From an uncultured Chloroflexia bacterium (GTDB taxonomy: Bacteria; Chloroflexota; Limnocylindria; QHBO01), in assembly GCA_963837425.1 (NCBI GenBank), contig CAWINH010000002.1, positions 355,175-419,174 on the forward strand: 64,000 nucleotides of DNA, written 5' to 3'. Numbering within the stretch: the stretch's first letter is position 1; each line of letters starts with the position of its first letter. A program made the position numbers and the translations under genes. The notes beneath the pieces were generated by a model. That model did no database searches. It was not told the origin of the DNA and was given only the letters and a program-made list of their open reading frames with translations. Shown here one piece after another: positions 1 through 64,000 of this stretch.

Positions 1-239
1 GCATCGCAACCCGTCGTACGACCCTATTGAGAACCCCGACTTCCAGATCCGCACCGGCGAGATCCAGTACATCGTCTGGGACTCCTTCTCGGCGCTCCGT
101 TCAACGTTCTTCTCCGCGAGAATCCAGGACTATGCGAACCGCTACCACGGAAGGGTGGTGCACACCGAGTCGATCGTGGTGAAGACACCGAGCGCGAGCC
201 GGCGAGCATCCCGGTCATCGTCATCTACGAGGTGCGACC

Positions 240-1581
240 ATGAAGCGACTCGTGCTGGCCGCCTGCATCGGCGTCCTCTCGCTCTGGCTTCCGTCCGGGA
301 TCGTGCGGGCCGCCGGGCCGGCAACGCCGCTCGAGCACCTGGTCGTGCTCATGCAGGAGAACCACACGTTCGACAACTATTTCGGCACCTACCCCGGCGC
401 GGATGGGATACCGGCCGGGCGTCTGCATGCCGGTCGATCCGGCGGCCCCTGACGGCGAGTGCATCGCGCCGTTCCATCTCGGCGACCTGAACGTCACTCT
501 CGATGACCCGGACCACTCGAACACGACGAGCGTGCTCCAGTACGACGGGGCAAAGATGGACGGCTTCGTCTACGCCCTCGACCAGAAGAACCAGGACGGG
601 CGCCTGGCGATGATGTACTACGACGGCGGCCAGATGTACCCTACTACTGGAACCTCGCGGACCAGTACGTGCTGTTCGACCGCTGGTTCAGCTCGTTCGC
701 CGGCCCCAGCTTCACGAACCACGTGTACTGGGTGACCGGGTCGCGGACCCGACCCGAATCCCGCCATCCAGAACCTCGACGCCTTTCCCACCATCTTCGA
801 CCGGCTGGAGGCGGCCGGAGTCAGCTGGAAGTTCTACGTCGAGAACTACGAGCCGGGCCACCATCGGCCCCGCTACAGCACCCGGCCGATCGCCGGCCCA
901 GGTCGTCTGGATGCCGTTGCTCAGCTACGACCGTTTCGTCGACGATCCCCAGCTGAACAGCAAGATCGTGGACCTCGAGCAGTACTACACGACCGCCAAG
1001 GGCAGCCTCCCGGCGGTCGCCTACATCGCCCGGCCGGGGCCAGCGAGCATCCGCCGGGAAGCATCCGGTCCGGCCAGCGCCTCGTCCGCCGCTCGTCCAG
1101 GCTGATGCGGATCAGCCCGTGGGACTCCTCGGCGCCTCTGGTCACTACGACGACTGGGGAGGCTGGTACGACCACGTGACGCCCCCGCAGGTCGACGCCT
1201 ACGGGTACGGGTTCCGGGTCCCCGCCTTCCTGGTCGGCCCATACGTCCGGCGTGGGTACATCGACAGCCTCACGCTCGATTACACCTCCGCGCTGAAGTT
1301 CATCGAGGTCAACTGGGGCTCGCGCCGCTCCGGTCGCGAGCCGCAGGGCCGAAGCCTTCCTCGACGCCTTCGACTTCACGAAGCCGCCCCGGACTCCGGT
1401 GATCTTCGGGATGGAGCGGACGACCGTCAGCCTTGGGCAGGGCGCGCACCGAGAGGTGATCTACGTGGCCTATGCGATCGCCGTGCTGCTCGTCATCGGC
1501 GCCATTGCGCTCGCCGCCATGCGCCGTCGCCGGGAGTCCGAGGTCGGATGGGAGGCGTCGCAGCAGGGCCCCGCCCCATGA
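240..1581 (+). pseudogene. Phospholipase C / acid-phosphatase family phosphoesterase (PF04185-like), secreted with C-terminal TM anchor, disrupted by at least 5 frameshifts
   Basis: Consecutive ORF pieces in different frames (240, 403, 669, 911, 1119, 1399) together rebuild a single phosphoesterase. Motifs seen: LVVLMQENHTFDNYFGTYPG, GYGFRVPAFLVGPYVRRGY and the C-terminal AFLDAFDFTKPP followed by a hydrophobic anchor. It ends with an ATGA overlap into the next gene. Confidence 0.6.
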
Positions 1582-3515
1582 GGCGCACGATGCTGGCGCG
1601 CGGCGTCGTGCTCGGTTGCCTGGCGATTGCGCTCTCCGTTGCCCACGCGCGCGGCGCCGGACCGATCCGGACCACGATTGCGATTCGCCCGCCGGCGGCG
1701 GTGGCCCTCGGCGACCATCCGGAGGTGGTCGTCGACGTGCGTGTGACCGGTGGCGGCCCGTTGCGCGGAGCGCCCGTCGAGCTGAGCATCGATGGCGTTC
1801 TGTACCGGCGCCATTCGACCGATGGCTCCGGCGCCCCGCCCTTCACCCTGCCGAACGACCTGGCGGCCGGCGACCATCGGATCAGCGCCTTCTATCCCGG
1901 TCTGTCGACGACCTACCTGGCTACCTCGACGACCGCGACCCTGGTGGTGAATCCGTTCGAGCTGACGATCGAGACCGTCCCGTCGCTGCCCGGCATGCCG
2001 TTCACCCTCGACGGGGAACGCTTCGTGGCGGGCGACGACGGGGTCGCGCGGACGACGGTGAGCGCCGTCGGTGAGCACGTGCTCGTCGCCCTCCCCGAGG
2101 AGTACCAGCCGGGCGCCCTGCGTGCCGAGTTCAGCCGCTGGAGCGCCGGCAACGAGTTCCGGCCCCAGCTGACGATCAGCGTGCCGAACGTCGGCCCGCT
2201 GCAGGCCGGGTTCGACGTCTTCAGGCCCATGTCTCAGAGCTTCATCGACCTGTCGGGAGCTGCGATCGACCCGGGACGCATCACCTCGATCACCCTCCGC
2301 AGCAGCCTCGGCGAGGTGCTGACCTACCCCGACGGGCAGTCGCGCTTCTTCAAGGCCAGCCGCACGGTCCACCGCTCATCGGGGCTCGAGCCCGTCGACG
2401 TGCGGTACAACGTCACCGACGTCGAGGTCGACGGCTCGAACGTCGTGAATGCCGGTCAGCAGCAGCTCTACGTGACGCCCGATGCGGTCTGGCGCATCAC
2501 GCTCCTCCTCTATTCAGCGCGAGTCCAACCCAAGGACGCGTTCTTCGGCTTCACCGCCGGAAGCTCGATCGAGGTGATCTACCCGAGCGGGAAGACGGAG
2601 GTGGTTCCGGCTGGGCCCGATGGCGTGGTGGTGGTCCAGGGCCTGGCTCGAGGCATCTACCGGATGACGGTCGCCGACGCGCCGGGCTGGGCGCCGGCAA
2701 TGCCGGTCGCACTGTCGAGGGATCAGCAGGTCGAGCTGCGGGTCGTGAGCTGGGTCGACATGGCCGCCGCCGCGCTCGTCGGCTTCGTCGTCCTGTTCGG
2801 ACTCCTGATCCGTGGCCGACCGCACCTCATTGGCAGCACGTCGAGGCCTGTCGGCGAGGTCACGGCCGAGCCGGGAATCCCGTGGCCGGCCGGCTCCCCG
2901 CTGGCGCTGGCCCGGGCCGAGATCGAGGTGGCTCCTCCCGAACCCATCGAACCGCAGCTGGCCGAGGCGGAGCCCGTGAGCCTGACGACCGGCCGGATGC
3001 GCCCGCTGCTCGCCAGCCTGCCCGTCGAGTCGACCCTGGAAGGAGCCGCCTCCCGGCGGGTCGGCGTGAGCGAGCGGCGGAGGGGTGAGGATCAGCGCGT
3101 CTTCGGCTCGAGTGCGCTGCTCGCGTCACCGTTGCGCGGGTACGACCTCGGGGCAACCGATCGGGCCACGGCGCCGCGCGCACCGGCCACGCTCCACCGG
3201 CGACTGACATCTGCCCGCAATGGGAGGGTCCTCAAGGTCCTCTCGACGGTGCCGGTGAGGCCGGTGAACGTGGTCGACCCGGCGCTTCGAATACCCACCA
3301 CCAGGGCCGCGATCCGTCACGATCCGGCACCGACCGTGCCGCGGGTCGAATCGGCCCATCCGGCGACCTCCGAGCCAGTCTGCGAGGCGTGCGGATCGCG
3401 CCTGTGGGGCGGGGCGCTGTACTGCGAGGAGTGCGGGCGCCGGGTTCGCGAGCCGCGGCGCGTAAGCATCGGCTCGCCGGCCCGCGAGGCCGGCCCGCGA
3501 GGCTCGCCGGCATGA
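1578..3515 (+). CDS. Membrane protein, paralog 1: signal peptide, Ig-like (Big-type) beta-rich ectodomain, single TM helix, disordered cytoplasmic tail, C-terminal zinc ribbon (CEACGSRLWGGALYCEECG)
   Basis: Intact 645 aa ORF starting at the ATG at 1578. The N-terminus (MRRTMLARGVVLGCLAIALSVAHA) is hydrophobic. The ectodomain has a repeated pattern V.V.V.GGGPL.G.PVELS.DG typical of bacterial Ig-like folds. A TM helix (MAAAALVGFVVLFGLLIRGRPHL) precedes a C-terminal CxxC-(11)-CxxC. It is about 70-75% identical to the next gene across the ectodomain and TM region. Confidence 0.6.
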   Translation: MRRTMLARGVVLGCLAIALSVAHARGAGPIRTTIAIRPPAAVALGDHPEVVVDVRVTGGGPLRGAPVELSIDGVLYRRHSTDGSGAPPFTLPNDLAAGDHRISAFYPGLSTTYLATSTTATLVVNPFELTIETVPSLPGMPFTLDGERFVAGDDGVARTTVSAVGEHVLVALPEEYQPGALRAEFSRWSAGNEFRPQLTISVPNVGPLQAGFDVFRPMSQSFIDLSGAAIDPGRITSITLRSSLGEVLTYPDGQSRFFKASRTVHRSSGLEPVDVRYNVTDVEVDGSNVVNAGQQQLYVTPDAVWRITLLLYSARVQPKDAFFGFTAGSSIEVIYPSGKTEVVPAGPDGVVVVQGLARGIYRMTVADAPGWAPAMPVALSRDQQVELRVVSWVDMAAAALVGFVVLFGLLIRGRPHLIGSTSRPVGEVTAEPGIPWPAGSPLALARAEIEVAPPEPIEPQLAEAEPVSLTTGRMRPLLASLPVESTLEGAASRRVGVSERRRGEDQRVFGSSALLASPLRGYDLGATDRATAPRAPATLHRRLTSARNGRVLKVLSTVPVRPVNVVDPALRIPTTRAAIRHDPAPTVPRVESAHPATSEPVCEACGSRLWGGALYCEECGRRVREPRRVSIGSPAREAGPRGSPA

Positions 3516-6043
3516 GCCGATCGGTCGTCGGATGGGGATTCGGGCTGGCGCTGCTGGTGGCGATCCTCTCGATCGGGCAGGCCCAGGCGGCGGGTCCCCT
3601 GGCCGTGGGGGTCAGCTTCCGGCCGGTCGACCCCGTCGTCATCGGCAACGGCGCGACCGTCGTCGTTGAGCTGCGCGTGGTGGGTGGCGGGCCGCTGTCG
3701 GGGGAGCCGGTGGAGCTCAGCCTCGACGGGACGTACTACCGTCGCTCACGCACCGATGCCTCGGGCGCCGTGGCGTTCCCCCTTCCCAAGGACCTTGTGG
3801 CCGGTACTCACCCGCTGACCGCGGTCTATCCGGGACGTTCGAACACCTACCTGCCCGCGAGCGCGAAAGCGTCGCTCGAGGTTACCCCGTACCAGCTCCA
3901 GGTCCAGACCGTGCCGTCGCTTCCCGGGATGGGGTTCACCCTGGATGGGACCCGCTTCGTGGCGGGTGCCGATGGGTACGCTCGCATCCCGGTGTCGACC
4001 CCCGGCGATCATGTGCTCATCGCGCTCGACACGGAGTATGCGGCCGCCGGCACCACGGCGCAGTTCTCGCGGTGGACAGTCAACAACGAATACAGCCGCC
4101 AGGTGACGGTGAGCGTCCCGAAGGTCGGCCCGGTGCAGGCCGGATTCGACGTCTCCCGACCGGCCAGCCAGGTGTTCGTGGATCCGAGCGGGGGGCTCGT
4201 CAAAGCCGATCGCATCACGTCGTTCACCCTGCGGAGCAGCCTTGGGCAGGTGCTGACCTATCCCGACGGCCGGGAACGCGTCTACAAGGCCAGCCGCGTC
4301 GTGCGCCGCTCATCGGGCCTCGAATCGGTTGACGTCCGCTACAACGTCACCGATGTCGAGGTCGACGGTTCGAACGTTGTGAACGCCGGCCAGCAGCACT
4401 TCTACACCGCCCCCGACGCGGTCTGGCGGATCTCCCTGCTTCTCTACTCCGCGCGCATCCAGGCCAAGGATGCCCTGTTCGGTTTCACCGCCGGCAAGGC
4501 GGTGGAGATGATCTACCCGAGCGGGAAGTCGCAGATCGTCGACGTCGGGTCCAACGGCGAGGTCTACATTCCCTGGCTCGCGCGCGGGATCTACCGCGTG
4601 GCCGTGGCGGATGCCCCCGGCTGGGCCCCGTCCATGCCGGTCGCCCTCTCCCGCGACCAGGAGGTGGAACTTCGTGTCATCAGCTACCTCGACATGGGCG
4701 TCGCGGGGGCCGTGGCCCTGATCGTCATCTTCGGGCTCCTGCATCGCGGACGGCCGCACCTCATCCGCGACGCGGCGCGGGCGGTAGGTGCGGGTGTGTC
4801 CGGGCTGCGGCTGCCGCTCCCGGGAGCGGCTCACGCGCCCGCAGCCATGCGGCGGCCCGCGGAAGGGGAGCCGACGGCGAATGCCAGCCCACCACCCGTC
4901 GTCGCCAGCCCCCCACCCGTCTTGGCCAGCGCACCGAGCACTGCCACCCAGCAGCCGCAGCTCGCCCAGCAGGCAACCGAGGGCAGCGCGAAGGTCGCGC
5001 CGATCCTGGCAACGATTGCCAGGCGGTCGGACATCGACGCACTCGACCGCGTGGCTCTCGCCCACCATCGGACGATGGGCGTCAACGTTCCGGTGAGCCC
5101 CGACCTGATCGAGCTGGCGCCCTCGCTCTTCGGTCCGCAGGTCGACGAGCCCCCGCCCCCGACGAAGCCGAGGCCGACACCTCTTCCTCCGTTGCGGGCA
5201 CCCGAGAGCGCGGTCGGGGACGCAGCGCCGGCTCCGACCCCCGCAGCGCCGGCTCCGACCCCCGCAACGCCGGCTCCGGCCGAGCTCGCCGCGGAAGCGG
5301 CACCAGGCGTTGCCGATGAGTCGCTGCCATCGAAGCCCGCCCGGACCAGGCGGGCTGCAAAGCGTCCCACCACGAAGAAGGTGACGGAACCGTCGAAGGC
5401 CGTCAGGGCGAAGCGATCAACGGCCAACGCGGCACCCGCGGACGCCACGAGCGCCCCGAAGCGCGCGGCTGCGCCGAAGGCTGCCAAGACGAAGGTTCCC
5501 CGAAAGAAGGCAACCGCCACGACACCGGCGCGACGAGCGCCGGCGAAGGCCGCGAGTCGGCAGACGTCCGCATCGGCGAAGCGGACGGTCCGGAAGAAGG
5601 CGGCTCCAAGCGCTCCGCGCCGCGATTCGAGCCGGACGGTATCGGCGACTCGTGCGAGCTCGACCACGCCGGCATCCGGCACCCGGGAGACTGGCGGGAC
5701 CCGGCCGTCACGCACCCCCCGCAAGCCAGCGGCGGGGCGCTCGAGCCAGGCGGCGGTGTCGGGGGCCGCCGGGCAGCCGGTGGATGAACCGACCGAGACC
5801 CCGCCCAAGGGCGCGGAGATGCAGGCATGCCGCAACTGCGGGCTCGAGCTGTGGGCGGGCGCATCGTATTGCCGCCGCTGCGGCGAGCCGACGATTGGCG
5901 CCGGCGCCACGGACGATGCGCCGAGCGCTGGCCCACGCAGTCCGAAGCGGACGGCGACGCCTCGCGGTCGCAGTCGCCGCCGGCCGGCCACCCCCTCGGC
6001 GGGTTCCACTCGGGCCCGCGGCTCACGGCGAGGCAAGGGATGA
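3512..6043 (+). CDS. Membrane protein, paralog 2: same architecture as 1578-3515 but with a ~360 aa Lys/Ala/Pro-rich histone-H1/HU-tail-like cytoplasmic region before the C-terminal zinc ribbon (CRNCGLELWAGASYCRRCG)
   Basis: Intact 843 aa ORF whose ATG at 3512 overlaps the upstream stop (ATGA). It shows high identity to paralog 1, for example ITSFTLRSSLGQVLTYPDG and VDVRYNVTDVEVDGSNVVNAGQQ. The tail contains KRAAAPKAAKTKVPRKKATATTPARRAPAKAA-type repeats and an APAPTP tandem repeat at the DNA level (5215-5285). Confidence 0.6.
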   Translation: MSRSVVGWGFGLALLVAILSIGQAQAAGPLAVGVSFRPVDPVVIGNGATVVVELRVVGGGPLSGEPVELSLDGTYYRRSRTDASGAVAFPLPKDLVAGTHPLTAVYPGRSNTYLPASAKASLEVTPYQLQVQTVPSLPGMGFTLDGTRFVAGADGYARIPVSTPGDHVLIALDTEYAAAGTTAQFSRWTVNNEYSRQVTVSVPKVGPVQAGFDVSRPASQVFVDPSGGLVKADRITSFTLRSSLGQVLTYPDGRERVYKASRVVRRSSGLESVDVRYNVTDVEVDGSNVVNAGQQHFYTAPDAVWRISLLLYSARIQAKDALFGFTAGKAVEMIYPSGKSQIVDVGSNGEVYIPWLARGIYRVAVADAPGWAPSMPVALSRDQEVELRVISYLDMGVAGAVALIVIFGLLHRGRPHLIRDAARAVGAGVSGLRLPLPGAAHAPAAMRRPAEGEPTANASPPPVVASPPPVLASAPSTATQQPQLAQQATEGSAKVAPILATIARRSDIDALDRVALAHHRTMGVNVPVSPDLIELAPSLFGPQVDEPPPPTKPRPTPLPPLRAPESAVGDAAPAPTPAAPAPTPATPAPAELAAEAAPGVADESLPSKPARTRRAAKRPTTKKVTEPSKAVRAKRSTANAAPADATSAPKRAAAPKAAKTKVPRKKATATTPARRAPAKAASRQTSASAKRTVRKKAAPSAPRRDSSRTVSATRASSTTPASGTRETGGTRPSRTPRKPAAGRSSQAAVSGAAGQPVDEPTETPPKGAEMQACRNCGLELWAGASYCRRCGEPTIGAGATDDAPSAGPRSPKRTATPRGRSRRRPATPSAGSTRARGSRRGKG

Positions 6044-6387
6044 GGGCCGTGAAGCGTCTGACGCTGATCTGGTGCGCGGCCATTCTTGTGACGGCCGGCC
6101 TGGCGGGACCACCCCCGGCGGCTGCGGCAAGCCCCGGAGCCTCGCCGATCCCGGTCCTCGCCTATTACTACATCTGGTATGACCCATCGTCGTGGGATCG
6201 GGCCAAGTCCGACTATCCGATGCTCGGCCGCTACTCGAGCGACGATATCGAGGTCATGCGCCAGCACATTCGCTGGGCCAAGGATGCGGGGATCTCCGGA
6301 TTCATCGTCAGCTGGAAGAGCACCACGACCCTGAACCGCCGCTTGGAACAGCTGATCCAGGTCGCGGATCCGAATCGTTCGAGCTAG
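6040..6387 (+). pseudogene. Truncated secreted glycoside-hydrolase-like protein: signal peptide plus the first ~90 aa of a TIM-barrel-type domain
   Basis: ATGA overlap with the upstream gene. The sequence MRAVKRLTLIWCAAILVTAGLAG looks like a signal peptide. It is followed by YYYIWYDPSSWDRAKSDYPMLGRYSSDDIEVMRQHIRWAKDAGISGFIVSW, which resembles the N-terminus of GH99-like / GHL-type hydrolases; the family assignment is uncertain. The ORF stops after 115 aa exactly where the GC content drops. Confidence 0.35.
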
Positions 6388-8989
6388 CAATCAGTTATCC
6401 AGGGGCTGCAAAACCAACAACGGCTCCGCTCGACGCGACGCACATCGCCACAACCTCGACCAGTTCATCGGGGATTACGCCACCGATGCAGCATTCAACA
6501 TATCAGCAGGCCACTCGTCCTCTCATCAAGGACCTCGGGAGTACAGCGTCGCCGAACATGAGGAGCATCATCAATTCGACGAAGCACGACGCCTGCGGCT
6601 CCGAGCAGCGAATTCGCCCCGGCATCGTGACACTGCTTTGCAGCGACTGAAGTAACGAAGGATCACCGTTTGGCGGGCATCGTCGACGGCGATGCGTACT
6701 ACGTATTCGGTGGAACCCGACCGCGTAGCCCGAATACCCCGCCCAAGCTCGCCCGGAGTGCGAGATACAATGAAGGAACCAGCGGATCTCGATCGCCCCG
6801 GCGGGGCCGGGCTTCGATGCCGTCTGATCGGGGCACAACGGTCGTTGAATCGGAAGGACAGCGACACCCTGCGACGGGAGCTCGATGCGGCCTACGGTTC
6901 CTGGCCGGACACGGTGGGGGTCATCGAGCTCAACGGGTTCAGAAGGAACGGCGAGGTCGAGCCGAGCCTGAACTACAGCAACAACTAGCTCTGGGTCCCT
7001 CGCTGACATGATGGACAACGGGCACCAGAGGATACCCGATCTCGACTCGCCGCAGCCGACCTGGGTACCGTCTCGACGCCCGGGAACGACATGGTCGAGC
7101 CGGATCCTCACGCTCTGCCTCATCGTCGGGCTCCCCTCATCAGGAAGTAAGCATTCATCATTCACAGCAGACAAAGTAAGGCCGATTTCGGCTCGGCGTA
7201 CAGCGGCTGATCCCCGCCGAACGCGAGACAGACCGTCAAGAACAAGATAAAGAGGTGAAGGATGACGACCGCGCTGGAGGAGTCGGACTCATCCAGATTT
7301 CTTCACTAGGCGGCGGCTCCGCGCCTGCCGCTCTGCGTGAAGACGAAGCCGCGTGTTCGGCTTCACTCGCCCTCGACAGATCAGCGATAGTATCCCGACG
7401 TCGCGCTCGAGAAGATCAGCTCCTCGGCCGATGGAACAAGCTGAAACCAACCGCCCCAACGGCATCGACGATGGGGACTCAAGGTCCTGATGCACGTCGC
7501 ACATCGAACACACGAACCGCCGGATCGGGTCAAGAAGCTCGGGGGGAGTTCCGCTGGACGGATCAGGAACCAGCATCGCGCGCCGTCCAGCGCGAGCTGG
7601 CGACGACCCGACCCAGCACCCAGGCGGTGGTGATGGCGATTCGGAATGCGCACGAATACCGATCCAGATCGTGCTGCCCGGTGGCGAGGATGCGCCTCGG
7701 TGCCGCTGACCGTCGAGAGCGGGGCCGAGGCACGATGAGGGACCGTCGCGTGGCCGGGGGGTCCGGCCGGCCGGCCGTGCCGTGATCGAACAGTCGTTGC
7801 TGACCGGGGGCCTGGTCGCCGCCGGCCCCTTGCCGTCGCATTGCTCCTCGCCACCCTGCATGCCGATGACCCGGCGGACGGGCGTCGAGACCCGGGCTCC
7901 GGAGCCGGGGGAGCGGCATCATCTCGGGCCCCGCGTCGCCGAGCGCATCGCCGGTAGACCGCCGCCCGCCTCAGCGAGCCCAACCGCCTCGAGCACCGTC
8001 TCGGCTCTGCCCTCCCCACGGCACGACGCCTCCCGCCCGCCCGTCCCCAGTTAGGCACGCCCACCCGGCACAGCCCAGCCCGCCGGCCGAAGCCACAGGC
8101 CGACCACAGGCCGACGGCCGCGCTGCCGAGGCCGATCACAGCGACGTCCCGGCGCATTTTGCAATTCCGCGCCGCGTTTCTACTAGCATGGTTTCCCGAG
8201 GCATGGAAGCAGCAGGAAATGATTCCTTCCGCTCACTATCGACCATCGATCAGTTTCTGCGATCGAGAATCGAGCCGCGTGGTGAGAGAAACCCAGAGTC
8301 GCCGCGATCCGGTACCGGAAGGATCAGGTCGGATGCTCGCGTCGTCGTAGGAACACGGCAACCAGTTCAACGACGGGATGACCGAGCTCCTCAGCGCCAC
8401 GGCGCCGGACGACGTTCCGGTGGACGGTCTGCTGCGGGGGCAAGAGCCCGGGCGACCATCGGCCTCCCGGTCCACGAGCGAAGCCTGCGCGTACCTGCGC
8501 CCGATACAGCTGCGGATCAGCGCCGGGCTTCTTCCGAGTCGACGTCGGGTGGTGGACTTCATCTACGCCGACGGCGCGGACCGCTGCGGCATCCATGGAG
8601 AATCGCTCGTCAGCGGCCGACGTTGGCATCGGGGCCTACATCGTCCTCAGGTCTTTAGCGGCTTTCGCTCCTGCGGCAACCGAGCCCGCTGGCTCGCACC
8701 AGTGCAGCCCCTGCGGTCTAAATCGTTGAGCGCAGGCCAGCTCAGCTACGTCATGGCTTCCCAGGCTTTCTGGAAGGCGGACAGAGGCCACCGCGCGGCT
8801 CCCGGCGCGACGTCGCGCGATCGTCGCCGGAGCGGGCGTCGGCATGGTCGGCAGCGGACCCCGTTCCAGCTCGTCACGACGTTCAACGATGGGCGAAGGG
8901 ACGGGCGTCGAGAGCGCGACCGACTCGGCGTCGTCGTCGGGATTTCCGACAGTACCTCGACATCCTCCACCGACGCGAGTGCAGATACG

Positions 8990-10405
8990 TAGGCCGCGTC
9001 CCGGCTCAGCCTGGAGCGGGACCGTGCTGACCTGGCCGTCGGGCGTGTCACGCACCTCGATGCCCATGGCCGCCAGCTCGCCGCGGAGCGCATCCGAGGT
9101 GGCGTAGTCGCGGGCCTCCCGGGCGGCTGCGCGGCGTTCGAGGAGCTCCGCGGCGCCCCGGGCAGCTCGGTCGGCGCCGCCTCGGCCGGGGTCGAGCCCA
9201 GGCCCAGCACGCGGTCGAAGTCCAGCAGCAGCGCGCGGCGCTGGGCCGGCCGAGGTCGTCGGCGCCCGCCACGGCGTGCGCGACCGCCAGGGCGGCCGGC
9301 AGGCCCAGGTCGTCGCTGACCGCGTCGACGAAGCGGGCGCGGTAGGAGGCCAACGGCTCGGCGGCGAGGTCAACACGGCTGGCCGATCCGGCCTCGGCGG
9401 CCGCCCGACGCAGGCGCCGCAGGCCGGCGCTGGCGGCCTGCATGGCGTGTTCGGTGAAGTCGAGCTTGGACCGATAGTGGGCAGTGAGCGCCAGGTAGCG
9501 GAAGGCGAGCGGCTCGAAGCCCTTGGCGGGCAGGTCGGTGACGCGGATGATGTTCCCCGCCGACTTGGCCATCTTGGCCTCCGCCATGGTCAGGAACTCG
9601 CCGTGCATCCAGATGCTGACCACCGGATGACCCAGCACGCCCTCGCTCTGGGCGATCTCGTCCTCGTGATGGGGGAACTTGAGGTCGATCCCGCCGGTGT
9701 GGATATCGAACTGCTCGCCGAGGTACTTGACGCTCATGGCGGAGCACTCGATGTGCCAGCCCGGGAAGCCCTCGCCCCACGGCGACGCCCACTTCATGAC
9801 GCGACCCGGCTCGGCGGCCTTCCACAGCGCGAAGTCCTCCGGGTCGCGCTTGTCGGTCTCGACCTCGACGCGATGGCCGGCCCTCATCTGCTCCAGGCGC
9901 TGCCCGGACAGCTTCCCGTAGCCGGTGGGAAGGCGCTGACGTCGTAGTAGACGTTGCCCGCCACCTCGTAGGCCAGCCCGTTCTCCAGCAGGGCTGCCGT
10001 CATCTCGATCATCTCCCCGATGTGCTCGGTCGCGCGCGGCATGACGTCGGCGGGCGCCATGTTGAGCAGCCGCTCGTCGGTCAGCCAGGCATCGGTGTAG
10101 AACTCGGCGATCTGGGCCGGGGTCTTGCCCTCGACTTCGGCGGCCATCAGGATCGGGTCTTCGCCGGTCTCGCGCATGTGGCCCACGTCGGTGATGTTCT
10201 TCACGTAGCGGACCTCGTAGCCGAGGTACTCGAGACGCGCGCAGCAGGTCCCCGAACAGATAGGTCCGCAGGTTGCCGATGTGCGCGTAGCGGTAGACGG
10301 TGCTGCCGCAGGTATAGATCCCGACGCGTCCGGCGAGACGGGGACCAGCGGCTCGACCCGGCGCGTGAGCGAGTTGTAGAGGCGAATGGGAGGCAGGGGC
10401 GCCAT
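8990..10405 (-). pseudogene. cysS: Cysteine--tRNA ligase (CysRS) disrupted by at least 3 frameshifts (pseudogene of a paralog, or assembly indels)
   Basis: The N-terminus MAPLPPIRLYNSLTRRVEPL and the segment LEYLGYEVRYVKNITDVGHMRE sit in one frame. YTCGSTVYRYAHIGNLRTYLFGDLL, HIECS and the KMAKSAGN (KMSKS-like) motif sit in another frame. The C-terminus, ending ...LRGELAAMGIEVRDTPDGQVSTV, is in a third frame. The 3' end coordinate is approximate. Confidence 0.6.
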
Positions 10406-10459
10406 GGCCCGCGCATTGTACCGATGCGGCGGCGGAGCCCCCGCGAGACGGGCCGGCGC

Positions 10460-12285
10460 TCAGCTCGACTCGGCCTCGAACGTCGTCTCGCCGGCGGCCG
10501 CCTCCTCGCGCAGCTGCCGCAGCGCGCCCTGGTCGATGCCGCCGAATCGCGGCAGGTCGCGGATGCTGGCGCTGCGCGCCAGGCGCTCCTGCATCTTGCC
10601 CAGCACCAATGCCGAGAAGTCGGGCGCGGCCATCAGGTGGCGCAGGGTGTCCGCGGGGACCTCGAGCAGGATGGTCGGCTCCTGGGCCACGACATCGGCC
10701 GTCCGCGGGCTGCCGGTGAGCGCGGCGATCTCGCCGAACACATCTCCGGCCCCCATGCTCGACAGCGACCGGTACTCGCCCGAGGCGCTCGAGCCGGCCA
10801 CCGTCCGCCGAGAGGACGAAGTAGGCCGAGTTGCCGGTGTCGCCGGCGCGGGTGATGACCGTGCCGCTCTCCGCGTCCAGCACGCGGGCGCTGCTCACCA
10901 GGGCGTCGCGGTCACGCTGCGGGAGCCCGGCCAGGGCCGGGATGTAGCGCCCCAGGGCCTGCACGTCGGCCAGCGTGGCCCGGCGCCCGGTACCCACTCG
11001 CGCGGCGGTCGGGGCGGTGCGCAGCAGCTGGATGGTGCGGCGCCACTCGGCGGCCGGCTGGCCGATCCCCGGCAGCAGCGCGCCGGCCAGGGCGGTGACC
11101 ACCAGGGCCAGCGAGCTGATGAGGAACAGGGCCCGAACATCGAAGACGTCGGCGAAGCCGGCCAGGCCCATCCCGACCAGGTAGACCACGTCGCGCACCA
11201 CGTAGTTGGTGCTGAACACGCGGCCGCGCATCTCGCGCGGAGTGTTGCGCTGGGCGATGAGGCGGCCGGCCACGAAGGAGGGCGCGTTGAGGATGCCGGA
11301 GATGCCGATCAGGCTGATGGCCAGCCAGACGCTGGACGAGAGGGCGTAGGCCACGCCGGCCAGGCCCATCCCCAGGAAGCTGAGGACCAGCCAGCTGCCC
11401 TCGCGCAGCCGCTCCGCGTAGCGGGCCATCAGCAGGCTGCCGACCACGAAGCCGACCGAGGTGATGCCCTCCTGCAGGCCGTACTCGAACTCGGTGGCCT
11501 TGAGCACCTCGATGGCGAACGGCAGGAGCAGCACGTTCTGGAGGCCGAAGATGACCATGATCGGCGTGCGCAGGATGTTCATGGACGCGTAGGACCGGCG
11601 TCTTCCAGATGAACCGCGCGCCAACCGCCAGGTTGCGCACGACGTCGCCCACGGTCGTCTGCTCCTCGACCTCGAGCGGCGCAATGGTGACCAGCAGGAT
11701 CATCAGGCCGGAGAAGAGGAACGTGCCGGCATCGATGTAGAAGACGAGATCGGGCGCAATGCCGATGAGCAGGCCCGCGAGCGCGAAGCCGATGGCGGTC
11801 GACCCGAACTGGGCGATGGCCATCAACGAGTTCGCGGCGGCGAGCTCCTCGTCCGAGGCGATCTCGGGCAGCACGCTGTCGTTGGCCGGATCGAAGAACT
11901 GCTGGACCGATGCGGAGAGCAGCACGATCACGTACAGGCTGATGATGCTGTCGGTGGCGTGCAGGCTGATGGGGATGGCCGCCACCAGCCCGGCGCGCAG
12001 GATGGTGCTCACGACCATGATCGTCTTGCGGTTCCAGCGATCCACGAAGACGCCCGCGATGAGGCCGAAGAGGAGCGTGGGGGCGGCCGAGACCATGAGC
12101 ATGATCCCGACGTTGAGGATCGACCCCGTGCGCTGGAAGACGATGATGCCCGCGGCCAGCGAGGTCAGCGCGTCGCCGATGGTGGAGACCAGCTGCCCGG
12201 TCCACAGGTAGACGAAGAAGCGGTTGCGGAAGACCGCGAATGGGCCGACGGGAGCCGGGGGGGCTGATGGGGAAGCGGCAGTCAC
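10460..12285 (-). pseudogene. MFS transporter fused to a C-terminal cyclic-nucleotide-binding (cNMP) domain, carrying at least 2 frameshifts
   Basis: The 12 TM-type MFS sequence is split over two frames (10912-12285 and the 9048-11684 frame). The cNMP domain is in a third frame (10460-10801): GDVFGEIAALTGSPRTADVVAQEPTILLEVPADTL. Confidence 0.55.
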
Positions 12286-12385
12286 CGGGTTCCTCCGTGT
12301 GGTCGGCGGGCGGGCAGCCGGAGTCCGCGTGGGTCGCAGCGCATTCTGACAGCCGCGGTCGCGCGGTGCGGCCTCGCTCTACCAT

Positions 12386-12977
12386 GGGCGTCATGTCGCA
12401 CGCCGCCGAGCAGTACCCGCTGACGCTGGGCGAGGAACCAGCTTCTGCCCGGCCTGTGGCCGCCCGGTCGAGGCGCGCGTCCTGGAGCCGGACCACCGGC
12501 CGCGCCTGGTCTGCCCCGGGTCACGTCACCTGGCGGAACCCGAGGATGGTGGTCGGCACGCTCCCCATTCGTGACGGCCGGGTCTTCCTGGCGCGGCGCG
12601 CCATCGAGCCGCGCAGCGGCCGGTGGACTCACCCCGGCGGCTTCCTGGAGCTCGGCGAGGCGGCGCAGGAGGGCGCCCGTCGCGAGACGGAGGAGGAGAC
12701 GCAGCTCAAGGTCAGCGTCGGGCGCCTGATCGGCGCCTATTCGCGGCCGCGGGCCGGCGTGGTGACCATCGTCTACGAGGCGGACGTGGTGGGCGGGGAG
12801 CCGCTGCCGGGGGCGGAGACGAGCGAGGTGCAGGCTTTCGGCCCCGAGGAGATCCCGTGGGGCGAGCTGGCCTTCACAACCACCGCGTCGGCGCTGCGCG
12901 ATTGGATCGCCTCGCTGCCGGGCCACGGGCCGCGGTTCGAGCCGGAGCTGTACGTCACCGGCGACCCCGCGGACTGA
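12386..12977 (+). pseudogene. NUDIX hydrolase with an N-terminal zinc ribbon, frameshifted twice around the zinc ribbon
   Basis: The Nudix box GGFLELGEAAQEGARRETEEETQL lies in frame 0. The zinc ribbon FCPACGRPVEARVLEPDHRPRLVCPG is readable only in another frame between about 12440 and 12515. Confidence 0.5.
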
Positions 12978-13019
12978 GGCCCTGGCCGGCCTCCCGCCGT
13001 ACTCGGCCCCGTTCCCCGG

Positions 13020-13400
13020 CTCATTAGGCCCGTTGATGCATCCGCGGGGGAAGCCCGGTTCCGGCCGCGTTTCGTCCCCCTCCCCCACCCCGGCCCATAG
13101 GGGGTCCCTCAACCCGGCCCGTTCCCCGCGCTCCCCTCCCGGCCCCATATGCGGGGATCAGGCCTGCGCCAGGGGGGGTCCCGGGGGACCCCCCCCCCGC
13201 CCCCCGGCGGCCCTCCCTCCCCCGCCCCGCCCACCCGGGCCGGGCCCCGCCCCCGCGCACCCCTCCCCCCCCCCCCCGCGGGGCGGGTGGCCGGGGGGCG
13301 GGGAGCCAGCCGGGCCGGACAACGCCCCGGGCCTGGCCCGGGAAGGGGCGGGCCCTGACCAGGGCCCCGGGAGACGAAAGTCGGCGCGCGACGTCAGCCC
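13020..13400. repeat. C-rich/G-rich low-complexity block with homopolymer runs up to 13 nt and degenerate CCGGCCC-N-GGGG units; candidate G-quadruplex/i-motif tract or assembly artefact
   Basis: Direct reading of the sequence shows cccccccccc, ccccccccccccc, gggggggg and repeated ccggccc...gggg units. The block sits in the ~440 bp convergent intergenic space between the NUDIX gene and the fabF paralog. Confidence 0.5.
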
Positions 13401-13419
13401 GGATGACGCGGGTTCGCGC

Positions 13420-14670
13420 TCAGACCGGGCGGCGGAAGACGGCCACCGCGTTCTGGCCGCCGAAGCCGAAGCCGTTGATGATTGCCACCCCCACGTCCGC
13501 TCTGCGCGCCAGGTTGGGGACGTAGTCCAGGTCGCAGGCGGGGTCGGGCGTCTCGTAGTTGATCGTGGGCGGGATCAGTCCGTCGCGGATGGCCAGCACC
13601 GCGGCCAGGGCGGACATCGCGCCGGCCGCGCCCAGGGTGTGCCCGATCATGCTCTTGTTGCTGCTCACCGCCAGCCTGGGCGCGTGGTCGGCGAAGGCCG
13701 CGTGGATGGCCCTGGTCTCGGTGGCGTCATTGAGCGGGGTGCTGGTGCCGTGGGCGACCACGTAGTCCACTTCCTCCGGCTCGACGCCCGCGTCGCGCAG
13801 GGCGCGCTGCATGGCGCGGGCCGCGCCGTCACCCGGAGGGGTCGGGTGCGCTGATGTGGAACGCGTCGCCGGTCAGCGCACCGCCGGCGATCTCGGCGAT
13901 GACGGTGGCGCCGCGCGATGGGCGTGCTCGGCCGACTCGACCACCAGGATGCCGGCCGCCTCGCCGAAGACGAAGCCGTCGCGTCTGGCATCGAACGGCC
14001 GCGAGGCATGCTCCGGCTCGTCGTTGCGCTTGGAGAGGGCGCCCATGTTGGCGAGCGCGGCGAACGCCACCGGCAGGATCGCGCTCTCGGTGCCCCCGGC
14101 AACCACCGCGTCGGCGTCTCCGTGCTCGATCATGCGCTGCGCCTCCACGAACGCCTGCACCCCCGAGGCACAGGCCGCCACGCTGGTGACCACCGGGCCG
14201 CGGAGCCGGTTCTGGATGCTGATCTGGCAGGCGGCCATGGAGGGGGAGAGCATGGGCACCATGAACGGGCTGACCCGCGTCGGTCCCTGCTCGAGATAGA
14301 CGCGCTCCCCGAGGGCCACCTCGCCGATCCCGCCGCCGCCGGTGTTGACGACCACGGCGATGTCATCCCGGTTGGCGTCGCTGATCTCGAGGCCGGAATC
14401 ATCGATCGCCTGGCGGGCGGCGGCCACGGCCAGCTGGCTGAATCGGCTCATGCGGCGCGCGGCCTTGAAGTCCATCCAGTCGCGTGGCTCGAAGCCCTTC
14501 ACCTCCGCCGCGATCTGGACCTCCTCGCCGGAAGGGTCGTAGGCGGTGATGCGGGCCACGCCGCTGACGCCACCGGTCAGGTTGGACCAGTAGCTGGCCA
14601 CGTCATTGCCGATGGGGCTGATGACGCCCATGCCGGTGACGACGGCTCGACGGGCGGGGTCGCGGCTCAT
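13420..14670 (-). pseudogene. fabF: 3-oxoacyl-ACP synthase II paralog (KAS II), interrupted by two closely spaced compensating frameshifts with an internal stop
   Basis: The N-terminal 265 aa (13873-14670) and C-terminal 130 aa (13420-13812) are in the same frame. Between them, about 75 bp (13813-13915) is in the wrong frames; the correct peptide [28 protein letters not shown] is readable in a third frame. Confidence 0.6.
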
Positions 14671-14679
14671 CGGGCTGCC

Positions 14680-15963
14680 CTAGGCCTCGTAGCGGCGCAC
14701 GATGACCGTGCTGTTGTGGCCGCCCAGCCCCATCGAGTTGGAGAGGGCCACCCGCACGTCCGCGGCGCGCGCGGTGTTCGGGACGTAGTCCAGGGTGAGC
14801 TCGGGGTCGGGGTGACGGTAGTTGATGGTGGGCGGGATGCAGCCGGTCTGCACCGCCTTCACGCAGACGTAGCCCTCCAGCGCCCCGGCGGCGCCCATGA
14901 GGTGTCCGGTCATGCTCTTGGTGGAGCTCACCGCCAGCCGCTCGGCGTGCGCACCGAAGACCTCGCGAATCGCGGTCGTCTCGTAGCGGTCGTTCAGCGG
15001 CGTGCTCGTCCCGTGGGCGTTGATGTAGTCGACCGCCTCGGGACCGATGCCGGCCCGCGCCAGCGCCGCTCGCATCGCGCGCTGGTTGCCCTCCCCCCGC
15101 TCGGCCGGGGCGGCCATGTGGAACGCGTCGGCCGACGAGCCGTAGCCGATCACCTCGGCCAGCGGGGTCACGCCGCGGGCCAGGGCGTGTCCCAGCTCCT
15201 CGAGGACCAGCACCGCCGAGCCCTCCGCGATGACGAAGCCGTCGCGGGTGGCGTCGAAGGGCCGGCTGGCCTTGGTCGGATCGTACGCGCCGGTGTCCGG
15301 GTCGACGGGAGAGCCGAGCGCCTTCATCTGCTGGAACCCGGCCAGCGCCAGGGGCACCACCACGGCCTCGGCGCCCGCCCCCAGCATCAGGTCAGCCTGG
15401 CCGCGCACGATGGCCTCCATGGCTTCGCCGATGGCGTGGCCGCCGGTGGCACAGGCGCTGACCACGGCCATGTTGTGCCCGCGCAGCCCGTACTGGATGC
15501 CCACCATTCCTGACGCCGCGTCCGGGATCATGTGCGGCAGCAGGAAGGGCGAGACGCGGCCGGGGCCGCGCTCGAGGAGGGTCTGGATCCCCTCGCTCAT
15601 GATCCCGATCCCGCCGATGCCGGTGCCGAAGACGATGCCGAAGCGGTCGCCATTGGCCTGGGCCGGGTCGAGGCGCCCGTCCGCGGCCAGCAGGCCGGCC
15701 CGGCGCAGCGCCTCGCCCGCGGCGGCCACTGCGAAGTGCGTGTTGCGGTCATGCCGGCGCGCGTCCTTGGCGTCCATGTACTGGGTGGCGTCGAAGCCCT
15801 TGACCTCGCCCGCGACGTGGACCTCGAATGCCGACGTGTCGAAGAGGGTGATGTCTGCGATGCCGGAGCGGCCCGCGGTCAGGGCCTCCCAGGTCGCACC
15901 GTCCCCGATGCCGACCGGCGAGACGACCCCCACGCCGGTGACGACGGCCCGGCGGTCGCTCAC
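14680..15963 (-). CDS. fabF: 3-oxoacyl-[acyl-carrier-protein] synthase II (KAS II), intact
   Basis: KAS II motifs are present: [25 protein letters not shown] and GHLMGAAGALE. A GTG start at 15963 overlaps the fabD stop (GTGA). Confidence 0.8.
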   Translation of the reverse strand: MSDRRAVVTGVGVVSPVGIGDGATWEALTAGRSGIADITLFDTSAFEVHVAGEVKGFDATQYMDAKDARRHDRNTHFAVAAAGEALRRAGLLAADGRLDPAQANGDRFGIVFGTGIGGIGIMSEGIQTLLERGPGRVSPFLLPHMIPDAASGMVGIQYGLRGHNMAVVSACATGGHAIGEAMEAIVRGQADLMLGAGAEAVVVPLALAGFQQMKALGSPVDPDTGAYDPTKASRPFDATRDGFVIAEGSAVLVLEELGHALARGVTPLAEVIGYGSSADAFHMAAPAERGEGNQRAMRAALARAGIGPEAVDYINAHGTSTPLNDRYETTAIREVFGAHAERLAVSSTKSMTGHLMGAAGALEGYVCVKAVQTGCIPPTINYRHPDPELTLDYVPNTARAADVRVALSNSMGLGGHNSTVIVRRYEA

Positions 15964-16934
15964 GATGGGAGCCAGGCGGCGAGACCCCCGGGGGCGTCGG
16001 TGGCGTGGGCGCTGGTGTCGGGCGCGATGCGGCGGATCAGGCCGGTGAGCACCCGGCCGGGCCCCACCTCCACGAAGTCGGTGACCCCGTCGGCGGCCAT
16101 GCGGCGCACGGTGTCGGTCCACTGCACGCCGTGCACCAGGTGCTCGGTCAGCTCCTTGCGCAGCCCGTCGGCCGTCTGGATCATGCTGGCATGCACGTTC
16201 CCGAGCATGGGCACGCGCGGCTCGCGGAACGGGACCTTGGCCAGGATCTGGCCGAACTCGTCGCGAGCGCGTCGCATGAGCGGGGAGTGGCTCGCCACGC
16301 TGACGGTGAGGCGCACCGCCTTGCGGGCGCCAATGGTCTTGCTCATCTCGAGCGCGAAGACGAGGGCAGGGATGACGCCGGAGAGCACGATCTGTCCCGG
16401 CGCGTTGGCATTCGCGACCCCGATCTCGCCGTGCTGCCGCGCGTGCTCGACGACCTCGTCAACCTGTTCGTCGGAGAGGCCGATGACGGCCCCCATGCCG
16501 CCGTCGATGCCGCGCTCCTGCATGATCCGTCCCCGCTCCCGGACCAGGTGCAGCGCCTCCTCGAAGTCGATGGCATCGGCGGCAACCGCAGCGGCGTACT
16601 GGCCTGCCGAGTGGCCGGCCAGGACCCGGGGAGCCAGCTCCAGGCCGGCGGCGGCTGCCTGGGCGCGCAGCGCCTCGAGATAGGCGACGCTGGTGGCCAG
16701 GATGGCGGGCTGGGCGTTGACCGTGAGGTCCAGGTCCTCGGCCGGTCCCTCGAGGATCATCCGGGTCAGCGGAAAGCCCAGCGCCCGATCCGCGCGCTCC
16801 ATCACCGCGGCCGCCTCCGGCGAGTGCTCGAGCAGGGCGGCGCCCATCCCCACGTACTGCGAGCCCTGGCCGGGAAAGACAAAGGCATGCACGCGGGGGG
16901 GTGCGATGGACTGCGGGTCGGGTGGGTTCGTCAT
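15960..16934 (-). CDS. fabD: Malonyl-CoA:ACP transacylase
   Basis: FVFPGQGSQYVGMG and GHSAGQYAA motifs are present. The ATG overlaps the stop of the upstream M20 gene (ATGA). Confidence 0.8.
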   Translation of the reverse strand: MTNPPDPQSIAPPRVHAFVFPGQGSQYVGMGAALLEHSPEAAAVMERADRALGFPLTRMILEGPAEDLDLTVNAQPAILATSVAYLEALRAQAAAAGLELAPRVLAGHSAGQYAAAVAADAIDFEEALHLVRERGRIMQERGIDGGMGAVIGLSDEQVDEVVEHARQHGEIGVANANAPGQIVLSGVIPALVFALEMSKTIGARKAVRLTVSVASHSPLMRRARDEFGQILAKVPFREPRVPMLGNVHASMIQTADGLRKELTEHLVHGVQWTDTVRRMAADGVTDFVEVGPGRVLTGLIRRIAPDTSAHATDAPGGLAAWLPS

Positions 16935-18371
16935 GCTGAAACGTCAGTGTCTCGTATCCCGGGGAGTATAGCCGTCACCGCCGACCGCTCCCACTCGGGT
17001 GGCGGTCGATCAGGTGCAGAACGCTCCACGACCCGCTGCAGCACGGGCAGGCCAAAGGCCAGGGCGCTCACCGGCAGGCGCTCGTCGTTGGCGTGGAAGA
17101 GCGAGAGGAACGGCACCTGCGGGTCCAGGCGGAGAGGCATGAAGCCGTAGGTCGGGATGCCCAGCAGGCCCAGTGCCTTGGCGTCGGTGCCCGGCGTGAT
17201 CATCATCGGCAGCGGGGTCGCCTCGGGATCGGCTGCGGACAGGACCTCCCGCATGATCGTCACGATCTCGGCCGCGGCGGGCCATTCCACAGGGGGCATG
17301 GTCATCACCGCATCCACCGTCACCTCCGGCCCGGCCACCGCCTGCAGGTGCTCCAGGAAGGCCGCCTGGTCCGTTCCCGGCAGGGTCCGCACGTCGATCT
17401 CCGCTTCGCCGCTGCCGGGCACCACGTTCATCTTGGCGCCGGCGCGGATGACGTTGGGGGTGACCGTGTCGCGCAGCATGGCGTCGAGGGAGCGCCGCAG
17501 GACCGGGTCGGCCACGGCGTCGGCGAGCGCTGTCCGTGCCGCGGCCTCGTCACCCGGGCGGCCAGCTCCGCCACGTTGCCCAGGCCCAGTCCATCGAAGA
17601 ACCCCCGGACGACGGGGATCACCCGGGCCGGTCGCGGGTCGCCCGCCAGGCGGGTGATGGCCGTGGCCAGCTTGATCGCGGCGTTGTCCGGCGAAGGCAT
17701 CGAGCCGTGCGACGGCGTCCCGCTGGCCCGCACCCGGGTCCAGACGATCCCCTTCTCGGCCACCTGGATAGCGTATGACCGCCTTCCGTTAAGGGTGATC
17801 GAGTAGCCGCCGACCTCGTTGAGGGCGGCGGCGGCCGGCTGACCGGCGGCATCGGCGAAGAGATCGGGCCGCTGCTGCACCCAGTGCAGCGCCCCGTGCT
17901 GGCCGCCCGCCTCCTCGTCCGCCAGGGCGGCGAAGATGACCTCCCGTCGTCGCGCTGCGCCGGATCGCTGGAGCGCCACCATGACCTCCAGCTCCATGGC
18001 CACCATCTCCTTCATGTCGACCGCGCCGCGGCCCCAGACGGCGCCGTCCAGCAGCTCCGCGCCGAACGGGTCGCGCGTCCGCCGTCCGCCTCCACGGGGA
18101 CCACGTCCACGTGGGAGAGCAGGATGACCGGCGGCGCGGGGTTCGGCACGGTGGCGGGCAGCCGCGCGAAGCAGGAACCGCGGCCCGGGGCCGTCTCCAG
18201 CACCTCCGCCGGGATGCCTGCCGCGGTGAGCACCTCCGCGCAGTAGGCGGCGGCCGCGTCTCGCCGCCGGTCGAGTCGCGGCCGGCGGCGGTGTCGGTGA
18301 TCCCGGCGGGTTGACGCTCGGGATGCGGATAGCGCGCGGAGGTGATCCACGCAGGCGTCGAGAGCGGTCAT
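16931..18371 (-). pseudogene. M20 family metallopeptidase (ArgE/DapE-like), disrupted by at least 4 frameshifts
   Basis: The N-terminal pieces MTALDACVDHLRAL, IRIPSVNPPG and LLSHVDVVPV alternate between two frames. The GRGAVDMKEM motif and the dimerisation-domain C-terminus (16931-17515) are in further frames. Confidence 0.55.
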
Positions 18372-18399
18372 CCGCGCTACGGTACCGCAGCCCCGGCGG

Positions 18400-19310
18400 G
18401 CGATTAGCCGGCGCGCTCGGGTCGGCTCGGCCGCCGCGGAGACGCTCGCGCACCAGCCGGCCGAGCGGTAGCTCCAGCGCGAGCAGCACCAGGGCCACGA
18501 TCAGCAGCACCGGGAACCGGCCGGCCAGCCCCAGGACGAGCAGGCCGCCCAGGAAGAAAGCATGGATCATGACCCGCGTCGCAAAGGACAGGCGCAGCTC
18601 GAGGATGGCGGCCGGCACCACCCGGCTCTCCGCGATCCGGGCCCCAGACCCCCCGGGCGGCGATGCCGGCGAAGATCGCCAGGGTACCGCGAACAGACCC
18701 AGCCCGCCGCCCGGCCGGGTTCGGTCAGCGGCTTGAGCACGATGAACGGCAGCGCCCAGCAGCAGGATCCCGTAGGCGGCCAGCGGACTGAGGAGCTGGA
18801 GCCACTCACCCCGGGCGGCCGGCGGCCCGCGCGCGGATCCATCGGGTCACCAGGCTGAAGCCCAGGGTCACGAACAGCCAGGCGTAGAAGTTGCCGGCGG
18901 GGACGCCGAACCAGCCCTGGCGTGACCCAGGTTGGCCCAGGTCCAGAGGCCCATCCGGATCGCGATGGCGTCGAAGGCCAGGTCCAGGCTGATGGCCAGC
19001 ACGCTGTCGACGAAGGGCGCGTAGCGGCGGCGCACGCCCAGCGCGTCGGTCAGGCGCATGGCGCCGGCGATGATGAGGGCCCAGGTGAGGCCGATGACCC
19101 GGCGCGCGGTCGATGGTCAGCACCCAGTGCGGGCTGTAGTGGTAGCTCTCGAAGATGAGCTGGTCGCCCTCCTCCAGCAGGATGCCGAACACGGCCGCGG
19201 TGGCCAGCTCCAGGAAGGGGAGCCGGCCACGACGGAGGGCGGCGACTGCGGCGCCGATGAAGAAGAGGGCACCCCGATCTCGAGGCCGAGGTGACCGGAT
19301 CCATCCGCCC
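18400..19310 (-). pseudogene. Multi-pass membrane protein of unknown family, fragmented over three frames
   Basis: Hydrophobic segments AAVFGILLEEGDQLIFESYHYSPHWVLTIDRA, MRLTDALGVRRRYAPFVDSVLAISLDLAFDAIAIRMGLWTWANLG and FYAWLFVTLGFSLVTRWI read as one protein only after frame switching. Confidence 0.3.
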
Positions 19311-19378
19311 GATGATACGCAGATCCGCGGGCCGGCCTCGAGCAGCCGCCGGGGGGCCGCGTCGCGAACCGCCCGCCC

Positions 19379-19960
19379 TCAGCGCGGACCGACCGGGGTC
19401 AACTCCACCAGGTCGAGCATCGCCGCCCCGACGCTGTACTCCTCGTCCGGCTCTGCGCCAAGGGCATCGAGCGTCTTGCTGAAGAAGCAGCGGGCCGCCG
19501 CGGCCAGGACGACGTCGAAGATCTCCGCGTCGGAGAGACCATGGCCGCGGAGCTCCTCCACGTCGGCTGGCGTCACGCGGGTCGCGTCGCTGGCGACCGC
19601 CTCCGCCAGCGACATGACGGCGACCTCGGCATCGGTCAGGCCGGCGTGGCGAAAGTCCCGCACGATGGCCTCCACCTGCCCGTGATCGAAGACCTTCGAC
19701 TCGAGCACCGCGGTGTGCGCCCCCACGCAGTACCGGCAGCGCAATGCGCGCGCGGCGGCCAGGGTGGCCAGCTCATAGCGCCGCAGGTCCATCGGCGCGC
19801 GGATGGCTCGAATCAGGTCGAACCAGGCGCCGTAGATGGCAGGACGCAGGCTGAACAGCTGCGCCTTGTTCGAGACGTAGCCGTTGGATGCGAGGTCGGC
19901 GTCGTACATGGCGCGCACCGCCTCGCCGGCATCGGAGGGTGAAACCGTTCGAAGGTACGC
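19379..19960 (-). CDS. Carboxymuconolactone decarboxylase / AhpD-like family protein
   Basis: MAYLRTVSPSDAGEAVRAMYDADL...ALRCRYCVGAHTAVL carries the CxxxH AhpD-type motif. This is the last gene of the tusA-dsrE-CMD trio. Confidence 0.6.
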   Translation of the reverse strand, partial: AYLRTVSPSDAGEAVRAMYDADLASNGYVSNKAQLFSLRPAIYGAWFDLIRAIRAPMDLRRYELATLAAARALRCRYCVGAHTAVLESKVFDHGQVEAIVRDFRHAGLTDAEVAVMSLAEAVASDATRVTPADVEELRGHGLSDAEIFDVVLAAAARCFFSKTLDALGAEPDEEYSVGAAMLDLVELTPVGPR

Positions 19961-19973
19961 CATCGTGCCGTCC

Positions 19974-20333
19974 TCACCACTCCAGCGTGGCGGCCCCGGC
20001 CGCGAGCTGCTCGACGATGAAGGCCGCGTTGACGATTCGGGCGCCCGGGATGAGGTCCTGCTCGGTGATGCCGCGCGGCTTTGTGCACGCGCCGCAGGCC
20101 CAGATCTCACCGCCGTTGGCAACGTACTGGCCGATGAGCTCGCCGAGCGGCGGCAGCCCGTCCTTGGCGATCTCGTCAGCATAGCCGCGCGTGGCCAGCC
20201 GGACTCCCTCGATGGTCAGCAGCACGGCGGCCGGCTGCTCCGCGGTGGCGGCGATGTTCGCGACGACGAAGGGCATGGTGGCCCGCTCGGCGTCGTCGCG
20301 GCCGGTGGTGGCGTGGGTAATGATGCGCGTCAT
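19974..20333 (-). CDS. DsrE/DsrF-like sulfur-relay family protein
   Basis: 119 aa, with PFVVANIAATAE...GEIWACGACTKPRGI containing the conserved Cys pair of the DsrE fold. It is similar to the second copy at 60011-60382. Confidence 0.6.
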   Translation of the reverse strand: MTRIITHATTGRDDAERATMPFVVANIAATAEQPAAVLLTIEGVRLATRGYADEIAKDGLPPLGELIGQYVANGGEIWACGACTKPRGITEQDLIPGARIVNAAFIVEQLAAGAATLEW

Positions 20334-20366
20334 GTTCGAACTTCCTTTCGAGGACGGATGGTGTGG

Positions 20367-20627
20367 TCAGCCCTTGCGCCGCAGGAGGAACCGACGGCGA
20401 CCGTTACCCTCGTCGTGGACCTCGACCAGCGAATTGCCCGTCAGGCGGGACCACGAGGCCAGGGCCTCGGGGGCGGTCGAGTCGTCGGAGATGACCTCCA
20501 GGCCCTCGCCGGGCGACAGCGCTCGCATGCGTCCGGCGATCACCGGGGTCAGGGTCGCGCAGGTCTCGCCGCTGCCGTCCAGCGTATCGACCGGTTGAAG
20601 GGCACCGTCCGAGTTTGGGTCGCTCAT
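20367..20627 (-). CDS. TusA-like sulfur carrier (SirA/YedF/YeeD family)
   Basis: 86 aa with LDGSGETCATLTPVIAGRMRALSPGEGLEVISDDSTAPEALASW, a TusA fold signature; the canonical CPxP motif is degenerate. Confidence 0.55.
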   Translation of the reverse strand: MSDPNSDGALQPVDTLDGSGETCATLTPVIAGRMRALSPGEGLEVISDDSTAPEALASWSRLTGNSLVEVHDEGNGRRRFLLRRKG

Positions 20628-20809
20628 TGGTTCGTCTCCTGCGTGGGGCGGTTGGGGGCCGCCGGCCGATCTCGACGGCCGGCATGCCCCGCCACGTCGG
20701 TGGTGCCGCTGACGCTACCTGCCGCCCGCGCGGCCGCACATCCGTTCAGCCACGTATGCGCTCTGCCGACGGCGACGGCGTTGTGGCGGCCGGCACGCAG
20801 GTGCCCTGA

Positions 20810-21913
20810 TCAGCCGGCGGCGCGCAGGTAGGCGGCCACCGCCGCGGTGCGGGCCGACCGACCGGCCAGCCCCAGCTTGAGATAGGCGTTCGAGAGATGG
20901 CGTTCCACCGTCCGTGCGGAGAGTCCAAGCGTCGCCGCGATCTCCTGGTTTGAGCTGCCATCGGCGGCCAGCCCGATGATCTCGCGCTGTCGTGCGCTGA
21001 GCTGCAGGACGTCGCCGGCCGGCTGCACCGAGTGGGCCATGCGGTCAGGCTCGAGGAAGGCACTCACCTCGGCCATGAACGTTCGCCACGCGGGCTCATC
21101 GGCGAGCAGGATGTGGTTCGGAGATTCAAGTGGCACGAGTCGCGCTCCGGGGACGCGCGAGGCCAGGTCCAGGCCCTCGTCGAACGGCACGCAGCGGTCG
21201 TCGACGGCGCTCAGCACCAGCGTCGGCGTGCGGATGGCATGGACCCGATCGCGGAGGTCGATGCGCTGGCGCTCGATCCTGCTCTGGAGCATGTTGTCGG
21301 TCGAGGTTGACATCCGCTGCAATTCATCGAACCAGGCGAGCTGCTCCTCGGTTGCCCCGGGGATGAACATGGTCGTGAACACGCGGCGGAAGATTGGGTC
21401 CGGTTTGGCCCAGCCGGCGCGAATCATGGCGCGGAAGGCGACCTCGTCCTCCGGCGGCTCGGGGAAGTAGTCGGGCGCCCCATAGCACGACCCCCCATAC
21501 ATGATCATGCGCGAGACCCGGTCCGGGTGCCGCAGGGCGTACTCGAGTGCCACCGAGGACCCACCCGACATGCCCAGCAGTGCGAAGCGCTCGACGCCCA
21601 CGCTGGCCACCACCGCCTCGAGATCCGCGACGCGGGCGTCGAGAGAGAAGTCGTCCACCGTCCACTCGGAGAGCCCAAATCCGCGCTCGTCGTAGCGAAT
21701 CAGGGTGCTGACGGCTCCCAGGTCCTCCAGGAAGTGGCGCCAGACGGGACTCTCCCAATCATGCTGCAGGTGGCTGAGCCAGCACGAAACGACGATCAGT
21801 GGCGGTCCGCTGCCATGGGTGGCGTAGGCGAGCCGCACCCCGCCCTGGCCTCGACAGAATCGGATCTGCTGGGGAGGTGCCCCTCGCGCGCGGCCGGACC
21901 CGGTCACGGACAT
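20810..21913 (-). CDS. Alpha/beta-hydrolase domain fused to a C-terminal LuxR/GerE-type HTH domain (putative regulator)
   Basis: The N-terminal domain has GMSGGSSVALEYALRHPDRV (nucleophile elbow). The C-terminus has EIIGLAADGSSNQEIAATLGLSARTVERHLSNAYLKLG (LuxR HTH). Confidence 0.6.
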   Translation of the reverse strand: MSVTGSGRARGAPPQQIRFCRGQGGVRLAYATHGSGPPLIVVSCWLSHLQHDWESPVWRHFLEDLGAVSTLIRYDERGFGLSEWTVDDFSLDARVADLEAVVASVGVERFALLGMSGGSSVALEYALRHPDRVSRMIMYGGSCYGAPDYFPEPPEDEVAFRAMIRAGWAKPDPIFRRVFTTMFIPGATEEQLAWFDELQRMSTSTDNMLQSRIERQRIDLRDRVHAIRTPTLVLSAVDDRCVPFDEGLDLASRVPGARLVPLESPNHILLADEPAWRTFMAEVSAFLEPDRMAHSVQPAGDVLQLSARQREIIGLAADGSSNQEIAATLGLSARTVERHLSNAYLKLGLAGRSARTAAVAAYLRAAG

Positions 21914-21968
21914 GCTCCGATCCTACGCGCTCATGTCCACGCCGGCGAGTCCCCGGGCCCCCGGGCGC

Positions 21969-22700
21969 TCACGGCAGCGGCGGCAGGCTCCCGATCCAGC
22001 CCGGCACCAGGATCACCACGGTGCCGAGCGATAGCGCGAGCTGACCGCGGGGACGAGGCGTGCGCCGAGCCGCCATGTCTTCGCGAGACATCACGCCGCC
22101 CAGGGCGGCCATCAGCGTCACGCTCCCCACGCCCACGCCGAACATGACGAGCATCAGCGCCGAGCAGCACCCCAGGCAGTAGATTCCGTTGGCGATCCCA
22201 GGCGAGCGCCGCGCACGCCGGGCGCGTGCGGTGCCAGACGAACTGCAGCGGGTTGCGGTACTCGGTGAGGATCGCTCCTTGAGGGGCGTGAGCTGGAAGA
22301 TCCCGGCGCCGATGAGCAGGGCGCCGCTGATGAGCTGCTTGTGGGCTGCCAGCCAGCCCATCGATCCACCGTGAGTGAGGGCGGATCGCCGCCAGCGCAG
22401 CGCCGCGAAGCGGTCCAGATCACGAAGTAGGCGCCGATGAACGGACCACGATGTCGCGGCGTGGCGATGCCGCCGTGATGCTGGCGTAGATGCGGACACC
22501 GGCAGGGTGCTGGGCAGCATCATGGCGCCGGTCATCAGCTGCCAGATGAGGGAAGATGGGGATGGCGACCAGGATCGGCAGGTTTCCGCCCTCGATGATC
22601 GCGTGGTGGCTGATGAGGTCGCTGCGCCCGGCCAGCACCAGGCCGATGGCCAGTGCCCAGCAGAGCCACGGTTGCCAGGATCCACGTCTGGGGTCGCGCG
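21969..22700 (-). pseudogene. DUF2182-family integral membrane protein (putative metal-binding), with several frameshifts
   Basis: The C-terminal GIANGIYCLGCCSALMLVMF motif and LTPLKER are in frame. ILTEYRNPLQFVWHRTRPACAALA is readable only in another frame. The N-terminal half lies in the 22420-23478 frame. Confidence 0.4.
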
Positions 22701-23384
22701 AGGCGCCGCGATGGCGCCTCCCGCTGTCCGCTGCACGGTTTCCATCTCCAGCCTCGAAGACGAAGCTGCCTGGACCGAGTTGAGGCCGGCGAGGTCGATA
22801 TCGGCCATGCCGTGCGCCGTCTCCGGGCGCCGGAAGATCGAGGCCTTGCCCGGATAGGCCGGCGATCCCGGGATGGTGGAGAAGACCGAGTTGTTGAGCG
22901 TGGTCGTCCCGGTGGGGCCGGAGAGCGGACTGAGTCGCGCCTCGATGGCGTCGCCGATCTTCAGCGTGCCCTCGCCGCCATCCACGGTGAAGGTGATCGG
23001 CGCGCGCTCCACGGCCACGACGTCGCCGATGAGCGCGGCCAGGTCCGCGATGCCGCCGCCGAGCTGCCCGGTGAAGACCTTGAGCAGCGCGTCCTGCTGC
23101 TCCTGGCTTGACGCGTCGTCCACGTACACCACCGCCTTCCAGTTGCCGGCGAAGATGTTTCCGGGGACGTGCACCGATAGCCCAACGGTCAGGCCAGAAA
23201 CGTCGACCCCCTCGACCGTGCCGGCATCGACCTGCCAGGCCAGGGAGGCCTCGCACGTGCCGCCATCGGGGTCGTCGCCGATCGAGCAGGGGCAGATCGC
23301 GTTGCAGGTGCAGACCTCCAGCAGCCGGCCCTCGACGTGGTAGCGCGTGGCGGTGGCCGGATCGTTCGTGTTCGCGACAGTCAT
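22700..23384 (-). CDS. DUF1326-family protein, the usual partner of DUF2182
   Basis: MTVANTNDPATATRYHVEGRLLEVCTCNAICPCSIGDDPDGGTCEASLAW shows the Cys-rich N-terminal motif of DUF1326. A GGAGA RBS lies 8 nt upstream of the ATG at 23384. The 3' end is approximate. Confidence 0.5.
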
Positions 23385-23610
23385 GCGTGCGTCTCCTGTA
23401 TTCCGCTGCTGGTGCGGGACCACGTGTCCCCGTGTTCTGCACGGCCGCCGGGTGCCCAAAGGCGACCCGGCTTGCCATGCACCAACGAGGCTAGGTGCAC
23501 CGATGGAGGCCGGCATCCGCGAGACCACCCAATCTGCAGCGGTGGCCTGATCGGTTACGGCGGTCTGCACGCACTGAAGCGGGCAGAGGTTGGGCCTGGG
23601 TGGTGAGGCC

Positions 23611-24747
23611 TCAGCCGCCGTCTGTCAGGCGCATCTCGACAGCTCGCGCCGCAGCACCCGCGCGGGCCGCCTTACCGCTCAGGCCCAGCTTCACGTACAC
23701 GTTGGAAAGGTGCCGCTCGACGGTCCGGCTGCTGAGGTTCAGCTCCGCGGCGATCCGCTGGTTCGAGTAGCCCAGCCCCACCAGGTCGAGGACCGTCAGC
23801 TCTCGCCGGCTCAGGGCGCCGCGAACCGAGGCCACCGGGAGGCGCGGAGTCGCCGGCCGTCCCGCCCCCACGAACGCGTCCACCAGCTCGAAGAAGCGAG
23901 GCCATGCGTCGTCGGTCGGCTGCAGGACGTGGTTCCTGCCGTGGAACGGGACGAAGCGTGCGCCGGGGATCGCCGCGGCAATGGAGCGGCCCGATTCGAA
24001 GGAAACGACATGGTCGTCGTCGACATGCATGACCAGGGTGGGGACCCGGACCTCGGCTGCCAGCTGCCGTACGTCGAGATCGTCGTCGACCTCGTCGAAG
24101 CGCACCGCGTTTTCGGGTGAGGTCGTGAGGCGCATGAGCTCGTCGTACGCGTGCAGCAGCTCCTCGTTCCCATCCGGGACGAAGCTGCTCGTGAAAACGC
24201 GCCGGAAGACCGGGTTGTCACTGCCCCACGCCAGGCGGATCAGCGTGCGCATGGCGGCCACTTCCTGGCGCTGCTGCTCGGTGATGTCGCGGGCCCCGTA
24301 GCCCATCAGGTAGCCGCCCAGGATGATCAGGTGTGATACCCGCTCAGGATGCCGCGCGGCGTAGGCGATAGCCACCGGCGCTCCCTGGGACATCCCGAAC
24401 AGGGCGAAGCGCTGCATGCCGGCGGCGTCCACCACCACCTCGAGGTCTTCGACCCAGGCCTCGAAGGAGATGTCCTCCACGTCGCGGTCGGAGAGTCCAC
24501 ACCCCCGATCGTCGTATCGCAGGACGGTGAAATGCCTGCCGAGCTCAGTGAGCCACGGATGCCAGATGGTGCTCTCCCAGTCGTACTGGAGGTGGGTCAG
24601 CCAATGGGGGGCTCGGACGAACGGGTACCCGCGCCCGTGGATCGCATAGGCAAGCCGCGTCCCGTCCGGGGTGGTCGCGAACGCGATGCGCTGCTCCTGG
24701 CGCCGGACGCCGATGGGCGATCCGCCTCCGCTTGCCATCCGATCCAT
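23611..24747 (-). CDS. Alpha/beta-hydrolase-LuxR HTH fusion regulator, paralog of 20810-21913
   Basis: GMSQGAPVAIAYAARHPERV plus the C-terminal LTVLDLVGLGYSNQRIAAELNLSSRTVERHLSNVYVKLG; about 45-50% identical to the other copy. Confidence 0.6.
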   Translation of the reverse strand: MDRMASGGGSPIGVRRQEQRIAFATTPDGTRLAYAIHGRGYPFVRAPHWLTHLQYDWESTIWHPWLTELGRHFTVLRYDDRGCGLSDRDVEDISFEAWVEDLEVVVDAAGMQRFALFGMSQGAPVAIAYAARHPERVSHLIILGGYLMGYGARDITEQQRQEVAAMRTLIRLAWGSDNPVFRRVFTSSFVPDGNEELLHAYDELMRLTTSPENAVRFDEVDDDLDVRQLAAEVRVPTLVMHVDDDHVVSFESGRSIAAAIPGARFVPFHGRNHVLQPTDDAWPRFFELVDAFVGAGRPATPRLPVASVRGALSRRELTVLDLVGLGYSNQRIAAELNLSSRTVERHLSNVYVKLGLSGKAARAGAAARAVEMRLTDGG

Positions 24748-24780
24748 GGTACGAAGGGTGTCGAGGCGAACCGTCTTGCC

Positions 24781-25611
24781 TCAAAGGCGTGGTGGGCCGC
24801 GACGGATCCGCTCGCGGACCGTATCCGCCGACTGATCCGATTCCCATCGGCTCTCGATGAACCAGGTCGCTCCGGCTTCCGCCATCGGCGCGAGCATTGC
24901 GCGATCGGCCGCGTGGTCGATGCCGGACGTCAGGCCGTCGACCACGATCTCGAACGGTGCGGAGGACTGCCGGTGCTCTGCCATCCAGGCCGCCACGCCG
25001 GCCACCACCTGGGGCGTGGCCTGCTCGTCGTCACTCGCCCCCGACTTGTCGGAGACGATGATGCCGTCCCAGCGTGCGCAGCGTCGTAGGGACCTCGGGT
25101 GCGGCCAGGCGCCGACTGGCCACACCGGTATCCGCGGCCGTTGCACGGGGAGATCGAACTGGAGATCCCTCATCCAGTAATGCGTACCCTGATAGCTCAC
25201 CGTTTCGCCTGACCATGCCAGCTCCAGGATGTCCAGGCATTCGTCAAGCTTCTCGGCGCGCACGCGCCGCGACGGGTCTTCGGAGCTGACGCGTGAATAG
25301 CCTCCGTCCCAGGTTCCGCCCAGGCCGACCGGCAACACGAATCGGCCATTCGACAGGTTGTCCACCGTGATCGTCTCGCGCGCCACCTTCCACGGTCGAC
25401 GACGCGCGATGGAGAAGACCATGGCACCCAGCGTCACCCGTTCCGTGACGGCCGCCATGGCTCCCAGCACGACCCAGGGATCAAAGACACCGCCGCGCTC
25501 GACGGAGATGTCGTCCCAGGCGAACACCCCGTCCCACCCGGCGGCTTCCGCATCTCGCGCCATGGCCACGTAGTCGTGAACCGTTCCGAACGAGGTGACG
25601 ACGCCGAACTT
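24781..25611 (-). CDS. Luciferase-like monooxygenase (LLM) family, probably F420-dependent oxidoreductase
   Basis: GTG start VKFGVVTSFG with an AAGGAG RBS; TIM-barrel LLM pattern ...GRFVLPVGLGGTWDGGYSRV... Confidence 0.55.
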   Translation of the reverse strand, partial: KFGVVTSFGTVHDYVAMARDAEAAGWDGVFAWDDISVERGGVFDPWVVLGAMAAVTERVTLGAMVFSIARRRPWKVARETITVDNLSNGRFVLPVGLGGTWDGGYSRVSSEDPSRRVRAEKLDECLDILELAWSGETVSYQGTHYWMRDLQFDLPVQRPRIPVWPVGAWPHPRSLRRCARWDGIIVSDKSGASDDEQATPQVVAGVAAWMAEHRQSSAPFEIVVDGLTSGIDHAADRAMLAPMAEAGATWFIESRWESDQSADTVRERIRRGPPRL

Positions 25612-25763
25612 CACTGTTCCGCTCCTTGCGTTGAATGCGCGGCGGCAGCTTCGACGCCTGGCCGAGGCCGCCTGACGTGCGTGCTCTTCGTTCAGGCTAT
25701 ACCCCGCCACGGCAGCAGGTCGGCCCACGCAAGCGGAAGCAACCGCGGCGCTAGAATCGATCC

Positions 25764-27212
25764 ATGGCAACCGAGGTCCTCGCGCCCCACGTCCCCGTCT
25801 ATCTCGCCGGCGAGTTCGTGGAGGCCGGGCCGTCCGCTCGAGGTGCGCAACCCGGCGACCGGGAGAGCTCGATCGCGACCACCTTCCAGGCCGGTCCCGC
25901 GGAGCTGGAGCGCGCAACGATCGCGGCAGTCGAGGCGTTCGCGAAGACCCGCCGCCTGGCGAGCTACCAGCGCCGCGACGCGCTGGCGCATGTGGCGCAG
26001 CGGATCAGCGAGGAGGCGGACGAGCTGGCGGAGCTGCTGACCCGCGAGTCGGGCAAGCCGATCCGCGATGCGCGGGGCGAGGTGGCGCGCGCGGCGCTCA
26101 CCTTCCGCACCGCGGGCGAGGAGGCGCTGCGCATCACCGGGGAGTGGATGCCGCTCGACTGGAACGCGGCCAATCGCGGCCGATCGGGGATCGTGCGCCG
26201 CTACCCGATCGGGCCGGTGGCGGGGATCAGCCCCTTCAACTTCCCGCTCAACCTCGCCGCGCACAAGGTCGCGCCGGCGATCGCGGCCGGGCTGCAGCAT
26301 CGTCCTCAAGCCCCCGTCGGTCGACCCGCTGGTCATGCTGCGCGTGGCGCGCTACATCGACGAGACGGACCTCCCGGCCGGCGCGGTCAGCATCCTGCCC
26401 ATGGATCGGCCCACCGGGGACGCCATGGTCCGCGACGAGCGGTTCAAGCTGCTCAGCTTCACAGGCTCCCCATCGGTCGGCTGGAAGATGAAGGCCGATG
26501 CCGGCAAGAAGAAGGTCGTCCTCGAGCTGGGTGGCAACGCCGGTGCGATCGTGGACGAGACCGCGGACCTCGACTGGGCGGTCAGCCGCCTGGTGTACGG
26601 CTCGTTCGCCTACGCCGGGCAGGTCTGCATCAGCGTCCAGCGCATCTACGTCGTGGCGTCGGTCTACGACGAGTTCGCGGCGCGCTTCGTGGCGAAGGTG
26701 CCGCGAGCTCAGGATCGGCGATCCGCTGGATCCGGCCACCGACCTGGGGCCGATGGTCGATGCCAAGGCGGTGGCGCGCACCCACGAATGGGTGACCGAG
26801 GCAATCGACGCCGGCGCCAGCGCCCTGGTCGGCGGCGAGCCGGGCGGCCTGGTCTATCCGCCAACCGTGCTCGTGGACGTGCCGAAGAGCGCGCAGGGTG
26901 TGCGGTGAGGAGGTCTTCGCGCCGGTGGTCAATCTCTTCGGGGTGCCGGACTTCGCGACGGCGATCGACGAGATCAACGACAGCCAGTTCGGGCTCCAGT
27001 GCGGGGTCTTCACGAACGACATGGAGCGGACGCTCACCGCGCACGACGAGCTGGAGGTTGGCGGGATCATCGTCAACGACATCCCCACCTGGCGGATCGA
27101 CCCCATGCCCTACGGCGGGGTGAAGGACTCGGGCCTTGGTCGCGAGGGGCTCCGCTGGTCGATCGAGGACATGACCGAGCCGCGGCTCCTCGCCTTCGCC
27201 CGGCCGCTGTGA
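25764..27212 (+). pseudogene. NAD(P)-dependent aldehyde dehydrogenase, at least 3 frameshifts
   Basis: Pieces in frames 25764, 26068, 26498 and 26898 make a full ALDH: FNFPLNLAAHKVAPAIAAG, ELGGNAGAIVDETADLDWAV, QVCISVQRIYV, GLQCGVFTNDMERT. Confidence 0.6.
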
Positions 27213-27556
27213 CCCTGACGACCCGCTACGCGCGGATCCTGCGCGCCGAAGAGCTGCGCGACGGCGAGCTGATCCCGGTGGTGATCGACGGGACACCGGT
27301 GGTCGTGGTCCGGCATGCCGGCGACTTCTACGCCGTGCAGAACAACTGCAGCCACCAGGATTTCCCGCTCACCGAGGCCGGGTTCGACGCGCGCGATGCC
27401 GTGCTCGTGTGCGCCTGGCACGGCGGCTGCTTCGACGTGCGCACCGGCGCCGCGGTCGCACTGCCGGCAACCGAACCGGTCGAGACCTTCCCGGTGCGGG
27501 TCAGCGTGGACGGCTGGGTCGAGCTCGGCCTCACGGGGAGCCTGGCGCGCTCATAG
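27209..27556 (+). CDS. Rieske [2Fe-2S] ferredoxin domain protein
   Basis: CSHQDFPL...CAWHGGCF (CxH..CxxH). The GTG start overlaps the ALDH stop (GTGA). Confidence 0.6.
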   Translation: MTLTTRYARILRAEELRDGELIPVVIDGTPVVVVRHAGDFYAVQNNCSHQDFPLTEAGFDARDAVLVCAWHGGCFDVRTGAAVALPATEPVETFPVRVSVDGWVELGLTGSLARS

Positions 27557-27588
27557 TGCCTCGGGGCCCATCGGTATACTCGGCCGCG

Positions 27589-28338
27589 GTGACGATCGAG
27601 GCGCTTCCGTTCGTGAACTGGATCTTCTGGGCGACGCTCACCGCCGGCTCGCTGCTGGTGGTGGGAGTCACTGAGCTTGCCGGCGGCACGACCCGCGGGT
27701 ATCGGCTGTTCATGGCCTGGCTGCTGGCCGCCTGCGCGGCGATCCTCCTGCTATCGGAGCTGAACCTCTCGTCGGGGACCGTTGTCGACACGACGGGTGG
27801 GATGCGCCGTCTGCTGGTGATCGCCTTCGTGGCGGGAACGATCGCGTACCTTGTCGCCTCCCTGGCCAGGCTGCCGCGCGCCGCCCTCGCGGTCGGGACG
27901 GCGCTCATCGGCGTCCTGGCGCTGGCAGCATTGGCGGTATCGGCCCCGACCTGGAGCTCCACGCTCTTCACCGGCCAGCTGATCGCGGCGGCGCTGGCGC
28001 TCGGCTCGGTGAAGGCGGCGATGTTGCTCGGCCACTGGTACCTCGTCACGCCTCGTCTCTCTCCGACGCCGCTGCGGCGGATGATGTGGCTGCTGGTCCT
28101 CGCCCTGGCCCTGCAGGGGATCCTTTTCGTCGTCGCGGTGCTGGTGGTCAGCAGCGGGCCGCTCGGCGGCCCGATCGGCCCGCTCACCTGGCTGCGCGTG
28201 CTGGTCGGGATCGTGCTGCCCCTCGGGATCACCGTGCTGGCACTCATCGCCAGTCGTGCGGCCTCGCTGCAGGCCAGCACCGGACTGCTGTACATCGGCC
28301 TGGCGTTCGTGGCGGCCGGCTCGCATCGCCGGCTCGAG
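27589..28338 (+). CDS. Polytopic membrane protein of unknown function, reading in frame into moaD with no stop
   Basis: Six or more hydrophobic helices (FWATLTAGSLLVVGV, LLAACAAILLL, LIGVLALAALAV, LVLALALQGILFVVAVLVV, VLVGIVLPLGITVLALIA). An AGGAGG RBS immediately precedes the moaD ATG at 28378 in the same frame. Confidence 0.35.
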
Positions 28339-28377
28339 TATCACGTTCCTCACTGGCGTGCCGGTTTAGGAGGCCAC

Positions 28378-28620
28378 ATGCAGGTCCGCATCCGCTTCTT
28401 CGCCACCCTCCGCGAGGCGGCAGCCGATCGCACCACGCTGACGCTGGCCGATGGCGCGTCGATCGAGGACGCGTGGGCGGAGCTCGCGTCTCAGTGGCCG
28501 GCGCTCGCGCCGCACCGCGAGTGGGTGCGGGCCGCGCTGAACGGGGCGTACACGACCTTCGACGCGCGGGTCGCCGATGGCGATGAGGTCGCCTTCCTGC
28601 CGCCGGTCAGCGGCGGCGGC
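28378..28620 (+). CDS. moaD: MoaD/ThiS-type sulfur carrier ending in GlyGly
   Basis: MQVRIRFFATLREAAADRTTLTLADGASIEDAWAEL...DGDEVAFLPPVSGG followed by a GGCGGCGGCGGC run. Confidence 0.55.
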
Positions 28621-29036
28621 GGCCCTCGGCCTGACCGATGCGCCGATCGACGTGGCGGCCCTCGAGCGTGAGCTCGCGGACACGGCTCACGGCGCCGTCG
28701 TCACCTTCGTGGGACGAGCGCGCAGGACCGCGGACGACGGGCGCGCGGTGATCGAGCTCGAGTACGAGGCCTACCACGAGATGGCGGAGTCGGTGCTGCG
28801 CCAGATTGCGCGCAGAGGCCCGCGAACGCTGGCCAGGGGTGGCGGTGGCCGTCGTGCACCGCGTCGGTGTTGTGCCGCTCGGAGAGGCGGCGGTGGCCAT
28901 CGTCACCGCCGCGCCGCATCGTGCGGCGGCCTACGAGGCGAATCGCCACGTCATCGAGGCGATCAAGGATCGTCTGCCGATCTGGAAGCGCGAGCGCTTC
29001 GCCGACGGGAGCGAATGGAAGCGCCCCGGCGCCTAG
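28600..29036 (+). pseudogene. moaE: Molybdopterin synthase catalytic subunit MoaE with one frameshift; possibly fused to MoaD (MoaX-like) through the GGC repeat
   Basis: AVVTFVGRARRTADDGRAVIELEYEAYHEMAE is in one frame, and ERWPGVAVAVVHRVGVVPLGEAAVAIVTAAPHRAAAYEANRHVIEAIKDRLPIWKRE in another (shift near 28815). Confidence 0.5.
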
Positions 29037-29620
29037 CCCTCGTGGGCTGCCAGATGGGCCAGCCACGCGCGCGCGGCCGCCGGTGACGCCAGGCGCACGG
29101 CATGCAGGTGCGGATACGCGGCGATCAGCTCCGGGTACTCGCGCCGACGCCGCCGATACGTCGAGAGGATCCACCACAGCAGGCCGTCGCGCCTGAAAAG
29201 ATGCATCCCGACCGTCTCGTGGTTCCCGGTCCCGGGCCACAGCTCTTCACGGCTCCGCCCGCGTCGCCAAGTCCTGGCCAGGTACTGGCGGAGAATCGTG
29301 CGCAGCGAAACGTCGAGCCAGACGACCGCCGCGGCCCGGCCCCAGACGATGTCGCGGGTGACCGAGTAGTTGCCGTCCACCACCCAGCCGTCGCCGGCGG
29401 TGGCGCGATCGACGCGCTCGCGCATGACCGGGTCGGGGACCTCGGTCCAGTTCCGTTCCCAGTGCAGGGCATCGAGCTCCACGTACGCGACCTGCAGGAC
29501 CTCCGCCAGGGCGCGGGCCAGCGTCGACTTGCCCGATGCGCTGGTCCCCACCACGCTCACGCGCCGGTAGGGGAACGGGACGAATCCGGCCCGCTGAGCC
29601 GCCAAAGCCTGCGATCCCAT
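29033..29620 (-). CDS. P-loop NTPase, adenylate-kinase/shikimate-kinase-like small kinase
   Basis: Walker A motif VVGTSASGKSTLARALA; about 195 aa. Confidence 0.5.
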   Translation of the reverse strand: MGSQALAAQRAGFVPFPYRRVSVVGTSASGKSTLARALAEVLQVAYVELDALHWERNWTEVPDPVMRERVDRATAGDGWVVDGNYSVTRDIVWGRAAAVVWLDVSLRTILRQYLARTWRRGRSREELWPGTGNHETVGMHLFRRDGLLWWILSTYRRRRREYPELIAAYPHLHAVRLASPAAARAWLAHLAAHEG

Positions 29621-29703
29621 GGGAATCCGGATTCTAGGCGCGCGGTGCGGCCGGGGGTCGACGGGTGGCGAGCACTGGCCTCGCCGTGCAAAATGCGCGG
29701 TGA

Positions 29704-30759
29704 TGCCAACCCCCAAGCCGGGGCAGATCCGCTGCCCGACCTGTTCGCGCTCGACCCCGCCGGCGGCCTACTGCACGCAGTGCGGGTCGCCCATTCCGGT
29801 CTCGGTTCGCGCCAGACCGCGCGGTCTGGACCGCGAGGAGCTGGAGGAGCGCGTCCGCGGCCGGCGGCCGGAAGAGGCGCCGTTTCGGCGCGGCACCGAG
29901 CCGGACCCCTCCGACGTCTACCAGCCGTTCACGCCCGAGCCGGAGGACGCGCTCGCGGTTCGTGAGACGGAGGGCTCCGAGCCCGAGCCGCCGCGCGTCG
30001 ACAACGCGCCGCCGGACCTGTACGAGAGTCCTCCGGCCGCGGTCGGCGCTCCCCCCGCATGAGCAGGCTCCATCGGTCGAGGCCTGGGGTCCCGCCGATG
30101 CCGGAGGCGGCGAGGAGCCTCCCTATGCGGAGCCTCCATACGCCTCCCCGTACCTTCCCGAGGACCCGGGACGGCGCGATTCGGGCGCGCTCCCACTGCT
30201 CGGGTTCGCGGCCCTGGCCGTGATGGCGCTCGCGGTCGGCGTGATCCTGGCCGGGCTCTTCAGCCCGAGCGGGACGGCGGAGGCGTCTCCGACCCCCACC
30301 CTGGCCCCGACGGCGGCACCGACCCAGACCGCCGCCGCATCGGTGGCCCCGGAGTCGGTCGCGCCCGTGGAATCGTCAACGCCCGAACCCACCGATGGGC
30401 CGGTCACCTTCCCGGATGGCGCGATGCTGACCGTCCAGCCGTGCGGGACGTACGAGTTCCAGGATGACCTGAGCGGGTGCCTGGTCGACGGCTCGGTCCG
30501 CGACACCGGCACCGTGTGGGTTCTCGCCACGTTCAAGCGCGCCAACGGCAACGACCAGCTGTCGGTCGATTCTCCAGTCGAACGCAGACACGCTGGACCG
30601 GGTCGACCTGGCCATCGGGCAGGTCCTCCCCGACTGCTCCAATACGTGCAGCGGGCTCGTCTGGGTACGAACCTGGAAGGACCTCCAGCCGGGTACCTAC
30701 CACCTCGTCCTGCGCCGAAACGGCGGCTTCGCGGACAGCGCCGACTTCGTCGTCCAGTA
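29704..30759 (+). pseudogene. N-terminal zinc-ribbon, Pro-rich linker, TM helix and extracellular domain protein, with 2 frameshifts
   Basis: CPTCSRSTPPAAYCTQCGSP at the N-terminus. After a shift near 30040 comes the TM helix LLGFAALAVMALAVGVILAGLF and an ectodomain. After another shift near 30570 the C-terminus reads ...YHLVLRRNGGFADSADFVVQ. Confidence 0.4.
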
Positions 30760-30765
30760 GTGCGG

Positions 30766-31867
30766 TCAGGACTCGGTGTCGCTGCGCTCCCATGCCTCGC
30801 GGCTGATGCGCGTCGGCCGCGCCTCGCCTCCGGCCGCGCGTCGCCGATGGGCGAGCGCCGAGATGGCCTCGAGGACGCAGCGATGCGCCGCAGCGGCGGT
30901 GACCTCCGAGACGTCGTACGGCGGGCTCGACCTCCACGACGTCCATCCCAACCAGCTCGACCGCGGTGACGACCTGGCGGACGGCGCGCAGCAGCTCCCG
31001 GGTCAGCATCCCGCCCGGCTCGGGCGTGCCGGTCCCCGGCGCCATCCCCGGGTCGATGACGTCGATGTCAACTGAGAGGTAGATCACCTCTGGGCCGTCG
31101 AGCGCCTCGGCGATCGCATCGGCGATGACCGCCTCCGCCCCGCGCTCTTCGATCTCGGTCATGAAATGGCAGCGCAGCCCGTTCTCGCGCATCCAGGCCA
31201 CGGTGTCGGGTGGCGGCCAGTAGCCGCGCAGCCCGACCTGCACGAAGTTCCGGCCGGCGACCGCTCCCGACTCGATGAGACGGCGCATCGGGGTCCCGTG
31301 AGACCGGAGCACGCCCCACGTGGTGGCAGCGGTGTCGGCGTGCGCGTCGAAATGCACGACCCCGAGCCGCCGCGGGTCGACGGCCGCGGCGACCGCCGAT
31401 GCCGCCGGAAACGTGATCGAGTGGTCGCCTCCCAGCACGATCGGGATGGCGCCGCTGGCCGCGACCTCCGACACCTTGCGGCGAATGACCTCGTGCCCTC
31501 GATCGAGGTTTGCCGGGACCACCGGCGCGTCCCCGGCGTCCACCACGTCGAGCCATTCGAAGGGCAGGATGTCGAGCTGGAGCGAGTTGATGTCGCCCGA
31601 GTGATAGGACGCTGCCCGAATGGCGCGCGGTCCGAAGCGCGCCCCCGGACGGTTGCTGACCGCGTCATCCAGCGGCGCCCCGACGATCGCGACGTCCGGC
31701 CGACGCGAGGCGAGCTCCTCGGCGCCGGTCACGTAGGGCAGCTTCTGGAATGTGGGCAGGCCCACGTACGCGGGCAGGTCGAAGTCGTCGTAGGCGACGT
31801 AGGGATCGACGTCGCGCGGCGGATGCTCGTCGTTCACGCCACGCCGTCGGCGCATCTCGTCGACCAT
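30766..31867 (-). pseudogene. speB: Agmatinase/arginase-family ureohydrolase with one frameshift near the 3' end
   Basis: GGDHSITFPAASAV, DAHADT, SVDIDVIDPGMAPGTGTPEPGG. The C-terminus VSPPYDVSEVTAAAAHRCVLEAIS is in the neighbouring frame (30766-30951). Confidence 0.6.
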
Positions 31868-31980
31868 GGCTGGCCCCCGAACGCATCCCGGGCGGACGCC
31901 GTCGCGGCGCGGAGCAGGCCCGTCACGGGGTCACCGCCCGCGATCCTACCAGAGCGGCCTCCCCTGCTACCATCGCCAGG

Positions 31981-32304
31981 ATGGCGCAAGGCCGACGCGT
32001 GTACACCATCGAGGAGGCGAACGAGCTCCTGCCACAGGTGCGCGCGATCATTCTCGGGCTTGCGGTGGAGCAGCATCGGACGGCCGGCGGCGGCGACGCG
32101 GCGAGTGGGCAGGCGGCCGTCACCGCATTCGTGTCGTTGCTCGACGAGCTCGGCGTCCAGCTGCGCGACATCGAGATGGGCCTCGTCGATTTCCCGGCGG
32201 AGCGCGACGGACGACCGGTCTGGCTGTGCTGGCGCCTCGCCGATCCGACGGTGGCCCACTGGCACGGCACGCAGGAGGGCTATGCCTCGCGACGAACGTG
32301 GTGA
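31981..32304 (+). CDS. DUF2203-family small protein
   Basis: MAQGRRVYTIEEANELLPQVRAIILGL; overlaps the start of the downstream kinase. Confidence 0.4.
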   Translation: MAQGRRVYTIEEANELLPQVRAIILGLAVEQHRTAGGGDAASGQAAVTAFVSLLDELGVQLRDIEMGLVDFPAERDGRPVWLCWRLADPTVAHWHGTQEGYASRRTW

Positions 32305-33235
32305 TCGCCCGCGGTCGCTGGTCGCGGTGCTCGGCGACGCCACGCTGGACGTCCACGCGGTCCTTGGCGAGGCTCCGCGGCGCGGCGGCGACGTCCCGGC
32401 CGTGATCGGGGTGGGAGCCGGGGGCCAGGCGGCGAACGTCGCCGTCCGGCTCGCGCGACGCGGCGTTCCGGCCCGGCTGGTCGCTGCGATTGGCGGCGGC
32501 CCGGATGGGATCCTGCTTCGCGACCTGCTCGAGATCGAGGGGCCCCGCCTCGCCCTCTTTCCCCTTCCCGGCGAACGAGCCTCGCTGGTGATCGTCCTCG
32601 TTGACCCGGACGGGGAGCGCTCGATGATCTCCGACCGGGAATCGCTGACCGCGGAGGCGCTCCCGGACGCGACCGCCGGGGCGACCTGGGTGCACTGCTC
32701 GGGATATGCGCTCGACGACGAGGAGACCGGCGCGGACGTGGCCGCGTTCCTCGCCCAGCTGCCCCGACAGGTTCGTCGCAGCGTCGCCGGCGGATCGCTC
32801 TCGCCGGATCCCGCGAGGGCCGAACGATTCCGCGCCCGGCTGAGTGCGACGCGCCCGGCACTGGCCGTGTTCGACCTCCACGAGGCGCGCGCCCTGCTCG
32901 GCGATGACCGTGCGACGCCCGTGGGTGCGGCCCGCGCGCTGGCGGCTGACGCCGCGATCGCGGTAGTGACGGCGGGGGAGGCCGGATCGTCAGCGGCGTT
33001 CGACGACGGCTCGCTCGAGGTGGCCGCGGCGCCGATCGCCGGCGACGTGCTCGATGCCACGGGCGCCGGCGACGCGTACGTCGCCGCTCTGATCGCCTGG
33101 CTTCACGACGTGCCATTTCCTCCCGACGAGGCGGTCGTCCGCGATGCGATGACGGCGGCCAGCGTGCTCGGCGGCCGCGTCGCGCGAGTCGTCGGGGCCC
33201 AGGGCCGGGTCGCGGGCGAGGAGCCCCCATCGTGA
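32282..33235 (+). CDS. psuK: PfkB-family carbohydrate kinase, probably pseudouridine kinase
   Basis: [14 protein letters not shown] motif; sits immediately upstream of psuG. Confidence 0.55.
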
Positions 33236-34171
33236 GGGCGCAGCCCGGTGGCCCGCTGACCATGGGCGAGGAGGTGAGGGCCGCCCTGGAGGCCGGCATC
33301 GGGGTGGTGGCGCTCGAGTCCAGCCTCATCGCCCAGGGCCTCCCGGCACCGGACAACCTCGAGACCGCGCGGGCAGCGGAGGCTGCGGTTCGGGAGGCCG
33401 GCGCCGTGCCGGCCACCACCGCGCTCGATGCCGGCAGGCTCCTCATCGGGGCTCCGTTCGAGGTCCTCGAGCGGCTCGCCGATCCTGGCACACAGCCGGC
33501 CAAGAGCGCGTCGCGCGACCTCGGTCCCCTGCTGGCGGCCGGCGTCGCTGGCGTCGACGACGGTGAGCGCCACGCTGCGGATCGCGCATATCGCGGGCGT
33601 ATCGGTCGCCGCCACCGGTGGGATCGGCGGCGTCCACCGTGGTGCCGCAGCCTCGTTCGACATCTCGTCCGACGTCGACGAGCTGGCCGCGACGCCGGTG
33701 GCCGTCGTCTGCAGCGGGGTCAAGTCGATCCTCGATCTGGCGGCCACGATGGAGCTCCTTGAGACGCGACGGATCCCGGTCGTGGGGCTGGGGACGGACG
33801 AGCTGCCGGCGTTCTACGCCGCGCGGTCCGGCCTCCGCTTGACGCACGTCGTCGCCGGGCCGGAGGCGGCGGCCCGGGTCGTCGGCGCGCATCGGGCCAT
33901 TCCGGGCGCCGGCGGGATGCTGCTCGTGCAGCCTCCACCAATCGAGGTCGCCCTCGAGGCCGGGGAGGTCGAGGGCTGGATCGCCGAGGCGCTCGCAGCC
34001 GCGGATCGGGCGGGCATTCGTGGCGGTGCGGTCACACCCTTCGTCCTCTCGCGGGTGGTGGCCGCCTCGGGTGGGCGAGCCCTGCGCGCGAACATCGGCC
34101 TCATCGTCAACAACGCCCATGCCGCCGGTCGGATCGCCGCCCAGCTGGCGACCATCGGGCACCGCGGCTAG
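33232..34171 (+). pseudogene. psuG: Pseudouridine-5'-phosphate glycosidase with one frameshift near 33540
   Basis: [25 protein letters not shown] at the N-terminus and [15 protein letters not shown]...[12 protein letters not shown] in the next frame. Confidence 0.6.
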
Positions 34172-34248
34172 GTTGCAGGCAGGTCTCATCGGGGCCGAGC
34201 TGGGGTATGCTGCCGCAGGTACGTGGGCGCTACGCAGCACGGAGGGTG

Positions 34249-34793
34249 CCATGCGCATCTACGACGGGAGCCCTCGGCAGGACTGGGAGGAAGTTCTCCG
34301 CGCGATCGGCCGATTCGTCGACCAGGAGCAGCTCAAGGAGCTGCTCTTCGTCGAGCTCGAGGGCGGCTTCCTGCTGCAGGGCCTCGCGCTGCCCAAGGGC
34401 GGGCATGATTCGGACACGATGGGTACGCTCGCCAAGCGGACGTACGAGCTGACCGATGAGCAGGTCGCTCAGCTCATGGATGACTCGAGCGCCCACCGGG
34501 ACACCGTGGACGCCAGTCAGCCGCAGACCAGCCTCACGAACTACTACGAGCAGGCAATGCGGGTCGTCGGGGGATGGGTGGACGCCCAGCGGACGCGCGA
34601 CCTCTTCTTCCTCGAGCAGGAAGGCTCCTTCGTGATCCGCATGCTCACCGCGAAGTCAGGCGGGACGATCGGCCATGAGCTGGCGGAGTTCACGAAAGAC
34701 GAAATACTGGCTATGATCGAGGCCGCACCACAGCATCGCGGCAGCGCGCCGGCCAAAGCCGACGCGGAATCCACTGGGGAGGCCTCGTCATGA
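34249..34793 (+). CDS. Hypothetical protein with an internal ~75 aa duplication
   Basis: Two halves (LLFVELEGGFLLQGLALPKGG and LFFLEQEGSFVIRMLTAKSGG) share a pattern; codon usage is GC3-rich. Confidence 0.4.
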
Positions 34794-34942
34794 AGGCGTT
34801 GAAGGTCCTGTTCATCAGCATTGGCGCGCTTCTGGCCGCCATGATCGTCATCCCGCTCACCATCCTCGCCGGCCTGTTCGTCTGGCTGAAGCTGACCGAG
34901 GAGAGCGACGAGGACGAGCTCGAGCTGGAGGACACCGTCTAG
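34790..34942 (+). CDS. Small (50 aa) single-TM protein with an acidic C-terminus
   Basis: MKALKVLFISIGALLAAMIVIPLTILAGLFVWLKLTEESDEDELELEDTV; ATGA overlap with the upstream gene. Confidence 0.3.
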   Translation: MKALKVLFISIGALLAAMIVIPLTILAGLFVWLKLTEESDEDELELEDTV

Positions 34943-35763
34943 CCGGTCGCCAGCCCCCACGCGGCGGTCCAGCACACCGCCGCCAGCAGCATTCCGATCC
35001 AGACCCTCCGTTCCGAGCCCGCGCCCTGTGCGACGGCGGCGAGGCCGATGACTCCGAGCGCGATCGACGCGGGCGTTGCTCGGCCCCCGACGATGAGCGC
35101 TCCACCCACTCCCAGCCCCACCGCCAGGCTCAGCAGGACGGCCACCCGCAACGTCGTCCTGCGGCCCAGCACCTGGGCCAGGCTGCGTGAGCCGGTTCTG
35201 CGGTCGGCCTCGAAGTCGCGAACCGTGTTCGCGAGGTGCGCGGCCACGGCAAAGGCCGCGGCCAGCGGGACGGCGGCAGCCACGCGATCCAGTCCGAGGC
35301 CTACGCCGGCCGCAATCCACAGCGGGAGGATGCCGAAGCTCACGACGTACGGCAGCGGCGAAAGCGGCGTCCGCGACAGGAAGAGGTTGTAGATCGCCGC
35401 GCTGGCGACCGCTGCCACGCTGAGGCCGAGAACGAGCGCGCCGAGGCGAGTGACCGCCGCGAGCATCACCGCCAGGCCGACCGACGCGATCCAGGCCGCC
35501 GCGTTCGGCGACAGGCTTCCGGCGGGAATCGGCTTCTCCTCGCGTCCGGCTGCCGCATCGCGGACGCGGTCGACGAGGTCGTTCGTAGCCCCGGTGAAGA
35601 CCTGCGAGCCGGCCACGCTGAGCACCATCAGCAGCCAGCGACCGCCGAGCCCGATGTCCGCCTGCGCCAGCAGGATGGCACCCAGCGCGGCGGCGATCGT
35701 CGTCACCGCGATCGAAGGCCCGAGGTGGATGACCCGCACCGCGGCGGAGGCGGTAGCCAGCAT
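34939..35763 (-). CDS. UbiA-family prenyltransferase
   Basis: NDLVDRVRDAAAGREEKPIPAG (the NDxxDxxxD motif) followed by multiple TM helices. Confidence 0.6.
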   Translation of the reverse strand: MLATASAAVRVIHLGPSIAVTTIAAALGAILLAQADIGLGGRWLLMVLSVAGSQVFTGATNDLVDRVRDAAAGREEKPIPAGSLSPNAAAWIASVGLAVMLAAVTRLGALVLGLSVAAVASAAIYNLFLSRTPLSPLPYVVSFGILPLWIAAGVGLGLDRVAAAVPLAAAFAVAAHLANTVRDFEADRRTGSRSLAQVLGRRTTLRVAVLLSLAVGLGVGGALIVGGRATPASIALGVIGLAAVAQGAGSERRVWIGMLLAAVCWTAAWGLATG

Positions 35764-35808
35764 GCGCACGATGATACGGATAGTGTCGGCACCCGCTAGG
35801 ATCGGCAG

Positions 35809-37017
35809 ATGGCGGGACCTGTCGAATTTCGGCCGATCGAAGTCTTCGTGGCACTCGTCGCCGCCTCGGCGGTCGTCGGGCTCGTCGTGCGGCGGGTCGC
35901 GGTGCCGTACACCGTTGCGCTCGTCGTCTTCGGGCTGGCGGCCGCGTTCTTCCTTCCCCAGATGGACTTCTCGATCGCCGAGGACGTCGTGCTCGTCGTC
36001 CTCCTGCCCGGCCTGATCTTCGAGGCGTCCTACCACCTCGACCTCGGTGAGCTGCGACGATCGTTCGGCGGCGTTGCGTTGCTGGCGATCCCCGGCGTCC
36101 TGCTGAGCGCCATGATCGTGGCCGCCTTCCTGTACCTCGTGGCGGGGATCGACTTCTCGCTCGGCTTCGTGGTGGGGGCCATCGTGGCCGCCACCGACCC
36201 GGCGGCGGTGATCGCCACCTTCAAGCGGATCGGCACGCCGCGCCGCCTGTCGACCCTCATCGAGGGCGAGAGCCTCTTCAACGACGGCACGGCCCTCGTC
36301 GTGTTCGCCATCGCACAGCGTGCGGTGACCGGTGAGGTGACGCTGTCCGGCGCGGTGGTCACGTTCTTCGCGACGGTTGCCATCAGCCTCGTCATCGGCA
36401 GCGTCATCGGCTTCGTGGCCTCCGCCATGGTGGCCACCGTCGACGATCACCTGCTGGAGCTGACCGTCTCGCTGGCCGCGGCCTACGGCGCCTACCTCGT
36501 CGCCGACATGTTTCACGAGTCCGGGATCATCGCCACCGTGGTGGCCGGGATCGTGTTCGGAAACTACGGCCGCAGCCTGGGCATGAGCGAGCGGACCCAG
36601 GAGGCGCTCGACACGGTGTGGGAGTTCCTCGCGTTCCTGCTCACCGCGCTCGTCTTCCTGCTCGTGGGCCTCGTCATCACCCTGCCCAGCCTCGTCGAGG
36701 CCATCTGGCCGATCATCGTCTGCGTGGTCGCGATCCTCGTCGGGCGGGCCGTGGCGGTGTACATCCTCGTCGGCGGCACATCCCGCCTCATCAGCGACCG
36801 ATTCCACCCAGGCATACCGATTGGCTGGCTGCACGTCATGTTCTGGTCCGGCCTGCGGGGCGCGGTGGCGGTGGCCATGGCGCTGTCGCTGCCGGCTGAC
36901 TTTCCTCAGCGCGCCGTGCTCCAGGAGATCACCTTCGGCGTGGTGCTCTTCACGCTCCTCGTGCAGGGCACGACCACCGAGCTCGTGCTCGAGCGGACCG
37001 GGGCGAACCGGGAGCGG

Positions 37018-37044
<27 letters not shown>
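35809..37044 (+). CDS. Na+/H+ antiporter, CPA1 (NhaP-type)
   Basis: 411 aa, 11-12 TM helices, ATDPAAVIATFKRIG and ESLFNDGTALVVF motifs. Confidence 0.7.
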
Positions 37045-40138
<3,094 letters not shown>

Positions 40139-40142
40139 GCCG

Positions 40143-41717
40143 ATGCCCTCGGCTCGCGGCTCGGCCGTCGCCGCGCTCGACATCGCCGCCTATCAGCGCG
40201 AGCTGAGCGCGTTCTACGCGGAGCGTGGCGCGGAATGGTATGCGGCGTTCTCGGGGTTGCAGGACGACCTCGAGCTTGAGCCGATCTATCGGCGACACGC
40301 GAGACTCTTCTCCGAGTCCGCGATCGACGGGCTGCGCCAGGCGGGGGACGGCACCGGTGACGCGGCGCGCCAGGCGCGTGCGCTGCTCGCCTTCGCGGTC
40401 GAGGGCCACCTCGAACGGCGCGTCGTGCATCTCACCGAGGCGATCGGGGAAGCGGAGGCCCGGGCGATCGTCGTGTGGCGTGGCGAGCGGATCCCGTATC
40501 GCGGCGCCTCGATCCGGGTCGCGGAGATGAGCGACCGGCGCGAGCGCAACGCGCTACAGGCGAGCTACCTCGAGGCGGTGGAGGCGATCAACCCCATGCG
40601 CACCGAGCGCTTCGACGGCATGCGCGCGGCGATCGCTGAGCTCGGTTACGCCGGCGAGCTCGAGCTCACGGCCCAGCTCCACGGCGTCGACGTCCGCAGC
40701 CTCGCAGGCGACCTGCGCGGCTTTCTCGCCGAGTCGGAGACGGTCTACTACGCGGCGCTCCGCCGTTACCTGGCAGAGATCGACATCGAGCAGGGCGACG
40801 CATCGACCGCCGACCTCGGCTACCTGCTCCGCGGCCGCGAGTGGGACGCCTGGTTCCCGCAGGCACGTCTCATGCCGGTCATGCGCGCCACGCTGTCAGG
40901 CATCGGCATTGATCTCGACGCGATGACGAATGTGACGCTCGATCTCGAGCCGCGCCCGGCGAAGACGCCGCGCGCCTTCGTCGTCCCGGTCCGCGTGCCG
41001 GGCGACGTGCGCCTCGTGCTCCAGCCGCGTGGCGGCTACGACGACTACGACGGCGTGCTCCACGAGCTCGGTCATCTGCTCCATTTCGCGCATGTCGGTC
41101 CACGGCTCGCCGCGGCATGGCGATTGCTCGGCGACGACTCGGTCACCGAGGGTTACGCGTTCCTGTTCCAGCACCTGATCCATGAGCCGGCATGGCTGGC
41201 GGAGCACCTCGAGATGCCGGACCACGAGATCGGACGCTGGCTGGACTTCGCTGCGTTCCGCCGGCTCGTGTACCTGCGCCGCTACAGCGCCAAGCTGCTT
41301 TACGAGATTCGGCTGCACGGGGACGGGGCGACCCAGGCGTCGCGCGCCTACTACGCCGGCCTGCTCGGCCTGCTGACCGGAGTGCGAACGCCCGAGGAAC
41401 CCTTCCTGGCCGATGTCGACGACCACCTGTACGCGGCCCGCTACCTGCGGGCCTGGATGCTCGAGGGCAGCCTGGCGGCGTCGATGCGTGCGGAGCACGG
41501 GGCGCGGTGGTGGTCGAGCGCCGCAGCCGGGGACACGCTGCGCGCCCTCTGGGCCCGTGGACAGGAGCCGAATGCGCATGACGTGGTTGCGCAACTCGGG
41601 TATGATCGTCTCGACTGGCGACCGGTCTTGCGTCAGATTCGGACGCAGCTCATTGGCGAAATGAGCGGATACGGCGGGCCCAACATCACCACCCGCGCGG
41701 GGACCCGCAAGGTCTGA
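40143..41717 (+). CDS. HExxH zinc metallopeptidase-like protein (M3/oligoendopeptidase-F-like)
   Basis: HELGHLLH followed about 25 aa later by TEGYAF; 524 aa. Confidence 0.4.
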   Translation: MPSARGSAVAALDIAAYQRELSAFYAERGAEWYAAFSGLQDDLELEPIYRRHARLFSESAIDGLRQAGDGTGDAARQARALLAFAVEGHLERRVVHLTEAIGEAEARAIVVWRGERIPYRGASIRVAEMSDRRERNALQASYLEAVEAINPMRTERFDGMRAAIAELGYAGELELTAQLHGVDVRSLAGDLRGFLAESETVYYAALRRYLAEIDIEQGDASTADLGYLLRGREWDAWFPQARLMPVMRATLSGIGIDLDAMTNVTLDLEPRPAKTPRAFVVPVRVPGDVRLVLQPRGGYDDYDGVLHELGHLLHFAHVGPRLAAAWRLLGDDSVTEGYAFLFQHLIHEPAWLAEHLEMPDHEIGRWLDFAAFRRLVYLRRYSAKLLYEIRLHGDGATQASRAYYAGLLGLLTGVRTPEEPFLADVDDHLYAARYLRAWMLEGSLAASMRAEHGARWWSSAAAGDTLRALWARGQEPNAHDVVAQLGYDRLDWRPVLRQIRTQLIGEMSGYGGPNITTRAGTRKV

Positions 41718-42073
41718 CCCAGCTAACGGTCGCGCGTCCCACCGGCGAGAGTGAATGGGCATGAACCTGTTCAGCCCCGCTCTCCCGCAACTTCACCCGG
41801 TCCGGCAGGGGCCGGGATACGGTGCGACGGCACCTGCTCCCCCACATGTGACGAGGTCGATTCCTCCATGAAGCACCGCTCGCAACAGAGGCGGACATGA
41901 GCGACGAAGCACGACCCCAGCGCCGCGGGCGACCGCGCCGCCGGCAGGACGGAGGCGCTCGCCGCGGTCAGGCCCGCACCACGTTCCCGCGGCGTCGCAA
42001 CGACTACGCATCGGGCCAGTACTCCTCCGTCTACGCGGGCCCGTTCCCCGTCGAGGGGGACGAGGGTGAGGGC

Positions 42074-43366
42074 ATGAACCTCGCCGACCTGCAGGCGAAG
42101 AGCGTCGACGAGCTCCGCGAGCTTGCCGCGGAGCACGATATCGAGGGCTACGAGGAGCTCGAGCACTCCGACCTCATTCTCAAGCTGCTCGACGTCGTCC
42201 CGCTCGCGCCGTCACAGAGCCGCCGCGACCAGAACGGAAAGCCCGGCGAGGCGGCGGGCATCCTCGAGATCGTCGACGAGGGGTTCGGCTTCCTGCGTCG
42301 ACACGGCGTCATGCCCTCCCCGGACGACATCTACGTGAGCTCCTCGCAGGTCCGTCGCTTCGGGCTGCGAACCGGCGACAAGGTGACCGGCCAGACCCGG
42401 CCCCCGAAGGACCAGGAGAAGTACTGGGGCCTGCTGCGGGTCGACACGGTCAACGGCGTCGATCCGGAGACCGCGAAGCGCCGTCCCGTCTTCGACACCC
42501 TGGTGCCGGTCTTCCCGGACGACATGTTCGACATCGAGACCGACCAGAAGAACCTCACCCAGCGACTCATCAACCTCATCAGCCCCATCGGCAAGGGGCA
42601 GCGCGGTCTCATCCTGTCGCCCGCCAAGGCCGGCAAGACGACCGTGCTCAAGCACATCGCGCACGGGATCACGGACAACTACCCGGAAAGCCTGCTGATG
42701 GTCGCGCTCATCGGGGAGCGTCCCGAAGAGGTCACCGACATGCAGCGGTCGGTACAGGGCGAGATCTACGCCTCCACGTTCGACGAGCCGACCGAGAACC
42801 ACACGCGGGTCGCGGAGATGGCACTCGAGATCGCCAAGCGCCAGGTGGAGACGGGCCGGGACGTCGTCGTTCTCCTCGACTCGATCACGCGACTGGCGCG
42901 GGCCTATAACCTCGCGCTGCCGGCCAGCGGCAAGACCCTGTCCGGCGGCGTCGACCCCGTCGCCCTCTATCCGCCGAAGCGCTTCTTCGGCGCGGCGCGC
43001 AATATCGAGCATGGCGGCAGCCTGACGATCATCGCCACCTGCCTTGTCGACACCGGCTCCCGGATGGATGACGTGATCTACGAGGAGTTCAAGGGGACCG
43101 GCAACATGGAGCTTGCCCTCGATCGCAAGCTGAGCGAGAAGCGGATCTTCCCGGCCATTGACGTCCTCCGATCCGGCACGCGCCGCGAGGAGCTGCTCCT
43201 CGACGAGAACTCCCTGAAGATGGTGTGGACGATGCGCCGCATGCTGAGCGCGGTGGGCCCGAACGAGGGGATCGAGCTGCTGATGCAGCGGCTCGGCAAG
43301 ACGAAGAACAACGCGGAATTCCTCGTCTCCCTCTCCAAGAGCGTCGAAGCCTCAGAACGCGCGTAG
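42074..43366 (+). CDS. rho: Transcription termination factor Rho (an upstream in-frame ATG at 41897 would add a 59 aa Arg-rich extension)
   Basis: [51 protein letters not shown]. Confidence 0.85.
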
Positions 43367-43384
43367 CGGCCCTCGGCCCCGCTC

Positions 43385-44779
43385 GTGTCAGCGTCATCGC
43401 CGGTCCGGCTCGCCTGCGCGATCGCGCTCGTCCTCGCGCTCGTCGCGTGCGGCGGCCCGAACCCCAGCCAGACCCCGACGACCGTCCCGCCGACCGCCAC
43501 CCCGGCGGTCACCCCGAGCTCAACCCCGGCGGTCGGAGATGTCGTGCCGGCGCCCGGCTCGTCGAGCACGGTCTACGCGCCGAACCCGGGCGCGATCGTC
43601 GTCGCCATCGACCCGGGGCATGGAGGCTGCCTGGACTGGGGCGTGGCGAACCCGTGGAACAACACGGTCGAGACGGCTGAGAAGAGCGACACCCTGGCCA
43701 TCGGCCTGGCCCTGCGCGATCTCCTCGTGGCCCAGGGGATCGAGGTGGTGATGACCCGGACCGATGACTCCGCGCTGGCCGGGGACTACCAGCCCGACTT
43801 TGGCTGCAACGGCCCCCCGTGGCGCGACGTCGACGGCAACGGACAGGCCGGGTTCGACCAGACCGGTCACACCCGGACCCGGGACGAGCTGCAGGCGCGC
43901 ATCGACCTCGCGAACCTGGCGCGCGCCGACGTGCTGGTCAGCATTCACATCAACTCGCTCACCGTAAACGGCGACCCGGTGCCGGTCGCAGCCACGGAGA
44001 CGTATTACGACGACGAGACGCCGTGGGGGACCTCCGCGTCGTCCGGCCTCGCGCAATCGGTTCAGAGCGGAGTCGTGTCGGCGCTCGAAGGCGTCGCTGG
44101 CTACGAGCGCCAGGACCGCGGGAAAGCGGCAGTCGCCTACTACCTGATCTCGCGACAGTGGCAGGACGGCGACACGTGCGAGACGTCGGGCGACGTGTGG
44201 TGCCGGCCGCACCGTGGGATCCAGCTCCCGTCGGTGCTGACCGAGGTCGGTTCGATCACATTCGAGGCTGAGAGCCAGCTGCTCGCGGGCCAGGCCGGAC
44301 GTGCGGCTGCGGCGCAGGGCATCTTCGAGGGCCTGGGCAGCTACTTCGCCGCACGTCCTCTGGCGGTGCGCTATGACGCACTGCTGCCCGGGGGCGAGGC
44401 GGGGATTGCGCCGGCGGCGGTCCCCGGCGATGGGCCGCCGTTCTGGACACCCGTCCTCCCCGACGCCGGAGCCGCCGCGACGCTGGCACTGCGGCTGACG
44501 AACGTCGGGAGCGAGTCGTGGCCCGCGGACCTGACGCTGGTGATGGGATGGTCACCGGCAGACGCGCCGTACCTGTCCACCGCGCCCGATTCGCTGCAGT
44601 CCACCGGGGTGCGCGTCCCCGCGCTGGCCCGTGGCGAGTCGGTCGTGGTGCAGGTGCCGTTGGATCCGCCGGGCGGCACCTCGCGACAGATCGCGTGGCT
44701 CACGCTCGCCGGCCCGGACGGTCCCCTCACCGCACTGGGCGCACCGGCCCTCCAGCTGGCCACTCGCGCCGGCGGCTGA
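43385..44779 (+). CDS. Secreted/lipoprotein N-acetylmuramoyl-L-alanine amidase (Amidase_3) with a C-terminal extension
   Basis: Lipobox LALVACGG; AIDPGHGG; VSIHINS. Confidence 0.6.
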   Translation: MSASSPVRLACAIALVLALVACGGPNPSQTPTTVPPTATPAVTPSSTPAVGDVVPAPGSSSTVYAPNPGAIVVAIDPGHGGCLDWGVANPWNNTVETAEKSDTLAIGLALRDLLVAQGIEVVMTRTDDSALAGDYQPDFGCNGPPWRDVDGNGQAGFDQTGHTRTRDELQARIDLANLARADVLVSIHINSLTVNGDPVPVAATETYYDDETPWGTSASSGLAQSVQSGVVSALEGVAGYERQDRGKAAVAYYLISRQWQDGDTCETSGDVWCRPHRGIQLPSVLTEVGSITFEAESQLLAGQAGRAAAAQGIFEGLGSYFAARPLAVRYDALLPGGEAGIAPAAVPGDGPPFWTPVLPDAGAAATLALRLTNVGSESWPADLTLVMGWSPADAPYLSTAPDSLQSTGVRVPALARGESVVVQVPLDPPGGTSRQIAWLTLAGPDGPLTALGAPALQLATRAGG

Positions 44780-44824
44780 AGGCCCGCAGGTTGACCATGC
44801 GGAAAGCGCATTGGTACCATCCGG

Positions 44825-45649
44825 GTGCACGACCTCGACCGGGCTGGGTGCCCCAGATCGGATCGGGGATGGAACGGGGTCGGGCACGCGAGAGCACGAC
44901 AACGGGAGCATCGATTGCCCGATCAGCGATGGCGGCCGCGCCGCCTCCTCGAGGCACGGCCCATTCGGCGCGGAATTGCGCACCTGCTCGTCATCGCGCT
45001 GGTGGTAGCCAGTGCGGCGGCGGGCATCTCGTTCACCTCGAATGGCGCACCCAGCGGCCACGACTCGAGTTTCGAGCTCGTGGCCCGCGCGCGCGGTGCC
45101 GCAGCCGTCGATCTCGCCCAATCGTTTGACGCGGTGACCTACCAGCTCACCCCGGATCCGCTCGCGCCCACCGTCCCGCTGCAGCGCGGCGAGAGGCACG
45201 TCGTCATCGACCCGACCCCGCTTCCGACCCCGGTCGCGCCGCCGACTCCGACACCAAGGCCGGTCGCCGCCCCGCAGATCGTGAAGGGCAACGGCCAACT
45301 CCTCTGGCCGGTTCCCGGGGGCGTCATCACCCAGTACTACTCGGCGAGCCACCTCGCGCTCGACATTGCCGCTCCGGCGGGCCACCCCGTCGTCGCGTCC
45401 GACGACGGGGTCGTGACCTGGGCCAGCTGGCGGAACAACGGTGGCGGGCTGGTCGTGATGATCGACCATGGCAACGGGATCGTGACCGGCTACAACCACC
45501 TCGGCGTCATCGGGGTGGCGGTCGGCGACAGCGTGACCCGCGGCGAGCAGATCGCACAGGTTGGCTGCACGGGCAACTGCACCGGCCCGCACGTCCATTT
45601 CGAAGTCATCGTGAACGGCACGCTGGTCAACCCGCTTCGCTACCTGTAG
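44825..45649 (+). CDS. M23 (LytM) peptidase; start uncertain
   Basis: HLALDIAAPAGHPVVASDDGVV...VMIDHGNGIVTGYNHL...GCTGNCTGPHVHFEV. Confidence 0.6.
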   Translation: MHDLDRAGCPRSDRGWNGVGHARARQREHRLPDQRWRPRRLLEARPIRRGIAHLLVIALVVASAAAGISFTSNGAPSGHDSSFELVARARGAAAVDLAQSFDAVTYQLTPDPLAPTVPLQRGERHVVIDPTPLPTPVAPPTPTPRPVAAPQIVKGNGQLLWPVPGGVITQYYSASHLALDIAAPAGHPVVASDDGVVTWASWRNNGGGLVVMIDHGNGIVTGYNHLGVIGVAVGDSVTRGEQIAQVGCTGNCTGPHVHFEVIVNGTLVNPLRYL

Positions 45650-45700
45650 CCCCACTTGCCAGGCGGGAGTTCAGCGCCGGCCGTTGCTATCATCCGCCCG

Positions 45701-46993
45701 ATGTTCGCTGACCGTGCCCGCATCCACGTTTCCGCCGGCGCGGGAGGGGACGGATCGGCATCGTTCCGCCGCGAGGCGCACGTGCCGCGCGGCGGGCCCG
45801 ATGGCGGGGATGGCGGCAACGGTGGCAGCGTGATCCTCACCGTGACGTCCGGCATGACGACCCTGGGGGACTACCGGCGCCACCGGCACGTCCGCGCGGC
45901 GGCGGGCGGCAAGGGTGCTCGGCGACGCTCGCATGGGCGCAATGGCGGGGACGTGGAGCTCGGGGTGCCTCCGGGCACGGTGGTGCGGACCGCGGCACCG
46001 GCCGGCGACGCGGAACCCACCTGGCTGGGGGAGCTCCTGAAGCCCGGCGAGCGCCTGGTGGTGGCGCGCGGCGGGCGCGGCGGGCGCGGCAACGTCCACT
46101 TCGCGAGCGCGACGCACCGTGCGCCAACTCATGCGGAAAAGGGGGAGCCCGGCGAGGAGCGCTGGATCGAGCTCGAGCTGAAGCTGATTGCCGACATCGG
46201 CCTGGTCGGCGCACCGAACGCCGGCAAGTCAACGCTGCTCGGCGCCCTGACCGCCGCCGAGCCGCGGATCGACAGCTACCCATTCACCACCGTTAGCCCG
46301 AACCTCGGGGTACTGGCGCTCGATGACGACGAGCGGACCGCAGTGCTCGCCGACGTGCCGGGTCTCATCGAGGGAGCCAGCGAGGGGCGGGGGCTGGGAC
46401 ACGGTTTTCTCCGCCACGTCGAGCGCACGCGAGTGATGGTGGCTGTGGTGGATGGCGCCGCGGACGATCCGGTCGCCGCGTGGCGGTCGGTCGCCGCGGA
46501 GCTGCAGGCCCACGACGCGTCCCTCCTCGAGCGCCCGATCGTCACCGTGGTCACGAAGCAGGACCTGCCGGCCGCGCGTGCGCACTGGTCCCGGGTGCGC
46601 CGCGCGCTCATCGCCGACGGGCTGCAGCCGATCGCCGTATCGGCGCTGGCCGAGACCGGCCTGGACCAGCTGCGGGGCGCGCTGCGATTGGCGCTCGCGG
46701 AGGCGGACGAGCGCGAGCGGCGCGAACCGGCGGCGGACGAGGTTCGGGTCCACCGCTTCGACCCGCTCGAGACCGGATGGCGAGTGTCCGCGGAGGCGGA
46801 CGGCCTCCGCGTGCGTGGACGGCGAGTGGAGGCTGCCGCCGCCCGCACGAACTTCGAGAATGCCGAGTCGCGGGAGCGCTTCTGGCGCACGCTCGAGCGT
46901 CTCGGCATCGGTGCCGAGCTGCGAAGCCGGGGAGCCACGACCGGGACCACGGTGCGCATCGGCGATGCAGAGCTGGAATGGGACGACGAATGA
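45701..46993 (+). CDS. obg: GTPase Obg
   Basis: MFADRARIHVSAGAGGDG, GLVGAPNAGKSTLL, C-terminal OCT-type domain. Confidence 0.85.
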   Translation: MFADRARIHVSAGAGGDGSASFRREAHVPRGGPDGGDGGNGGSVILTVTSGMTTLGDYRRHRHVRAAAGGKGARRRSHGRNGGDVELGVPPGTVVRTAAPAGDAEPTWLGELLKPGERLVVARGGRGGRGNVHFASATHRAPTHAEKGEPGEERWIELELKLIADIGLVGAPNAGKSTLLGALTAAEPRIDSYPFTTVSPNLGVLALDDDERTAVLADVPGLIEGASEGRGLGHGFLRHVERTRVMVAVVDGAADDPVAAWRSVAAELQAHDASLLERPIVTVVTKQDLPAARAHWSRVRRALIADGLQPIAVSALAETGLDQLRGALRLALAEADERERREPAADEVRVHRFDPLETGWRVSAEADGLRVRGRRVEAAAARTNFENAESRERFWRTLERLGIGAELRSRGATTGTTVRIGDAELEWDDE

Positions 46994-47631
46994 CGGCGGC
47001 GGAGCGGATCGGGATCCTGGGCGGCACATTCGACCCGCCACACATCGGGCACCTGTGGCTGGCGGCGCTCGCCGCCGAGTCCCTCGGGCTGTCGCGCGTG
47101 TTGTTCATGCCCGCCGCGCGCCCACCACACAAGGCCGGCCGGCCGTTGAGCAGCGCCGAGGACCGACTGGCGCTGACGCGGGCTGCCATCGAAGGCGAAC
47201 CGCGCTTCGAGCTGTGCACGCTCGAGCTCGAGCGGCTGGGCCCCTCGTACACGGTTGACAGCGTTGCCGCGCTCCTGGAGCGTTACCCGTCGCCGCACCG
47301 TCTTGTCCTCCTGATGGCGTCCGACTCACTCGCGGAGATCGGCACCTGGCGGGACCCCGAGCGGCTGCTCAGCATCGTCGAGTTCGGCGTGGGCCCGCGA
47401 TCCGGTCACTGGCCCGTGGAACGCGCCCCGCTGACCGCGCGCTTCGGCACCGCCGCCGAGCGGATCCACCTCATCGACGGCCCGGCACTCGAAGTCAGCA
47501 GCTCCGAGCTTCGGCGCCGGGTGGCGGCCGGTCAGACCATCCGCTACCTTGTGCCGCGGGCGGTCGAAGCGCTGATCGTGGAGCGTGCCCTGTACCGCAA
47601 TCTCGAAACACGGAGTACCGACCCTGGCTGA
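46990..47631 (+). CDS. nadD: Nicotinate-nucleotide adenylyltransferase
   Basis: GILGGTFDPPHIGHL; ATGA overlap with obg. Confidence 0.8.
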   Translation: MTAAERIGILGGTFDPPHIGHLWLAALAAESLGLSRVLFMPAARPPHKAGRPLSSAEDRLALTRAAIEGEPRFELCTLELERLGPSYTVDSVAALLERYPSPHRLVLLMASDSLAEIGTWRDPERLLSIVEFGVGPRSGHWPVERAPLTARFGTAAERIHLIDGPALEVSSSELRRRVAAGQTIRYLVPRAVEALIVERALYRNLETRSTDPG

Positions 47632-47998
47632 TCCGATCGCCTCCTCCTCCGCGCTGGAGCCCGCAGAGCTGGCGCATCGCATCGTGGAGGTGGCCTCCGA
47701 CAAGAAGGCGTCGGACGTATTGCTGCTGCGGACTTCGGAGGTCACGATCATGGCCGACTACTTCGTGATCTGCTCCGGCCGCAGCGATCGCCAGGTGCAG
47801 GCCCTCAGCCAGGCGATCGCGGACGAGCTGCGCGAGGATGGGGTGCGCCCGCTCGGGGTCGAGGGGCTGGGATCGGCACGCTGGGTGCTCCTCGACTACG
47901 GGTCCGTGATCGTCCATGTGTTCGCTCCCGAGGAGCGCGAGTACTACGGTCTCGAGCGGCTGTGGAGCTCTGCCACCGAGGTCGTCCGCATCGTCTGA
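47585..47998 (+). CDS. rsfS: Ribosomal silencing factor RsfS (Iojap)
   Basis: ASDKKASDVLLLRTSEVTIMADYFVICSGRSDRQVQA; start codon uncertain (overlaps the end of nadD). Confidence 0.7.
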   Translation: MPCTAISKHGVPTLADPIASSSALEPAELAHRIVEVASDKKASDVLLLRTSEVTIMADYFVICSGRSDRQVQALSQAIADELREDGVRPLGVEGLGSARWVLLDYGSVIVHVFAPEEREYYGLERLWSSATEVVRIV

Positions 47999-48099
47999 TC
48001 GGGCGCGCATGGGACGGGCGCCCGGTACTGCTTCGGTACTATCCGGCGACCGCCGGTCCTCCTATTGAGAGGGCGACGCTGCACTTGCATCCTCGCGCC

Positions 48100-48360
48100 A
48101 TGAGCGAACGCAGCCCGTCGGCAACCGCGGTCGAGACCTGTCGCTTCTGTGGCGGCGATCTGCTGACCAGCGTGTTCGACACGACGTTTCGCGACCTGAC
48201 CGCGGAAGAGCGCCTCTTCTTTGCGATTCCCGGCGCGCTGTGCGTTCCCTGTCGCCAGCTCTACGTCGACCAGCAGCTGATCGGCATCCTCGGCCTCTCC
48301 GAGGCGCGCTGCACGTTCGCGATCGAGAGCGACCGCGTGCTTCGCGCCGGAGCCGCCTGA
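48100..48360 (+). CDS. Small zinc-finger protein (CxxC...CxxC), hypothetical
   Basis: MSERSPSATAVETCRFCGGDLL...LCVPCRQLYVDQQLIGILGL. Confidence 0.35.
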   Translation: MSERSPSATAVETCRFCGGDLLTSVFDTTFRDLTAEERLFFAIPGALCVPCRQLYVDQQLIGILGLSEARCTFAIESDRVLRAGAA

Positions 48361-48367
48361 CCCGCGA

Positions 48368-49423
48368 CTACGCGCTCCGCTCCGACGGCCGGCGCTCGAT
48401 ACCGAGCAGGTAGGTTCCCACCCACGCGCTGACGGCAGGCTCGCCCTCGCTCAGGTTCGCCTTGATCGCCAGGTCGGCCTCGAACAGGCCGCGGAGCATC
48501 TCCTCGAGCTCCTCGCCGCTGTAGCGTCGCGTCGCTTCCGCTAGGCGCTCCGCCATCCGCATGTTGCCGCGGCCCACCCGGCGCGCAATCTCGGCTGCCG
48601 GCGCGGATCGTGCGAGGAGGTCGCGGGTCACGATCAGGTCTCCGATCCGCCCTGCGATCGCCGCCATGATCCGGAGCACCGGCTGTCCCTCGTCGAGGGC
48701 CCGCTCCAGCGCGGCGGCGGAAAGGCGAGCGTCGCGACGATCGATCGCATTCGTGATCGCGTACAGGCTGGCGGGTCGCGCGTCGGCGACGAGCTCCTCG
48801 ACGTCGTCCGCTGCAATCGATCGCCCCTTCGCGTACGTCGCCAGCTTCTCGAGCTCCACGTGCGCGATTCGCGTCTGCTCACCGCGCTCGACGTCCGTCT
48901 CCGCGACCGCCCCTCCCACCCGTTCGGCGAGCAGCGCTGCCGCCCGCGGCTCGATCTCCACACCGAGCTCGACAGCGTGGCTCCTGATCCAGGCCTGGAG
49001 CTGACCGCGGCGCGGCGTGAGTCGCGCCTCGACGCGACCGCCGCGGGCCTGCACCGCCTCGATCAGGCGTGCGAGCAGGGCCGGTGGGCGATTGCCGTCC
49101 CGCGAGGCCCGCAGGTCCGCGAGCGCCAGGGCCGCCCCGTCCGGCAGTCCGGCGACGAGCGTCAGCAGCTTCTCGGCGGCGGCCGACGAGCGCCCGGCGG
49201 CCCGAACCGGCTGGCGCAGCACGGTGAGATGCGGTCCGAACATGCTCATGCTGCCCGCCTCGAGGATGGCGCGATCGAGCGCCGCCTCGTCGGGACTCCG
49301 CTCGGGGACGATCTCCACGCGGTCCGCGGCATCGATGGCGCTCGCGAACCCGAGCAACGCCCGATCGATCTCGAACGCGTCGTCGCCATGGGCGAGGAGG
49401 AGCGCAGCACTCATGCGCCGGCC
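48368..49423 (-). CDS. holA: DNA polymerase III delta subunit
   Basis: 351 aa. The call rests on its position upstream of comEC-comEA and on the typical delta N-terminus ...LLLAHGDDAFEIDRAL. Confidence 0.55.
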   Translation of the reverse strand, partial: GRRMSAALLLAHGDDAFEIDRALLGFASAIDAADRVEIVPERSPDEAALDRAILEAGSMSMFGPHLTVLRQPVRAAGRSSAAAEKLLTLVAGLPDGAALALADLRASRDGNRPPALLARLIEAVQARGGRVEARLTPRRGQLQAWIRSHAVELGVEIEPRAAALLAERVGGAVAETDVERGEQTRIAHVELEKLATYAKGRSIAADDVEELVADARPASLYAITNAIDRRDARLSAAALERALDEGQPVLRIMAAIAGRIGDLIVTRDLLARSAPAAEIARRVGRGNMRMAERLAEATRRYSGEELEEMLRGLFEADLAIKANLSEGEPAVSAWVGTYLLGIERRPSERSA

Positions 49424-49968
49424 TCCCATGCGGCGCGCAGCCGTCCGTCGAGCTCCTCCCCCGCGAGGCCGGTCACCTCGGCCAGCTCGCCCTCGAGCGC
49501 ATGCGCCGGCCTGCGGGCGGCGTTGATCTCCTCGCGGTACTCGGGGTGCCGTTGCGCCATCTCGTCGATCCGCGCATCGGTCGCGAGGTAGACCTGCGCC
49601 ACGTGGCGATCGGCAACCGACACGATCACCGATGGCCAGCCGCGCGGGAACCGCTCGTCGTCGAGCAGGCAGGCAAGGGGGTGCGAAGCGACCGGCAGCG
49701 CGAGCTCCTCGTACCCGAGCTCGGTCAGCCAGCGCGCGCCCACGATGCCATGCTGCTCGCCGCTGCGGCGAGTGTGGAGCTTGTCGATGTCGTGGAGCAG
49801 GGCGGCGACCTCGACCATCCCGACATCCAGCGGGACGCCGCTTGACGCCACGAGCTGGGCGGCGGCACACGCGACGCGGGCGACGCCCCGCGAGTGAACG
49901 AGGATCTGCTCCGGGAGGTCGTAGCTGCGCAGGACCTGCTCTGCGCGCTGGCGGCTGGGAACGGCCAT
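49411..49968 (-). CDS. HD-domain phosphohydrolase (YqeK-like)
   Basis: VAALLHDIDKL HD motif; 185 aa. Confidence 0.5.
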   Translation of the reverse strand: MAVPSRQRAEQVLRSYDLPEQILVHSRGVARVACAAAQLVASSGVPLDVGMVEVAALLHDIDKLHTRRSGEQHGIVGARWLTELGYEELALPVASHPLACLLDDERFPRGWPSVIVSVADRHVAQVYLATDARIDEMAQRHPEYREEINAARRPAHALEGELAEVTGLAGEELDGRLRAAWEAGA

Positions 49969-49984
49969 GCCCCGATGCTACTCG

Positions 49985-52412
49985 CAGCGACCGGCTTCCC
50001 GCCCGCCGCGTCCCAGTCGAGGTGAATCGTGCCCTCCAGGTCGGTGCGGTGGATGGTGAGTCCCGGCACGGACGCGAGGTGATCGAGCGTCACCTGGTGT
50101 GGGTGGCCGTACTCGTTGCCGATGCCCGCCGAGATGAGGGCCAGGTGCGGACGGGTCGCGGCGAGGAGCTCGAGGGTGGTCGACGAGCTCGAGCCGTGAT
50201 GGCCGACCTTCAGCACATCGACGGGGCCGATGAGCCCGCGCTCGAGTAGCCGTCGCTCGATCGGCGCCTCGGCGTCGCCCATGAGCAGCACCCGCACCCC
50301 GCCCGATGAGAGCAGCGCCACCACCGACGCGTTGTTGATGTCGCCGTCCGGCAGGGGCGCGTCGAGATCGGCAGCGGAGGGAAAGAGGATCGCCAGGGTC
50401 GTCGTCGCGTCGAGCGCCACCCGCATGCCGGCCCGAGCGCCGACCAGTCGCCCGGGTTGCGCGGCCGCATCGGCCAGGAATCTCGCGTAGGTCGGGTTCG
50501 AGTATGGCCGGCTCGAGTCGAGCACCAGACCCACGCGAAAGCGCTCGAGGGCCGCGACCAGTCCCGCCACGTGGTCCTCGTGCGGGTGCGTCAGGAGCAC
50601 GACGTCGATCGTGCGCTGCCAGAATGGCAGCTCCTCGCCGAGCCGCCGCATGGCGAGCTCAGGGTCCGGCCCGCCATCCACGAGCAGCGTGCCTCCCGAC
50701 GGGGCACGGATGAGGATCGCATCGCCCTGGCCGATGTCGAGCATCGCGAGGTGCGCCCTGCCGTCCGGCTGGGTTGCGAGCGTCAGGACCGCGACGACCG
50801 CGAGCGTGACGGCCGCCAACGGCAGCGGCCGGACCAGGCCGCTCGCCAGCTCGAGATGTCCGCCGGCCGTTGCCGCGGGCCCCTCCTCGCCGGTCGGCGG
50901 CCGCAGCCGGCGGCGGAGGAGGGGGAGGAGGGGATACCAGGCCACGGCCAGCCAGGCGGGTGCGGCGAGGTCGAGCGAGGCGAACGGCACGGCCGCCGCC
51001 AGCTCGCCGATCTCGATCATCAGGCGCAGGTAGAGCCACGCGCTCCCTCCCATGGCCCACCCCAGCAGGTCACCGATGAGCGGTGGCAGGAGCGGCTGGA
51101 GCAGCCCGACGACGGCGGCGAGCGCCGAGGTCAGCATCACGATCGGCACCAGGGGAACCACCAGGACGTTGGCCAGCGGGGCGACGAGCGAGAGACGCTC
51201 GAAGTTGAGGAGGATGACCGGGAGCGTGGTGAGCTGGGCGGCGAGCGTCAGTGCCACCGGCTCGCGGAGCATCGCCGGCCAGCGGCGCAGGCGCCATTCG
51301 ATCGCCGCGCCGAACCAGATCAGGCCCGCCGTGGCCAGGGCCGAGAGCTGGAATCCGACGTCCCACAGGAGCGGTGGGGCGACGAGCAGCATGACCAGCG
51401 CCGCCAGCATGAGCGCCGAGATGGCGTGCGCGCGCGATCCACCCAGCCGTGCCAGCAGGAGAGCGCCGGCCATCAGCGCCGCCCGGACGACCGATGGGGT
51501 TGCCCCCGTCAGCAGCACGTAGCCGACCACGGCGACGACCGACAGGCAGATGGCGAGCGGGCGTCCGCCTCGCCGCCGCAGTAACGGACGCATGAGAGCG
51601 GTAATCAGCCCGGCGACGATGGCGATGTTCCAGCCGGAGATCGCGACGACGTGGGTCAGGCCCGCGGTCGCGAACGCGTCGCTGACCTCCGGAGCGATGC
51701 TGCTGCGGACGCCGAGCAGGATGCCGACCGCGAGCGCCGCCTCGGGCTCGGGGATGCGCGACTGGACGCTGGCCTGCAGGGCGCGCCGCAGGCGCGCGGT
51801 CAGCTCGGGGAGCACTCCCAGCCGGTGCCCGACGACATCAGCCGCCCGGGCGCTGGCGATCGCGGAGATGCCCTGGCGGGCGAGGTACTCGCGATAGGCG
51901 AACCCGTCGAAGTCGCGCGGTGCCTCGAGGCTGGATGCGAAGCGAATCCGATCTCCGACCCCGGCGGCCAGCGAGCGCGGCAGCCAGACCAGGAGACGCC
52001 CCGCAGCGGGGACCCCGGCGCTCGGGGTCTCGCCGGGCGCCGAGATGCCTGACACCGACACGCCGTCGAGCACCGCCTGCTGGCGGTCGCCGTGGGGGCG
52101 AGGCTCCTCGGCGAGCGTGCCGGTGATGGTCAACGTCCCGCCGCCGATCATCGATGCCAGGCTGCCTTCACCGCTCGGCACCGCGCTGCCCGCCCCGCGC
52201 CAGGCACCGATCGAGAGAGCAAGGAGGAAGGTGCCGGTGACGAGGAGCGTCAGAGATCCCCGCCGGGCAACGCGAGCGAGGAGGAGCACCACGTCGCCCG
52301 CCCCGGTGATCGGCAGGGCCAGGGAACCGAGGGTTGCCGGTGCTGCGTCCTGTGCGAGGATCCCCGCCGCCACCCCACAGAGGGCGGCGGGCAGCAGGAG
52401 CGCACCGGCCAT
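49985..52412 (-). CDS. comEC: Competence protein ComEC/Rec2 with a C-terminal metallo-beta-lactamase domain; 3' end uncertain (the ORF frame reads through to 49725)
   Basis: Many TM helices, LLTHPHEDHVAGL, KVGHHGSSSST. Confidence 0.7.
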
Positions 52413-52431
52413 CTCGCTAGCGGACGGCCAG

Positions 52432-53049
52432 CTACACGGTCACGAGGTCGCGAATGCCTTCCAGCTGGCCGCGGTTCATGACCTTCCGATCGACGAGCTC
52501 GTCGAGGTTCGTGAACGGCTGCCCGGTACGGGCCGCCACGATCTTCTGCGCGGTGACCGGGCCGATGCCGGGGAGCGCCTCGAGTGCGTCGAGGCTCGCG
52601 GTGTTCAGGTTCACGAGGCCGCCATCGGCGGGAGCTCCGCCCGCGGGTGACGAGGCGGGACCTTCCGTGAGGCCGATGATCGGCACGTAGACCTGCGCGC
52701 CGTCGCTCAGCCTGGCTGCCAGGTTCAGGCTCATCGCCGCGGCCGCCAGGTCGGCATCGGGCGCGTAGCCGCCGACGGCCGCGATCGCGTCCGCAACCCG
52801 CGCGTCGCCGGGGAGCGACACGACGCCGGGCCGCGCGACGGCCCCCTCCACGTCGACGACGAGCTCGCCGTCGCCCCGAGCGCCCGGATCCGGCGCCGCG
52901 GAGACCTCAGGGATGCTGAATGACGGGAGCGTCGCAGCCGGCGTCTCGCCGCCGGCAGCGGCCAGCAGGAGCCAGCAGCTGGCTCCCACCAGGACCAGGG
53001 AGAGCGCGGCGAGGAGGAGTGCCGCGCGATCTCGGATGTTGAGGAACAT
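52432..53049 (-). CDS. comEA: ComEA helix-hairpin-helix DNA receptor
   Basis: LVNLNTASLDALEALPGIGPVTAQKIVAAR. Confidence 0.7.
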   Translation of the reverse strand: MFLNIRDRAALLLAALSLVLVGASCWLLLAAAGGETPAATLPSFSIPEVSAAPDPGARGDGELVVDVEGAVARPGVVSLPGDARVADAIAAVGGYAPDADLAAAAMSLNLAARLSDGAQVYVPIIGLTEGPASSPAGGAPADGGLVNLNTASLDALEALPGIGPVTAQKIVAARTGQPFTNLDELVDRKVMNRGQLEGIRDLVTV

Positions 53050-53190
53050 CGCTCGCCTCGCATTGGGAGGCGAGGGGTGGCTGACGGCGTGGGACCTGTC
53101 CGGGACCCGGCGCCCGGGCACTCGACGCCGGGTCCCGGAAGCAGGCTGCGCAGCCTAGTGCGGCCCGCTTATCCGCCGATTACCGCTGGC

Positions 53191-55680
53191 TCACCCCCCG
53201 TCGCCGGGCGTGACGATGTTCACGAGCTTGTGCGGGATGTGGATCACCCGGCGAGGGGATCGGCCCCGCAGGTAGGCCTGGACCCGTTCCGACGCCAGCG
53301 CGAGGCGCTCGATCTCGGCCTGCGGGGTGTCGCGCGCAACGCTCAGGCGGTCCCGGAGCTTGCCGTCCACCTGGATCGGGAGCTCGATGCTGTCGCTGGT
53401 GGCGAGCGCAGGATCCCAGCTCGGCCATGGCTGCTGGTGAATGCTGTACGTCCCGCCGCGCTGCGCCCAGAGCTCCTCGGCGATATGCGGGGCGGCCGGG
53501 GCCAGCATGAGCAGCATCCGATCCACGGCCTCGCCGTGCACGGCGCCCGACACTCCGGCCTCGCGGGCCTTGCCGATCGCGTTCGAGAGCTCCATGAGCT
53601 TCGCGATGGCGGTGTTGAAATGGAACCCCTCGTAGTCGCTGGTGACGTCCCGCACGGTGGCGTGAACCGCACGCCGCAGGTCGCGGTCCGCGGCCTCGTC
53701 GCCGCTCGCGCCCGTCACCGGCTCGCTGGCCTGGACCCAGACGCGGGCCAGGAAACGGTGGATGCCCTCGATGCCCGATGCGTTCCATGGCCCGCCCTGG
53801 TCCCAGGGGCCGACGAACATCAGGAAGCAGCGGACGGTGTCCGAGCCGTACCGCGCCACGAGGTCGTCGGGATTCGCCACGTTGCCGCGGCTCTTGCTCA
53901 TCCGCTGGTGGTCCGCGCCAAGGATCTGGCCCTGGTTGCGGAGTGCAATGAACGGCTCGTCGAACGAGAGATGGCCGAGATCGCGGAGGGCCTTGACCAT
54001 GAAGCGGGCGTACATGAGGTGCAGCACCGCGTGCTCCGCGCCGCCGGTGTAGAGGTCGACCGGCATCCAGCGCCTGACCTCCTCCGGATCCCACGCGCGC
54101 TCGGAGTCCCGCGGGGAGCAGTAGCGCAGGAAATACCAGGCCGAGTCGACGAAGGTGTCCATCGTGTCCGTCTCGCGACGCGCCGGTTCGCCGCATATCG
54201 GGCAGGTGCCCGCCAGGAACGCGGCGTGCGACTGGAGCGGCGAGACGCCGGTTGGCGCGAAGTCGACGTCCGGCGGCAGCAGGACGGGGAGCTGATCGTC
54301 GGGGACCAGCTGCGGCCCGTGCTCGGCGCAGTAGACGATCGGGATCGGCGCGCCCCAGTAGCGCTGGCGGCTCACGAGCCAGTCGCGGATCCGGTAGGTC
54401 ACTGCGGCGGAGCCGAGTCCCAGGTCAGCGAGCTGGGCGGTGATGGCGCCGATGGCGTCCGACGCCGGCATGCCGCTGAACTCCCCGGAGTCCACGAGCA
54501 CCTGGTCGCTGGAGTGCGCGACGAACGCCTCGCCCTCCGGCGGACTCCCACCGGCGGGGAGCACGACGTAGCGGATCGGCAGCTCGTACTTCACCGCGAA
54601 CGCGTAGTCCCGCTCGTCGTGGGCCGGCACGGCCATGATCGCGCCCGTCCCGTAGCCGGGCAGGACGTAATCGGCGATCCAGATCCCGATCCGCTCGTTC
54701 GTCATCGGGTTCACGGCGTACGACCCCAGGAAGACCCCGGTCTTCTCGCGCTCCGCGCTCATGCGCTCGATCTCGGTCTCGCGCCGGGCGGTCTCGATGT
54801 ACGCGGCGACATCGGCCTGGCGCTCTGGCCTCGTCAGCGTCGCCACCAGCGGATGCTCGGGCGCCAGCACCATGAACGTCGCGCCGTAGATCGTGTCCGG
54901 CCGGGTCGTGAAGACCCGGATCGGCTCAATCCCGCGGCCCTCGACCGGGAAGTCGATCTCCGCCCCTTCCGATCGCCCGATCCAGTTCGTCTGCATGAGG
55001 CGAATTGGCTCCGGCCAGTCGATCTCCGTGAAGTCGAGCAGCTCGTCCGCGTAGCGCGTGGTGCGGAAGAACCACTGCTCGAGGTCGCGCTTCACGACCG
55101 GCGTCCCGCAGCGCCAGCAATGGCGATCGGCGCCCTCCACCTGCTCGCGCGCCAGCACCACCTGGTCGCGTGGGCACCAGTCGACCGGCGCCATGGCCCG
55201 ATACGCGAGCCCGGCCCGATACAGCTCGCCGAAGAGCCACTGCGTCCAGCGGTAGTACTCCGGATCGCTGGTCGCGACCTCCCGATTCCAGTCGAACATG
55301 CAGCCCATCGTCCGGAACTGGGCGCGCATGCGGTCGATGTTCGCGTAGGTCCAGGTCGCGGGGTGGATGCCGCGGTCGATGGCGGCGTTCTCGGCCGGCA
55401 GGCCGAACGAATCGAAGCCCATTGGGAACATGACGTTCAGGCCCTGCATCCGTCGCATGCGAGCCACGATGTCCGGCCCGGTGGCGGCATACCAGTGCCC
55501 GATATGGACGTCCCCGGAGGTGTAGGGGTACATCGTCAGGAGGTAGTGCTTCCGGCGTCCGTCGTCGTCCTTGGTCCGATACAGGCCATCCGCGTCCCAG
55601 CGCTCGCGCCAGCGCGCCTCGTACGAGGCGGGGTCGAACCGCCCGCCGCTGTTGCGCGCGTCCTCGATCTCGGTGGTCAT
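53191..55680 (-). CDS. leuS: Leucine--tRNA ligase
   Basis: YPYTSGDVHIGHWY, KMSKSRGN, intact 829 aa. Confidence 0.9.
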   Translation of the reverse strand: MTTEIEDARNSGGRFDPASYEARWRERWDADGLYRTKDDDGRRKHYLLTMYPYTSGDVHIGHWYAATGPDIVARMRRMQGLNVMFPMGFDSFGLPAENAAIDRGIHPATWTYANIDRMRAQFRTMGCMFDWNREVATSDPEYYRWTQWLFGELYRAGLAYRAMAPVDWCPRDQVVLAREQVEGADRHCWRCGTPVVKRDLEQWFFRTTRYADELLDFTEIDWPEPIRLMQTNWIGRSEGAEIDFPVEGRGIEPIRVFTTRPDTIYGATFMVLAPEHPLVATLTRPERQADVAAYIETARRETEIERMSAEREKTGVFLGSYAVNPMTNERIGIWIADYVLPGYGTGAIMAVPAHDERDYAFAVKYELPIRYVVLPAGGSPPEGEAFVAHSSDQVLVDSGEFSGMPASDAIGAITAQLADLGLGSAAVTYRIRDWLVSRQRYWGAPIPIVYCAEHGPQLVPDDQLPVLLPPDVDFAPTGVSPLQSHAAFLAGTCPICGEPARRETDTMDTFVDSAWYFLRYCSPRDSERAWDPEEVRRWMPVDLYTGGAEHAVLHLMYARFMVKALRDLGHLSFDEPFIALRNQGQILGADHQRMSKSRGNVANPDDLVARYGSDTVRCFLMFVGPWDQGGPWNASGIEGIHRFLARVWVQASEPVTGASGDEAADRDLRRAVHATVRDVTSDYEGFHFNTAIAKLMELSNAIGKAREAGVSGAVHGEAVDRMLLMLAPAAPHIAEELWAQRGGTYSIHQQPWPSWDPALATSDSIELPIQVDGKLRDRLSVARDTPQAEIERLALASERVQAYLRGRSPRRVIHIPHKLVNIVTPGDGG

Positions 55681-56489
55681 GGACCTCTCCTTCGTGCAAC
55701 CCACAGGTCGATGCGATAGGGGACGGCAAACGGGGTGTCGTCGGCGTGGCCGTGGCGGCCCAGGAGCGCCGCCAGCTCAAGGCGGAAGCGGTCCTGCACA
55801 TTCGGGTCGAGGAGCCGCACGTACGACGCGGTGAAGGCCAGCCCGATGAACTCCTCCGCGGTCATCTGCACCTCGTGCTCGAGGTTGAGCAGGTCGACCG
55901 GCTCGAACGAGATGCTCGCCGCGAAGCTCGCCCGCAGCTGGTCGCGGCCGACCGCCACGTAGCGGCCCATGTCGTTCGCCTCGCCGGCGTAGCGCTCCAG
56001 CAGCCGCTCGTACTCCGCGAGGAACGCGGAGCGCTCTCCGTCACGGACGTTCCAGAACAGGGCCACCCCGCCGCCCGGCCGCAGGATGCGCGCCACCTCG
56101 GCCAGCGCGCGCTGCTGGTCGAACCAGTGGAACGCCTGGGCGGCTGTCACCAGCTCGGCCGTGCCCGGGTCGAGGCCGGTCGACTCCGCCTCGGCCTGGA
56201 CCGTGCTCACCAGCAGCCCGCGGTCCGTGGCGTTCGAGCGGAGCACGTCGACCATCCCTCTGCCCGGCTCCACCGCCGTCACCCGCCAGCCCAGCTCGGC
56301 CATCGCCAGGCTTGCGCGCCCCGTGCCGGCACCGAGGTCCACGACCTGCGGCCGTTCGGAGAGGCCAAGACGCTCCCGGATCATGGCGAACAGCTCGTCC
56401 GGGTAGGGTGGCCGCAGGCGGTCGTATTCGCCGGCCCAGGCGTCGAAGCTGAGGGCCCTGGCGCGGTCGATGTCACTCACGGCGGTCAC
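55677..56489 (-). CDS. Class I SAM-dependent methyltransferase
   Basis: VVDLGAGTGRASLAM motif I; its stop overlaps the leuS ATG. Confidence 0.6.
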   Translation of the reverse strand: MTAVSDIDRARALSFDAWAGEYDRLRPPYPDELFAMIRERLGLSERPQVVDLGAGTGRASLAMAELGWRVTAVEPGRGMVDVLRSNATDRGLLVSTVQAEAESTGLDPGTAELVTAAQAFHWFDQQRALAEVARILRPGGGVALFWNVRDGERSAFLAEYERLLERYAGEANDMGRYVAVGRDQLRASFAASISFEPVDLLNLEHEVQMTAEEFIGLAFTASYVRLLDPNVQDRFRLELAALLGRHGHADDTPFAVPYRIDLWVARRRGP

Positions 56490-57060
56490 CCGATGGCGGC
56501 GTCGGCGCGTCCGGGAACCAGGCCATCAGCACCTCGTCGCGGAACGCGCCGCCCTCCGCCCGATACTGCCGGCGACGCAAGCCCTCGCGCTCGAATCCGA
56601 CGTGCTCGTACACGGCGATCGCACGGAGGTTGTCGGGAAAGACGCCGAGCGCCACCTTGACCAGCCCGGCGCGGCGCCCCCACTCCTGGGCGGCGCGCAT
56701 CAGGGCCGTCCCCACGCCAACATCCCGCCAGTCCCTCGCCACGCAGATCGAGAGCGTTCCGAGGTGGTCCGAGGTCGAGCTCCGTTCACGGCTGACCAGG
56801 ACGTTGCCGACGAGCTCGCCGCCGGCCTCTCCGACGAGTGCCAGGCTGCTCGACTCGCGAATCATCTGGCCGATGAAGAAGGCCTCATCCGGTGGGCTGA
56901 TGGCGGTGGGCGGGGTCACCAGCCAGCGGCCCTCGGCGCGCACGTCCGCGAAGAGGCGTGCCAGATTGCCCGCGTCGGTCGGCCGGGCGGGGCGCAGCGT
57001 CCAGTGTCGGCCGTCACTGGCCGTCCGCTGCTCGGTGCCTGGCGCGGCTGCGGTGTCCAT
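56473..57060 (-). CDS. GNAT family N-acetyltransferase
   Basis: GVGTALMRAAQEWGRRAG acetyl-CoA binding motif. Confidence 0.6.
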   Translation of the reverse strand: MDTAAAPGTEQRTASDGRHWTLRPARPTDAGNLARLFADVRAEGRWLVTPPTAISPPDEAFFIGQMIRESSSLALVGEAGGELVGNVLVSRERSSTSDHLGTLSICVARDWRDVGVGTALMRAAQEWGRRAGLVKVALGVFPDNLRAIAVYEHVGFEREGLRRRQYRAEGGAFRDEVLMAWFPDAPTPPSGDRRE

Positions 57061-57128
57061 TCGCTGTCCTCATTCGACGCTGTGGCGGCGCCGTGGCGCT
57101 GTGGCGACGCCGTGGCGCGTACAACAAA

Positions 57129-57155
57129 CCCCCCGTTCGTCAGGACGAAGGGGGG
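57129..57155 (-). terminator. Rho-independent terminator for tRNA-Ala
   Basis: CCCCCCGTTCGTC-AG-GACGAAGGGGGG hairpin followed on the minus strand by TTTGTTGT. Confidence 0.5.
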
Positions 57156-57191
57156 CTCCATTCGCGGTACCACCATGACTTGACCGACGGA

Positions 57192-57267
57192 TGGTGGAGC
57201 TGGGGGGACTCGAACCCCCGACCCCCTGCATGCCATGCAGGTGCTCTCCCAGCTGAGCTACAACCCC
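57192..57267 (-). tRNA. tRNA-Ala (anticodon GGC), CCA-encoded, G3:U70 identity pair
   Basis: The reverse complement reads GGGGTTGTAGCTCAGCTGGGAGAGCACCTGCATGGCATGCAGGGGGTCGGGGGTTCGAGTCCCCCCAGCTCCACCA. This folds into a canonical cloverleaf with anticodon loop ATGGCAT. Confidence 0.85.
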
Positions 57268-57642
57268 ACGGTCGGTCCACTCACCGGCGCGATATCGGAC
57301 GCCACCCCGGTCGGGTTGAGGGCCCGGCGGTCGTGACCGCGCCGTTCACCCGGCTGCTCGGCGGGCGAGTTCCGCGCCTCCCGATCGCCGGCTCCCACCA
57401 TCCCGGTTCGCTTGAGATCGGCGGGCAGCGCGTACTGGTCCCGCGTCATCGCGTTTTTCGGTGCGGAGTATAGCAGCGGCACCTCGGAGGGTGGCATTCC
57501 GGCGGGTGCGACCCCGGAGCCCCGTGTCATCCCCGCGCTCGAAGCGCGGGACCCCGGTGCCTGCTACGCGGTCCGGGGCGGGTGGCCCCCGGTCGCTGCC
57601 CCGCGCGGGTGGACGGAACGGGTGCCGGAGCGTCAGCGGTCC

Positions 57643-57953
57643 CCTCGAGCGTCACGCAGCGACGACAACCGCGAACGAACGGTGCCGGATGCCCCGCTCA
57701 CGGGCCGTTTCGTCACCGAGCGACGCCGACGGCGAACGAACCGGGCTGTCCTTCGCCGATAGCGTCGCAGGCTGACGGCCGGCAGGGCGCGGACCGCGGG
57801 CCGCTGCGGGTTCTTTTCCTCGAGCGTCGCCCAGCGACGACAACCGCGATCGAACGGTGCCGGATGCCCCGCGCACGGGCCGTTTCGTCACCGAGCGACG
57901 CCGACGGCGAACGAACCGGGCTGTCCTTCGCCGATAGCGTCGCTGGCTGACTC
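57643..57953. repeat. Two ~135 bp direct repeats (about 96% identical), period about 176 bp, upstream of tRNA-Ala
   Basis: Copy 1 at 57643-57777 and copy 2 at 57819-57953 share cctcgagcgtc..cagcgacgacaaccgcga[a/t]cgaacggtgccggatgccccgc[t/g]cacgggccgtttcgtcaccgagcgacgccgacggcgaacgaaccgggctgtccttcgccgatagcgtcgc[a/t]ggctgac. Confidence 0.7.
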
Positions 57954-58012
57954 CCGGCAGGGCCTGGGAGTTGGCGGCCAGGCGACAGGGTGCAACTCAC
58001 GGCGCGTGCTCG

Positions 58013-58465
58013 TCAGGCGGTGGGCGGTGCCTCGTCGGCAAAGTGCAGCCGCAGGCGTTCGAGGCTGGTCGCGAGGTCGTGCTGGGCGGCGCGCGCCACC
58101 ATCCCCTCGAGCGGAGCCATGAAGACGCTCGCGGCCGTGAACGACATCGCGAACCGCACGCGCGTCGCATCGCCGGCCGGTTCCAGGTCCAGGGTGGCCT
58201 CCGCATGCACGCCCGACACGGTGCTCTCGAGGACGAGGCGCCGATCCGGCTCGTACGCCGTCAGCGTCAGGTCGGCGGTGAAACGCTGCCCGAGCAGGTC
58301 ACGGACGACGCGCGCCGTCGATCCACGGCCGATGGGAGCGGGCGACGTCAGCGTCGCCGAGATGATGCCCGTCTGCCAGGCGGGGAGGTTAACTGGATCG
58401 GCGACGAACGCGAAGACGGTGCCCGGAGGTGCGGGGATCGTGGCCTCGGCGTCGGTACGCTGCAT
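58013..58465 (-). CDS. SRPBCC (START/polyketide-cyclase-like) family protein
   Basis: 150 aa; weak START/Bet v1-type pattern FAFVADPVNLPAWQTGI near the N-terminus. Confidence 0.45.
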   Translation of the reverse strand: MQRTDAEATIPAPPGTVFAFVADPVNLPAWQTGIISATLTSPAPIGRGSTARVVRDLLGQRFTADLTLTAYEPDRRLVLESTVSGVHAEATLDLEPAGDATRVRFAMSFTAASVFMAPLEGMVARAAQHDLATSLERLRLHFADEAPPTA

Positions 58466-58533
58466 CGGTGAACCCTAACGCCTGGAGGGCGAGGCGTGGG
58501 CGGCGGCCGCGTGGTGCCGTATCCTGCTTCGAC

Positions 58534-59307
58534 ATGGGTCGCTCGCTCGGGCTCAGCCTCGCCCTCATCTCGGTTGTGCTCCTCGCGTCGTGCGGCGGCG
58601 CCTCGCCGACGCCTGCCGATCCCCGGGCCACGGTGACGAGCGGGATCGAGGCCACGCTCGGCGCGCACACCTTCCACCTGGCCGCCACCGTGGACGGCAC
58701 GCTGAACGTGGCCGAAACGGGCGGGACGATCACGCTGGACGGAACGACGCTCGAGGGTGATGTCGACATCGATCGCGGGCGGACGCACCTGACCTTCGCC
58801 GTTCCGGCGTTGATGGGGATCAGCGGCGAGGTGATCACGATTGGCGCCGATGACTACCTGAAGACGAGCGTCACGGGGTCCGGCTGGGTGCACTCGCAGG
58901 CGACCGCCGGCGACCCGCTCAGCGACGTGACTGATCCGAACGCGGCCCTGACCGCCATCGAGGACCTCATGGATGCGGCCGGCGTCACGCTCGTCGCGAT
59001 GGACAGGACCGATTGCAGTGCCGGTCCCTGCTCCCACGTGGCCATGACCATCCCGGCCGACCAGCTGCAGGGAGCGGCGGATCTAGCCGGAGGGCTCGTC
59101 CCCAGCGCCGCATTCGCCGATGGGCTCGTGCTGGACCTCTACTTCTCCACGAGCGATGGGCGGCTCGCCGAGGTCTCGACCGGGATCGACAGTGCATCGG
59201 TCGGGTCGCTGACGCTTGGCGTCACCTTCAGCGCCTGGGACCAGGCGCTGATCATCGAGGCGCCTCCCGCTTCCGACATCCAGCAGGGGACCGGCCTTCC
59301 CTTCTAG
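58534..59307 (+). CDS. Lipoprotein of unknown function
   Basis: Lipobox LLASCGG followed by a beta-rich 230 aa domain. Confidence 0.5.
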   Translation: MGRSLGLSLALISVVLLASCGGASPTPADPRATVTSGIEATLGAHTFHLAATVDGTLNVAETGGTITLDGTTLEGDVDIDRGRTHLTFAVPALMGISGEVITIGADDYLKTSVTGSGWVHSQATAGDPLSDVTDPNAALTAIEDLMDAAGVTLVAMDRTDCSAGPCSHVAMTIPADQLQGAADLAGGLVPSAAFADGLVLDLYFSTSDGRLAEVSTGIDSASVGSLTLGVTFSAWDQALIIEAPPASDIQQGTGLPF

Positions 59308-59339
59308 CCCCCTCGTCTCCCCGGCCGAAGTTCCCATGA

Positions 59340-59420
59340 AGATCGGGCCGTTCGGCACTGCTGCACCCATATAGATGCGTAAAGCATATAGAGCGAAAGT
59401 GCCTATAGATGGGTCACACA
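59340..59420 (+). promoter_or_regulatory. AT-richer segment with three copies of a [C/G]ATATAGA[T/G]G motif upstream of arsR; candidate operator
   Basis: gcatatagatgcgtaaagcatatagagcgaaagtgcctatagatgg; the local AT content stands out against the 70% GC background. Confidence 0.3.
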
Positions 59421-59596
59421 GCGACCACGTGAGACGGAGGTCAGAACCCATGCAACCCGAGCTGGGACGGCGGCCCTCGTGGTTTCGTCGTCTCTTTTCG
59501 TCCGGCGACTGCCGGTGCTGGCGCGTGGGGTCACTCCTGCTGCGCCTGTCCCGGAGCCGGTGATCGTGCGGCCGTGGGCCTGAGAAGGAGCTGATC

Positions 59597-59974
59597 ATGC
59601 TCCGCGCGTCCGAAGACATCTACGCCATGCAGGCCTCGATCCTGCGGACTCTCGGCAGTCCCCGGCGACTCGAGATCGTTCACCTGCTGGGCGAGGGTCC
59701 GCTCGAGGTTCATCGGCTCGCCCGGCTCCTCGAGATCGCTCAGCCGACCGTCTCCCAGCACCTTGCCGCGATGCGCGCGGCCGGCCTGGTGGAGCCGCTG
59801 CGCGACGGGAGAGAGGTCCGGTACCGACTCACCGACGATGCCATCCGCCAGGCCTGTGACCAGATGCGCGAATTCCTGTACCGGCGCCTGAGCCGATTGA
59901 GCCTTCTTGCGGCTCCCACCCATGACGGCCACGCGGAGCAGGTCGCTCCGCTCGTCGCGGGGAGCCGCAGGTAA
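59597..59974 (+). CDS. ArsR/SmtB-family transcriptional regulator
   Basis: LRTLGSPRRLEIVHLLGEGPLEVHRLARLLEIAQPTVSQHLAAMRAAGLV. Confidence 0.65.
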   Translation: MLRASEDIYAMQASILRTLGSPRRLEIVHLLGEGPLEVHRLARLLEIAQPTVSQHLAAMRAAGLVEPLRDGREVRYRLTDDAIRQACDQMREFLYRRLSRLSLLAAPTHDGHAEQVAPLVAGSRR

Positions 59975-60010
59975 CGAAACCAACGAGACCACGAGAAGGA
60001 GCACCGAACC

Positions 60011-60382
60011 ATGGCAGATCACGAGAAGCTGGTCATCATGGCCACCCACGGTCCCGAGGACCCCGAGCTGGCCACGATCCCGTTCGTCATGGCCTGCGCC
60101 GCCCTTGCCTCGGATGTCGAGGTCGTGATGGGCTTCCAGGCCAACGGTGTGTGCCTCGTGCATCGCGGCGAAGCCGAGCACGTGGCCGCCCCGGAGTTCC
60201 CGCCGCTCACCAAGCTCATGACCGATTTCGTCGAGCTGGGCGGAACGATGCTCGTCTGCGGCCCATGCATCAAGAGCCGCGAGATGCAGCCCGAGCTCGA
60301 TCTGGTCGATGGCGCCGAGGTCGTCGCCGCAGGGCGATTCGTCGCGGAGATCACGTCGGCCACCAACAGCCTCGTCTACTAG
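60011..60382 (+). CDS. DsrE/DsrF-like sulfur-relay protein
   Basis: LVIMATHGPEDPE...GGTMLVCGPCIKSRE. Confidence 0.6.
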   Translation: MADHEKLVIMATHGPEDPELATIPFVMACAALASDVEVVMGFQANGVCLVHRGEAEHVAAPEFPPLTKLMTDFVELGGTMLVCGPCIKSREMQPELDLVDGAEVVAAGRFVAEITSATNSLVY

Positions 60383-60405
60383 CGAACCGCAAAAGGAGCC
60401 ATGAC

Positions 60406-60675
60406 ATGACCCTCACCGCACCACAGACGACCGAGCTCGAAGGGCTCAGCGCAGCAAAGATCATCGACGCCCGTGGCAGCGCCTGCCCCGGCCCGCTCCT
60501 CGAGGCGAAGAAGGGGATGGGTACCGTCGCGATCGGCGATGTCATCGAGATCTGGTCGAGTGATCCCGCCACCAAGAAGGACATCGGCGCCTGGTCGGCC
60601 AAGGTCGGTCATGAGTTCCTGGGCTCCGTCGAGGCCAGCGGCTACGACCGCGTCCTCGTTCGGCGCGGCAAGTAG
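60406..60675 (+). CDS. TusA-like sulfur carrier protein
   Basis: IDARGSACPGPLLEAKKG (CPxP motif); AAAGGAG RBS. Confidence 0.6.
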   Translation: MTLTAPQTTELEGLSAAKIIDARGSACPGPLLEAKKGMGTVAIGDVIEIWSSDPATKKDIGAWSAKVGHEFLGSVEASGYDRVLVRRGK

Positions 60676-60690
60676 CGAGGCCACGGTGCC

Positions 60691-61143
60691 ATGAGCGCGC
60701 TCTCCGTCATCGAGAAGCCCCCGGAGGTGGGGGACGGTCGGGATCGTAAGCCCCGGATCCTGGTCTTCTCCACGAACAACATCTCCGATCCGGGCATCGA
60801 CATGGCGGGGAGCGCGCACATGCACTACTCGACCGCCGTCACCGTGATCAGCCTGCCGTGCACCAGCGGCATCAAGCCGCGCTGGATCGTGCATGCCATC
60901 GAGCGCGGATTCGATGGCGTCTTCATCGCATCCGATGGAGAAGAGTGCGCCTACCTGGCCGATTGCAGCGCGCGCGCGGCGCGAATCGTGGCGCGCGCCC
61001 AGGAGCTGCTCACCGAGCGCGGATTCGAGCCGCAGCGATTGAAGATGGCGGCCATCTGCTCGGTCTGCGCCGAGGCGTTCACGAAGCACATGCGGCAGTT
61101 CTCCGAGAGCCTGTCAGCGCTCGGGCCGTCGAGCAAGGGGTGA
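60691..61143 (+). CDS. MvhD/FlpD-like iron-sulfur subunit, degenerate at the N-terminal Cys motif
   Basis: RILVFSTNNISDPGIDMAG lines up with the MvhD CNWCSYAGADxAG region but lacks the Cys residues; later ISLPCTSGIKP...ADGVFIASDGEECAYLADC. Confidence 0.5.
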   Translation: MSALSVIEKPPEVGDGRDRKPRILVFSTNNISDPGIDMAGSAHMHYSTAVTVISLPCTSGIKPRWIVHAIERGFDGVFIASDGEECAYLADCSARAARIVARAQELLTERGFEPQRLKMAAICSVCAEAFTKHMRQFSESLSALGPSSKG

Positions 61144-61146
61144 GCC

Positions 61147-63882
61147 ATGGACTATGACGTTCTCGTCATCGGCGGCGGCATCGGCGGCATGGAGTCGGCC
61201 CTGAAGCTCGGGGACATGGGCTACTCGGTCGCCATGGTCGAGAAGGAGGCCAGCGTCGGCGGACGCATGATCCTGCTGAGCAAGGTCTTCCCGACGCTCG
61301 ACTGCGCGAGCTGCATCTCAACGCCGAAGATGGCGGCGTCGGTCCATCACGACAACATCACGCCGTTCACCTACGCCGAGGTGTCCGGCATCCGGCGAAC
61401 TCCGGACGGTCATTTCCGCGCGACGGTGCGCCAGAAGCCCCGATTCGTGGATACGGACGCATGCACCGGTTGCCAGCTCTGCGAGCTGGCCTGCACGGTG
61501 GCGGTGCCAGACCAGTTCAACGCGGACCTCGTCGCGCGCCGCGCGGCGTACATCCCGTTCCCGCAGGCGGTCCCCAAGAAGGCGGTCATCGAGCGTGCCG
61601 GCACCTCCCCGTGCTCGTACACCTGCCCGGCCGGGATCAAGGCCCACGGCTACGTCTCGCTCATCCGCAGCGGCGAGTATGAGAAGGCGTTCCAGCTCGT
61701 CCTCGACGCCACGCCACTGGTCGGGACCCTGGGTCGCGCCTGCTACGCGCCGTGCGAGGCCGACTGCAGCCGAGGATCCCTCGAGGGACCCTTGCCCATT
61801 CGCCGTCTGAAGCGGTTCGCGGCCGACGAGCACTACGCCAGCCATGACGGGCCGGGCGTCGAGGCGCCGCCGGCCAACGGGCACCGGGTCGCCGTTATCG
61901 GCTCCGGACCGGCGGGCCTGACCGCCGCCTGGCAGCTGGCCCGCTCGGGGTACGGCGTGAAGATCTTCGAGGGGGCCTCCGAGCCGGGCGGCATGCTGCG
62001 GTTCGCGATCCCCGGCTATCGGCTTCCGTCCGTGGTCGTGGAGCGCGACATTGCCAACGTCACCGCGCTCGGGGTCGAGATCGCATGCGACTCCCCGGTG
62101 CATGACCTCGAGGCGCTCCATGCGGACGGCTACGACGCGATCCTCGTGGCGACCGGCACGCCGCGCTCGCAGGTCCTCGGCGTCCCGGGCGAGGATCTGG
62201 CCGGCGTGGCCACCGGCCTGGAGTTCCTCCGCGACGTGAAGCTCGAGACGGCACCCGATCTCACCGGAAAGCGGGTAGTGATCGTGGGTGGCGGCAACGT
62301 GGCCATGGATGCCGCGCGCACCGTCCGTCGGCTGGGTGCGGCGGAGACCATCGTCGCCTACCGCCGCGGTCGCGAGGAGCTGCCGGCTCATGCCGCCGAG
62401 GTGGCCGATGCCGAAGCCGAAGGCGTGCGATTCGAGCTGCAGGTGGCCCCCGCCGAGGTGCTGGGAGATGCGCAGGGGCGCGTCACCGGGCTGCGCTGCG
62501 TGCGGATGGCGCTCGGCGCGCCGGATGACTCCGGCCGCCGCCGGCCGGAGGCGATCCCCGGCAGCGAGCACGTCATTGCCTGCGAGGCCGTGATCGCCGC
62601 GATCGGCATGTCGCCGGATCTCGACGCCTTCCCCGGAGAGCCGCTGGTAGACGAACGAGCCTTCGCCGCCGACCCGCGCACGCTCCAGACCGCGGTGCCC
62701 TGGGTCTTCGCCGCCGGCGACGCGGTCAGCGGAGCGTCGGACATCACCCGCGCCGTAGGGGCCGGGCGGCGGGCGGCGTACATGATCGACCACTGGATCA
62801 GCGACAGCACACTGGCGGGTGCGCAGTTTGACGCGATCGACGATCGCCTCGTGGTCGTGGATCGGTCGAGCGTAATCGCCCGGCAGTCGGCCTACACTCG
62901 CCACGACCCGACGCCGCCGGGGATCTCCCTGGTCGCCGAGCCGGACGGCTTTGCCGAGCTCGAGGCGCCGCTCACCGAGGACGAGGCGCGCGCCGCGGCC
63001 GGACGCTGCCTGGACTGCGGCGTCTGCTCCGAGTGCGGCGAGTGCATCGCCGCCTGCCCGGCGGACGCTATCCACCTCGACATGCGCGAAACCGAGCGCG
63101 AGATCGAGGTCGGCGCTGTCGTTCTCTCGACCGGCTACAAGCTGTTCGCCGCCGACCTCAAGCCGGAGTATGGCTATGGAACCTACAAGAACGTGATCAC
63201 CGGCATGCAGATGGACCGGCTGCTGGCGCCCACGCGGCCGTACAACACGATCCTCCGACCGGGCGACGGCAAGGTCCCGGAGCGGATTGGCTACGTGATG
63301 TGCACCGGCTCGCGCGACAAGACCGTCGGAAACCCCCTCTGCTCCCGCTTCTGCTGCATGTACTCCATCAAGCAGAACGAGCTGATCATGGGCGCCCTGC
63401 CGCTCGCCGACGTGACGGTCCACTACATGGACATCCGGGCCGCGGGAAAGCGCTACAACGAGTTCTACGAGGGGGCCCGCTCAATGGGCGCCAACTACGT
63501 GCGCGGTCGCGTGGCCGAGATCACCGAGAAGGAGAACGGTGACCTGCTCGTCAAGTACGAGGATCTCGACAACGGTGGGGTGATCTCCGAGGCCGAGTAC
63601 GACCTCGTCGTCCTCGCCGTCGGCGTCCAGCCCAACCGCGACGTGGAGACCCTCTTCTCCGGCGGCGGCCCGGCCCTCACCGACTCCTACTACGTCGCGG
63701 AGGCGGACGAGGACCTCAACCCGGGCCAGACCAGCCTACCCGGGGTCTACGTGGCGGGTGCGGCCTCCGGGGCCAAGGACATCGCCGAATCGATCCTGCA
63801 CGCAGGCGCGGCGGTCGCCCAGGTCTCGGCGCACCTCGAGCGCGAGCGCACGATCGCGGCGGGCGAGAAGGTGCCGGCATGA
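61147..63882 (+). CDS. HdrA-like FAD/Fe-S flavoprotein with an inserted GltD/NfnB-like NAD(P)H-binding module
   Basis: DVLVIGGGIGGMESALKL; CTGCQLCELAC; the GltD-type segment CPAGIKAHGYVSLI...GRACYAPCEADC...VAVIGSGPAGLTAAW...KRVVIVGGGNVAMDAA; the ferredoxin motif CLDCGVCSECGECIAACP; and the HdrA hallmark GYVMCTGSRDKTVGNPLCSRFCCMYSIKQN. Confidence 0.65.
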   Translation: MDYDVLVIGGGIGGMESALKLGDMGYSVAMVEKEASVGGRMILLSKVFPTLDCASCISTPKMAASVHHDNITPFTYAEVSGIRRTPDGHFRATVRQKPRFVDTDACTGCQLCELACTVAVPDQFNADLVARRAAYIPFPQAVPKKAVIERAGTSPCSYTCPAGIKAHGYVSLIRSGEYEKAFQLVLDATPLVGTLGRACYAPCEADCSRGSLEGPLPIRRLKRFAADEHYASHDGPGVEAPPANGHRVAVIGSGPAGLTAAWQLARSGYGVKIFEGASEPGGMLRFAIPGYRLPSVVVERDIANVTALGVEIACDSPVHDLEALHADGYDAILVATGTPRSQVLGVPGEDLAGVATGLEFLRDVKLETAPDLTGKRVVIVGGGNVAMDAARTVRRLGAAETIVAYRRGREELPAHAAEVADAEAEGVRFELQVAPAEVLGDAQGRVTGLRCVRMALGAPDDSGRRRPEAIPGSEHVIACEAVIAAIGMSPDLDAFPGEPLVDERAFAADPRTLQTAVPWVFAAGDAVSGASDITRAVGAGRRAAYMIDHWISDSTLAGAQFDAIDDRLVVVDRSSVIARQSAYTRHDPTPPGISLVAEPDGFAELEAPLTEDEARAAAGRCLDCGVCSECGECIAACPADAIHLDMRETEREIEVGAVVLSTGYKLFAADLKPEYGYGTYKNVITGMQMDRLLAPTRPYNTILRPGDGKVPERIGYVMCTGSRDKTVGNPLCSRFCCMYSIKQNELIMGALPLADVTVHYMDIRAAGKRYNEFYEGARSMGANYVRGRVAEITEKENGDLLVKYEDLDNGGVISEAEYDLVVLAVGVQPNRDVETLFSGGGPALTDSYYVAEADEDLNPGQTSLPGVYVAGAASGAKDIAESILHAGAAVAQVSAHLERERTIAAGEKVPA

Positions 63883-64000
63883 CCGCGGCGCAGCCAGCCC
63901 GTCGCATCGGCGTCTACGTCTGCCACTGCGGCGGCAACATCTCCGACTACGTCGACGTGGAGCAGGTGGCCGCTGCAGCCGCGCGCGAGGGGGACGTCGT
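63879..64000 (+). CDS. hdrA: Second HdrA-like gene (partial, N-terminus only), starting with the HdrA N-terminal domain motif
   Basis: RIGVYVCHCGGNISDYVDVEQV matches the IGVFVCHCGTNIAG N-terminus of HdrA; ATGA overlap with the upstream gene. Confidence 0.45.
   Translation, partial: MTAAQPARRIGVYVCHCGGNISDYVDVEQVAAAAAREGDV

Follow-up and report, generated by a model that had tools for sequence, protein, structure and literature searches.

The locus lies in a stretch of 64,000 nucleotides (the window) from an uncultured bacterium which, according to the NUDIX protein encoded here, belongs to Candidatus Limnocylindria (Chloroflexota). A NUDIX hydrolase gene and a gene for a FabF-like beta-ketoacyl synthase converge in it, and their stop codons are separated by about 440 non-coding nucleotides (12978-13419). 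The convergent arrangement given in the original prediction agrees with the Pfam domains of both products (Table 1). When a codon-position HMM is trained on long genes from the window, its non-coding call covers exactly 12975-13422. The block of C and G runs described earlier at 13020-13400 is present at that place, but the interval is slightly too small, since the unit to be considered is the whole spacer.

Table 1. Features at and around the NUDIX/FabF junction, frameshifted genes, and inserts found at the same junction in relatives (window coordinates unless a relative locus is named)
Feature	Coordinates	Strand	Remarks
NUDIX hydrolase gene (YjhB-like, zinc ribbon + NUDIX)	12393-12977	+	Pfam NUDIX, E=2e-18; stop TGA 12975-12977
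NUDIX zinc ribbon	~12444-12518		Frameshifted; read in the other frame
Spacer left flank	12978-13064		Ordinary complexity, lineage-specific
C-rich low-complexity core	13065-13277	+	C ~60%; carries C10 and C13; G-rich G4-forming side on the - strand
Palindrome GGGGGGGTCCC-GG-GGGACCCCCCC	13172-13195	+	In the C-rich core
G-rich segment	13278-13365	+	G 53%; in the - strand transcript C exceeds G here
GC palindromes	13326-13342, 13350-13367	+	Within or at the edge of the G-rich segment
Spacer right flank	13366-13419		Ordinary complexity, lineage-specific
Imperfect inverted repeat around the core	13064-13080 / 13369-13385
G-quadruplex motif (PQS)	13280-13303	+	Single
G-quadruplex motifs (PQS)	13076-13096, 13106-13146, 13180-13236, 13245-13277	-	Four merged clusters
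FabF-like beta-ketoacyl synthase gene	13420-14670	-	Pfam ketoacyl-synt N and C; stop TGA (TCA on +) 13420-13422; frameshifted by a compensating pair of indels (near 13838 and near 13915)
cysS			Frameshifted; HSPs to the intact L001 gene (466 aa) fall in three frames
MFS transporter gene			Frameshifted; three frames
Insert in L023	4442-4707		(GAGCGCC)n tract
Insert in L096	1365-1552		MITE-like element of 188 nt with long inverted repeats at its ends
Insert in L107	1279-1562		REP-like GGGAGCGCTGGGCGC units
Insert in L128/L129	3442-3653		Lineage-specific, non-coding

The NUDIX protein of the window is 76% identical to P0001. The FabF-like gene is the last of a set on the minus strand, in which a FabD-like acyltransferase gene (15963-16934) precedes two ketoacyl synthase genes; the other synthase gene (14683-16122) stands in tandem to the FabF-like one, and the two products are about 55% identical in the C-terminal domain. 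This acyltransferase/synthase/synthase arrangement is conserved in the relatives.

The GC content of 13020-13400 is 82% (C 48%, G 34%). The low-complexity core is shorter, about 245 nt (13065-13310), and is bordered within the spacer by about 90 and 110 nt of ordinary complexity. The plus strand is asymmetric, a long C-rich part being followed by a shorter G-rich one. Two long homopolymers, both of C on the plus strand (C10 at 13189-13198 and C13 at 13265-13277), match the runs of 10-13 nt in the original prediction, and the longest plus-strand G run in the block is G7 (13172-13178). In the rest of the window, as in 642 kb of sequence from relatives, C/G runs reach 7 at most, and their counts drop about 5- to 7-fold with each extra base until they end at that length. 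Extrapolation of this empirical decay gives, per 64 kb, about 0.02 expected runs of at least 10 and about 1e-4 of at least 13. The long C/G runs of the block thus far exceed chance for the lineage.

In other respects the block is about what its composition alone predicts; this applies to its folding, the number of its hairpins and its internal repeats. RNA folding of the two strands gives z-scores of 0.40 and 0.21, no better than shuffled sequences. Three perfect hairpins are observed against 2.1 expected from 500 dinucleotide shuffles (p = 0.35), and the longest perfect-hairpin arm, 11 nt, has p = 0.054 in the same shuffles. TRF reports a degenerate CCCCG period with 18 copies, and a (CCCCG)n tract extends over 13190-13279. 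The degenerate units mentioned earlier are marginal: the best direct repeat, with 33 matches in 44 positions, is equalled by 3 of 200 shuffles, and a model of tandem units of 55-60 nt, in which five units were aligned, is unconvincing at a column identity of 55%.

Nothing was found that would compete for the spacer as a gene, an RNA family, a promoter or an intrinsic terminator. Two internal open reading frames, 13149-13358 on the plus strand and 13024-13260 on the minus strand, were rejected as coding; the HMM calls them non-coding and their translations are of low complexity, rich in Pro, Gly and Arg. Rfam 15, which includes 6C RNA, gives no match inside the spacer when 12000-14500 is searched at E <= 10, and none in the block when the whole window is searched at gathering thresholds. 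A scan for tRNA and tmRNA genes in the window yields only tRNA-Ala (57192-57267). The scan of 12000-14500 reveals neither a promoter-like site nor an intrinsic (Rho-independent) terminator in the spacer.

These data bear on three specialised identities that could be suggested for the block: a phase-variable contingency locus, a 6C-like small RNA with C-rich loops, or a mobile element of the REP or MITE type. We consider all three largely refuted and, taken together, very improbable. Homopolymeric contingency loci are the poly-G/C tracts that underlie phase variation in Neisseria, Campylobacter and Bordetella. The two poly-C tracts of the block have similar slippage-prone lengths, 10 and 13 nt, where slipping takes about 8 nt or more and 10-13 nt is typical of slippage switches, with the reservation that consensus indels make these lengths uncertain. 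Unlike the tracts of contingency loci, they lie between convergent stop codons, neither in a promoter nor near the start of a reading frame, and their length could switch no gene. The sequence permits hairpins whose loops are C-rich (one is at 13250-13283), but against a 6C-like RNA stand the empty Rfam search and a folding z-score of about 0.3. The imperfect inverted repeat that flanks the core is reminiscent of a mobile element; REP and MITE elements are multi-copy, however, and the block is a single copy, no second one having been found in the window, in about 125 relative loci, or in collections of plasmids, phages and viral contigs.

As signs of G-quadruplex potential we took PQS, in which four or more runs of three or more G are joined by loops of 1-7 nt, and G4Hunter scores above about 1.5-2; the block has sequences of both kinds. 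The G4Hunter calculation that had been recommended for the region was run: six of the seven segments of the window with an absolute score of at least 2 fall in the block, the extreme being -2.5. The block is the strongest G4-prone cluster of the window. The earlier suggestion of G-quadruplexes or i-motifs on either strand stands as far as the motifs are concerned, since they are computed on both, but G-quadruplex folding is predicted only in the minus-strand RNA. With G4 energies enabled, the minimum free energy of that RNA changes from -291 to -358 kcal/mol, a gain of about 67, with three G-quadruplexes in the fold; the full-length fold of the plus-strand RNA contains none under the same settings. 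The predicted potential is therefore strongly one-sided, on the minus strand.

Surveys of prokaryotic genomes by PQS and G4Hunter (e.g., PMC12563890, PMC6943126) report enrichment of G-quadruplex sequences mostly near gene starts and promoters. The block resembles the G4-prone intergenic sequences of GC-rich prokaryotes: it is intergenic and strand-asymmetric, it contains G3+N1-7 motifs, and its G4Hunter scores reach 2 and more. It differs from the surveyed sequences in that its position is between the 3' ends of two genes, no relative conserves it, and its minus strand bears G13 and G10, homopolymers which the lineage otherwise avoids. If real, the block is best filed as an unconserved addition to this known class.

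The original prediction also proposed a barrier to replication or transcription between the two genes. For termination by Rho we used the sequence criteria of RhoTermPredict (PMC6407284), namely about 78 nt of untranslated RNA in which C exceeds G and C recurs every 11-13 nt, with a pause hairpin no more than 150 nt downstream. In windows of 78 nt along the plus-strand RNA, the C/G ratio is 2.53 at 13060-13137 and peaks at 3.87 at 13200-13277, which is the maximum of the 64 kb; it exceeds 1 all the way from the NUDIX stop codon to about 13337. The minus-strand RNA has C/G of 1.2-1.7 over its first 140 nt or so, from 13420 to 13280, with 1.72 at 13357 to 13280. The rut-like pattern is thus found in both directions, with the spaced C in all three scored windows, although such criteria are poorly specific at 70% GC. 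GC-rich pause hairpins occur within 150 nt downstream, in the plus direction at the two GC palindromes and at 13392-13408, and in the minus direction at 13195-13172.

In having untranslated windows with high C/G and spaced C, followed by GC hairpins, and in having them in both directions, the block is similar to Rho-dependent terminators. Natural rut sites are G-poor and hence unstructured, whereas here complementary G-rich tracts on the same RNA can pair with the C tracts. The block can likewise be compared with the bidirectional terminators of convergent genes, being a single element between 3' ends with a predicted action on two strands; known elements of this kind consist of a compact hairpin accompanied by A and U tracts, whereas this one is 440 nt of low-complexity sequence and has no U tract.

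These properties suggest a possible course of events. The block would be a real, lineage-specific insertion of low-complexity, GC-rich non-coding DNA where the NUDIX and FabF-like genes come together by their 3' ends. Its core may be a decayed C-rich microsatellite, approximately (CCCCG)n with poly-C, expanded by replication slippage. Transcription running past the NUDIX gene would produce an untranslated RNA that is very rich in C and poor in G, of the type that loads Rho, with GC hairpins downstream. Transcription running past the FabF-like gene would produce about 140 nt of RNA with C above G and then G-tract RNA capable of forming G-quadruplexes; in this direction the non-template DNA strand is G-rich, which would favour R-loops. 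Convergent read-through should then be halted or slowed in both directions, although by differing means.

A genuine insertion that behaves in this way because of its composition, terminating or insulating transcription, is the explanation we favour, albeit tentatively. A more specific version presents the block as an authentic, strand-asymmetric insulator, born by microsatellite expansion, with Rho loading on the NUDIX side and a G-quadruplex or R-loop roadblock on the FabF side. We regard it as a rather doubtful proposal; if true, it would provide a natural example of a terminator arising de novo from low-complexity DNA in one uncultured Chloroflexota lineage.

Comparison with relatives limits how much function can be attributed to the block. 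About 95 loci, taken from GTDB genomes and from JGI metagenomes, keep the order of a NUDIX gene followed by a convergent FabF gene, and none of these syntenic relatives has a C/G low-complexity block or a C/G run of 8 or more. The junction is found there in three states. In the first, which is usual in the closest relatives by NUDIX identity, the two stop codons overlap (GGCTAGCC, the '20-nt' class). In the second, a spacer of 510-660 nt carries a conserved gene on the minus strand for a membrane protein of about 155 aa (MTEINGLRLAYRGF...). In the third, there are non-coding inserts which are lineage-specific and unrelated to one another (L023, L096, L107 and L128/L129 in Table 1).

The membrane-protein gene (MTEINGLRLAYRGFVTGLAA...FAYFFGRFFTVR...) lies between FabF and NUDIX in about half of the Limnocylindria relatives (loci L010-L054 and L101-L137; e.g., L013 4433-4951 and L011 4439-5021), while the other half and the window are without it. 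No remnant of it was found in the spacer of the window. Neither blastn, tblastx nor local alignment judged against shuffled sequences detects similarity of this spacer to the spacers of about 125 relative loci. A weak resemblance to the relatives' ancestral junction with overlapping stops (GGCTAGCCGGCCGCCTCGTA) is seen at 12984-13004. When the insert is removed in silico, the stop codon of FabF is not restored, which weakly favours an old and real event with later decay.

Since the block is absent from relatives and the junction is variable, we regard it as an insertion particular to this lineage, at a site prone to indels. The NUDIX/FabF junction is, judging from the loci compared, a recurrent insertion hotspot, where Candidatus Limnocylindria genomes have acquired and shed sequence time and again. 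The barrier proposed earlier thus agrees with the composition of the block, but conservation lends it no support. A needed function is unlikely, because none of the roughly 95 syntenic loci has the block and many have zero spacer; for the latter reason, any termination-like behaviour is probably incidental and not selected.

The same comparison is relevant to the view that the block is real but functionally inert, a neutral remnant of a slippage-expanded microsatellite which is tolerated between two 3' ends. The complete lack of conservation among relatives agrees with this, as do the relatives with overlapping stop codons, which show that a spacer is not required, the structure that does not surpass composition, and the degenerate CCCCG periodicity. 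Yet more than 200 nt of untranslated RNA with C/G up to 3.9 would be expected to engage Rho even if unselected, and the G13 and G10 tracts of the opposite strand would likewise be expected to form G-quadruplexes or R-loops. Long G/C runs are, moreover, strongly avoided in the lineage, so their persistence here is not obviously neutral. We consider complete inertness unlikely.

The alternative of most practical concern is that the core (about 13065-13310) is wholly or partly junk or mis-called sequence that a long-read assembly or its consensus took, in a badly polished part of the contig, from a single read or very few; a genuine but shorter GC hairpin region might have been the trigger. The original prediction had raised the possibility of a poly-G sequencing or assembly artefact. 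As far as the Illumina two-colour chemistry is concerned, the explanation does not suit the data: this artefact consists of long pure G/C runs at the ends of reads or contigs, whereas the block stands in the interior of its 682,090-bp contig, is of mixed sequence with runs no longer than 13 nt, and is surrounded by about 200 nt of ordinary spacer. The broader concern was justified, considering the frame-breaking indels nearby and the lack of a second assembly among the collections searched.

The size of the contig, 682 kb, implies a long-read assembly, and it is from this size that we infer the platform. Many related soil MAGs have been obtained from Nanopore reads only, with Flye and one round of Medaka (PMC12313526); the contig considered here may, but need not, have the same origin. 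There are at least eight frame changes in the 4.9 kb from 9.0 to 13.9 kb, at each of which the conserved protein continues in a shifted frame, and the genes affected are listed in Table 1. The zinc ribbon of the NUDIX protein, FCPACGRPVEARVLE..RPRLVC (FCPACG...RLVC), can be read only in a shifted frame, which means two compensating indels; together with the indels in the FabF-like gene, these are within about 450 nt of the block on either side. The broken cysS, an essential gene, points to consensus error and not to biology, as judged from the sequence. A screen for frame switches gives about 20 further candidate sites in the window (e.g., in 1-1600, 17000-19100 and 26300-30600). The Peptidase_M20 gene (16934-18621, minus strand) is split into two open reading frames that correspond to profile positions 18-104 and 112-205, and the split is probably a consensus frameshift near 17550. 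With so many single-base indels around the block, the lengths of C10 and C13 are untrustworthy.

We found no independent assembly of the species: the best NUDIX identity is 86% among GTDB representative genomes and 86-87% in JGI metagenomes. A collection of 5.8 billion proteins returns only the NUDIX protein of the window itself (P0002, 143 aa, 100% identical), on one contig, and the exact-protein look-up was empty. The block is thus known from a single assembly. This and the indels count in favour of the artefact, as do the fact that no C/G run in 642 kb of relatives reaches 8 and the fact that nothing in the block rises above compositional expectation.

The position of the core argues against it. 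The core is centred in about 200 nt of lineage-specific spacer of normal complexity, exactly between two complete gene ends. Junk would rarely be expected at such a spot, whereas real low-complexity DNA would be tolerated only there. Deletion of the core does not recreate the ancestral end of FabF, real insertions at the same junction are present in Illumina-assembled relatives, and none of about 13 relative loci derived from long reads has such a block. We therefore consider an artefact somewhat unlikely, though it deserves serious attention. That the block is genuine, the active and the inert readings being taken together, seems to us reasonably probable.

If authentic, the block is a poly-C spacer dense in G-quadruplex and i-motif sequences, made recently at a junction where close relatives have no spacer. 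It could then show how far such DNA insulates transcription, or what replication cost it imposes, in a high-GC bacterium. Its main practical value is cautionary, with about one frame-breaking indel per 600 bases around it. Genes called on this contig will come out in fragments, and these calls, the counts of G4 tracts and any conclusions on phase variation need confirmation at the level of reads.

Two other features of the window may be mentioned. A segment of about 4 kb (5150-9250) is lower in GC (0.63-0.67), and the HMM sees no clear codon-position signal there; the Pfam matches in it are only weak fragments of Big_3_5 and GH99 and, at the right edge, the C-terminal domain of CysS. Its genes may be atypical, of foreign origin or severely frameshifted. 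In the non-coding region 56957-58029, a tandem repeat with a unit of 175 nt (57643-57963; 1.8 copies, 95% identical) adjoins the tRNA-Ala gene, which is on the minus strand.

Follow-up and report, generated by a model that had tools for sequence, protein, structure and literature searches.

The 64-kb window analysed here, the whole stretch of DNA under study, carries four minus-strand genes which the initial annotation had described as a DUF1326/DUF2182 pair bracketed by two paralogous regulators. All four were found at the positions listed in Table 1, together with the motifs GMSGG, GMSQG, CTCNAICPC and CLGCC. The outer genes encode alpha/beta-hydrolases fused to a LuxR-type helix-turn-helix (HTH) domain, and we refer to their products as ABH-LuxR#1 and ABH-LuxR#2. 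In the pair itself, DUF1326 comes first and the DUF2182 gene, which encodes a membrane protein of the PpoB2 family, comes second; the start of ABH-LuxR#1 lies 56 nt past the PpoB2 stop codon. The neighbours of the pair in the window encode a luciferase-like oxidoreductase, an aldehyde dehydrogenase, TusA, DsrE and a CMD protein, the last of which is AhpD-like and gave an NCBIfam peroxidase-related match of 76.5 bits.

Table 1. Features of the locus, in the direction of transcription.
Feature	Position	Strand	Basis or remark
ABH-LuxR#2	23611-24747	minus	378 aa, uninterrupted ORF
Promoter/operator-like element, copy 1	23483..23574	minus	sequence model R1, E 5e-12
Copy 1, box M1 TGCGTGCAGACCGCC	23559-23573	minus	
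Copy 1, box M2 TTGGGTGGTCTCGCGGATG	23514-23532	minus	
Copy 1, -10-like hexamer TAGCCT	23488-23493	minus	20 nt past M2
GC-rich leader hairpin or dyad GCATGGCAAGCCGGGTCGCC-TTTG-GGCACCCGGCGGCC	23443..23480	minus	downstream of the -10-like hexamer
Palindrome GGGAC-N5-GTCCC	23416..23430	.	directly before the ribosome-binding site of DUF1326
DUF1326 gene	22747..23384	minus	Pfam PF07040, E 2e-52
DUF2182/PpoB2-family membrane protein gene	21969..22746	minus	Pfam PF09948; frame broken in the window
ABH-LuxR#1	20810-21913	minus	367 aa, uninterrupted ORF
Promoter/operator-like element, copy 2	20708..20800	minus	R1, E 2.6e-9; conserved relative to L078
Copy 2, box M1	20785-20799	minus	
Copy 2, box M2	~20739-20757	minus	
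Copy 2, -10-like hexamer TAGCGT	~20712-20717	minus	
Second GC-rich leader hairpin GCATGCCGGCCG-TCGAGAT-CGGCCGGCGGCC	20657..20687	minus	
Candidate target operon of ABH-LuxR#1 (TusA, DsrE, AhpD-like)	19379..20627	minus	
TusA	20367-20627	minus	Pfam
DsrE	19974-20333	minus	Pfam
AhpD-like CMD protein	in ORF 19379-20182	minus	gene calls on L081/L082 (194 aa)

With regard to the ABH-LuxR proteins, the gene architecture, the retained triad and the predicted fold are firmly established. The fusion is a genuine single gene, as had been proposed, with uninterrupted reading frames, Pfam matches for both domains and homologues of the same build. Abhydrolase_1 (PF00561) matched with 60.3 bits (E 3e-16) in ABH-LuxR#1 and 72.4 bits (E 6e-20) in ABH-LuxR#2, against a cut-off of 25.8, and GerE (PF00196) matched both with 53 bits (E 2e-14; gathering cut-off 23.5). 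The two proteins are 46% identical across 341 residues in a pairwise alignment. In ABH-LuxR#2, the hydrolase is followed by a linker (residues ~294-304) and the GerE/LuxR HTH (~305-376). Both copies, like almost all homologues, keep the catalytic residues, and these occur in the canonical order: Ser120 (in GMSQG), Asp245 and His273 in ABH-LuxR#2, and Ser116 (in GMSGG), Asp238 and His267 in ABH-LuxR#1. In the numbering of ABH-LuxR#2, Ser120 and Asp245 are each conserved in 60/62 homologues and His273 in 62/62. As the nucleophilic serine is replaced by leucine in 2/62 homologues, hydrolysis cannot be essential in every member. The AF2 model of ABH-LuxR#2 (pLDDT 91) confidently predicts an esterase-like hydrolase core with a cap (157-231), joined by a flexible linker to a four-helix HTH bundle (305-376), and the closest solved folds are esterases, aryl esterases and an enol-lactonase (target-normalised TM ~0.82).

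Among the best 120 homologues, both domains are found within 350-425 aa, save in three proteins of 630-650 aa, which have two hydrolase domains and lack GerE. Relatives are encoded in at least 584 genome loci, and two other contigs encode a protein identical to ABH-LuxR#2 (P0001). Homologues from different phyla hardly vary in the recognition-helix stretch RTVERHLSN-Y-KLG, in keeping with a DNA site that is conserved as well. The literature yielded no paper that describes the fusion, and the architecture is not mentioned in LuxR surveys of Actinobacteria and Gram-positives; the family is apparently large and unstudied.

The initial annotation regarded the DUF1326/DUF2182 pair as uncharacterised, a description that published work contradicts. 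PF09948, formerly DUF2182, is named for the copper chaperone PpoB2, which in Marinomonas mediterranea hands copper to a tyrosinase (PMC2855505). The DUF2182/DUF1326 pair was studied in 2026 as DmdE/DmdF of Roseobacters: both proteins are required for growth on DMSP, DmdF consumes H2O2 through its peroxidase activity, and homologues of the actinomycete type stand apart phylogenetically and show no linkage to DMSP genes (PMC12992908). In the window, DUF1326 matches PF07040 with 178 bits (cut-off 25) and carries the Cys cluster C-x-C-x3-C-P-C, here CTCNAICPC, plus one further Cys. C25, C27, C31, C33 and C44 are invariant in 40 DUF1326 sequences, and the window copy has a serine at the nearly invariant Trp34. 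Despite its frameshifts, the PpoB2-family gene matches PF09948 (COG5486) with 87.6 bits (cut-off 28.7); the precomputed Pfam hit for the family rests on the intact gene of the related contig L081. Its product has 5-6 hydrophobic segments and the motifs CLTEC and CLGCC. The two genes are adjacent here and at every DUF1326 locus long enough to show both. On related contigs, the 21 kb around the pair contain no called gene for a tyrosinase or another copper enzyme, and neither dmdA nor acuI was called around it.

The frameshift reported for the DUF2182 gene is present in the sequence, but it extends further than described, into the end of DUF1326, and is probably an assembly artefact, which is likelier than a pseudogene. 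DUF1326 and DUF2182 are merged in an artificial 533-aa ORF (21969-23570) that matches both PF07040 (E 2e-52) and PF09948 (E 1e-24). Relative to L081, the window is short of ~30 bases in ~29 deletion events between 22027 and 22768, with no insertions there. The PpoB2-family gene contains ~27 of these short deletions, a 3-nt deletion near 22749 removes the DUF1326 stop codon, and a 1-nt deletion near 22768 shifts the frame of the final 8 DUF1326 codons. A true pseudogene in this strain, within a module that is decaying here, would account for the amount of missing sequence and for the damage to the 3' end and stop codon of DUF1326. It would also be consistent with the serine that replaces a conserved tryptophan after the Cys motifs of both window genes, which could be either degeneration or error, and with the share of substitutions at first and second codon positions, which is 46% in PpoB2 vs 22% in ABH-LuxR#1. 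We nevertheless consider true decay unlikely. The deletions come without insertions and at an indel-to-substitution ratio near 0.6, a pattern from which the natural decay of bacterial pseudogenes is usually far removed. The codon substitutions in PpoB2 (27 synonymous vs 21 non-synonymous) still appear to be under selection, with a balance like that of intact neighbours such as PfkB, the genes flanking the cluster contain no indels, and the deletions gather where identity to L081 drops from ~99% to ~93%, as expected of a mixed-strain consensus. Furthermore, Aldedh and MoaE are likewise frameshifted in the window, and the related contigs L081 and L082 carry intact DUF1326 (212 aa) and PpoB2 (268 aa; L081 12008-12814).

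A conserved, promoter-like element of ~85 nt was found behind each regulator gene. It comprises two related boxes, M1 (TGCGTGyAnnCCGCCA) and M2 (TTGGGTGGTGnCnCCGATG), followed by a -10-like hexamer, TAnnnT, whose three specified bases do not vary in the alignment; the spacer from M2 to the hexamer measures 19-22 nt, mostly 20. The M1-M2 distances fall into two classes ~9-12 nt apart, a step close to one helical turn. Sequence comparison firmly establishes that the element exists, that it is specific and which way it points. The R1 model has exactly two matches in the window (third best E 0.24), one pointing at DUF1326-PpoB2 and the other at TusA-DsrE-AhpD-like. In 1.4 Mb it gave ~35 matches at E<1e-4, mostly right behind an ABH-LuxR stop codon, the remainder being divergent from an ABH-LuxR gene or ~2 kb upstream of it. 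The strict pattern occurs past the stop codon in 25-26/70 ABH-LuxR genes, and the element goes with ABH-LuxR genes in ~35/80 loci. In 10 DUF1326 loci with no such regulator it does not occur, and L165 has no R1 match at E<0.1 though its gene order is identical. Among the loci with an MFS target, at least five have the start codon 2-5 nt past the element, as would be expected of leaderless mRNAs.

The GC-rich hairpin recurs in the second intergenic region of the window and is kept in L002, L001, L085/L165, L086 and L167, with compensatory changes at 4/12 pairs in eight sequences. The GGGAC-N5-GTCCC palindrome is the sole one in the window. In 6 other loci, vs ~0.2 expected, the pattern GGGAC-N4-5-GTCCC follows an ABH-LuxR gene at a distance of at most 200 nt, and 6 of its 20 occurrences in 1.35 Mb are behind such genes. 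These sites occupy the place of the element in other ABH-LuxR clades, as putative variant boxes, and the pattern resembles the DosR box.

Many GerE-type proteins bind inverted repeats, and M1 and M2 are at best weakly palindromic. This weak symmetry, like the conserved hairpin behind the element in this clade, would suit a dedicated sigma-factor promoter or a conserved RNA (a 3'UTR-derived sRNA or a leader) rather than an ABH-LuxR operator. Such an identity appears very unlikely, as ABH-LuxR genes of several phyla go together with the element whichever gene comes next, and where the arrangement is divergent (L016, L028, L078) the element keeps to the 5' side of the target instead of following the 3' end of the regulator. 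A protein bound along one DNA face would agree with the step of nearly 10 nt between the box spacings, M1 and M2 show no pairing by eye, and the hairpin and element region has no match in Rfam.

Across genomes, DUF1326/PpoB2 lies within 10 kb in only 4/80 ABH-LuxR loci, and the linkage does not hold as a trait of the family. The 80 closest DUF1326 loci from metagenomes showed a single trace of a regulator, a LuxR-type C-terminal tail before DUF1326 on L086. The direct link is confined to a shallow clade, probably of Chloroflexota. A #2-type regulator precedes DUF1326, or a gene X and then DUF1326, in L002, L165, L167/168 and L081/82; #1-type regulators (54-64% identical) adjoin TusA/DsrE in L078 and DsrE in L067. 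Each regulator type recurs with its target in related genomes. The notion that both regulators jointly bracket one pair was abandoned, since each has its own downstream element and relatives of ABH-LuxR#1 adjoin TusA/DsrE elsewhere.

We consider it somewhat more probable than not that the locus comprises two tandem one-component regulatory modules, rather than one gene pair flanked by two regulators. A module would consist of an ABH-LuxR gene, the element directly after it and a target operon; module 2 would lead from ABH-LuxR#2 through copy 1 to DUF1326-PpoB2, and module 1 from ABH-LuxR#1 through copy 2 to TusA-DsrE-AhpD-like. ABH-LuxR#1 may be co-transcribed with PpoB2, which would make the modules a cascade. 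The GerE domain would bind M1 and M2, and M2 covers the -35 position, as a site for an activator would. A small ester, lactone or thioester would be bound, and probably turned over, by the hydrolase domain beneath its four-helix cap, with a resulting change in DNA binding. The products may act on copper and in the chemistry of reactive sulfur or peroxide; they comprise a Cys-rich protein (DUF1326), a putative membrane copper chaperone of the PpoB2 type, the sulfur carriers TusA and DsrE, and the AhpD-like protein. Several observations count against the two-module model: the element was found in only ~35/80 loci, in some of them ~2 kb upstream of the regulator; the boxes are weakly palindromic and could belong to another protein or to a special sigma-factor promoter; the nucleophile is a leucine in 2/62 homologues; the targets vary; and L165 lacks an R1 match.

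DUF1326/PpoB2 might merely have landed between two paralogues which control distant genes, or the upstream luciferase-like and aldehyde-dehydrogenase genes. The rarity of the pair near ABH-LuxR genes (4/80 loci), the DUF1326-DUF2182 pairs of Ralstonia and Cupriavidus, which are 54-58% identical and have no such regulator, and the aldehyde dehydrogenase that in L165 and L167 lies divergent to the regulator, on its upstream side, would all agree with such a coincidence. We give it only a slight probability, as an element is directed from each regulator to its downstream operon, the order regulator, element, (X), DUF1326 recurs in five or more distinct sequences with regulators only 60-70% identical, and DUF1326 loci without the regulator also lack the element.

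The targets of ABH-LuxR genes vary widely and include a standalone hydrolase (the first target in 10 loci), MFS, OsmC, a methyltransferase, SBP56 (not found in the 64-kb window) and others; no single signal can thus be deduced. Trigger enzymes, e.g. PutA and BirA, provide a further model, in which ABH-LuxR proteins would mainly be enzymes that also repress or activate: the hydrolase would act in metabolism, as the esterase or lactonase of a pathway with genes close by, and binding to DNA would only report substrate occupancy. The complete and almost universally kept triad, the standalone hydrolases among the first targets and the nearest relatives by sequence or fold, which are active enzymes (PcaD enol-lactonase, aryl esterases, PHB depolymerase), point in this direction. 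However, no conserved catabolic pathway surrounds the heterogeneous targets, two homologues lack the nucleophile, and all curated enzyme models score far under their cut-offs (PcaD, 97 vs 256 bits). We therefore regard a primarily enzymatic role as improbable, while noting that in practice it overlaps the two-module model.

Compared with known systems, the pair shares with PpoB2 and DmdE/DmdF the matches to PF09948 and PF07040, the adjacency and the Cys motifs, but it differs in its order, DUF1326 before PpoB2, and its neighbours in the window do not form the dmdR-dmdA-acuI operon that serves DMSP demethylation. The regulators resemble GerE-type one-component regulators of the LuxR/FixJ kind (DosR, MalT/LAL, LuxR/TraR) in their C-terminal four-helix GerE domain, whereas their N-terminus is a full alpha/beta-hydrolase rather than a receiver, autoinducer-binding or AAA/TPR domain. 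No Pfam match to an autoinducer-binding domain was obtained in either protein down to E 0.01, which ruled out a quorum-sensing LuxR identity.

The closest curated enzyme family by sequence is PcaD, the 3-oxoadipate enol-lactonase (TIGR02427, E 9e-28; PDB 2xua, E 5e-17), which has the fold and triad positions in common with ABH-LuxR. Membership was rejected at 90 and 97 bits vs a cut-off of 255.85; unlike PcaD, ABH-LuxR has no beta-ketoadipate pathway context and carries an extra HTH domain. Mycobacterial LipJ (Rv1900c) likewise joins a hydrolase of this subfamily, at its N-terminus, to an output domain for signalling, but that domain is an adenylate cyclase, not an HTH. The LipJ model (NCBIfam NF058673) matched the hydrolase part only, with 68 and 84 bits (best E 1e-23) vs a cut-off of 800, and membership was likewise rejected. 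Hydrolase-type receptors are known from plants (D14/KAI2 and GID1) and from Bacillus subtilis (RsbQ). No specific sequence kinship of ABH-LuxR to these was found, the best matches being bacterial esterases and PcaD. As in D14/KAI2 and RsbQ, a capped alpha/beta-hydrolase with its triad retained would serve as the signal module, and the few ABH-LuxR members without the nucleophile recall GID1, in which catalysis is lost. In contrast to all of these receptors, which act via partner proteins, the ABH-LuxR hydrolase is fused straight to its DNA-binding domain.

The main outcome of this analysis, drawn from sequence comparison, is a candidate regulator-operator pair for a large, uncharacterised family of proteins in which an alpha/beta-hydrolase is fused to a LuxR-type helix-turn-helix (HTH) domain (ABH-LuxR). 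The initial annotation had described two such regulators, ABH-LuxR#1 and ABH-LuxR#2, bracketing a DUF1326/DUF2182 pair. Its coordinates proved exact and every motif that it quoted was found in the sequence; the observation is confirmed, and the interpretation was correct in part. The window has a G+C content of about 70%, and every gene between 19.4 and 25.9 kb lies on the minus strand. At gathering scores, a tRNA was the sole Rfam match in the whole window; no Rfam match was obtained in the region 20600-24800 at E ≤ 1, and a simple promoter and terminator scan of 20500-25000 returned neither a sigma-70 consensus promoter nor a terminator that was convincing.

Features of the locus and of the surrounding window (window coordinates)
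Feature	Position	Strand	Remark
M20 peptidase	16931-18621		split in the window
GC-rich hairpin/dyad, second copy	20657-20687		leader of target operon
Element copy 2	20708-20800	minus	after ABH-LuxR#1; E 2.6e-9
ABH-LuxR#1	20810-21913	minus	367 aa; 56-nt gap after PpoB2
DUF2182/PpoB2	to 21969	minus
Deletion cluster	22027-22768
Trp-to-Ser site, PpoB2	~22162-22164		TGG to TCG
Trp-to-Ser site, DUF1326	23282-23284		TGG to TCG
DUF1326	start 23384	minus	226-nt gap after ABH-LuxR#2
GGGAC-type palindrome	23416-23430		DUF1326 leader; sole one in the window
GC-rich hairpin/dyad, first copy	23443-23480		leader of target operon
Element copy 1	23483-23574	minus	after ABH-LuxR#2; E 5e-12
ABH-LuxR#2	23611-24747	minus	378 aa
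Luciferase-like oxidoreductase	within ORF 24781-25917	minus
Aldehyde dehydrogenase	25764-27123		frameshifted; 6 inserted bases
tRNA	57195-57267		Rfam match
TusA, DsrE, AhpD-like CMD protein		minus	182-nt gap after ABH-LuxR#1

Each regulator scores well over the Pfam cut-offs for Abhydrolase_1 and GerE, and the two are 46% identical across 341 residues. ABH-LuxR#2 has at least 7854 homologues at E ≤ 0.001; among the best 120 of these, which are 49-100% identical to it, all but three carry both domains within about 350-425 aa. The three exceptions (P0002, P0003 and P0006; 630-650 aa, 49-51% identical) each join two hydrolase domains in tandem, related to the sensor domain, and lack GerE. A scan of one genome per species confirmed at least 584 ABH-LuxR loci, spanning Chloroflexota, Actinomycetota, Gemmatimonadota, Beta- and Gammaproteobacteria, Acidobacteriota, Bacteroidota and Deinococcota. 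Given the two-domain homologues and these confirmed loci, a split of the reading frame into two genes is excluded, and the fusion stands as a single gene. The family is present in soil Actinomycetota, Chloroflexota, Gemmatimonadota, Pseudomonadota and Acidobacteriota, and its cultured carriers include Cupriavidus, Mycolicibacterium, Pseudonocardia, Agromyces and Georgenia. The hydrolase part alone (49% identical) was found on contig VBBQ01000003.1 (L066), binned as a Bathyarchaeota archaeon, an occurrence that may reflect a binning error or a transfer. On a lower-GC metagenome contig (L137), the gene after DUF1326-PpoB2 (1597-1803) encodes a 68-aa protein with GerE only; its HTH shares 58% identity with the one in ABH-LuxR#2, and the protein looks like a hydrolase-less counterpart of ABH-LuxR.

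With regard to the hydrolase domain, the catalytic triad is retained in nearly all of 62 aligned sequences: the nucleophilic serine in 60 (leucine in two), the acid as Asp in 60 and Glu in two, and the histidine in all 62. Other invariant residues (W49, W57, S59, W62, R77, D79, R81, S86 and W174) may line the pocket. The AlphaFold model is confident (pLDDT 91, pTM 0.76) and comprises a hydrolase core, a four-helix cap (157-231) and a four-helix HTH, with a low-confidence linker at about 294-304. Foldseek matched it to stand-alone proteins only, namely esterases, aryl esterases/haloperoxidases, PHB depolymerase and enol-lactonase, at 18-26% identity. By sequence, PcaD and the hydrolase half of LipJ are the closest curated families, but the ABH-LuxR scores lie far under their cut-offs, and every NCBIfam enzyme model for the hydrolase domain fell far short of its cut-off. 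The literature searched for hydrolase-LuxR fusions held nothing relevant on this architecture, and the LuxR censuses it included do not mention hydrolases.

Alignment of the intergenic DNA after ABH-LuxR#2 with that of L002, a locus from a Chloroflexia MAG, revealed conserved blocks, and a shared architecture emerged when the comparison was extended to all loci. Directly 3' of the ABH-LuxR stop codon lie box M1 (cTGCGTGyAnnCCGCCA), 15-30 nt, box M2 (TTGGGTGGTGnCnCCGATG), 19-22 nt (mostly 20) and a -10-like TAnnnT, of which T, A and T are invariant in an 18-sequence alignment. The two boxes look like direct repeats of TGsGTG-N5-CsCsA, and their distance falls into two classes about 9-12 nt apart, close to one helical turn. 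The -10 assignment is supported by the MFS-transporter targets, in which the start codon follows the element by 2-5 nt in at least five loci, as is expected of leaderless mRNAs. The recognition helix RTVERHLSN-Y-KLG is nearly invariant, which fits a conserved DNA site. Two other readings were rejected: M1/M2 as an RNA hairpin, as no pairing was seen by eye, and M2 as a plain -35 hexamer, as its distance to the -10-like hexamer is too long.

A sequence-only model of the element, built from 18 examples, gave about 35 matches at E<1e-4 in 1.4 Mb, 17 of them outside the training set. Most are located just after an ABH-LuxR stop codon, the others being oriented divergently from the gene or placed some 2 kb upstream of it. 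The 64-kb window contains exactly two matches, one per regulator (next best E 0.24), and the element is absent from ten DUF1326 loci without the regulator. At the same position, Gemmatimonadota, Bacteroidota and others have a variant consisting of a palindrome, GGGAC-N4-5-GTCCC, and a proximal box, TnGGGAC-N5-6-GyCTCAyG; 6 of 20 such palindromes in 1.35 Mb lie no more than 200 nt past the stop codon, where about 0.2 would be expected. A GC-rich hairpin or dyad with a variable centre, GGC-Aw-GCCGG...CCGGC-G-GCC, was also observed in the leaders of both target operons, and likewise in L002 (11228-11266), L001 (2215-2253), L165, L167 and L078, all related loci; 4 of its 12 pairs show compensatory changes in eight sequences, and it has no Rfam match.

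The bracketing described initially is not a conserved arrangement: in L002 the paralogues are adjacent and both upstream, and in the related locus L167 the gene following PpoB2 is not a regulator. Each regulator is followed by its own element and probable targets, the element after ABH-LuxR#2 pointing toward DUF1326-PpoB2 and that after ABH-LuxR#1 toward TusA-DsrE-CMD, an arrangement that reads better as two tandem modules. In L078, a regulator closer to ABH-LuxR#1 (64% identical) than to ABH-LuxR#2 is divergent from TusA, with TusA-DsrE adjoining, conserved intergenic blocks and the element on the TusA side. In Pseudonocardia zijingensis (L067), the gene for a 54% identical relative of ABH-LuxR#1 immediately precedes a DsrE-like gene. 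As no element lies between PpoB2 and ABH-LuxR#1 and the gap is short, ABH-LuxR#1 may be co-transcribed with DUF1326-PpoB2, which would create a cascade.

When flanking ORFs were clustered all-versus-all, no gene recurred as a neighbour in more than about 10 of 80 loci. The element is followed first by a gene for a stand-alone hydrolase in about 10 loci and for an MFS transporter in about 7; elsewhere the first gene encodes OsmC (3), an Rv2258c-like methyltransferase (3-4), TusA/DsrE (3), SBP56 (2 by element, 9 by adjacency), a secreted protein X (2), a BBE-type FAD oxidase, an acyl-CoA-dehydrogenase-like protein or DUF1326-PpoB2. Many genes on this list have to do with export or with the chemistry of peroxides, thiols or sulfide. 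SBP56, of the selenium-binding protein/methanethiol-oxidase family (Pfam E 1e-183), is near the regulator in 9 of 80 loci (L009, L010, L029, L046, L053, L059, L063, L064 and L070), directly after it in six; most of these are from Gemmatimonadota and Solirubrobacterales, and the window has no SBP56. Protein X (about 180 aa, no Pfam family) separates the regulator's element from DUF1326 in relatives (L002 11329-11877; L001 ~2324-2875; L165 4093-4632, the same sequence as L085/L166) and is absent from the window. It has a conserved stretch, ...HCDG...HDH(I/V)LPVAPGDPGY(T/S)GAW..., and may be an extracytoplasmic metal-binding partner.

DUF1326/PpoB2 was found within 10 kb of ABH-LuxR in 4 of 80 genome loci (L002, L030, L037 and L052), with direct synteny to the window in L002 only, where a tandem of #1-like and #2-like regulators precedes X, DUF1326, PpoB2 and a DMT-type transporter. 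In the reverse look-up, the 80 nearest DUF1326 metagenome loci (49-96% identity; many contigs short) contained no ABH-LuxR orthologue; the one trace was in L086, where a LuxR-type protein, seen only by its C-terminal tail, lies upstream of DUF1326. Targeted look-ups gave the order regulator, X, DUF1326 in L165 (DUF1326 94-96% identical, regulator 69% identical to ABH-LuxR#2), regulator, DUF1326, PpoB2 in L167/168 (about 80% and 67%), and X-like, DUF1326, PpoB2 without the regulator in L169 (about 74%). Ralstonia and Cupriavidus megaplasmids carry DUF1326-DUF2182-DMT cassettes (54-58% identical) without ABH-LuxR. These look-ups and regulator-less cassettes indicate that the proposed linkage is real, yet limited to a shallow clade and no rule of the family. 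Distant hydrolase matches (27-29%) in L147, L149 and L152 were rejected as ABH-LuxR; in these loci (~12.2-14.4 kb), DUF1326-PpoB2 is followed by TetR and a 720-aa protein in which an alpha/beta-hydrolase is fused to a GT28-type glycosyltransferase; the matches belong to this fusion.

The pair itself, initially regarded as uncharacterised, has been named and studied. PF09948 is now "PpoB2, copper chaperone", after a membrane protein of Marinomonas mediterranea by which tyrosinase is supplied with copper (PMC2855505). A 2026 paper named the DUF2182/DUF1326 pair DmdE/DmdF, reporting that mutants do not grow on DMSP and that purified DmdF consumes H2O2; it set actinomycete-type homologues apart as phylogenetically distinct and without link to DMSP genes (PMC12992908). 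NCBIfam has no family for DUF1326 or for PpoB2. The Trp after each Cys motif (CPCW in DUF1326, GCCW in PpoB2), conserved elsewhere, is Ser in the window in both genes, which could be error or degeneration.

PpoB2 is indeed frameshifted in this sequence. Contigs L081 and L082, with an identical ABH-LuxR#2 protein and the same gene order, carry intact DUF1326 (212 aa) and PpoB2 (268 aa). Overall identity of the window to L081 is about 93%, but about 99% across 23000-25500, and the deletion cluster sits where identity shifts from 99% to 93%. The cluster comprises about 29 deletion events relative to L081, mostly of single bases, and zero insertions; both regulator genes are free of indels. Natural bacterial pseudogene decay would be expected to involve many more substitutions per indel, and insertions too. 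PpoB2 differs from L081 by 27 synonymous and 21 non-synonymous codons, a balance similar to that of neighbouring intact genes, PfkB and MoaE among them. Across 19251-34754 (15.5 kb), 82 indel events separate the window from the 93% identical L081; the aldehyde dehydrogenase is frameshifted as well, as is MoaE/ThiS, with 6 bases gained and 6 lost; the M20 peptidase is split. Given the deletions-only pattern, the identity switch and the other frameshifted genes, the breaks probably stem from consensus error in an assembly that is prone to indels and possibly of mixed strains, and a true pseudogene is unlikely. The data suggest that the window assembly is indel-prone and possibly strain-chimeric, or alternatively that 23000-25500 is a recent recombination tract. 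Unless reads support it, the frameshift should not be taken as biology.

Bacteria sense small molecules mainly through one-component regulators, and an esterase-like domain with an intact triad as a transcription-factor sensor was not described in the literature searched. The two-box element offers a concrete DNA target, with the downstream genes as read-out, and for DUF1326/PpoB2 a candidate dedicated regulator in one clade opens a route to the inducing condition. In a more speculative reading, less likely than not, ABH-LuxR proteins could be widespread, unrecognised hydrolase-type receptors fused to DNA-binding domains: an ester, lactone or thioester signal would be bound and slowly hydrolysed, and the adjacent gene would be switched on via the two-box promoter. 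As many targets touch thiol, sulfide, peroxide and copper chemistry (SBP56/methanethiol-oxidase-like proteins, TusA/DsrE, OsmC, AhpD-like proteins and DUF1326-PpoB2), the class may, in this reading, sense a volatile or reactive organosulfur compound, and the paralogues at this locus would act one after the other in a cascade of two steps. ABH-LuxR proteins would then be functional analogues of the plant receptors D14/KAI2.

Follow-up and report, generated by a model that had tools for sequence, protein, structure and literature searches.

A tRNA-Ala(GGC) gene predicted to be nested in Stem III of a leucine T-box leader upstream of a leuS operon

The tRNA-Ala(GGC) gene analysed here very probably occupies the Stem III terminal loop of a Leu (CUC) T-box riboswitch that would attenuate transcription and so control a GNAT–methyltransferase–leuS operon. 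In the same reading, two 146-nt repeats located further upstream are outside this unit, non-coding, and most likely the product of a local duplication or rearrangement. T-box riboswitches are the model case of one RNA reading another, and this locus would hold a housekeeping tRNA gene inside the sensing domain of a T-box for a different tRNA. Full-text searches of the literature turned up no account of a T-box with a tRNA gene inside it, and an earlier mention is possible. The window, i.e. the whole 64,000-nt stretch of DNA that was analysed, contains a single tRNA gene, tRNA-Ala(GGC), which ARAGORN places at 57267..57192 on the minus strand. Judged from the sequence, this gene is apparently not free-standing: together with its 'terminator', it appears to be part of a larger known device, the Leu T-box leader of the leuS operon. 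The elements of the leader are as follows.

57467..57475, minus strand: probable promoter, extended −10 box TGcTATACT, located about 9 nt before the T-box starts (direct reading)
57121..57458, minus strand: complete Leu T-box riboswitch leader (Rfam RF00230), including the nested tRNA, up to the terminator U-tract
57356..57453, minus strand: Stem I, with K-turn GAUGA...GAGC, specifier loop AGUA/GAA-CUC-G, AG bulge AGCGA and distal loop GGGAUGGUGGGAG (Rfam alignment and direct reading)
57366..57372, minus strand: S-turn and specifier; GAA 57372..57370, CUC (Leu) 57369..57367, conserved purine G 57366
57283..57355, minus strand: Stem II, Stem IIA/B region and linker; Stem II is enlarged by a 27-nt insertion (Rfam alignment)
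57271..57282, minus strand: purine string GAGUG (RRRNG motif) and Stem III 5' arm GACCGAC (direct reading and alignment)
57192..57267, minus strand: tRNA-Ala(GGC) gene, anticodon 57234..57232, inside the Stem III loop (ARAGORN and Rfam)
57180..57188, minus strand: Stem III 3' arm GUCGGUC, then conserved AA (direct reading and alignment)
57141..57179, minus strand: antiterminator, with helix A1, bulge UGGUACC 57172..57166 and helix A2 GCGAA/UUCGU (Rfam alignment)
57121..57155, minus strand: intrinsic terminator, the 'hairpin terminator' of the original prediction, with U-tract UUUGUUGU 57128..57121

The RF00230 match is complete over model positions 1-219 (57458..57138; 44.4 bits, E = 8.5e-8). 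Its score is below the Rfam gathering score of 93, the threshold for membership, and the element is not detected at default Rfam thresholds. This low score is explained by two insertions of 75 and 27 nt and by the high G+C content, and all motifs are present; the 75-nt insertion, in the Stem III hairpin of the alignment, is the tRNA itself. In Stem I, the K-turn at the base and the distal AG bulge and distal loop align to RF00230. According to the definition of the T-box family, the AG bulge and distal loop make up the platform for the tRNA elbow. The S-turn of the specifier loop faces its partner AGUA at 57436..57433. Further downstream, Stem III is framed by a purine string as in the RRRNG...AA motif definition of PMC7778990 and PMC7583486, here in the form GAGUG-GACCGAC ... 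GUCGGUC-AA. Folding the whole leader by minimum free energy was uninformative (z = -1.1) and missed the T-box fold.

In the Stem III loop, the tRNA is separated from the two arms by 3-nt unpaired spacers (CGU and UCC). It had been described as canonical, with G3:U70 and an encoded CCA, and this is borne out by ARAGORN, by an Rfam tRNA score of 62.5 bits and by direct reading of G3:U70, A73 and CCA. With its cloverleaf, Ala anticodon and canonical D- and T-loops in addition, the gene has the features of a functional bacterial tRNA-Ala. ARAGORN found no tRNA-Leu(GAG) gene inside the 64-kb window.

On the 3' side of Stem III, GGUGGUACCGCG (57174..57163, minus strand) carries the 7-nt UGGNACC bulge, whose UGGU is complementary to a tRNA 3' ACCA. 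Taken alone, the antiterminator is weak (-7.3 kcal/mol), as expected of a structure stabilised by tRNA. The competing hairpin, CCCCCCUUCGU-CCUG-ACGAA(C)GGGGGG followed by UUUGUUGU, reaches -22 kcal/mol with z = -3.3. Its 5' arm shares sequence with the antiterminator's 3' strands, UUCGU being the common strand, and the two structures are mutually exclusive. The hairpin terminator noted after the tRNA is thus present with its U-tract, but it belongs to the T-box, as a regulated terminator.

Three genes follow the leader, and one gene precedes it.

56473..57060, minus strand: GNAT acetyltransferase, first operon gene (Pfam PF00583, E = 2e-16; RBS GAGGA about 7 nt before ATG)
55677..56489, minus strand: class I SAM-dependent methyltransferase, second gene (Pfam PF08241, E = 6e-20)
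53191..55704, minus strand: leuS, leucyl-tRNA synthetase, third gene (NCBIfam TIGR00396 leuS_bact, 951 bits versus a cut-off of 548)
58013..58465, minus strand: SRPBCC/polyketide-cyclase-like gene, upstream neighbour, outside the riboswitch (Pfam PF10604)

The amino acid of leuS matches the CUC specifier. The TGcTATACT box is the probable promoter of the T-box leader and of the tRNA, a function suggested by its position: TGnTATACT is found at an equal distance from the T-box start in the related loci L048, L072, L079, L120 and L127. A consensus promoter scan demanding a −35 box gave no match.

The architecture was compared across genomes by scanning with the pattern CTCCACCA-N(4-34)-GGTGGTACCGCG, which returned at least 120 loci. 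A tRNA ending at the matched CCA was identified in 97-98 of them, every one being Ala(GGC) and sitting in Stem III. Since the pattern demanded an Ala-type acceptor end and an encoded CCA, the constant finding of tRNA-Ala is partly built in, and the free result of the scan is the anticodon GGC among Ala isoacceptors only. The listed loci belong to Chloroflexota, Bacillota, Coprothermobacterota, Caldisericota and Armatimonadota, and include the cultured Desulfofundulus thermosubterraneus DSM 16057, Desulfitispora alkaliphila DSM 22410 and Thermosyntropha lipolytica DSM 11003. The nesting is kept in species-level genomes, about a hundred or more, that span several deep bacterial lineages.

The T-box surrounding the tRNA is conserved as well. 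A strict pattern recovers GAA-CUC-R in 86 of the 96 listed loci, at a distance of 42-143 nt before the tRNA, and by eye the remaining loci keep CUC in a variant context. In all 15 tested loci with complete upstream sequence, a full-length T-box match spans the tRNA. Orthologous leaders score 35-117 bits against RF00230, with four above the gathering score (117, 111, 108 and 98 bits); the close relatives of the window remain at 35-64 bits, and 98-117 bits are reached in other phyla despite the insert. Among 60 distinct orthologues, double changes occur in 7/7 Stem III pairs, and 86% of the cells pair, a percentage somewhat inflated because the mini-alignment was anchored on RRRNG and AA and the best-pairing register was chosen. 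The covariation score of 0.70, against 0.30 in shuffles, was reached by 0/500 shuffles. A hairpin with a T-rich tract occupies the terminator site in 87/97 listed loci. Finally, LeuRS is encoded downstream in almost all listed loci with enough sequence, either directly or after GNAT with or without the methyltransferase; among the matches listed, GNAT lies between T-box and leuS in about 30 Chloroflexota loci.

In 28 distinct orthologous tRNAs, 588/588 cloverleaf cells (100%) pair, with compensatory changes in 12 of the 21 pairs; G3:U70, A73 and the anticodon GGC do not vary. The anticodon is GGC in 97/97 listed orthologues, and G3:U70 together with ACCA is present in 96/97, the exception being one locus where the ARAGORN boundaries are off by one base; positions 1-4/69-76 were fixed by the search pattern and hence are not free in these counts. 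Some relatives have a separate tRNA-Ala(CGC) nearby, but no second GGC copy was found within 8-10 kb.

Two ways of coupling the riboswitch to its own tRNA were considered and rejected. An Ala specifier GCC, or a two-codon T-box, reading the nested tRNA is not compatible with the variation of the triplet that follows CUC: it is GCC in only 60 of the 96 listed loci (GTC in 15, ACC in 10), CUC being constant. Hence, the specifier is taken as Leu, not Ala, and the GCC bases following CUC form the lower stem. Docking in cis of the nested tRNA's ACCA on the UGGU bulge would conflict with the need of the discriminator for a free 3' end, and the Leu specifier would lose its purpose. Indeed, the discriminator detects the free 3' end and refuses anything joined to it (PMC7583486).

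In the model that we favour, transcription would start at the extended −10 promoter TGcTATACT. As read from the sequence, the transcript would carry first Stem I with CUC and the Stem II region, then the purine string with the 5' arm of Stem III; the complete tRNA-Ala comes next, followed by the 3' arm of Stem III with AA, the antiterminator and the competing terminator. Following the established T-box mechanism, uncharged tRNA-Leu(GAG) would bind CUC and place its free ACCA on UGGU, so that the antiterminator would hold and allow read-through into leuS. Without pairing of uncharged tRNA-Leu, the terminator would form. Each transcript, terminated or read-through, would bear one pre-tRNA-Ala, to be freed by RNase P and 3' processing. 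If every transcript yields a pre-tRNA in this way, the tRNA gene would borrow the promoter and terminator of the riboswitch, and discarded leaders would give a useful product. The T-box fold should stay intact despite the insertion, because the Stem III loop is variable and points outward in the discriminator domain and because the two ends of a tRNA lie side by side.

The nested tRNA could also be a working part of the riboswitch, although this proposal is doubtful. It could act as a folding clamp on the Stem III arms or as a delay between Stem I and the discriminator, or its cleavage by RNase P and 3' enzymes could sever Stem I, setting leuS mRNA stability or resetting the switch. Such a role would fit with nesting strictly at one site, the Stem III loop, across the 97 listed loci and at least five phylum labels. 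However, to our knowledge, canonical leuS T-boxes, the one of Bacillus subtilis for instance, function although they contain no tRNA, and the conservation is also explicable by a tRNA gene locked in place for want of its own promoter. Between Stem III and the acceptor stem there is always an unpaired spacer of at least 1-3 nt, in keeping with a need for RNase P access (PMC9433436). On the other hand, the number of extra nucleotides that set the tRNA apart from the Stem III arms ranges from 1 to 20 across loci, which argues against a precise structural role. A working-part role is compatible with the favoured model, to which it adds a function.

A further-reaching proposal, speculative and with a similarly small chance of being right, is that of an ancient obligate chimera. 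The sole tRNA-Ala(GGC) gene would be expressed only within the riboswitch leader, and the switch would incorporate both the tRNA domain and its release by RNase P and 3' enzymes, which would help the folding or timing of the discriminator and define the 5' end and stability of the leuS mRNA. If this proposal is true, the cell would tie the synthesis of one aminoacyl-tRNA synthetase both to its capacity for tRNA processing and to how much of an unrelated tRNA is supplied.

The sub-threshold Rfam scores of the window and its close relatives would also be expected if the tRNA were an independent gene with its own terminator, surrounded by a spurious T-box similarity or a decayed T-box relic. This is very unlikely, as all T-box motifs are intact and in order, the specifier matches the downstream leuS, the same architecture attains 117 bits in other phyla, Stem III covaries, and the 5' arm of the terminator overlaps the antiterminator as the mechanism demands.

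The repeats that prompted the finding matter little themselves.

57643..57788, no strand assigned: direct repeat copy A, 146 nt, with two ~36-nt sub-motifs 61 nt apart and a strong minus-strand hairpin
57789..57817, no strand assigned: unique 29-nt spacer between the repeats, with a terminator-like hairpin and T-run on the plus strand at 57794-57813
57818..57963, no strand assigned: direct repeat copy B, 146 nt, 95% identical to copy A

They are real, but the dimensions first given, two 135-bp copies about 96% identical with a period of about 176, are revised to 146 nt, 95.2% identity and a period of 175, without indels and with 7/146 positions differing. With a BLAST E value of 1e-62, far beyond chance, they are the most similar repeat pair in the window. 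They sit in a ~540-nt lineage-specific spacer upstream of the T-box promoter, about 170-490 nt from the TGcTATACT box, and are 74% G+C. The motif CGTCRCnnAGCGACGnCnACnGCGAwCGAAC occurs four times over both units, and imperfect inverted repeats (72% over 29 nt) are present in a sub-terminal position in each unit.

A coding repeat is ruled out by the period of 175, which is not a multiple of 3, and by a flat GC content over the three codon positions of the repeat-spanning ORFs (0.70-0.78); in real genes of the region, GC3 is 0.87-0.93 and GC2 about 0.5. The view of these ORFs as artefacts is thus supported. In each repeat, 47-50 nt match, inverted and at 78% identity, the segment 58246-58295 of the SRPBCC gene, which covers codons ~57-73 (34.6-35.6 bits, versus a maximum of 24.7 in 200 control segments). 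This similarity holds at the nucleotide level only: blastx gave nothing convincing, and the repeats were rejected as protein-level SRPBCC remnants. In L079 and L120, an epimerase-like gene occupies this position; the repeats show no similarity to it and were rejected as its decayed form.

Searches for other copies were negative: none in the window at up to 3 mismatches, no homologue by blastn or nhmmer against the window and 127 loci, and only 5 chance matches in a metagenome pattern scan with AGCGACGNCNACNGCGAACGAAC. Rfam 15, run on 56000-59500 on both strands, gave no match at E <= 1 besides the T-box and tRNA-shaped matches. The proposed checks of copy number, folding and Rfam membership therefore yielded neither extra copies (window, 127 loci, metagenome pattern) nor an Rfam family. 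The proposed comparison of the tRNA-Ala neighbourhood, run in relatives, found the same promoter, T-box and tRNA, and no repeats; they are absent from L127, L048, L072 and L084. We conclude that the repeats are private and non-coding, and that they most likely arose when a junction that is variable among relatives underwent local duplication or rearrangement. They have no detectable role, a statement that rests on absence of evidence.

Functional alternatives for the repeats are rather improbable. The candidates are a small RNA in tandem, a 3' UTR of the SRPBCC gene that is structured and pairs with the coding region of that gene, and four protein-binding sites in an array. The strong minus-strand hairpin and the two ~36-nt sub-motifs of each unit, the fourfold motif, the terminator-like hairpin and T-run that follow copy A on the plus strand, and the inverted similarity to SRPBCC, well above controls, point in this direction. 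Against it stand the absence of any Rfam match at E <= 1, weak fold z-scores (-2.0 and -1.6 for the minus strand, ~0 for the plus strand), and the lack of homologues in the collections searched. The repeats are missing from the closest relatives and thus show no sign of selection. Of the roles suggested in the original prediction, a small tandem ncRNA is therefore unsupported, and duplicated promoter or UP elements do not agree with the distance from the −10 box, the 74% G+C and the lack of a promoter-like site.

The last suggestion, attachment sites left by a lost tRNA-targeting integrative element, has very little chance of being correct, and neither have copies of a small mobile element of the MITE or REP type. 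tRNA genes are common integration sites, and the sub-terminal inverted repeats could recall a mobile element. However, the repeats share nothing with the tRNA, lie side by side 29 nt apart instead of flanking an island, and are located 5' of the tRNA, further out than the T-box and its promoter. They lack the features of tRNA-targeting elements, and no integrase is present near the tRNA, as had been stated at the outset. The MITE/REP features amount to weak sub-terminal inverted repeats and two copies in 64 kb, with none in the 127 loci or the public collections searched. Mis-assembly can produce tandem duplicates, and no direct evidence points to it here; an assembly artefact is highly unlikely given the 7/146 differences, the unique 29-nt spacer, the clean homology ends and the position internal to a 682-kb contig.

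The nested arrangement, if it works as we propose, has several implications. Terminated T-box leaders are usually seen as regulatory by-products without further use. Here, the leader would be a productive transcript, and the tRNA gene would need neither promoter nor terminator of its own. RNase P would have to cut inside the riboswitch after each regulatory decision, which makes the timing of co-transcriptional folding versus processing, as well as the fate of the read-through mRNA, directly testable. The Stem III loop would tolerate a 76-nt folded domain, a property useful in T-box engineering. In addition, standard annotation misses the T-box of this clade (35-64 bits versus a gathering score of 93), so that T-box regulation of leuS in Chloroflexota is probably under-counted.

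The closest known system is the canonical leuS T-box (RF00230), as in the Bacillus subtilis leuS leader with CUC. Both share Stem I with its K-turn, S-turn, CUC followed by a purine and distal platform, the Stem II region, the RRRNG-Stem III-AA arrangement, an antiterminator with a UGGN bulge, a competing intrinsic terminator and the control of leuS. CUC is the specifier in 74% of Leu T-boxes (TBDB). In contrast to the canonical leader, a whole tRNA gene for another amino acid (Ala, GGC) fills the Stem III loop here, adding 76-100 nt, the clade of the window scores below the Rfam gathering threshold, and the Chloroflexota operon has GNAT with or without a methyltransferase before leuS.

[quoted passage not shown] A lineage-specific case is stem Sa in the antiterminator of Staphylococcus glyS: this 42-nt hairpin belongs to the terminator/antiterminator domain and tunes the choice of tRNA-Gly isoacceptor (PMC9177973). 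Like the nested tRNA, it is an extra folded RNA module tolerated in the discriminator region and conserved within a lineage. Unlike stem Sa, the insert here is in Stem III and is itself the gene for a mature tRNA unrelated to the ligand.

Co-transcription of tRNAs with other genes is familiar from tRNA-Ile/Ala in rRNA operon spacers and from the E. coli thrU-tyrU-glyT-thrT-tufB operon. Those tRNAs, like the nested one, lack a dedicated promoter and terminator and are cut out by RNase P and 3' enzymes. However, they lie between genes, whereas the nested tRNA lies inside a regulatory RNA fold and upstream of the decision point, and would therefore be made whether the operon is on or off. A last parallel is offered by MALAT1-mascRNA and MEN-beta (RF01684), in which a tRNA-shaped module is embedded in a longer RNA and RNase P cleavage defines the ends of both products, as proposed here for the nested tRNA. 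RF01684 itself gives a weak match at the locus (E = 0.4), which reflects the tRNA shape of the sequence only and for which membership is not claimed. The two RNAs differ from the present case in being eukaryotic and in that their tRNA-like product is not a decoding tRNA.

Judged from sequence, the minus strand at 57458..57121 is the T-box leader of leuS with a tRNA-Ala(GGC) gene nested inside it, and the arrangement is conserved. The tRNA (57267..57192, minus strand) is the sole one detected by ARAGORN in the window and scores 62.5 bits against the Rfam tRNA model. G3:U70, A73 and the encoded CCA can all be read directly, which confirms the canonical tRNA of the original prediction. Starting 36 nt past the CCA, a G+C-rich hairpin followed by UUUGUUGU occupies 57155..57121 on the same strand (-22 kcal/mol, z = -3.3). 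It had been described as a hairpin terminator after the tRNA; the hairpin is indeed present, and its identity is revised to the regulated terminator of the leuS T-box.

An Rfam scan of 56000-59500 at a permissive setting gave a full-length match to RF00230 (T-box leader, model positions 1-219; 44.4 bits, E = 8.5e-8) on the minus strand, at 57458..57138. The tRNA is accommodated in full as a 75-nt insertion within one hairpin loop of the model. With default Rfam thresholds, the tRNA alone is reported in the window. Reading by hand, every T-box hallmark is legible in the leader, in the proper order.

Features of the leader and of the controlled operon, in 5' to 3' order (leader elements from hand reading)
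57475..57467: extended -10 box TGcTATACT, ~9 nt 5' of the first T-box nucleotide
minus strand: K-turn, GAUGA...GAGC
minus strand: specifier loop, 5' side AGUA, 3' side GAA-CUC-G at 57372..57366
minus strand, after the specifier loop: AG bulge and distal loop
minus strand, 5' of the purine string: Stem II region
minus strand, 5' of the tRNA: purine string GAGUG and Stem III arm GACCGAC, then CGU
minus strand, 3' of the tRNA: UCC, Stem III arm GUCGGUC, AA
minus strand, 3' of AA: T-box sequence GGUGGUACCGCG with the UGGU bulge
minus strand: helix A2, GCGAA/UUCGU, its 3' strand doubling as the terminator 5' strand
57060..56473, minus strand: GNAT acetyltransferase, downstream of the T-box
56489..55677, minus strand: methyltransferase, after GNAT
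55704..53191, minus strand: leuS (TIGR00396, 951 bits)

The RRRNG-Stem III-AA order is the conserved discriminator motif of T-boxes, in which the Stem III terminal loop is given as variable (PMC7778990, PMC7583486). The window leader matches this published motif exactly and, because the motif brackets the tRNA, the latter is placed in the Stem III terminal loop. The specifier codon CUC corresponds to Leu, and the distance from the extended -10 box to the T-box start is kept in relatives. All testable sequence and structure features of a T-box are found; the Rfam numerical threshold alone is missed in the window's clade, where T-boxes score just 35-64 bits, and standard annotation overlooks them there. 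The 5' UTR also contains a 19-nt tandem direct repeat in two copies (GCCACGGCGYCGCCACAGC, 57080-57117, minus strand), between the terminator U-tract and the GNAT ribosome binding site.

GTDB, with one genome per species, was scanned for a tRNA-Ala 3' end followed within 4-34 nt by a T-box sequence, which gave at least 120 loci. Among the matches listed, the matched CCA is the exact 3' end of a tRNA in 98 of 120, and all 98 are tRNA-Ala with anticodon GGC; as the pattern imposes an Ala-type acceptor end, the free result is only GGC rather than UGC or CGC. The remaining 22 comprise coding DNA matched by chance, unrelated T-boxes and loci truncated at a contig end. A gene for LeuRS (45-78% identical to that of the window) lies downstream in almost all listed loci with enough sequence. 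It directly follows the T-box/tRNA in Bacillota and Thermomicrobiales and is preceded by GNAT, with or without the methyltransferase, in window-like, Limnocylindria-like Chloroflexota. Upstream, 86 of 96 loci among the matches listed have GAA-CUC-purine 42-143 nt 5' of the tRNA; where this strict pattern is missing, CUC is still there, in a variant context or farther upstream. An alanine GCC specifier was rejected, GCC following CUC in just 60 of these 96 listed loci. Every tested locus with complete upstream sequence gave a full-length T-box match across the tRNA. Four loci fetched from other genomes exceed the Rfam gathering score of 93, namely L027 (117 bits), L043 (111), L033 (108) and L066 (98); for L027, Rfam at curated thresholds recovers the T-box together with the tRNA inside it. 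According to record labels, carriers belong to Chloroflexota ("Chloroflexia", Limnocylindria, Thermomicrobiales, Sphaerobacter, Anaerolineae), Bacillota (Syntrophomonadaceae, Peptococcaceae, Thermacetogeniaceae, Desulfofundulus, Desulfitispora, Thermosyntropha), Coprothermobacterota, Caldisericota and Armatimonadota, with some unclassified or probably mis-binned MAGs.

Several other observations were made in these loci. Limnocylindria-type Chloroflexota MAGs are the nearest relatives of the window organism, with LeuRS proteins 77-78% identical to its own. GNAT, often with the SAM methyltransferase, precedes leuS in the window (55677-57060) and also in Limnocylindria-like loci such as L004, L010, L037, L038, L079, L088, L113 and L127. 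A free-standing tRNA-Ala(CGC) lies 2.6-6 kb 5' of the nested tRNA in several relatives (L058:1623-1698, L079:1557-1632, L120:4333-4408, L127:3978-4053), and none is found within the 64-kb window. In L066, a Syntrophomonadaceae MAG, a near-threshold Rfam match to the group II intron catalytic domain (3865-3940; 38.2 bits, gathering 40) is located between the T-box terminator and leuS.

Both nested parts carry marks of selection. Stem III was aligned in 60 distinct orthologues with the RRRNG and AA motifs as anchors and a tetraloop in place of the tRNA. In the best-pairing register, chosen among alternatives, 86% of the cells of the 7-bp stem are paired, and each of the seven pairs has double changes. 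Covariation scores 0.70, compared with 0.30 in shuffled alignments (none of 500 reaches the observed value); sliding the partner gives 0.18 at most. In 28 distinct tRNA sequences, all 588 cloverleaf stem cells are paired, compensatory changes occur in 12 of 21 pairs, and there is no variation in anticodon GGC, in U33 or in the D- and T-loop signatures. Since a shape-only RNA module would need no fixed anticodon, this conservation argues that the nested element is a working tRNA-Ala. On the 3' side of the T-box sequence, a hairpin with a T-rich tract is found in 87 of 97 loci among the matches listed; the other 10, all from high-G+C Chloroflexota, have the hairpin and a weaker U-tract.

By sequence and by comparison between loci, these elements form a single leader, with Stem I (Leu CUC), tRNA-Ala in Stem III, antiterminator and terminator, followed by the leuS operon. 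By the established T-box mechanism, uncharged tRNA-Leu(GAG) bound to the specifier and the UGGU bulge would hold the antiterminator and allow read-through, whereas with charged tRNA-Leu the antiterminator would not be held and the terminator would form. From general tRNA biology, pre-tRNA-Ala would be present in every leader transcript, terminated or read-through, and would be released by RNase P and 3' processing after the co-transcriptional decision. The riboswitch promoter and terminator would in this way serve the tRNA gene, abundant terminated leaders giving a useful product. The insert need not disturb the switch because the tRNA 5' and 3' ends are adjacent and the Stem III loop faces away from the tRNA-binding surfaces. 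Between Stem III and the acceptor stem there are always unpaired spacers (3 nt on each side in the window), consistent with RNase P access (PMC9433436). It is doubtful that the tRNA also contributes to the switch by aiding folding, adding a delay or setting the mRNA 5' end. We found no mechanistic reason for combining Ala(GGC) with Leu.

The direct repeats located upstream on the tRNA's strand are real, and the predicted values (135 bp, 96%, period 176) were close: we obtain two copies of 146 nt, 95% identical, spaced by 175 nt without indels.

Repeats and their upstream neighbour
57643-57788: copy A
57818-57963: copy B
58465..58013, minus strand: SRPBCC-family gene

This pair, the most similar in the 64 kb and far beyond chance, lies between the SRPBCC gene stop and the T-box promoter, ~170-490 nt upstream of the -10 box. 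Two other, diverged direct-repeat pairs of the window, 2277-2576/4211-4510 (79%) and 13429-13791/14692-15054 (71-72%), are probably paralogous genes. The SRPBCC protein matches the NCBIfam 'Rv0910 family toxin' at 69.6 bits, below the cut-off of 100. Beyond it (59597-60700), ORFs resemble ArsR-type HTH regulator, DsrE-like and TusA-like proteins, assignments that rest on Pfam matches of the corresponding genes in L126, a locus of the same context. A perfect G+C hairpin without U-tract (CCCGCGC-TTCGA-GCGCGGG, 57533-57551, minus strand), between the repeats and the T-box promoter, could be the SRPBCC gene terminator.

As had been proposed, the ORFs across the repeats are artefacts: the period of 175 is not divisible by 3, and GC is even over codon positions, compared with a GC3 of 0.87-0.93 in real genes nearby. 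Each unit contains two ~36-nt sub-motifs 61 nt apart and a strong minus-strand hairpin, yet overall fold z-scores are weak, and the scan of 56000-59500 gave no Rfam family match; that the repeats work as a small ncRNA or as an array of binding sites is quite improbable. An assembly artefact is an unlikely source of the duplication, since 7 positions distinguish one copy from the other, the spacer between them is unique, and the locus lies in the interior of a contig of 682 kb. Two further suggestions did not hold: duplicated promoter or UP elements do not fit the position and composition of the copies, and attachment-site remnants of a lost element are rejected because the copies lack tRNA similarity, are adjacent rather than island-flanking and lie on the wrong side, with no integrase present, as already noted.

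No third copy occurs in the window or in the 127 fetched loci, and a metagenome scan with a repeat sub-motif gave five matches, by chance only. Relatives keep the T-box and tRNA, lack the repeats and differ at this site, so the junction is variable and the repeats are private to the lineage. In L048, L072 and L084, 40-70 nt lie between the SRPBCC gene end and this -10 box; an epimerase-like gene is interposed in L079 and L120; and in L127, the closest relative, four other genes are interposed, the tRNA being identical and the T-box nearly identical to those of the window. L050 (Limnocylindria) has its own, unrelated repeats at the equivalent site, ~224-551 nt 5' of the tRNA (139 nt, 73% identical, spacing 189, partly palindromic, motif CACGGGCGTATCGGCC). 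Going by these relatives, the repeats do not belong to what is conserved in the tRNA/T-box unit. In each unit, 47-50 nt (57698-57744, 57873-57919) are 78% identical, in inverted orientation, to SRPBCC gene segment 58246-58295 (34.6-35.6 bits; the best of 200 control segments reaches 24.7), which points to an origin by local rearrangement. If SRPBCC transcription reads through into the repeats, these would be antisense to codons ~57-73 of that gene. Overall, the repeats are an orphan duplication, and the tRNA with upstream repeats is as such of modest interest.

The nested tRNA/T-box poses testable questions, as one transcript would be shared by a riboswitch decision and tRNA processing. Full-text literature searches gave no account of a tRNA gene nested in a T-box leader, which older comparative papers may nevertheless mention in passing. 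Lineage-specific T-box inserts are known, such as stem Sa of the staphylococcal glyS T-box (PMC9177973), but these are small hairpins, whereas the window insert is a whole tRNA gene. Compared with all described T-boxes that we found, the window element is set apart by having in Stem III an entire tRNA gene that is specific for a different amino acid.

Follow-up and report, generated by a model that had tools for sequence, protein, structure and literature searches.

What could an HdrA-like flavoprotein that carries a second, NAD(P)H-binding flavoprotein module be doing in a gene cluster with two sulfur carriers? The question is raised by the end of the window, the 64,000-nt stretch of DNA analyzed here. 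The six genes that a sequence-only reading had recognized there lie at the positions assigned to them, all on the forward strand, and encode ArsR, DsrE, TusA, an MvhD-like protein, an NfnB-inserted HdrA, and the beginning of another HdrA (HdrA2). They are tightly packed, with successive gaps of 36, 23, 15, 3, and −4 nt, and Shine-Dalgarno-like sequences are present. These six open a widespread bacterial operon of eight to nine genes, inside which the window ends. Its full order is (ArsR)-DsrE-TusA-MvhD-like-HdrA(NfnB-inserted)-HdrA2-small winged-helix protein-QmoC-like, followed by rhodanese or hemerythrin. In our comparison set of 85 loci, the genes from TusA to the QmoC-like subunit share one strand and are kept wherever the contig is long enough; this conserved co-directional order bears out the earlier proposal that the genes form one operon. 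The presence of DsrE-family and ArsR genes could be assessed in 76 loci.

About 400 matches to the family were found among species-level genomes, and 80 of these loci were examined; metagenomes add thousands of 90%-identity clusters. Its hosts are Chloroflexota (Limnocylindria), Actinomycetota, and Thermaerobacter, whose fused HdrA proteins share 67–76% identity. We found no description in the literature of a bacterial GltD-inserted HdrA accompanied by TusA, DsrE, and QmoC.

The gene at 61147..63882 (+) encodes the 911-aa type III HdrA flavoprotein (Pyr_redox_2, E = 2e-40; Fer4_20, E = 4e-16). [quoted passage not shown] Its PDB matches were HdrA (8rvv_A, E = 3e-101, in two blocks), StnC (9bov_A, E = 5e-99), and NfnB (4ylf_B, E = 4e-79). 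The two blocks pair residues 1–150 with HdrA 143–290 and residues 623–897 with HdrA 289–565, which places the NfnB module inside the inserted ferredoxin domain of HdrA. The insertion noted earlier is therefore correct, but not its site, which had been given as after the FAD domain. A missed stop codon was checked as a possible source of the fusion; the reading frame is uninterrupted and spans 880–954 aa in all 85 loci, indicating that the fusion is genuine. The HdrA cluster motif picked out from the sequence, C719-x-G-S-R-D and C732-S-R-F-C736-C737, is invariant across the 85 loci, as are all 22 predicted cluster-ligand cysteines, among them C56, which aligns with Cys197 of HdrA.

Such a fusion is not new, having been published for archaea (ANME-1 and Bathyarchaeota) as HdrA9–11 (PMC9012536) and as “type III HdrA” (PMC12054007). 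There, too, an NfnB/GltD-like module of about 470–500 aa splits the inserted ferredoxin domain, and the published reading is identical to ours: modeling indicated that the GltD insert blocks ferredoxin access and acts as an NAD(P)H port in place of the ferredoxin site (PMC12054007). A coupling between two bifurcating flavins is speculative. The nine archaeal sequences occur with HdrBC or MvhADG and have a GxGxxG motif read as NADH-preferring (PMC12054007). The family described here, in contrast, is bacterial, lacks the terminal HdrA domains, and is partnered by a second HdrA, QmoC, TusA, and DsrE. Its GxGxxA and YRR motifs (G381-G-G-N-V-A386 and Y405-R-R, invariant in the 38-sequence alignment A2) are read as NADPH-preferring. 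The alignment of residues 151–633 spans the entire N-terminal module of NfnB or StnC and includes its FAD, NADPH, and cluster motifs. Compared with NfnAB and StnABC, however, the module is internal to HdrA and has no NfnA or StnAB partner, and the protein is thus not a transhydrogenase.

HdrA2 (63879..64000, +) starts in an ATGA overlap at 63879 and is cut by the window end after its first 40 codons; its start reads MTAAQPARRIGVYVCHCGGNIS. A metagenome contig (L085) with 95.5% DNA identity to window positions 60887–64000 runs on into an HdrA of at least 585 aa with the N-terminal domain, the FAD site, the HA4 cysteines, and the C-terminal 2x[4Fe-4S] domain, confirming that a second, full HdrA follows the 911-aa gene. 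In another relative (L001), the HdrA2 orthologue aligned with residues 4–234 and 313–642 of HdrA 5odc_A and has neither the inserted ferredoxin domain nor the DCxxC motif. The two paralogues are complementary: HdrA2 has the N- and C-terminal domains but no Cys197 equivalent, whereas the 911-aa protein is the converse. Because these losses match the N-terminal-domain/Cys197 rule published for heterodimeric HdrA together with the HdrA electron path (PMC9012536), we infer that the paralogues form an obligate heterodimer. In it, the 911-aa protein would contribute the Cys197-equivalent ligand (C56) and the inserted ferredoxin domain. An AlphaFold model (pLDDT 65, pTM 0.44) was too weak for geometry.

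The genes beyond HdrA2 lie outside the window and are known from relatives only, in which HdrA2 is followed by a small winged-helix-like protein and then a QmoC-like membrane subunit. The latter matched the NCBIfam qmoC model over its full length (E = 1.2e-57), with 196 bits against an equivalog cut-off of 300, and its N terminus aligned with HdrC (8rvv_C, E = 8e-16). Eight invariant cysteines (two [4Fe-4S] clusters), four invariant histidines, and about six hydrophobic segments were found. In four loci, the annotated flanks contained no gene for HdrB/CCG, FlxABC, hydrogenase, LbpA/lipoate, or AprAB/Sat, and no CCG domain was found in the operon. Since a QmoC-like subunit follows and HdrB/CCG is lacking, the predicted complex is Qmo-like, quinone-linked, and membrane-anchored rather than a soluble Hdr. 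The arrangement had been set apart from sHdr, Flx-Hdr, and Qmo alike; the exclusion of Flx-Hdr and Mvh-Hdr holds, since HdrB/CCG, FlxABC, and hydrogenase genes are missing from those flanks, but the separation from Qmo fails on the QmoC-like subunit. Among the genes that were to be sought downstream, rhodanese occurs in relatives (25/85 loci), and HdrB, LbpA, and lipoate-assembly genes are not seen in the annotated flanks. The label “disulfide reductase” is unsupported, as there is no catalytic subunit and no CCG domain.

Like QmoABC, the complex would be built from an MvhD-type module, a pair of HdrA-like flavoproteins, and a QmoC subunit that unites an HdrC-like 2x[4Fe-4S] domain and a NarI/HdrE-like di-haem membrane domain in one chain, and it would connect sulfur metabolism in the cytoplasm with the quinone pool. 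It differs from QmoABC in that MvhD is encoded separately and its cysteines are altered, one flavoprotein carries the NADP(H) module while the second keeps the full HdrA N- and C-terminal domains, a small winged-helix protein is added, TusA and DsrE replace AprAB as partners, and the QmoC-like protein scores below the equivalog cut-off. QmoABC belongs to sulfate reducers and some sulfur oxidizers, whereas the Chloroflexota (Limnocylindria) and Actinomycetota hosts here are not sulfate reducers.

With the methanogen MvhAGD-HdrABC complex (PDB entries 5ODC and 8RVV), the system shares the HdrA fold, FAD site, HA4 cysteines, inserted and C-terminal ferredoxin domains, MvhD adaptor, and HdrC-like domain, and it keeps the logic of a three-port wiring. 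Here, however, HdrB and hydrogenase are absent, two complementary paralogues stand in for the HdrA homodimer, and quinone and NADP(H) ports would take the places of the heterodisulfide and ferredoxin ports. The sulfur-oxidizing sHdr system, also found in aerobic Chloroflexota (e.g. the T. roseum cluster), likewise ties an HdrA-family flavoprotein genetically to TusA and DsrE-type carriers and at times rhodanese. It has HdrB1/B2, HdrC1/C2, and lipoate-binding proteins of its own, of which no HdrB, LbpA, or lipoate-assembly gene was seen in the annotated flanks here, and its short sHdrA comes without MvhD, NfnB insert, or QmoC.

The two carriers are not mere neighbors of this complex. The DsrE-family protein (60011..60382, +; 123 aa, DsrE3-like in size; PF02635, E = 8.5e-14) has a VCGPC motif whose cysteines, C83 and C86, are invariant in 45/45 orthologues. 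TusA (60406..60675, +; 89 aa; PF01206, E = 1.8e-18) starts at ATG 60406, with AAGGAG 7 nt before it, rather than at the mechanical ORF start 60151; the CPxP active-site cysteine of its ACPGP motif, C27, is invariant in 78/78 orthologues. Within the operon, tusA immediately precedes the MvhD-like gene wherever the contig reaches that far. Of the 76 assessable loci, 74 contain a DsrE-family gene (DsrE and/or DrsE_2 type), which in the actinobacterial ones lies between the MvhD-like and HdrA genes. Together with the invariant active-site cysteines, these data support the earlier linkage of the carriers to the HdrA cluster.

The MvhD/FlpD-like iron-sulfur adaptor (60691..61143, +; 150 aa; PF02662, E = 1.9e-30) aligned with MvhD 5odc_D (E = 8e-14), compared with which it lacks the canonical N-terminal CNWC and the GGC cysteine. 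It is not “degenerate,” as it had been called, but has a rearranged set of five cysteines (C57, C86, C92, C123, and C126) invariant in 79/79 orthologues. Its C-terminal C-S-V-C variant marks a wider MvhD subfamily.

Our preferred reading, in which we place about even confidence, is that the conserved operon encodes a membrane-anchored Qmo-like HdrA complex joining sulfur carriers, menaquinone, and NADP(H). By analogy with Mvh-Hdr wiring, the complex likely exchanges electrons among carrier-bound sulfane sulfur, menaquinone, and NADP(H). Relative to that wiring, both outputs would be swapped: the HdrC-like iron-sulfur domain would lead via two QmoC b haems to menaquinone instead of HdrB, and the ferredoxin exit would be capped by the NADP(H)-binding NfnB/GltD module. 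The left-over MvhD-type port would face TusA and DsrE, the only other conserved partners, which rhodanese would join in the subgroup containing the window's operon. Sulfide, or sulfane sulfur on the carriers (about −270 mV), would feed electrons in through the MvhD-like protein, and the HdrA flavin would split them between menaquinone (−74 mV) and NADP+ (−320 mV). Textbook potentials put the mean of these two outputs at about −197 mV, which is compatible with bifurcation from a donor near −270 mV.

The same complex could run in the reductive, confurcating direction, which we consider possible but rather unlikely. NADPH (at NfnB) and menaquinol (at QmoC) would then jointly form H2S from persulfide or polysulfide carried by TusA or DsrE, clearing reactive sulfane sulfur or freeing sulfide for assimilation. 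Sulfate reducers offer a parallel, in that their Qmo runs from quinol toward cytoplasmic sulfur chemistry and supplies a sulfur reductase in the cytoplasm. The architecture is the same for both directions, and an ArsR-family regulator with an invariant cysteine beside TusA, DsrE, and rhodanese recalls operons responsive to reactive sulfur species. Thiol- and stress-type neighbors are also common (OsmC in 19/85 loci, hemerythrin in 48/85), and one flank (L084) holds thioredoxin, a CsoR-like regulator, and VKOR. However, electron flow from donors averaging about −197 mV to S0/HS− at about −270 mV is uphill at standard potentials, although those of protein persulfides are uncertain. A large haem/Fe-S membrane complex would moreover be costly where thioredoxin or low-molecular-weight thiol systems can reduce persulfides, and the recognized domains include no catalytic sulfur site.

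More doubtful is a redox module independent of sulfur, acting as an NADPH:menaquinone oxidoreductase or bifurcating, Fix-like, from NADPH to menaquinone and a low-potential acceptor (ferredoxin or another) at the MvhD port, with TusA and DsrE merely co-regulated or supplying sulfur for Fe-S cluster building or repair. None of the redox domains identified acts on sulfur; all serve NAD(P)H, quinone, or the passage of electrons. Nor does the conserved gene set include DsrK, a molybdo- or sirohaem enzyme, or any other subunit of known sulfur-redox function, which also weighs against our preferred reading. MvhD-type modules elsewhere join hydrogenase, Flx, or MetFV partners (PMC9012536, PMC5736913), and the hemerythrin-like proteins after the operon in more than half of the loci could repair iron centers. 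FixABCX offers a functional analogy only, being flavin-based, with quinone as the high-potential partner, and found in aerobic bacteria (PMC5861303); it is an unrelated, membrane-associated Etf-based family (NADH to quinone plus a low-potential acceptor) without sulfur carriers. Against a sulfur-independent role stand the constant place of TusA, the near-universal DsrE-family gene, and the invariant carrier cysteines. No gene for ferredoxin or another acceptor is conserved with the operon, and sulfur-trafficking neighbors recur: besides rhodanese, TauE (15/85 loci), an SQR-like gene (6/85), and, in the closest long relative (L082), a second ArsR-DrsE_2-TusA-DsrE set.

An ordinary Mvh-Hdr, Flx-Hdr, sHdr, or Qmo-AprAB system beside carrier genes, or an annotation or sequencing artifact, is highly improbable: each domain comes from a known family and JGI names the homologues plainly “heterodisulfide reductase subunit A,” but the lack of marker genes in the annotated flanks of the four loci, the fusion intact in every locus across Chloroflexota, Actinomycetota, and Thermaerobacter, and the conserved gene order contradict it.

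A thiol-sensing ArsR probably regulates the operon. The ArsR/SmtB-family transcription factor (59597..59974, +; 125 aa; PF01022, E = 2e-15) scored 79.6 bits against the NCBIfam HTH_metalloreg model and 54.6 bits against the BigR model, whose cut-off is 155. Its gene lies upstream of the operon in 56/76 loci. C87, in the alpha-5 region, is the single invariant cysteine in all 56 orthologues; none has a second conserved cysteine, and the two-cysteine signature of known persulfide sensors is absent. Neither an inverted repeat nor a sigma-70 consensus was found upstream of arsR. About 190–230 nt 5′ of the gene, an AT-rich patch (59367..59410, +) with three CATATAGA/CTATAGAT repeats might be a candidate promoter or operator. 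Among 56 related loci, from genomes with a GC content near 70%, about 15 have the same octamers no more than 180 nt 5′ of arsR.

Six closely packed genes, all on the + strand, occupy the last 4.4 kb of the window. They encode an ArsR-type regulator (59597-59974; PF01022, E 2e-15), a DsrE-family protein (60011-60382; PF02635, E 8.5e-14), TusA (60406-60675; PF01206, E 1.8e-18), an MvhD/FlpD-like protein (60691-61143; PF02662, E 1.9e-30), a 911-residue flavoprotein of the HdrA/Nfn type (61147-63882), and a second HdrA paralogue, HdrA2, which starts at 63879 in an ATGA overlap and is cut at the window end. From ArsR to HdrA2, the intergenic gaps measure 36, 23, 15, 3, and -4 nt, and the genes have Shine-Dalgarno-like sequences ahead of their starts. 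The window has ~70% GC throughout, and the cluster shows no compositional break. The motifs named in an earlier sequence-only reading (CGPC, CPGP, CxGSRD...CSRFCC, and IGVYVCHCGGNI) were all found in the cluster. A scan of 59200-64000 returned no sigma-70-like promoter or meaningful terminator, and no inverted repeat was found 5' of arsR. An AT-rich patch at 59367-59410, ~190-230 nt 5' of arsR, contains three CATATAGA/CTATAGAT repeats and is a candidate operator; the same octamers lie 5' of arsR in ~15 of 56 related loci, despite a GC content of ~70%.

The 911-residue protein matches HdrA in two blocks (8rvv_A, E 3e-101; 5odc_A, E 3e-97), residues 1-150 corresponding to HdrA 143-290 and residues 623-897 to HdrA 289-565 in the PDB alignment. 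The block between the HdrA halves is a complete NfnB/GltD/StnC-type module: residues 154-633 align to StnC (9bov_A residues 102-574, E 5e-99), and residues 151-552 align to NfnB and GltD (NfnB 4ylf_B, E 3.5e-79; 5jca_L, E 2.5e-71). Query residues 150 and 622-623 mark the break in the HdrA alignment, which falls between the inserted ferredoxin domain's two CxxCxxCxxxC motifs and indicates that the module was inserted into that domain. [quoted passage not shown]

We compared this arrangement with 81 loci from species-representative genomes, three further long contigs, and a JGI metagenome contig (L085). The fusion ORF is intact, at 880-954 residues, in 85/85 loci, which rules out a missed stop or frameshift and bears out the earlier proposal of a true fusion rather than a split gene. 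All 22 of its putative cluster-ligand cysteines, including those of the NfnB module, are invariant in the 85 loci, and Cys-719, Cys-732, Cys-736, and Cys-737 are conserved in every one. The NAD(P)H-site motif GGGNVA (GxGxxA), followed by YRR, is invariant in 38 homologues; by the criterion of Lyu et al. (PMC12054007), we infer that this site would fit NADP(H) and not NAD(H). An AlphaFold2 model of the fusion built from a 38-sequence alignment (mean pLDDT 65, pTM 0.44, Fe-S regions all <50) was too uncertain for geometry.

L085 and 73 relatives contain a complete HdrA2. The L085 DNA is 95.5% identical to window positions 60887-64000 and runs on into an HdrA paralogue of at least 585 residues, with one difference from the window's partial gene in the first 40 residues. 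HdrA2 aligns to HdrA residues 4-234 and 313-642. Its domains are those of the N-terminal cluster, of FAD, and, at the C-terminus, of 2x[4Fe-4S], with the HA4 cysteines also present; the inserted ferredoxin domain and the DCxxC motif are missing. The converse is seen in the 911-residue protein, which keeps D-C53-A-S-C56, Cys-56 aligning with HdrA Cys-197. According to Chadwick et al. (PMC9012536), Cys-197 from one HdrA serves as a ligand to its partner's N-terminal cluster, and tandem hdrA genes with complementary loss of the N-terminal domain and of Cys-197 indicate obligate heterodimers. Judged by their sequences, HdrA2 and the 911-residue protein fit this complementary-loss rule exactly, as predicted heterodimer partners. 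[quoted passage not shown]

The MvhD-like protein aligns along its length to MvhD (5odc_D, E 7.6e-14) and lacks the canonical cysteine set of N-terminal CxxC, MCSG, and GCxxGDCHY: STNNIS stands in place of the N-terminal CNWC, and Asp in place of the GGC cysteine. Across 79 orthologues, five cysteines do not vary: Cys-57 and Cys-86, retained from MvhD, and Cys-92, Cys-123, and Cys-126, which are new. Among the 1.84 billion representatives searched, a tight subfamily has 45-77% identity, and the values then fall to ≤38% for canonical MvhD. In several intermediates, a C-terminal C-[ST]-x-C replaces the N-terminal CxxC, and a wider MvhD subfamily with that change is present in the representative library (P0246, P0252, P0280, P0298, P0303, and P0308). 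These sequences suggest that an alternative arrangement of cluster ligands may reach beyond the operon family. Given the five invariant cysteines and a subfamily sharing the variant, the protein, previously described as degenerate, is rather a rewired cluster-binding variant. It has one conserved cysteine beyond what a cluster needs.

The genes past the start of HdrA2 are described from relatives, four of which have Pfam-annotated 10-kb flanks (L001; L082, the closest long relative; L083, from Thermaerobacter; and L084). Across 84 loci, the order is constant: TusA, the MvhD-like protein, HdrA/Nfn, HdrA2 (~580 residues), a protein of 80-90 residues, and a protein of ~390 residues, all apparent gene absences falling at contig edges. 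In QmoABC, QmoC consists of a di-haem b membrane domain joined to an HdrC-like 2x[4Fe-4S] domain. The ~390-residue protein of the relatives matches NCBIfam qmoC over positions 5-360 of 360 (E 1.2e-57), but its score of 196 bits does not reach the 300-bit equivalog cut-off. The N-terminal part aligns to HdrC, and the protein contains eight invariant cysteines in two CxxCxxCxxxCP motifs, four invariant histidines, and ~six hydrophobic segments. With this downstream gene of the relatives, the architecture appears Qmo-like, and the claim of the sequence-only reading that the system differs from Qmo is therefore not supported.

Between the HdrA2 and QmoC-like genes lies an invariant gene for a small, cysteine-free, winged-helix-like protein of 80-90 residues (L001 14445-14693 and orthologues) with the motif W-V-M-G-x-R-R-x-G. 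Winged-helix Pfam matches of the 82-residue form are sub-threshold only, and its best PDB profile match has an E of 0.096; nothing was found in NCBIfam or PADLOC, and it has no detectable family. In metagenomes it forms 3,152 clusters at 90% identity, labelled hypothetical, MarR, IclR, or DprA/Smf. A reading of the operon as an anti-phage system was rejected after the PADLOC analysis. Directly 3' of the QmoC-like gene, on the same strand, most loci of the Limnocylindria type (48/85) carry a hemerythrin-HHE gene (L001 15930-16424 and orthologues), often near a PadR regulator (45/85). The window-like subgroup, with the order ArsR-DsrE-TusA and 74% identity, has a rhodanese gene instead of hemerythrin at this place, also on the same strand.

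Every assessable locus encodes TusA 5' of the MvhD-like gene, and Cys-27 of TusA is invariant; 74 of 76 loci have a co-oriented DsrE-family gene no more than 2.6 kb upstream. The actinobacterial loci have a DrsE_2-type gene between the MvhD-like and HdrA genes. An invariant cysteine is common to all three DsrE types: the operon DsrE has Cys-83 and Cys-86, and the DrsE_2-type paralogues have one. The operon flanks also hold genes for TauE (15/85), an SQR-like protein (6/85), and OsmC. The SQR-like flavoprotein of the Propionicimonas isolate genome (518 residues; L078 16968-18524, - strand) is convergent to the operon. In L082, positions 16025-22047, within 10 kb after the operon, encode two rhodaneses, two methyltransferases, a TauE exporter, and DUF1634, together with a second ArsR-DrsE_2-TusA-DsrE set on the opposite strand. 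In the Thermaerobacter locus (L083 16199-22724), an ArsR gene comes after the operon, and beyond it lie Mrp-antiporter-like and NiFe-hydrogenase/complex-I 49-kDa-like genes that resemble those of a group-4 hydrogenase-type or Mbs-type membrane complex. A stand-alone second DsrE-family gene is present within the window at 19974-20333 (- strand; PF02635, E 1e-14), its product being 33% identical to the operon DsrE; its neighbors, such as a DUF1326/PpoB2 protein (21969-23570, - strand), are not obviously sulfur-related.

ArsR is encoded in 56/76 loci. The protein scores 79.6 bits against NF033788 (cut-off 55) and 54.6 bits against the BigR model (cut-off 155). It shares the ArsR/SmtB winged-helix domain with BigR and SqrR but not their conserved pair of sensing cysteines, as one cysteine (Cys-87) is invariant and a second occurs in 27% of sequences. 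A thiol-sensing role is plausible, although it would not be of the canonical two-cysteine type.

We next set the operon beside known systems. The 911-residue protein shares with type III HdrA the HdrA FAD domain, the cluster motif, and the GltD/NfnB insert inside the inserted ferredoxin domain. HdrA-GltD fusions have already been published as HdrA9-11 of ANME-1 (Chadwick et al., PMC9012536), and type III HdrA was defined from nine archaeal sequences (Lyu et al., PMC12054007). The archaeal proteins occur in methane- or alkane-metabolizing hosts with HdrBC or MvhADG, whereas the hosts here are Chloroflexota, Actinomycetota, and Thermaerobacter, with no HdrB or hydrogenase in the operon. QmoABC likewise combines two HdrA-like flavoproteins with an MvhD-like module, HdrA2 being partial in the window. 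QmoA and QmoB, as described in the literature, differ from the operon's flavoproteins in domain make-up. QmoABC couples to AprAB/Sat, whereas no Sat gene lies within 10 kb of the operon in L001, L082, L083, and L084, and the annotated flanks of the same four loci contain no AprAB, HdrBC, FlxABC, hydrogenase, or NfnA genes. Thus, the earlier view that this is not a standard Flx-Hdr or Mvh-Hdr locus holds. From FlxABCD-HdrABC, the operon has the MvhD/FlxD-like protein only, and from NfnAB the NfnB-type FAD/NADPH/2x[4Fe-4S] module but not NfnA (FAD/NAD and [2Fe-2S]). In HdrABC and sHdr, the catalytic site is formed by non-cubane clusters in the CCG domains of HdrB; no operon protein matches this domain (PF02754), and HdrA2, the 82-residue protein, and the QmoC-like protein are encoded instead. 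The TusA/DsrE-type carriers are shared with sHdr, but its LbpA and lipoate-assembly genes are missing from the four annotated 10-kb flanks. The sHdr-type cluster of T. roseum, with HdrBC, LbpA, and EtfAB, is a different system.

Qmo, sHdr with TusA/DsrE3, and heterodimeric HdrA (PMC9012536) are each already known. What is new is the combination of a type III HdrA, a complementary HdrA2, a variant MvhD, a small winged-helix protein, a QmoC-like protein, and TusA/DsrE. The literature we searched, with incomplete review coverage, yielded archaeal HdrA-GltD fusions and no description of a bacterial operon of such composition.

Set against the wiring of Mvh-Hdr, these components would give the complex three ports. 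The first would lead from the HdrC-like domain through two haems b to menaquinone, replacing HdrB and the heterodisulfide. At the second, the ferredoxin exit would be capped by the NADP(H)-FAD module; the same NAD(P)H cap has been proposed for archaeal type III HdrA (Lyu et al., PMC12054007). The third would be the MvhD port, here without a hydrogenase; apart from TusA and DsrE, to which some loci add rhodanese, no other partner is conserved. Our best reading is that the complex would exchange electrons among carrier-bound sulfane sulfur or sulfide, menaquinone, and NADP(H), the oxidative, bifurcating direction being the simplest. The textbook potentials are -74 mV for menaquinone, -320 mV for NADP+, and -270 mV for S0/HS-; the outputs menaquinone and NADP+ average ~-197 mV, so that a donor near -270 mV could drive bifurcation. 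No known sulfur-redox catalytic subunit is conserved in the operon, which weakens the oxidative sulfur reading, and two other readings compete with it. The complex might operate in reverse, confurcating electrons to reduce persulfides, which we consider possible if doubtful. That a complex with TusA and DsrE as conserved partners has a sulfur-independent role appears unlikely.

The oxidative reading can be taken further, to an unrecognized energy module, a flavin-based electron-bifurcating oxidoreductase that would pass electrons from TusA/DsrE-borne sulfane sulfur or sulfide to menaquinone and NADP+, the sulfur site being the MvhD-derived Fe-S protein with its extra cysteine, ferredoxin:thioredoxin-reductase-like and not HdrB-type. 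In this full form we hold the proposal to be rather unlikely; if it were true, soil and freshwater bacteria of aerobic lineages could draw NADPH straight from reduced sulfur and would not need reverse electron transport for it.

At least 401 tblastn-confirmed matches to the operon family occur among GTDB species genomes. The hosts belong to Chloroflexota (Limnocylindria), Actinomycetota, and Thermaerobacter, mainly aerobic lineages, and include cultured carriers in Propionicimonas sp. T2.31MG-18 and Thermaerobacter. To our knowledge, electron bifurcation by HdrA has been described almost exclusively in strict anaerobes, and Qmo only as the partner of APS reductase. The operon would bring together a predicted HdrA heterodimer, ports for NADPH and quinone, and a TusA/DsrE sulfur relay, in abundant soil and freshwater Chloroflexota and also in Actinomycetota. 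If electrons move between carrier-bound sulfur, menaquinone, and NADP(H), this would be a new route in the sulfur cycle and a new use of flavin-based bifurcation. Current annotations of the operon proteins are generic or wrong ("heterodisulfide reductase subunit A," "FAD-dependent oxidoreductase," "MarR regulator," "DprA"), and the system is therefore hidden from metabolic reconstructions.

Elsewhere in the window, a 146-nt direct repeat is present in two copies (57643-57788 and 57818-57963) that are 95% identical, with starts 175 nt apart. Both copies are located in an apparently non-coding stretch next to tRNA-Ala(GGC) (57192-57267, - strand), and no Rfam match was obtained at the repeats (57643-57963). 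Two paralogous alpha/beta-hydrolase-LuxR(GerE) fusions of 367 and 378 residues are encoded ~1.7 kb apart on the - strand, at 20810-21913 and 23611-24747.
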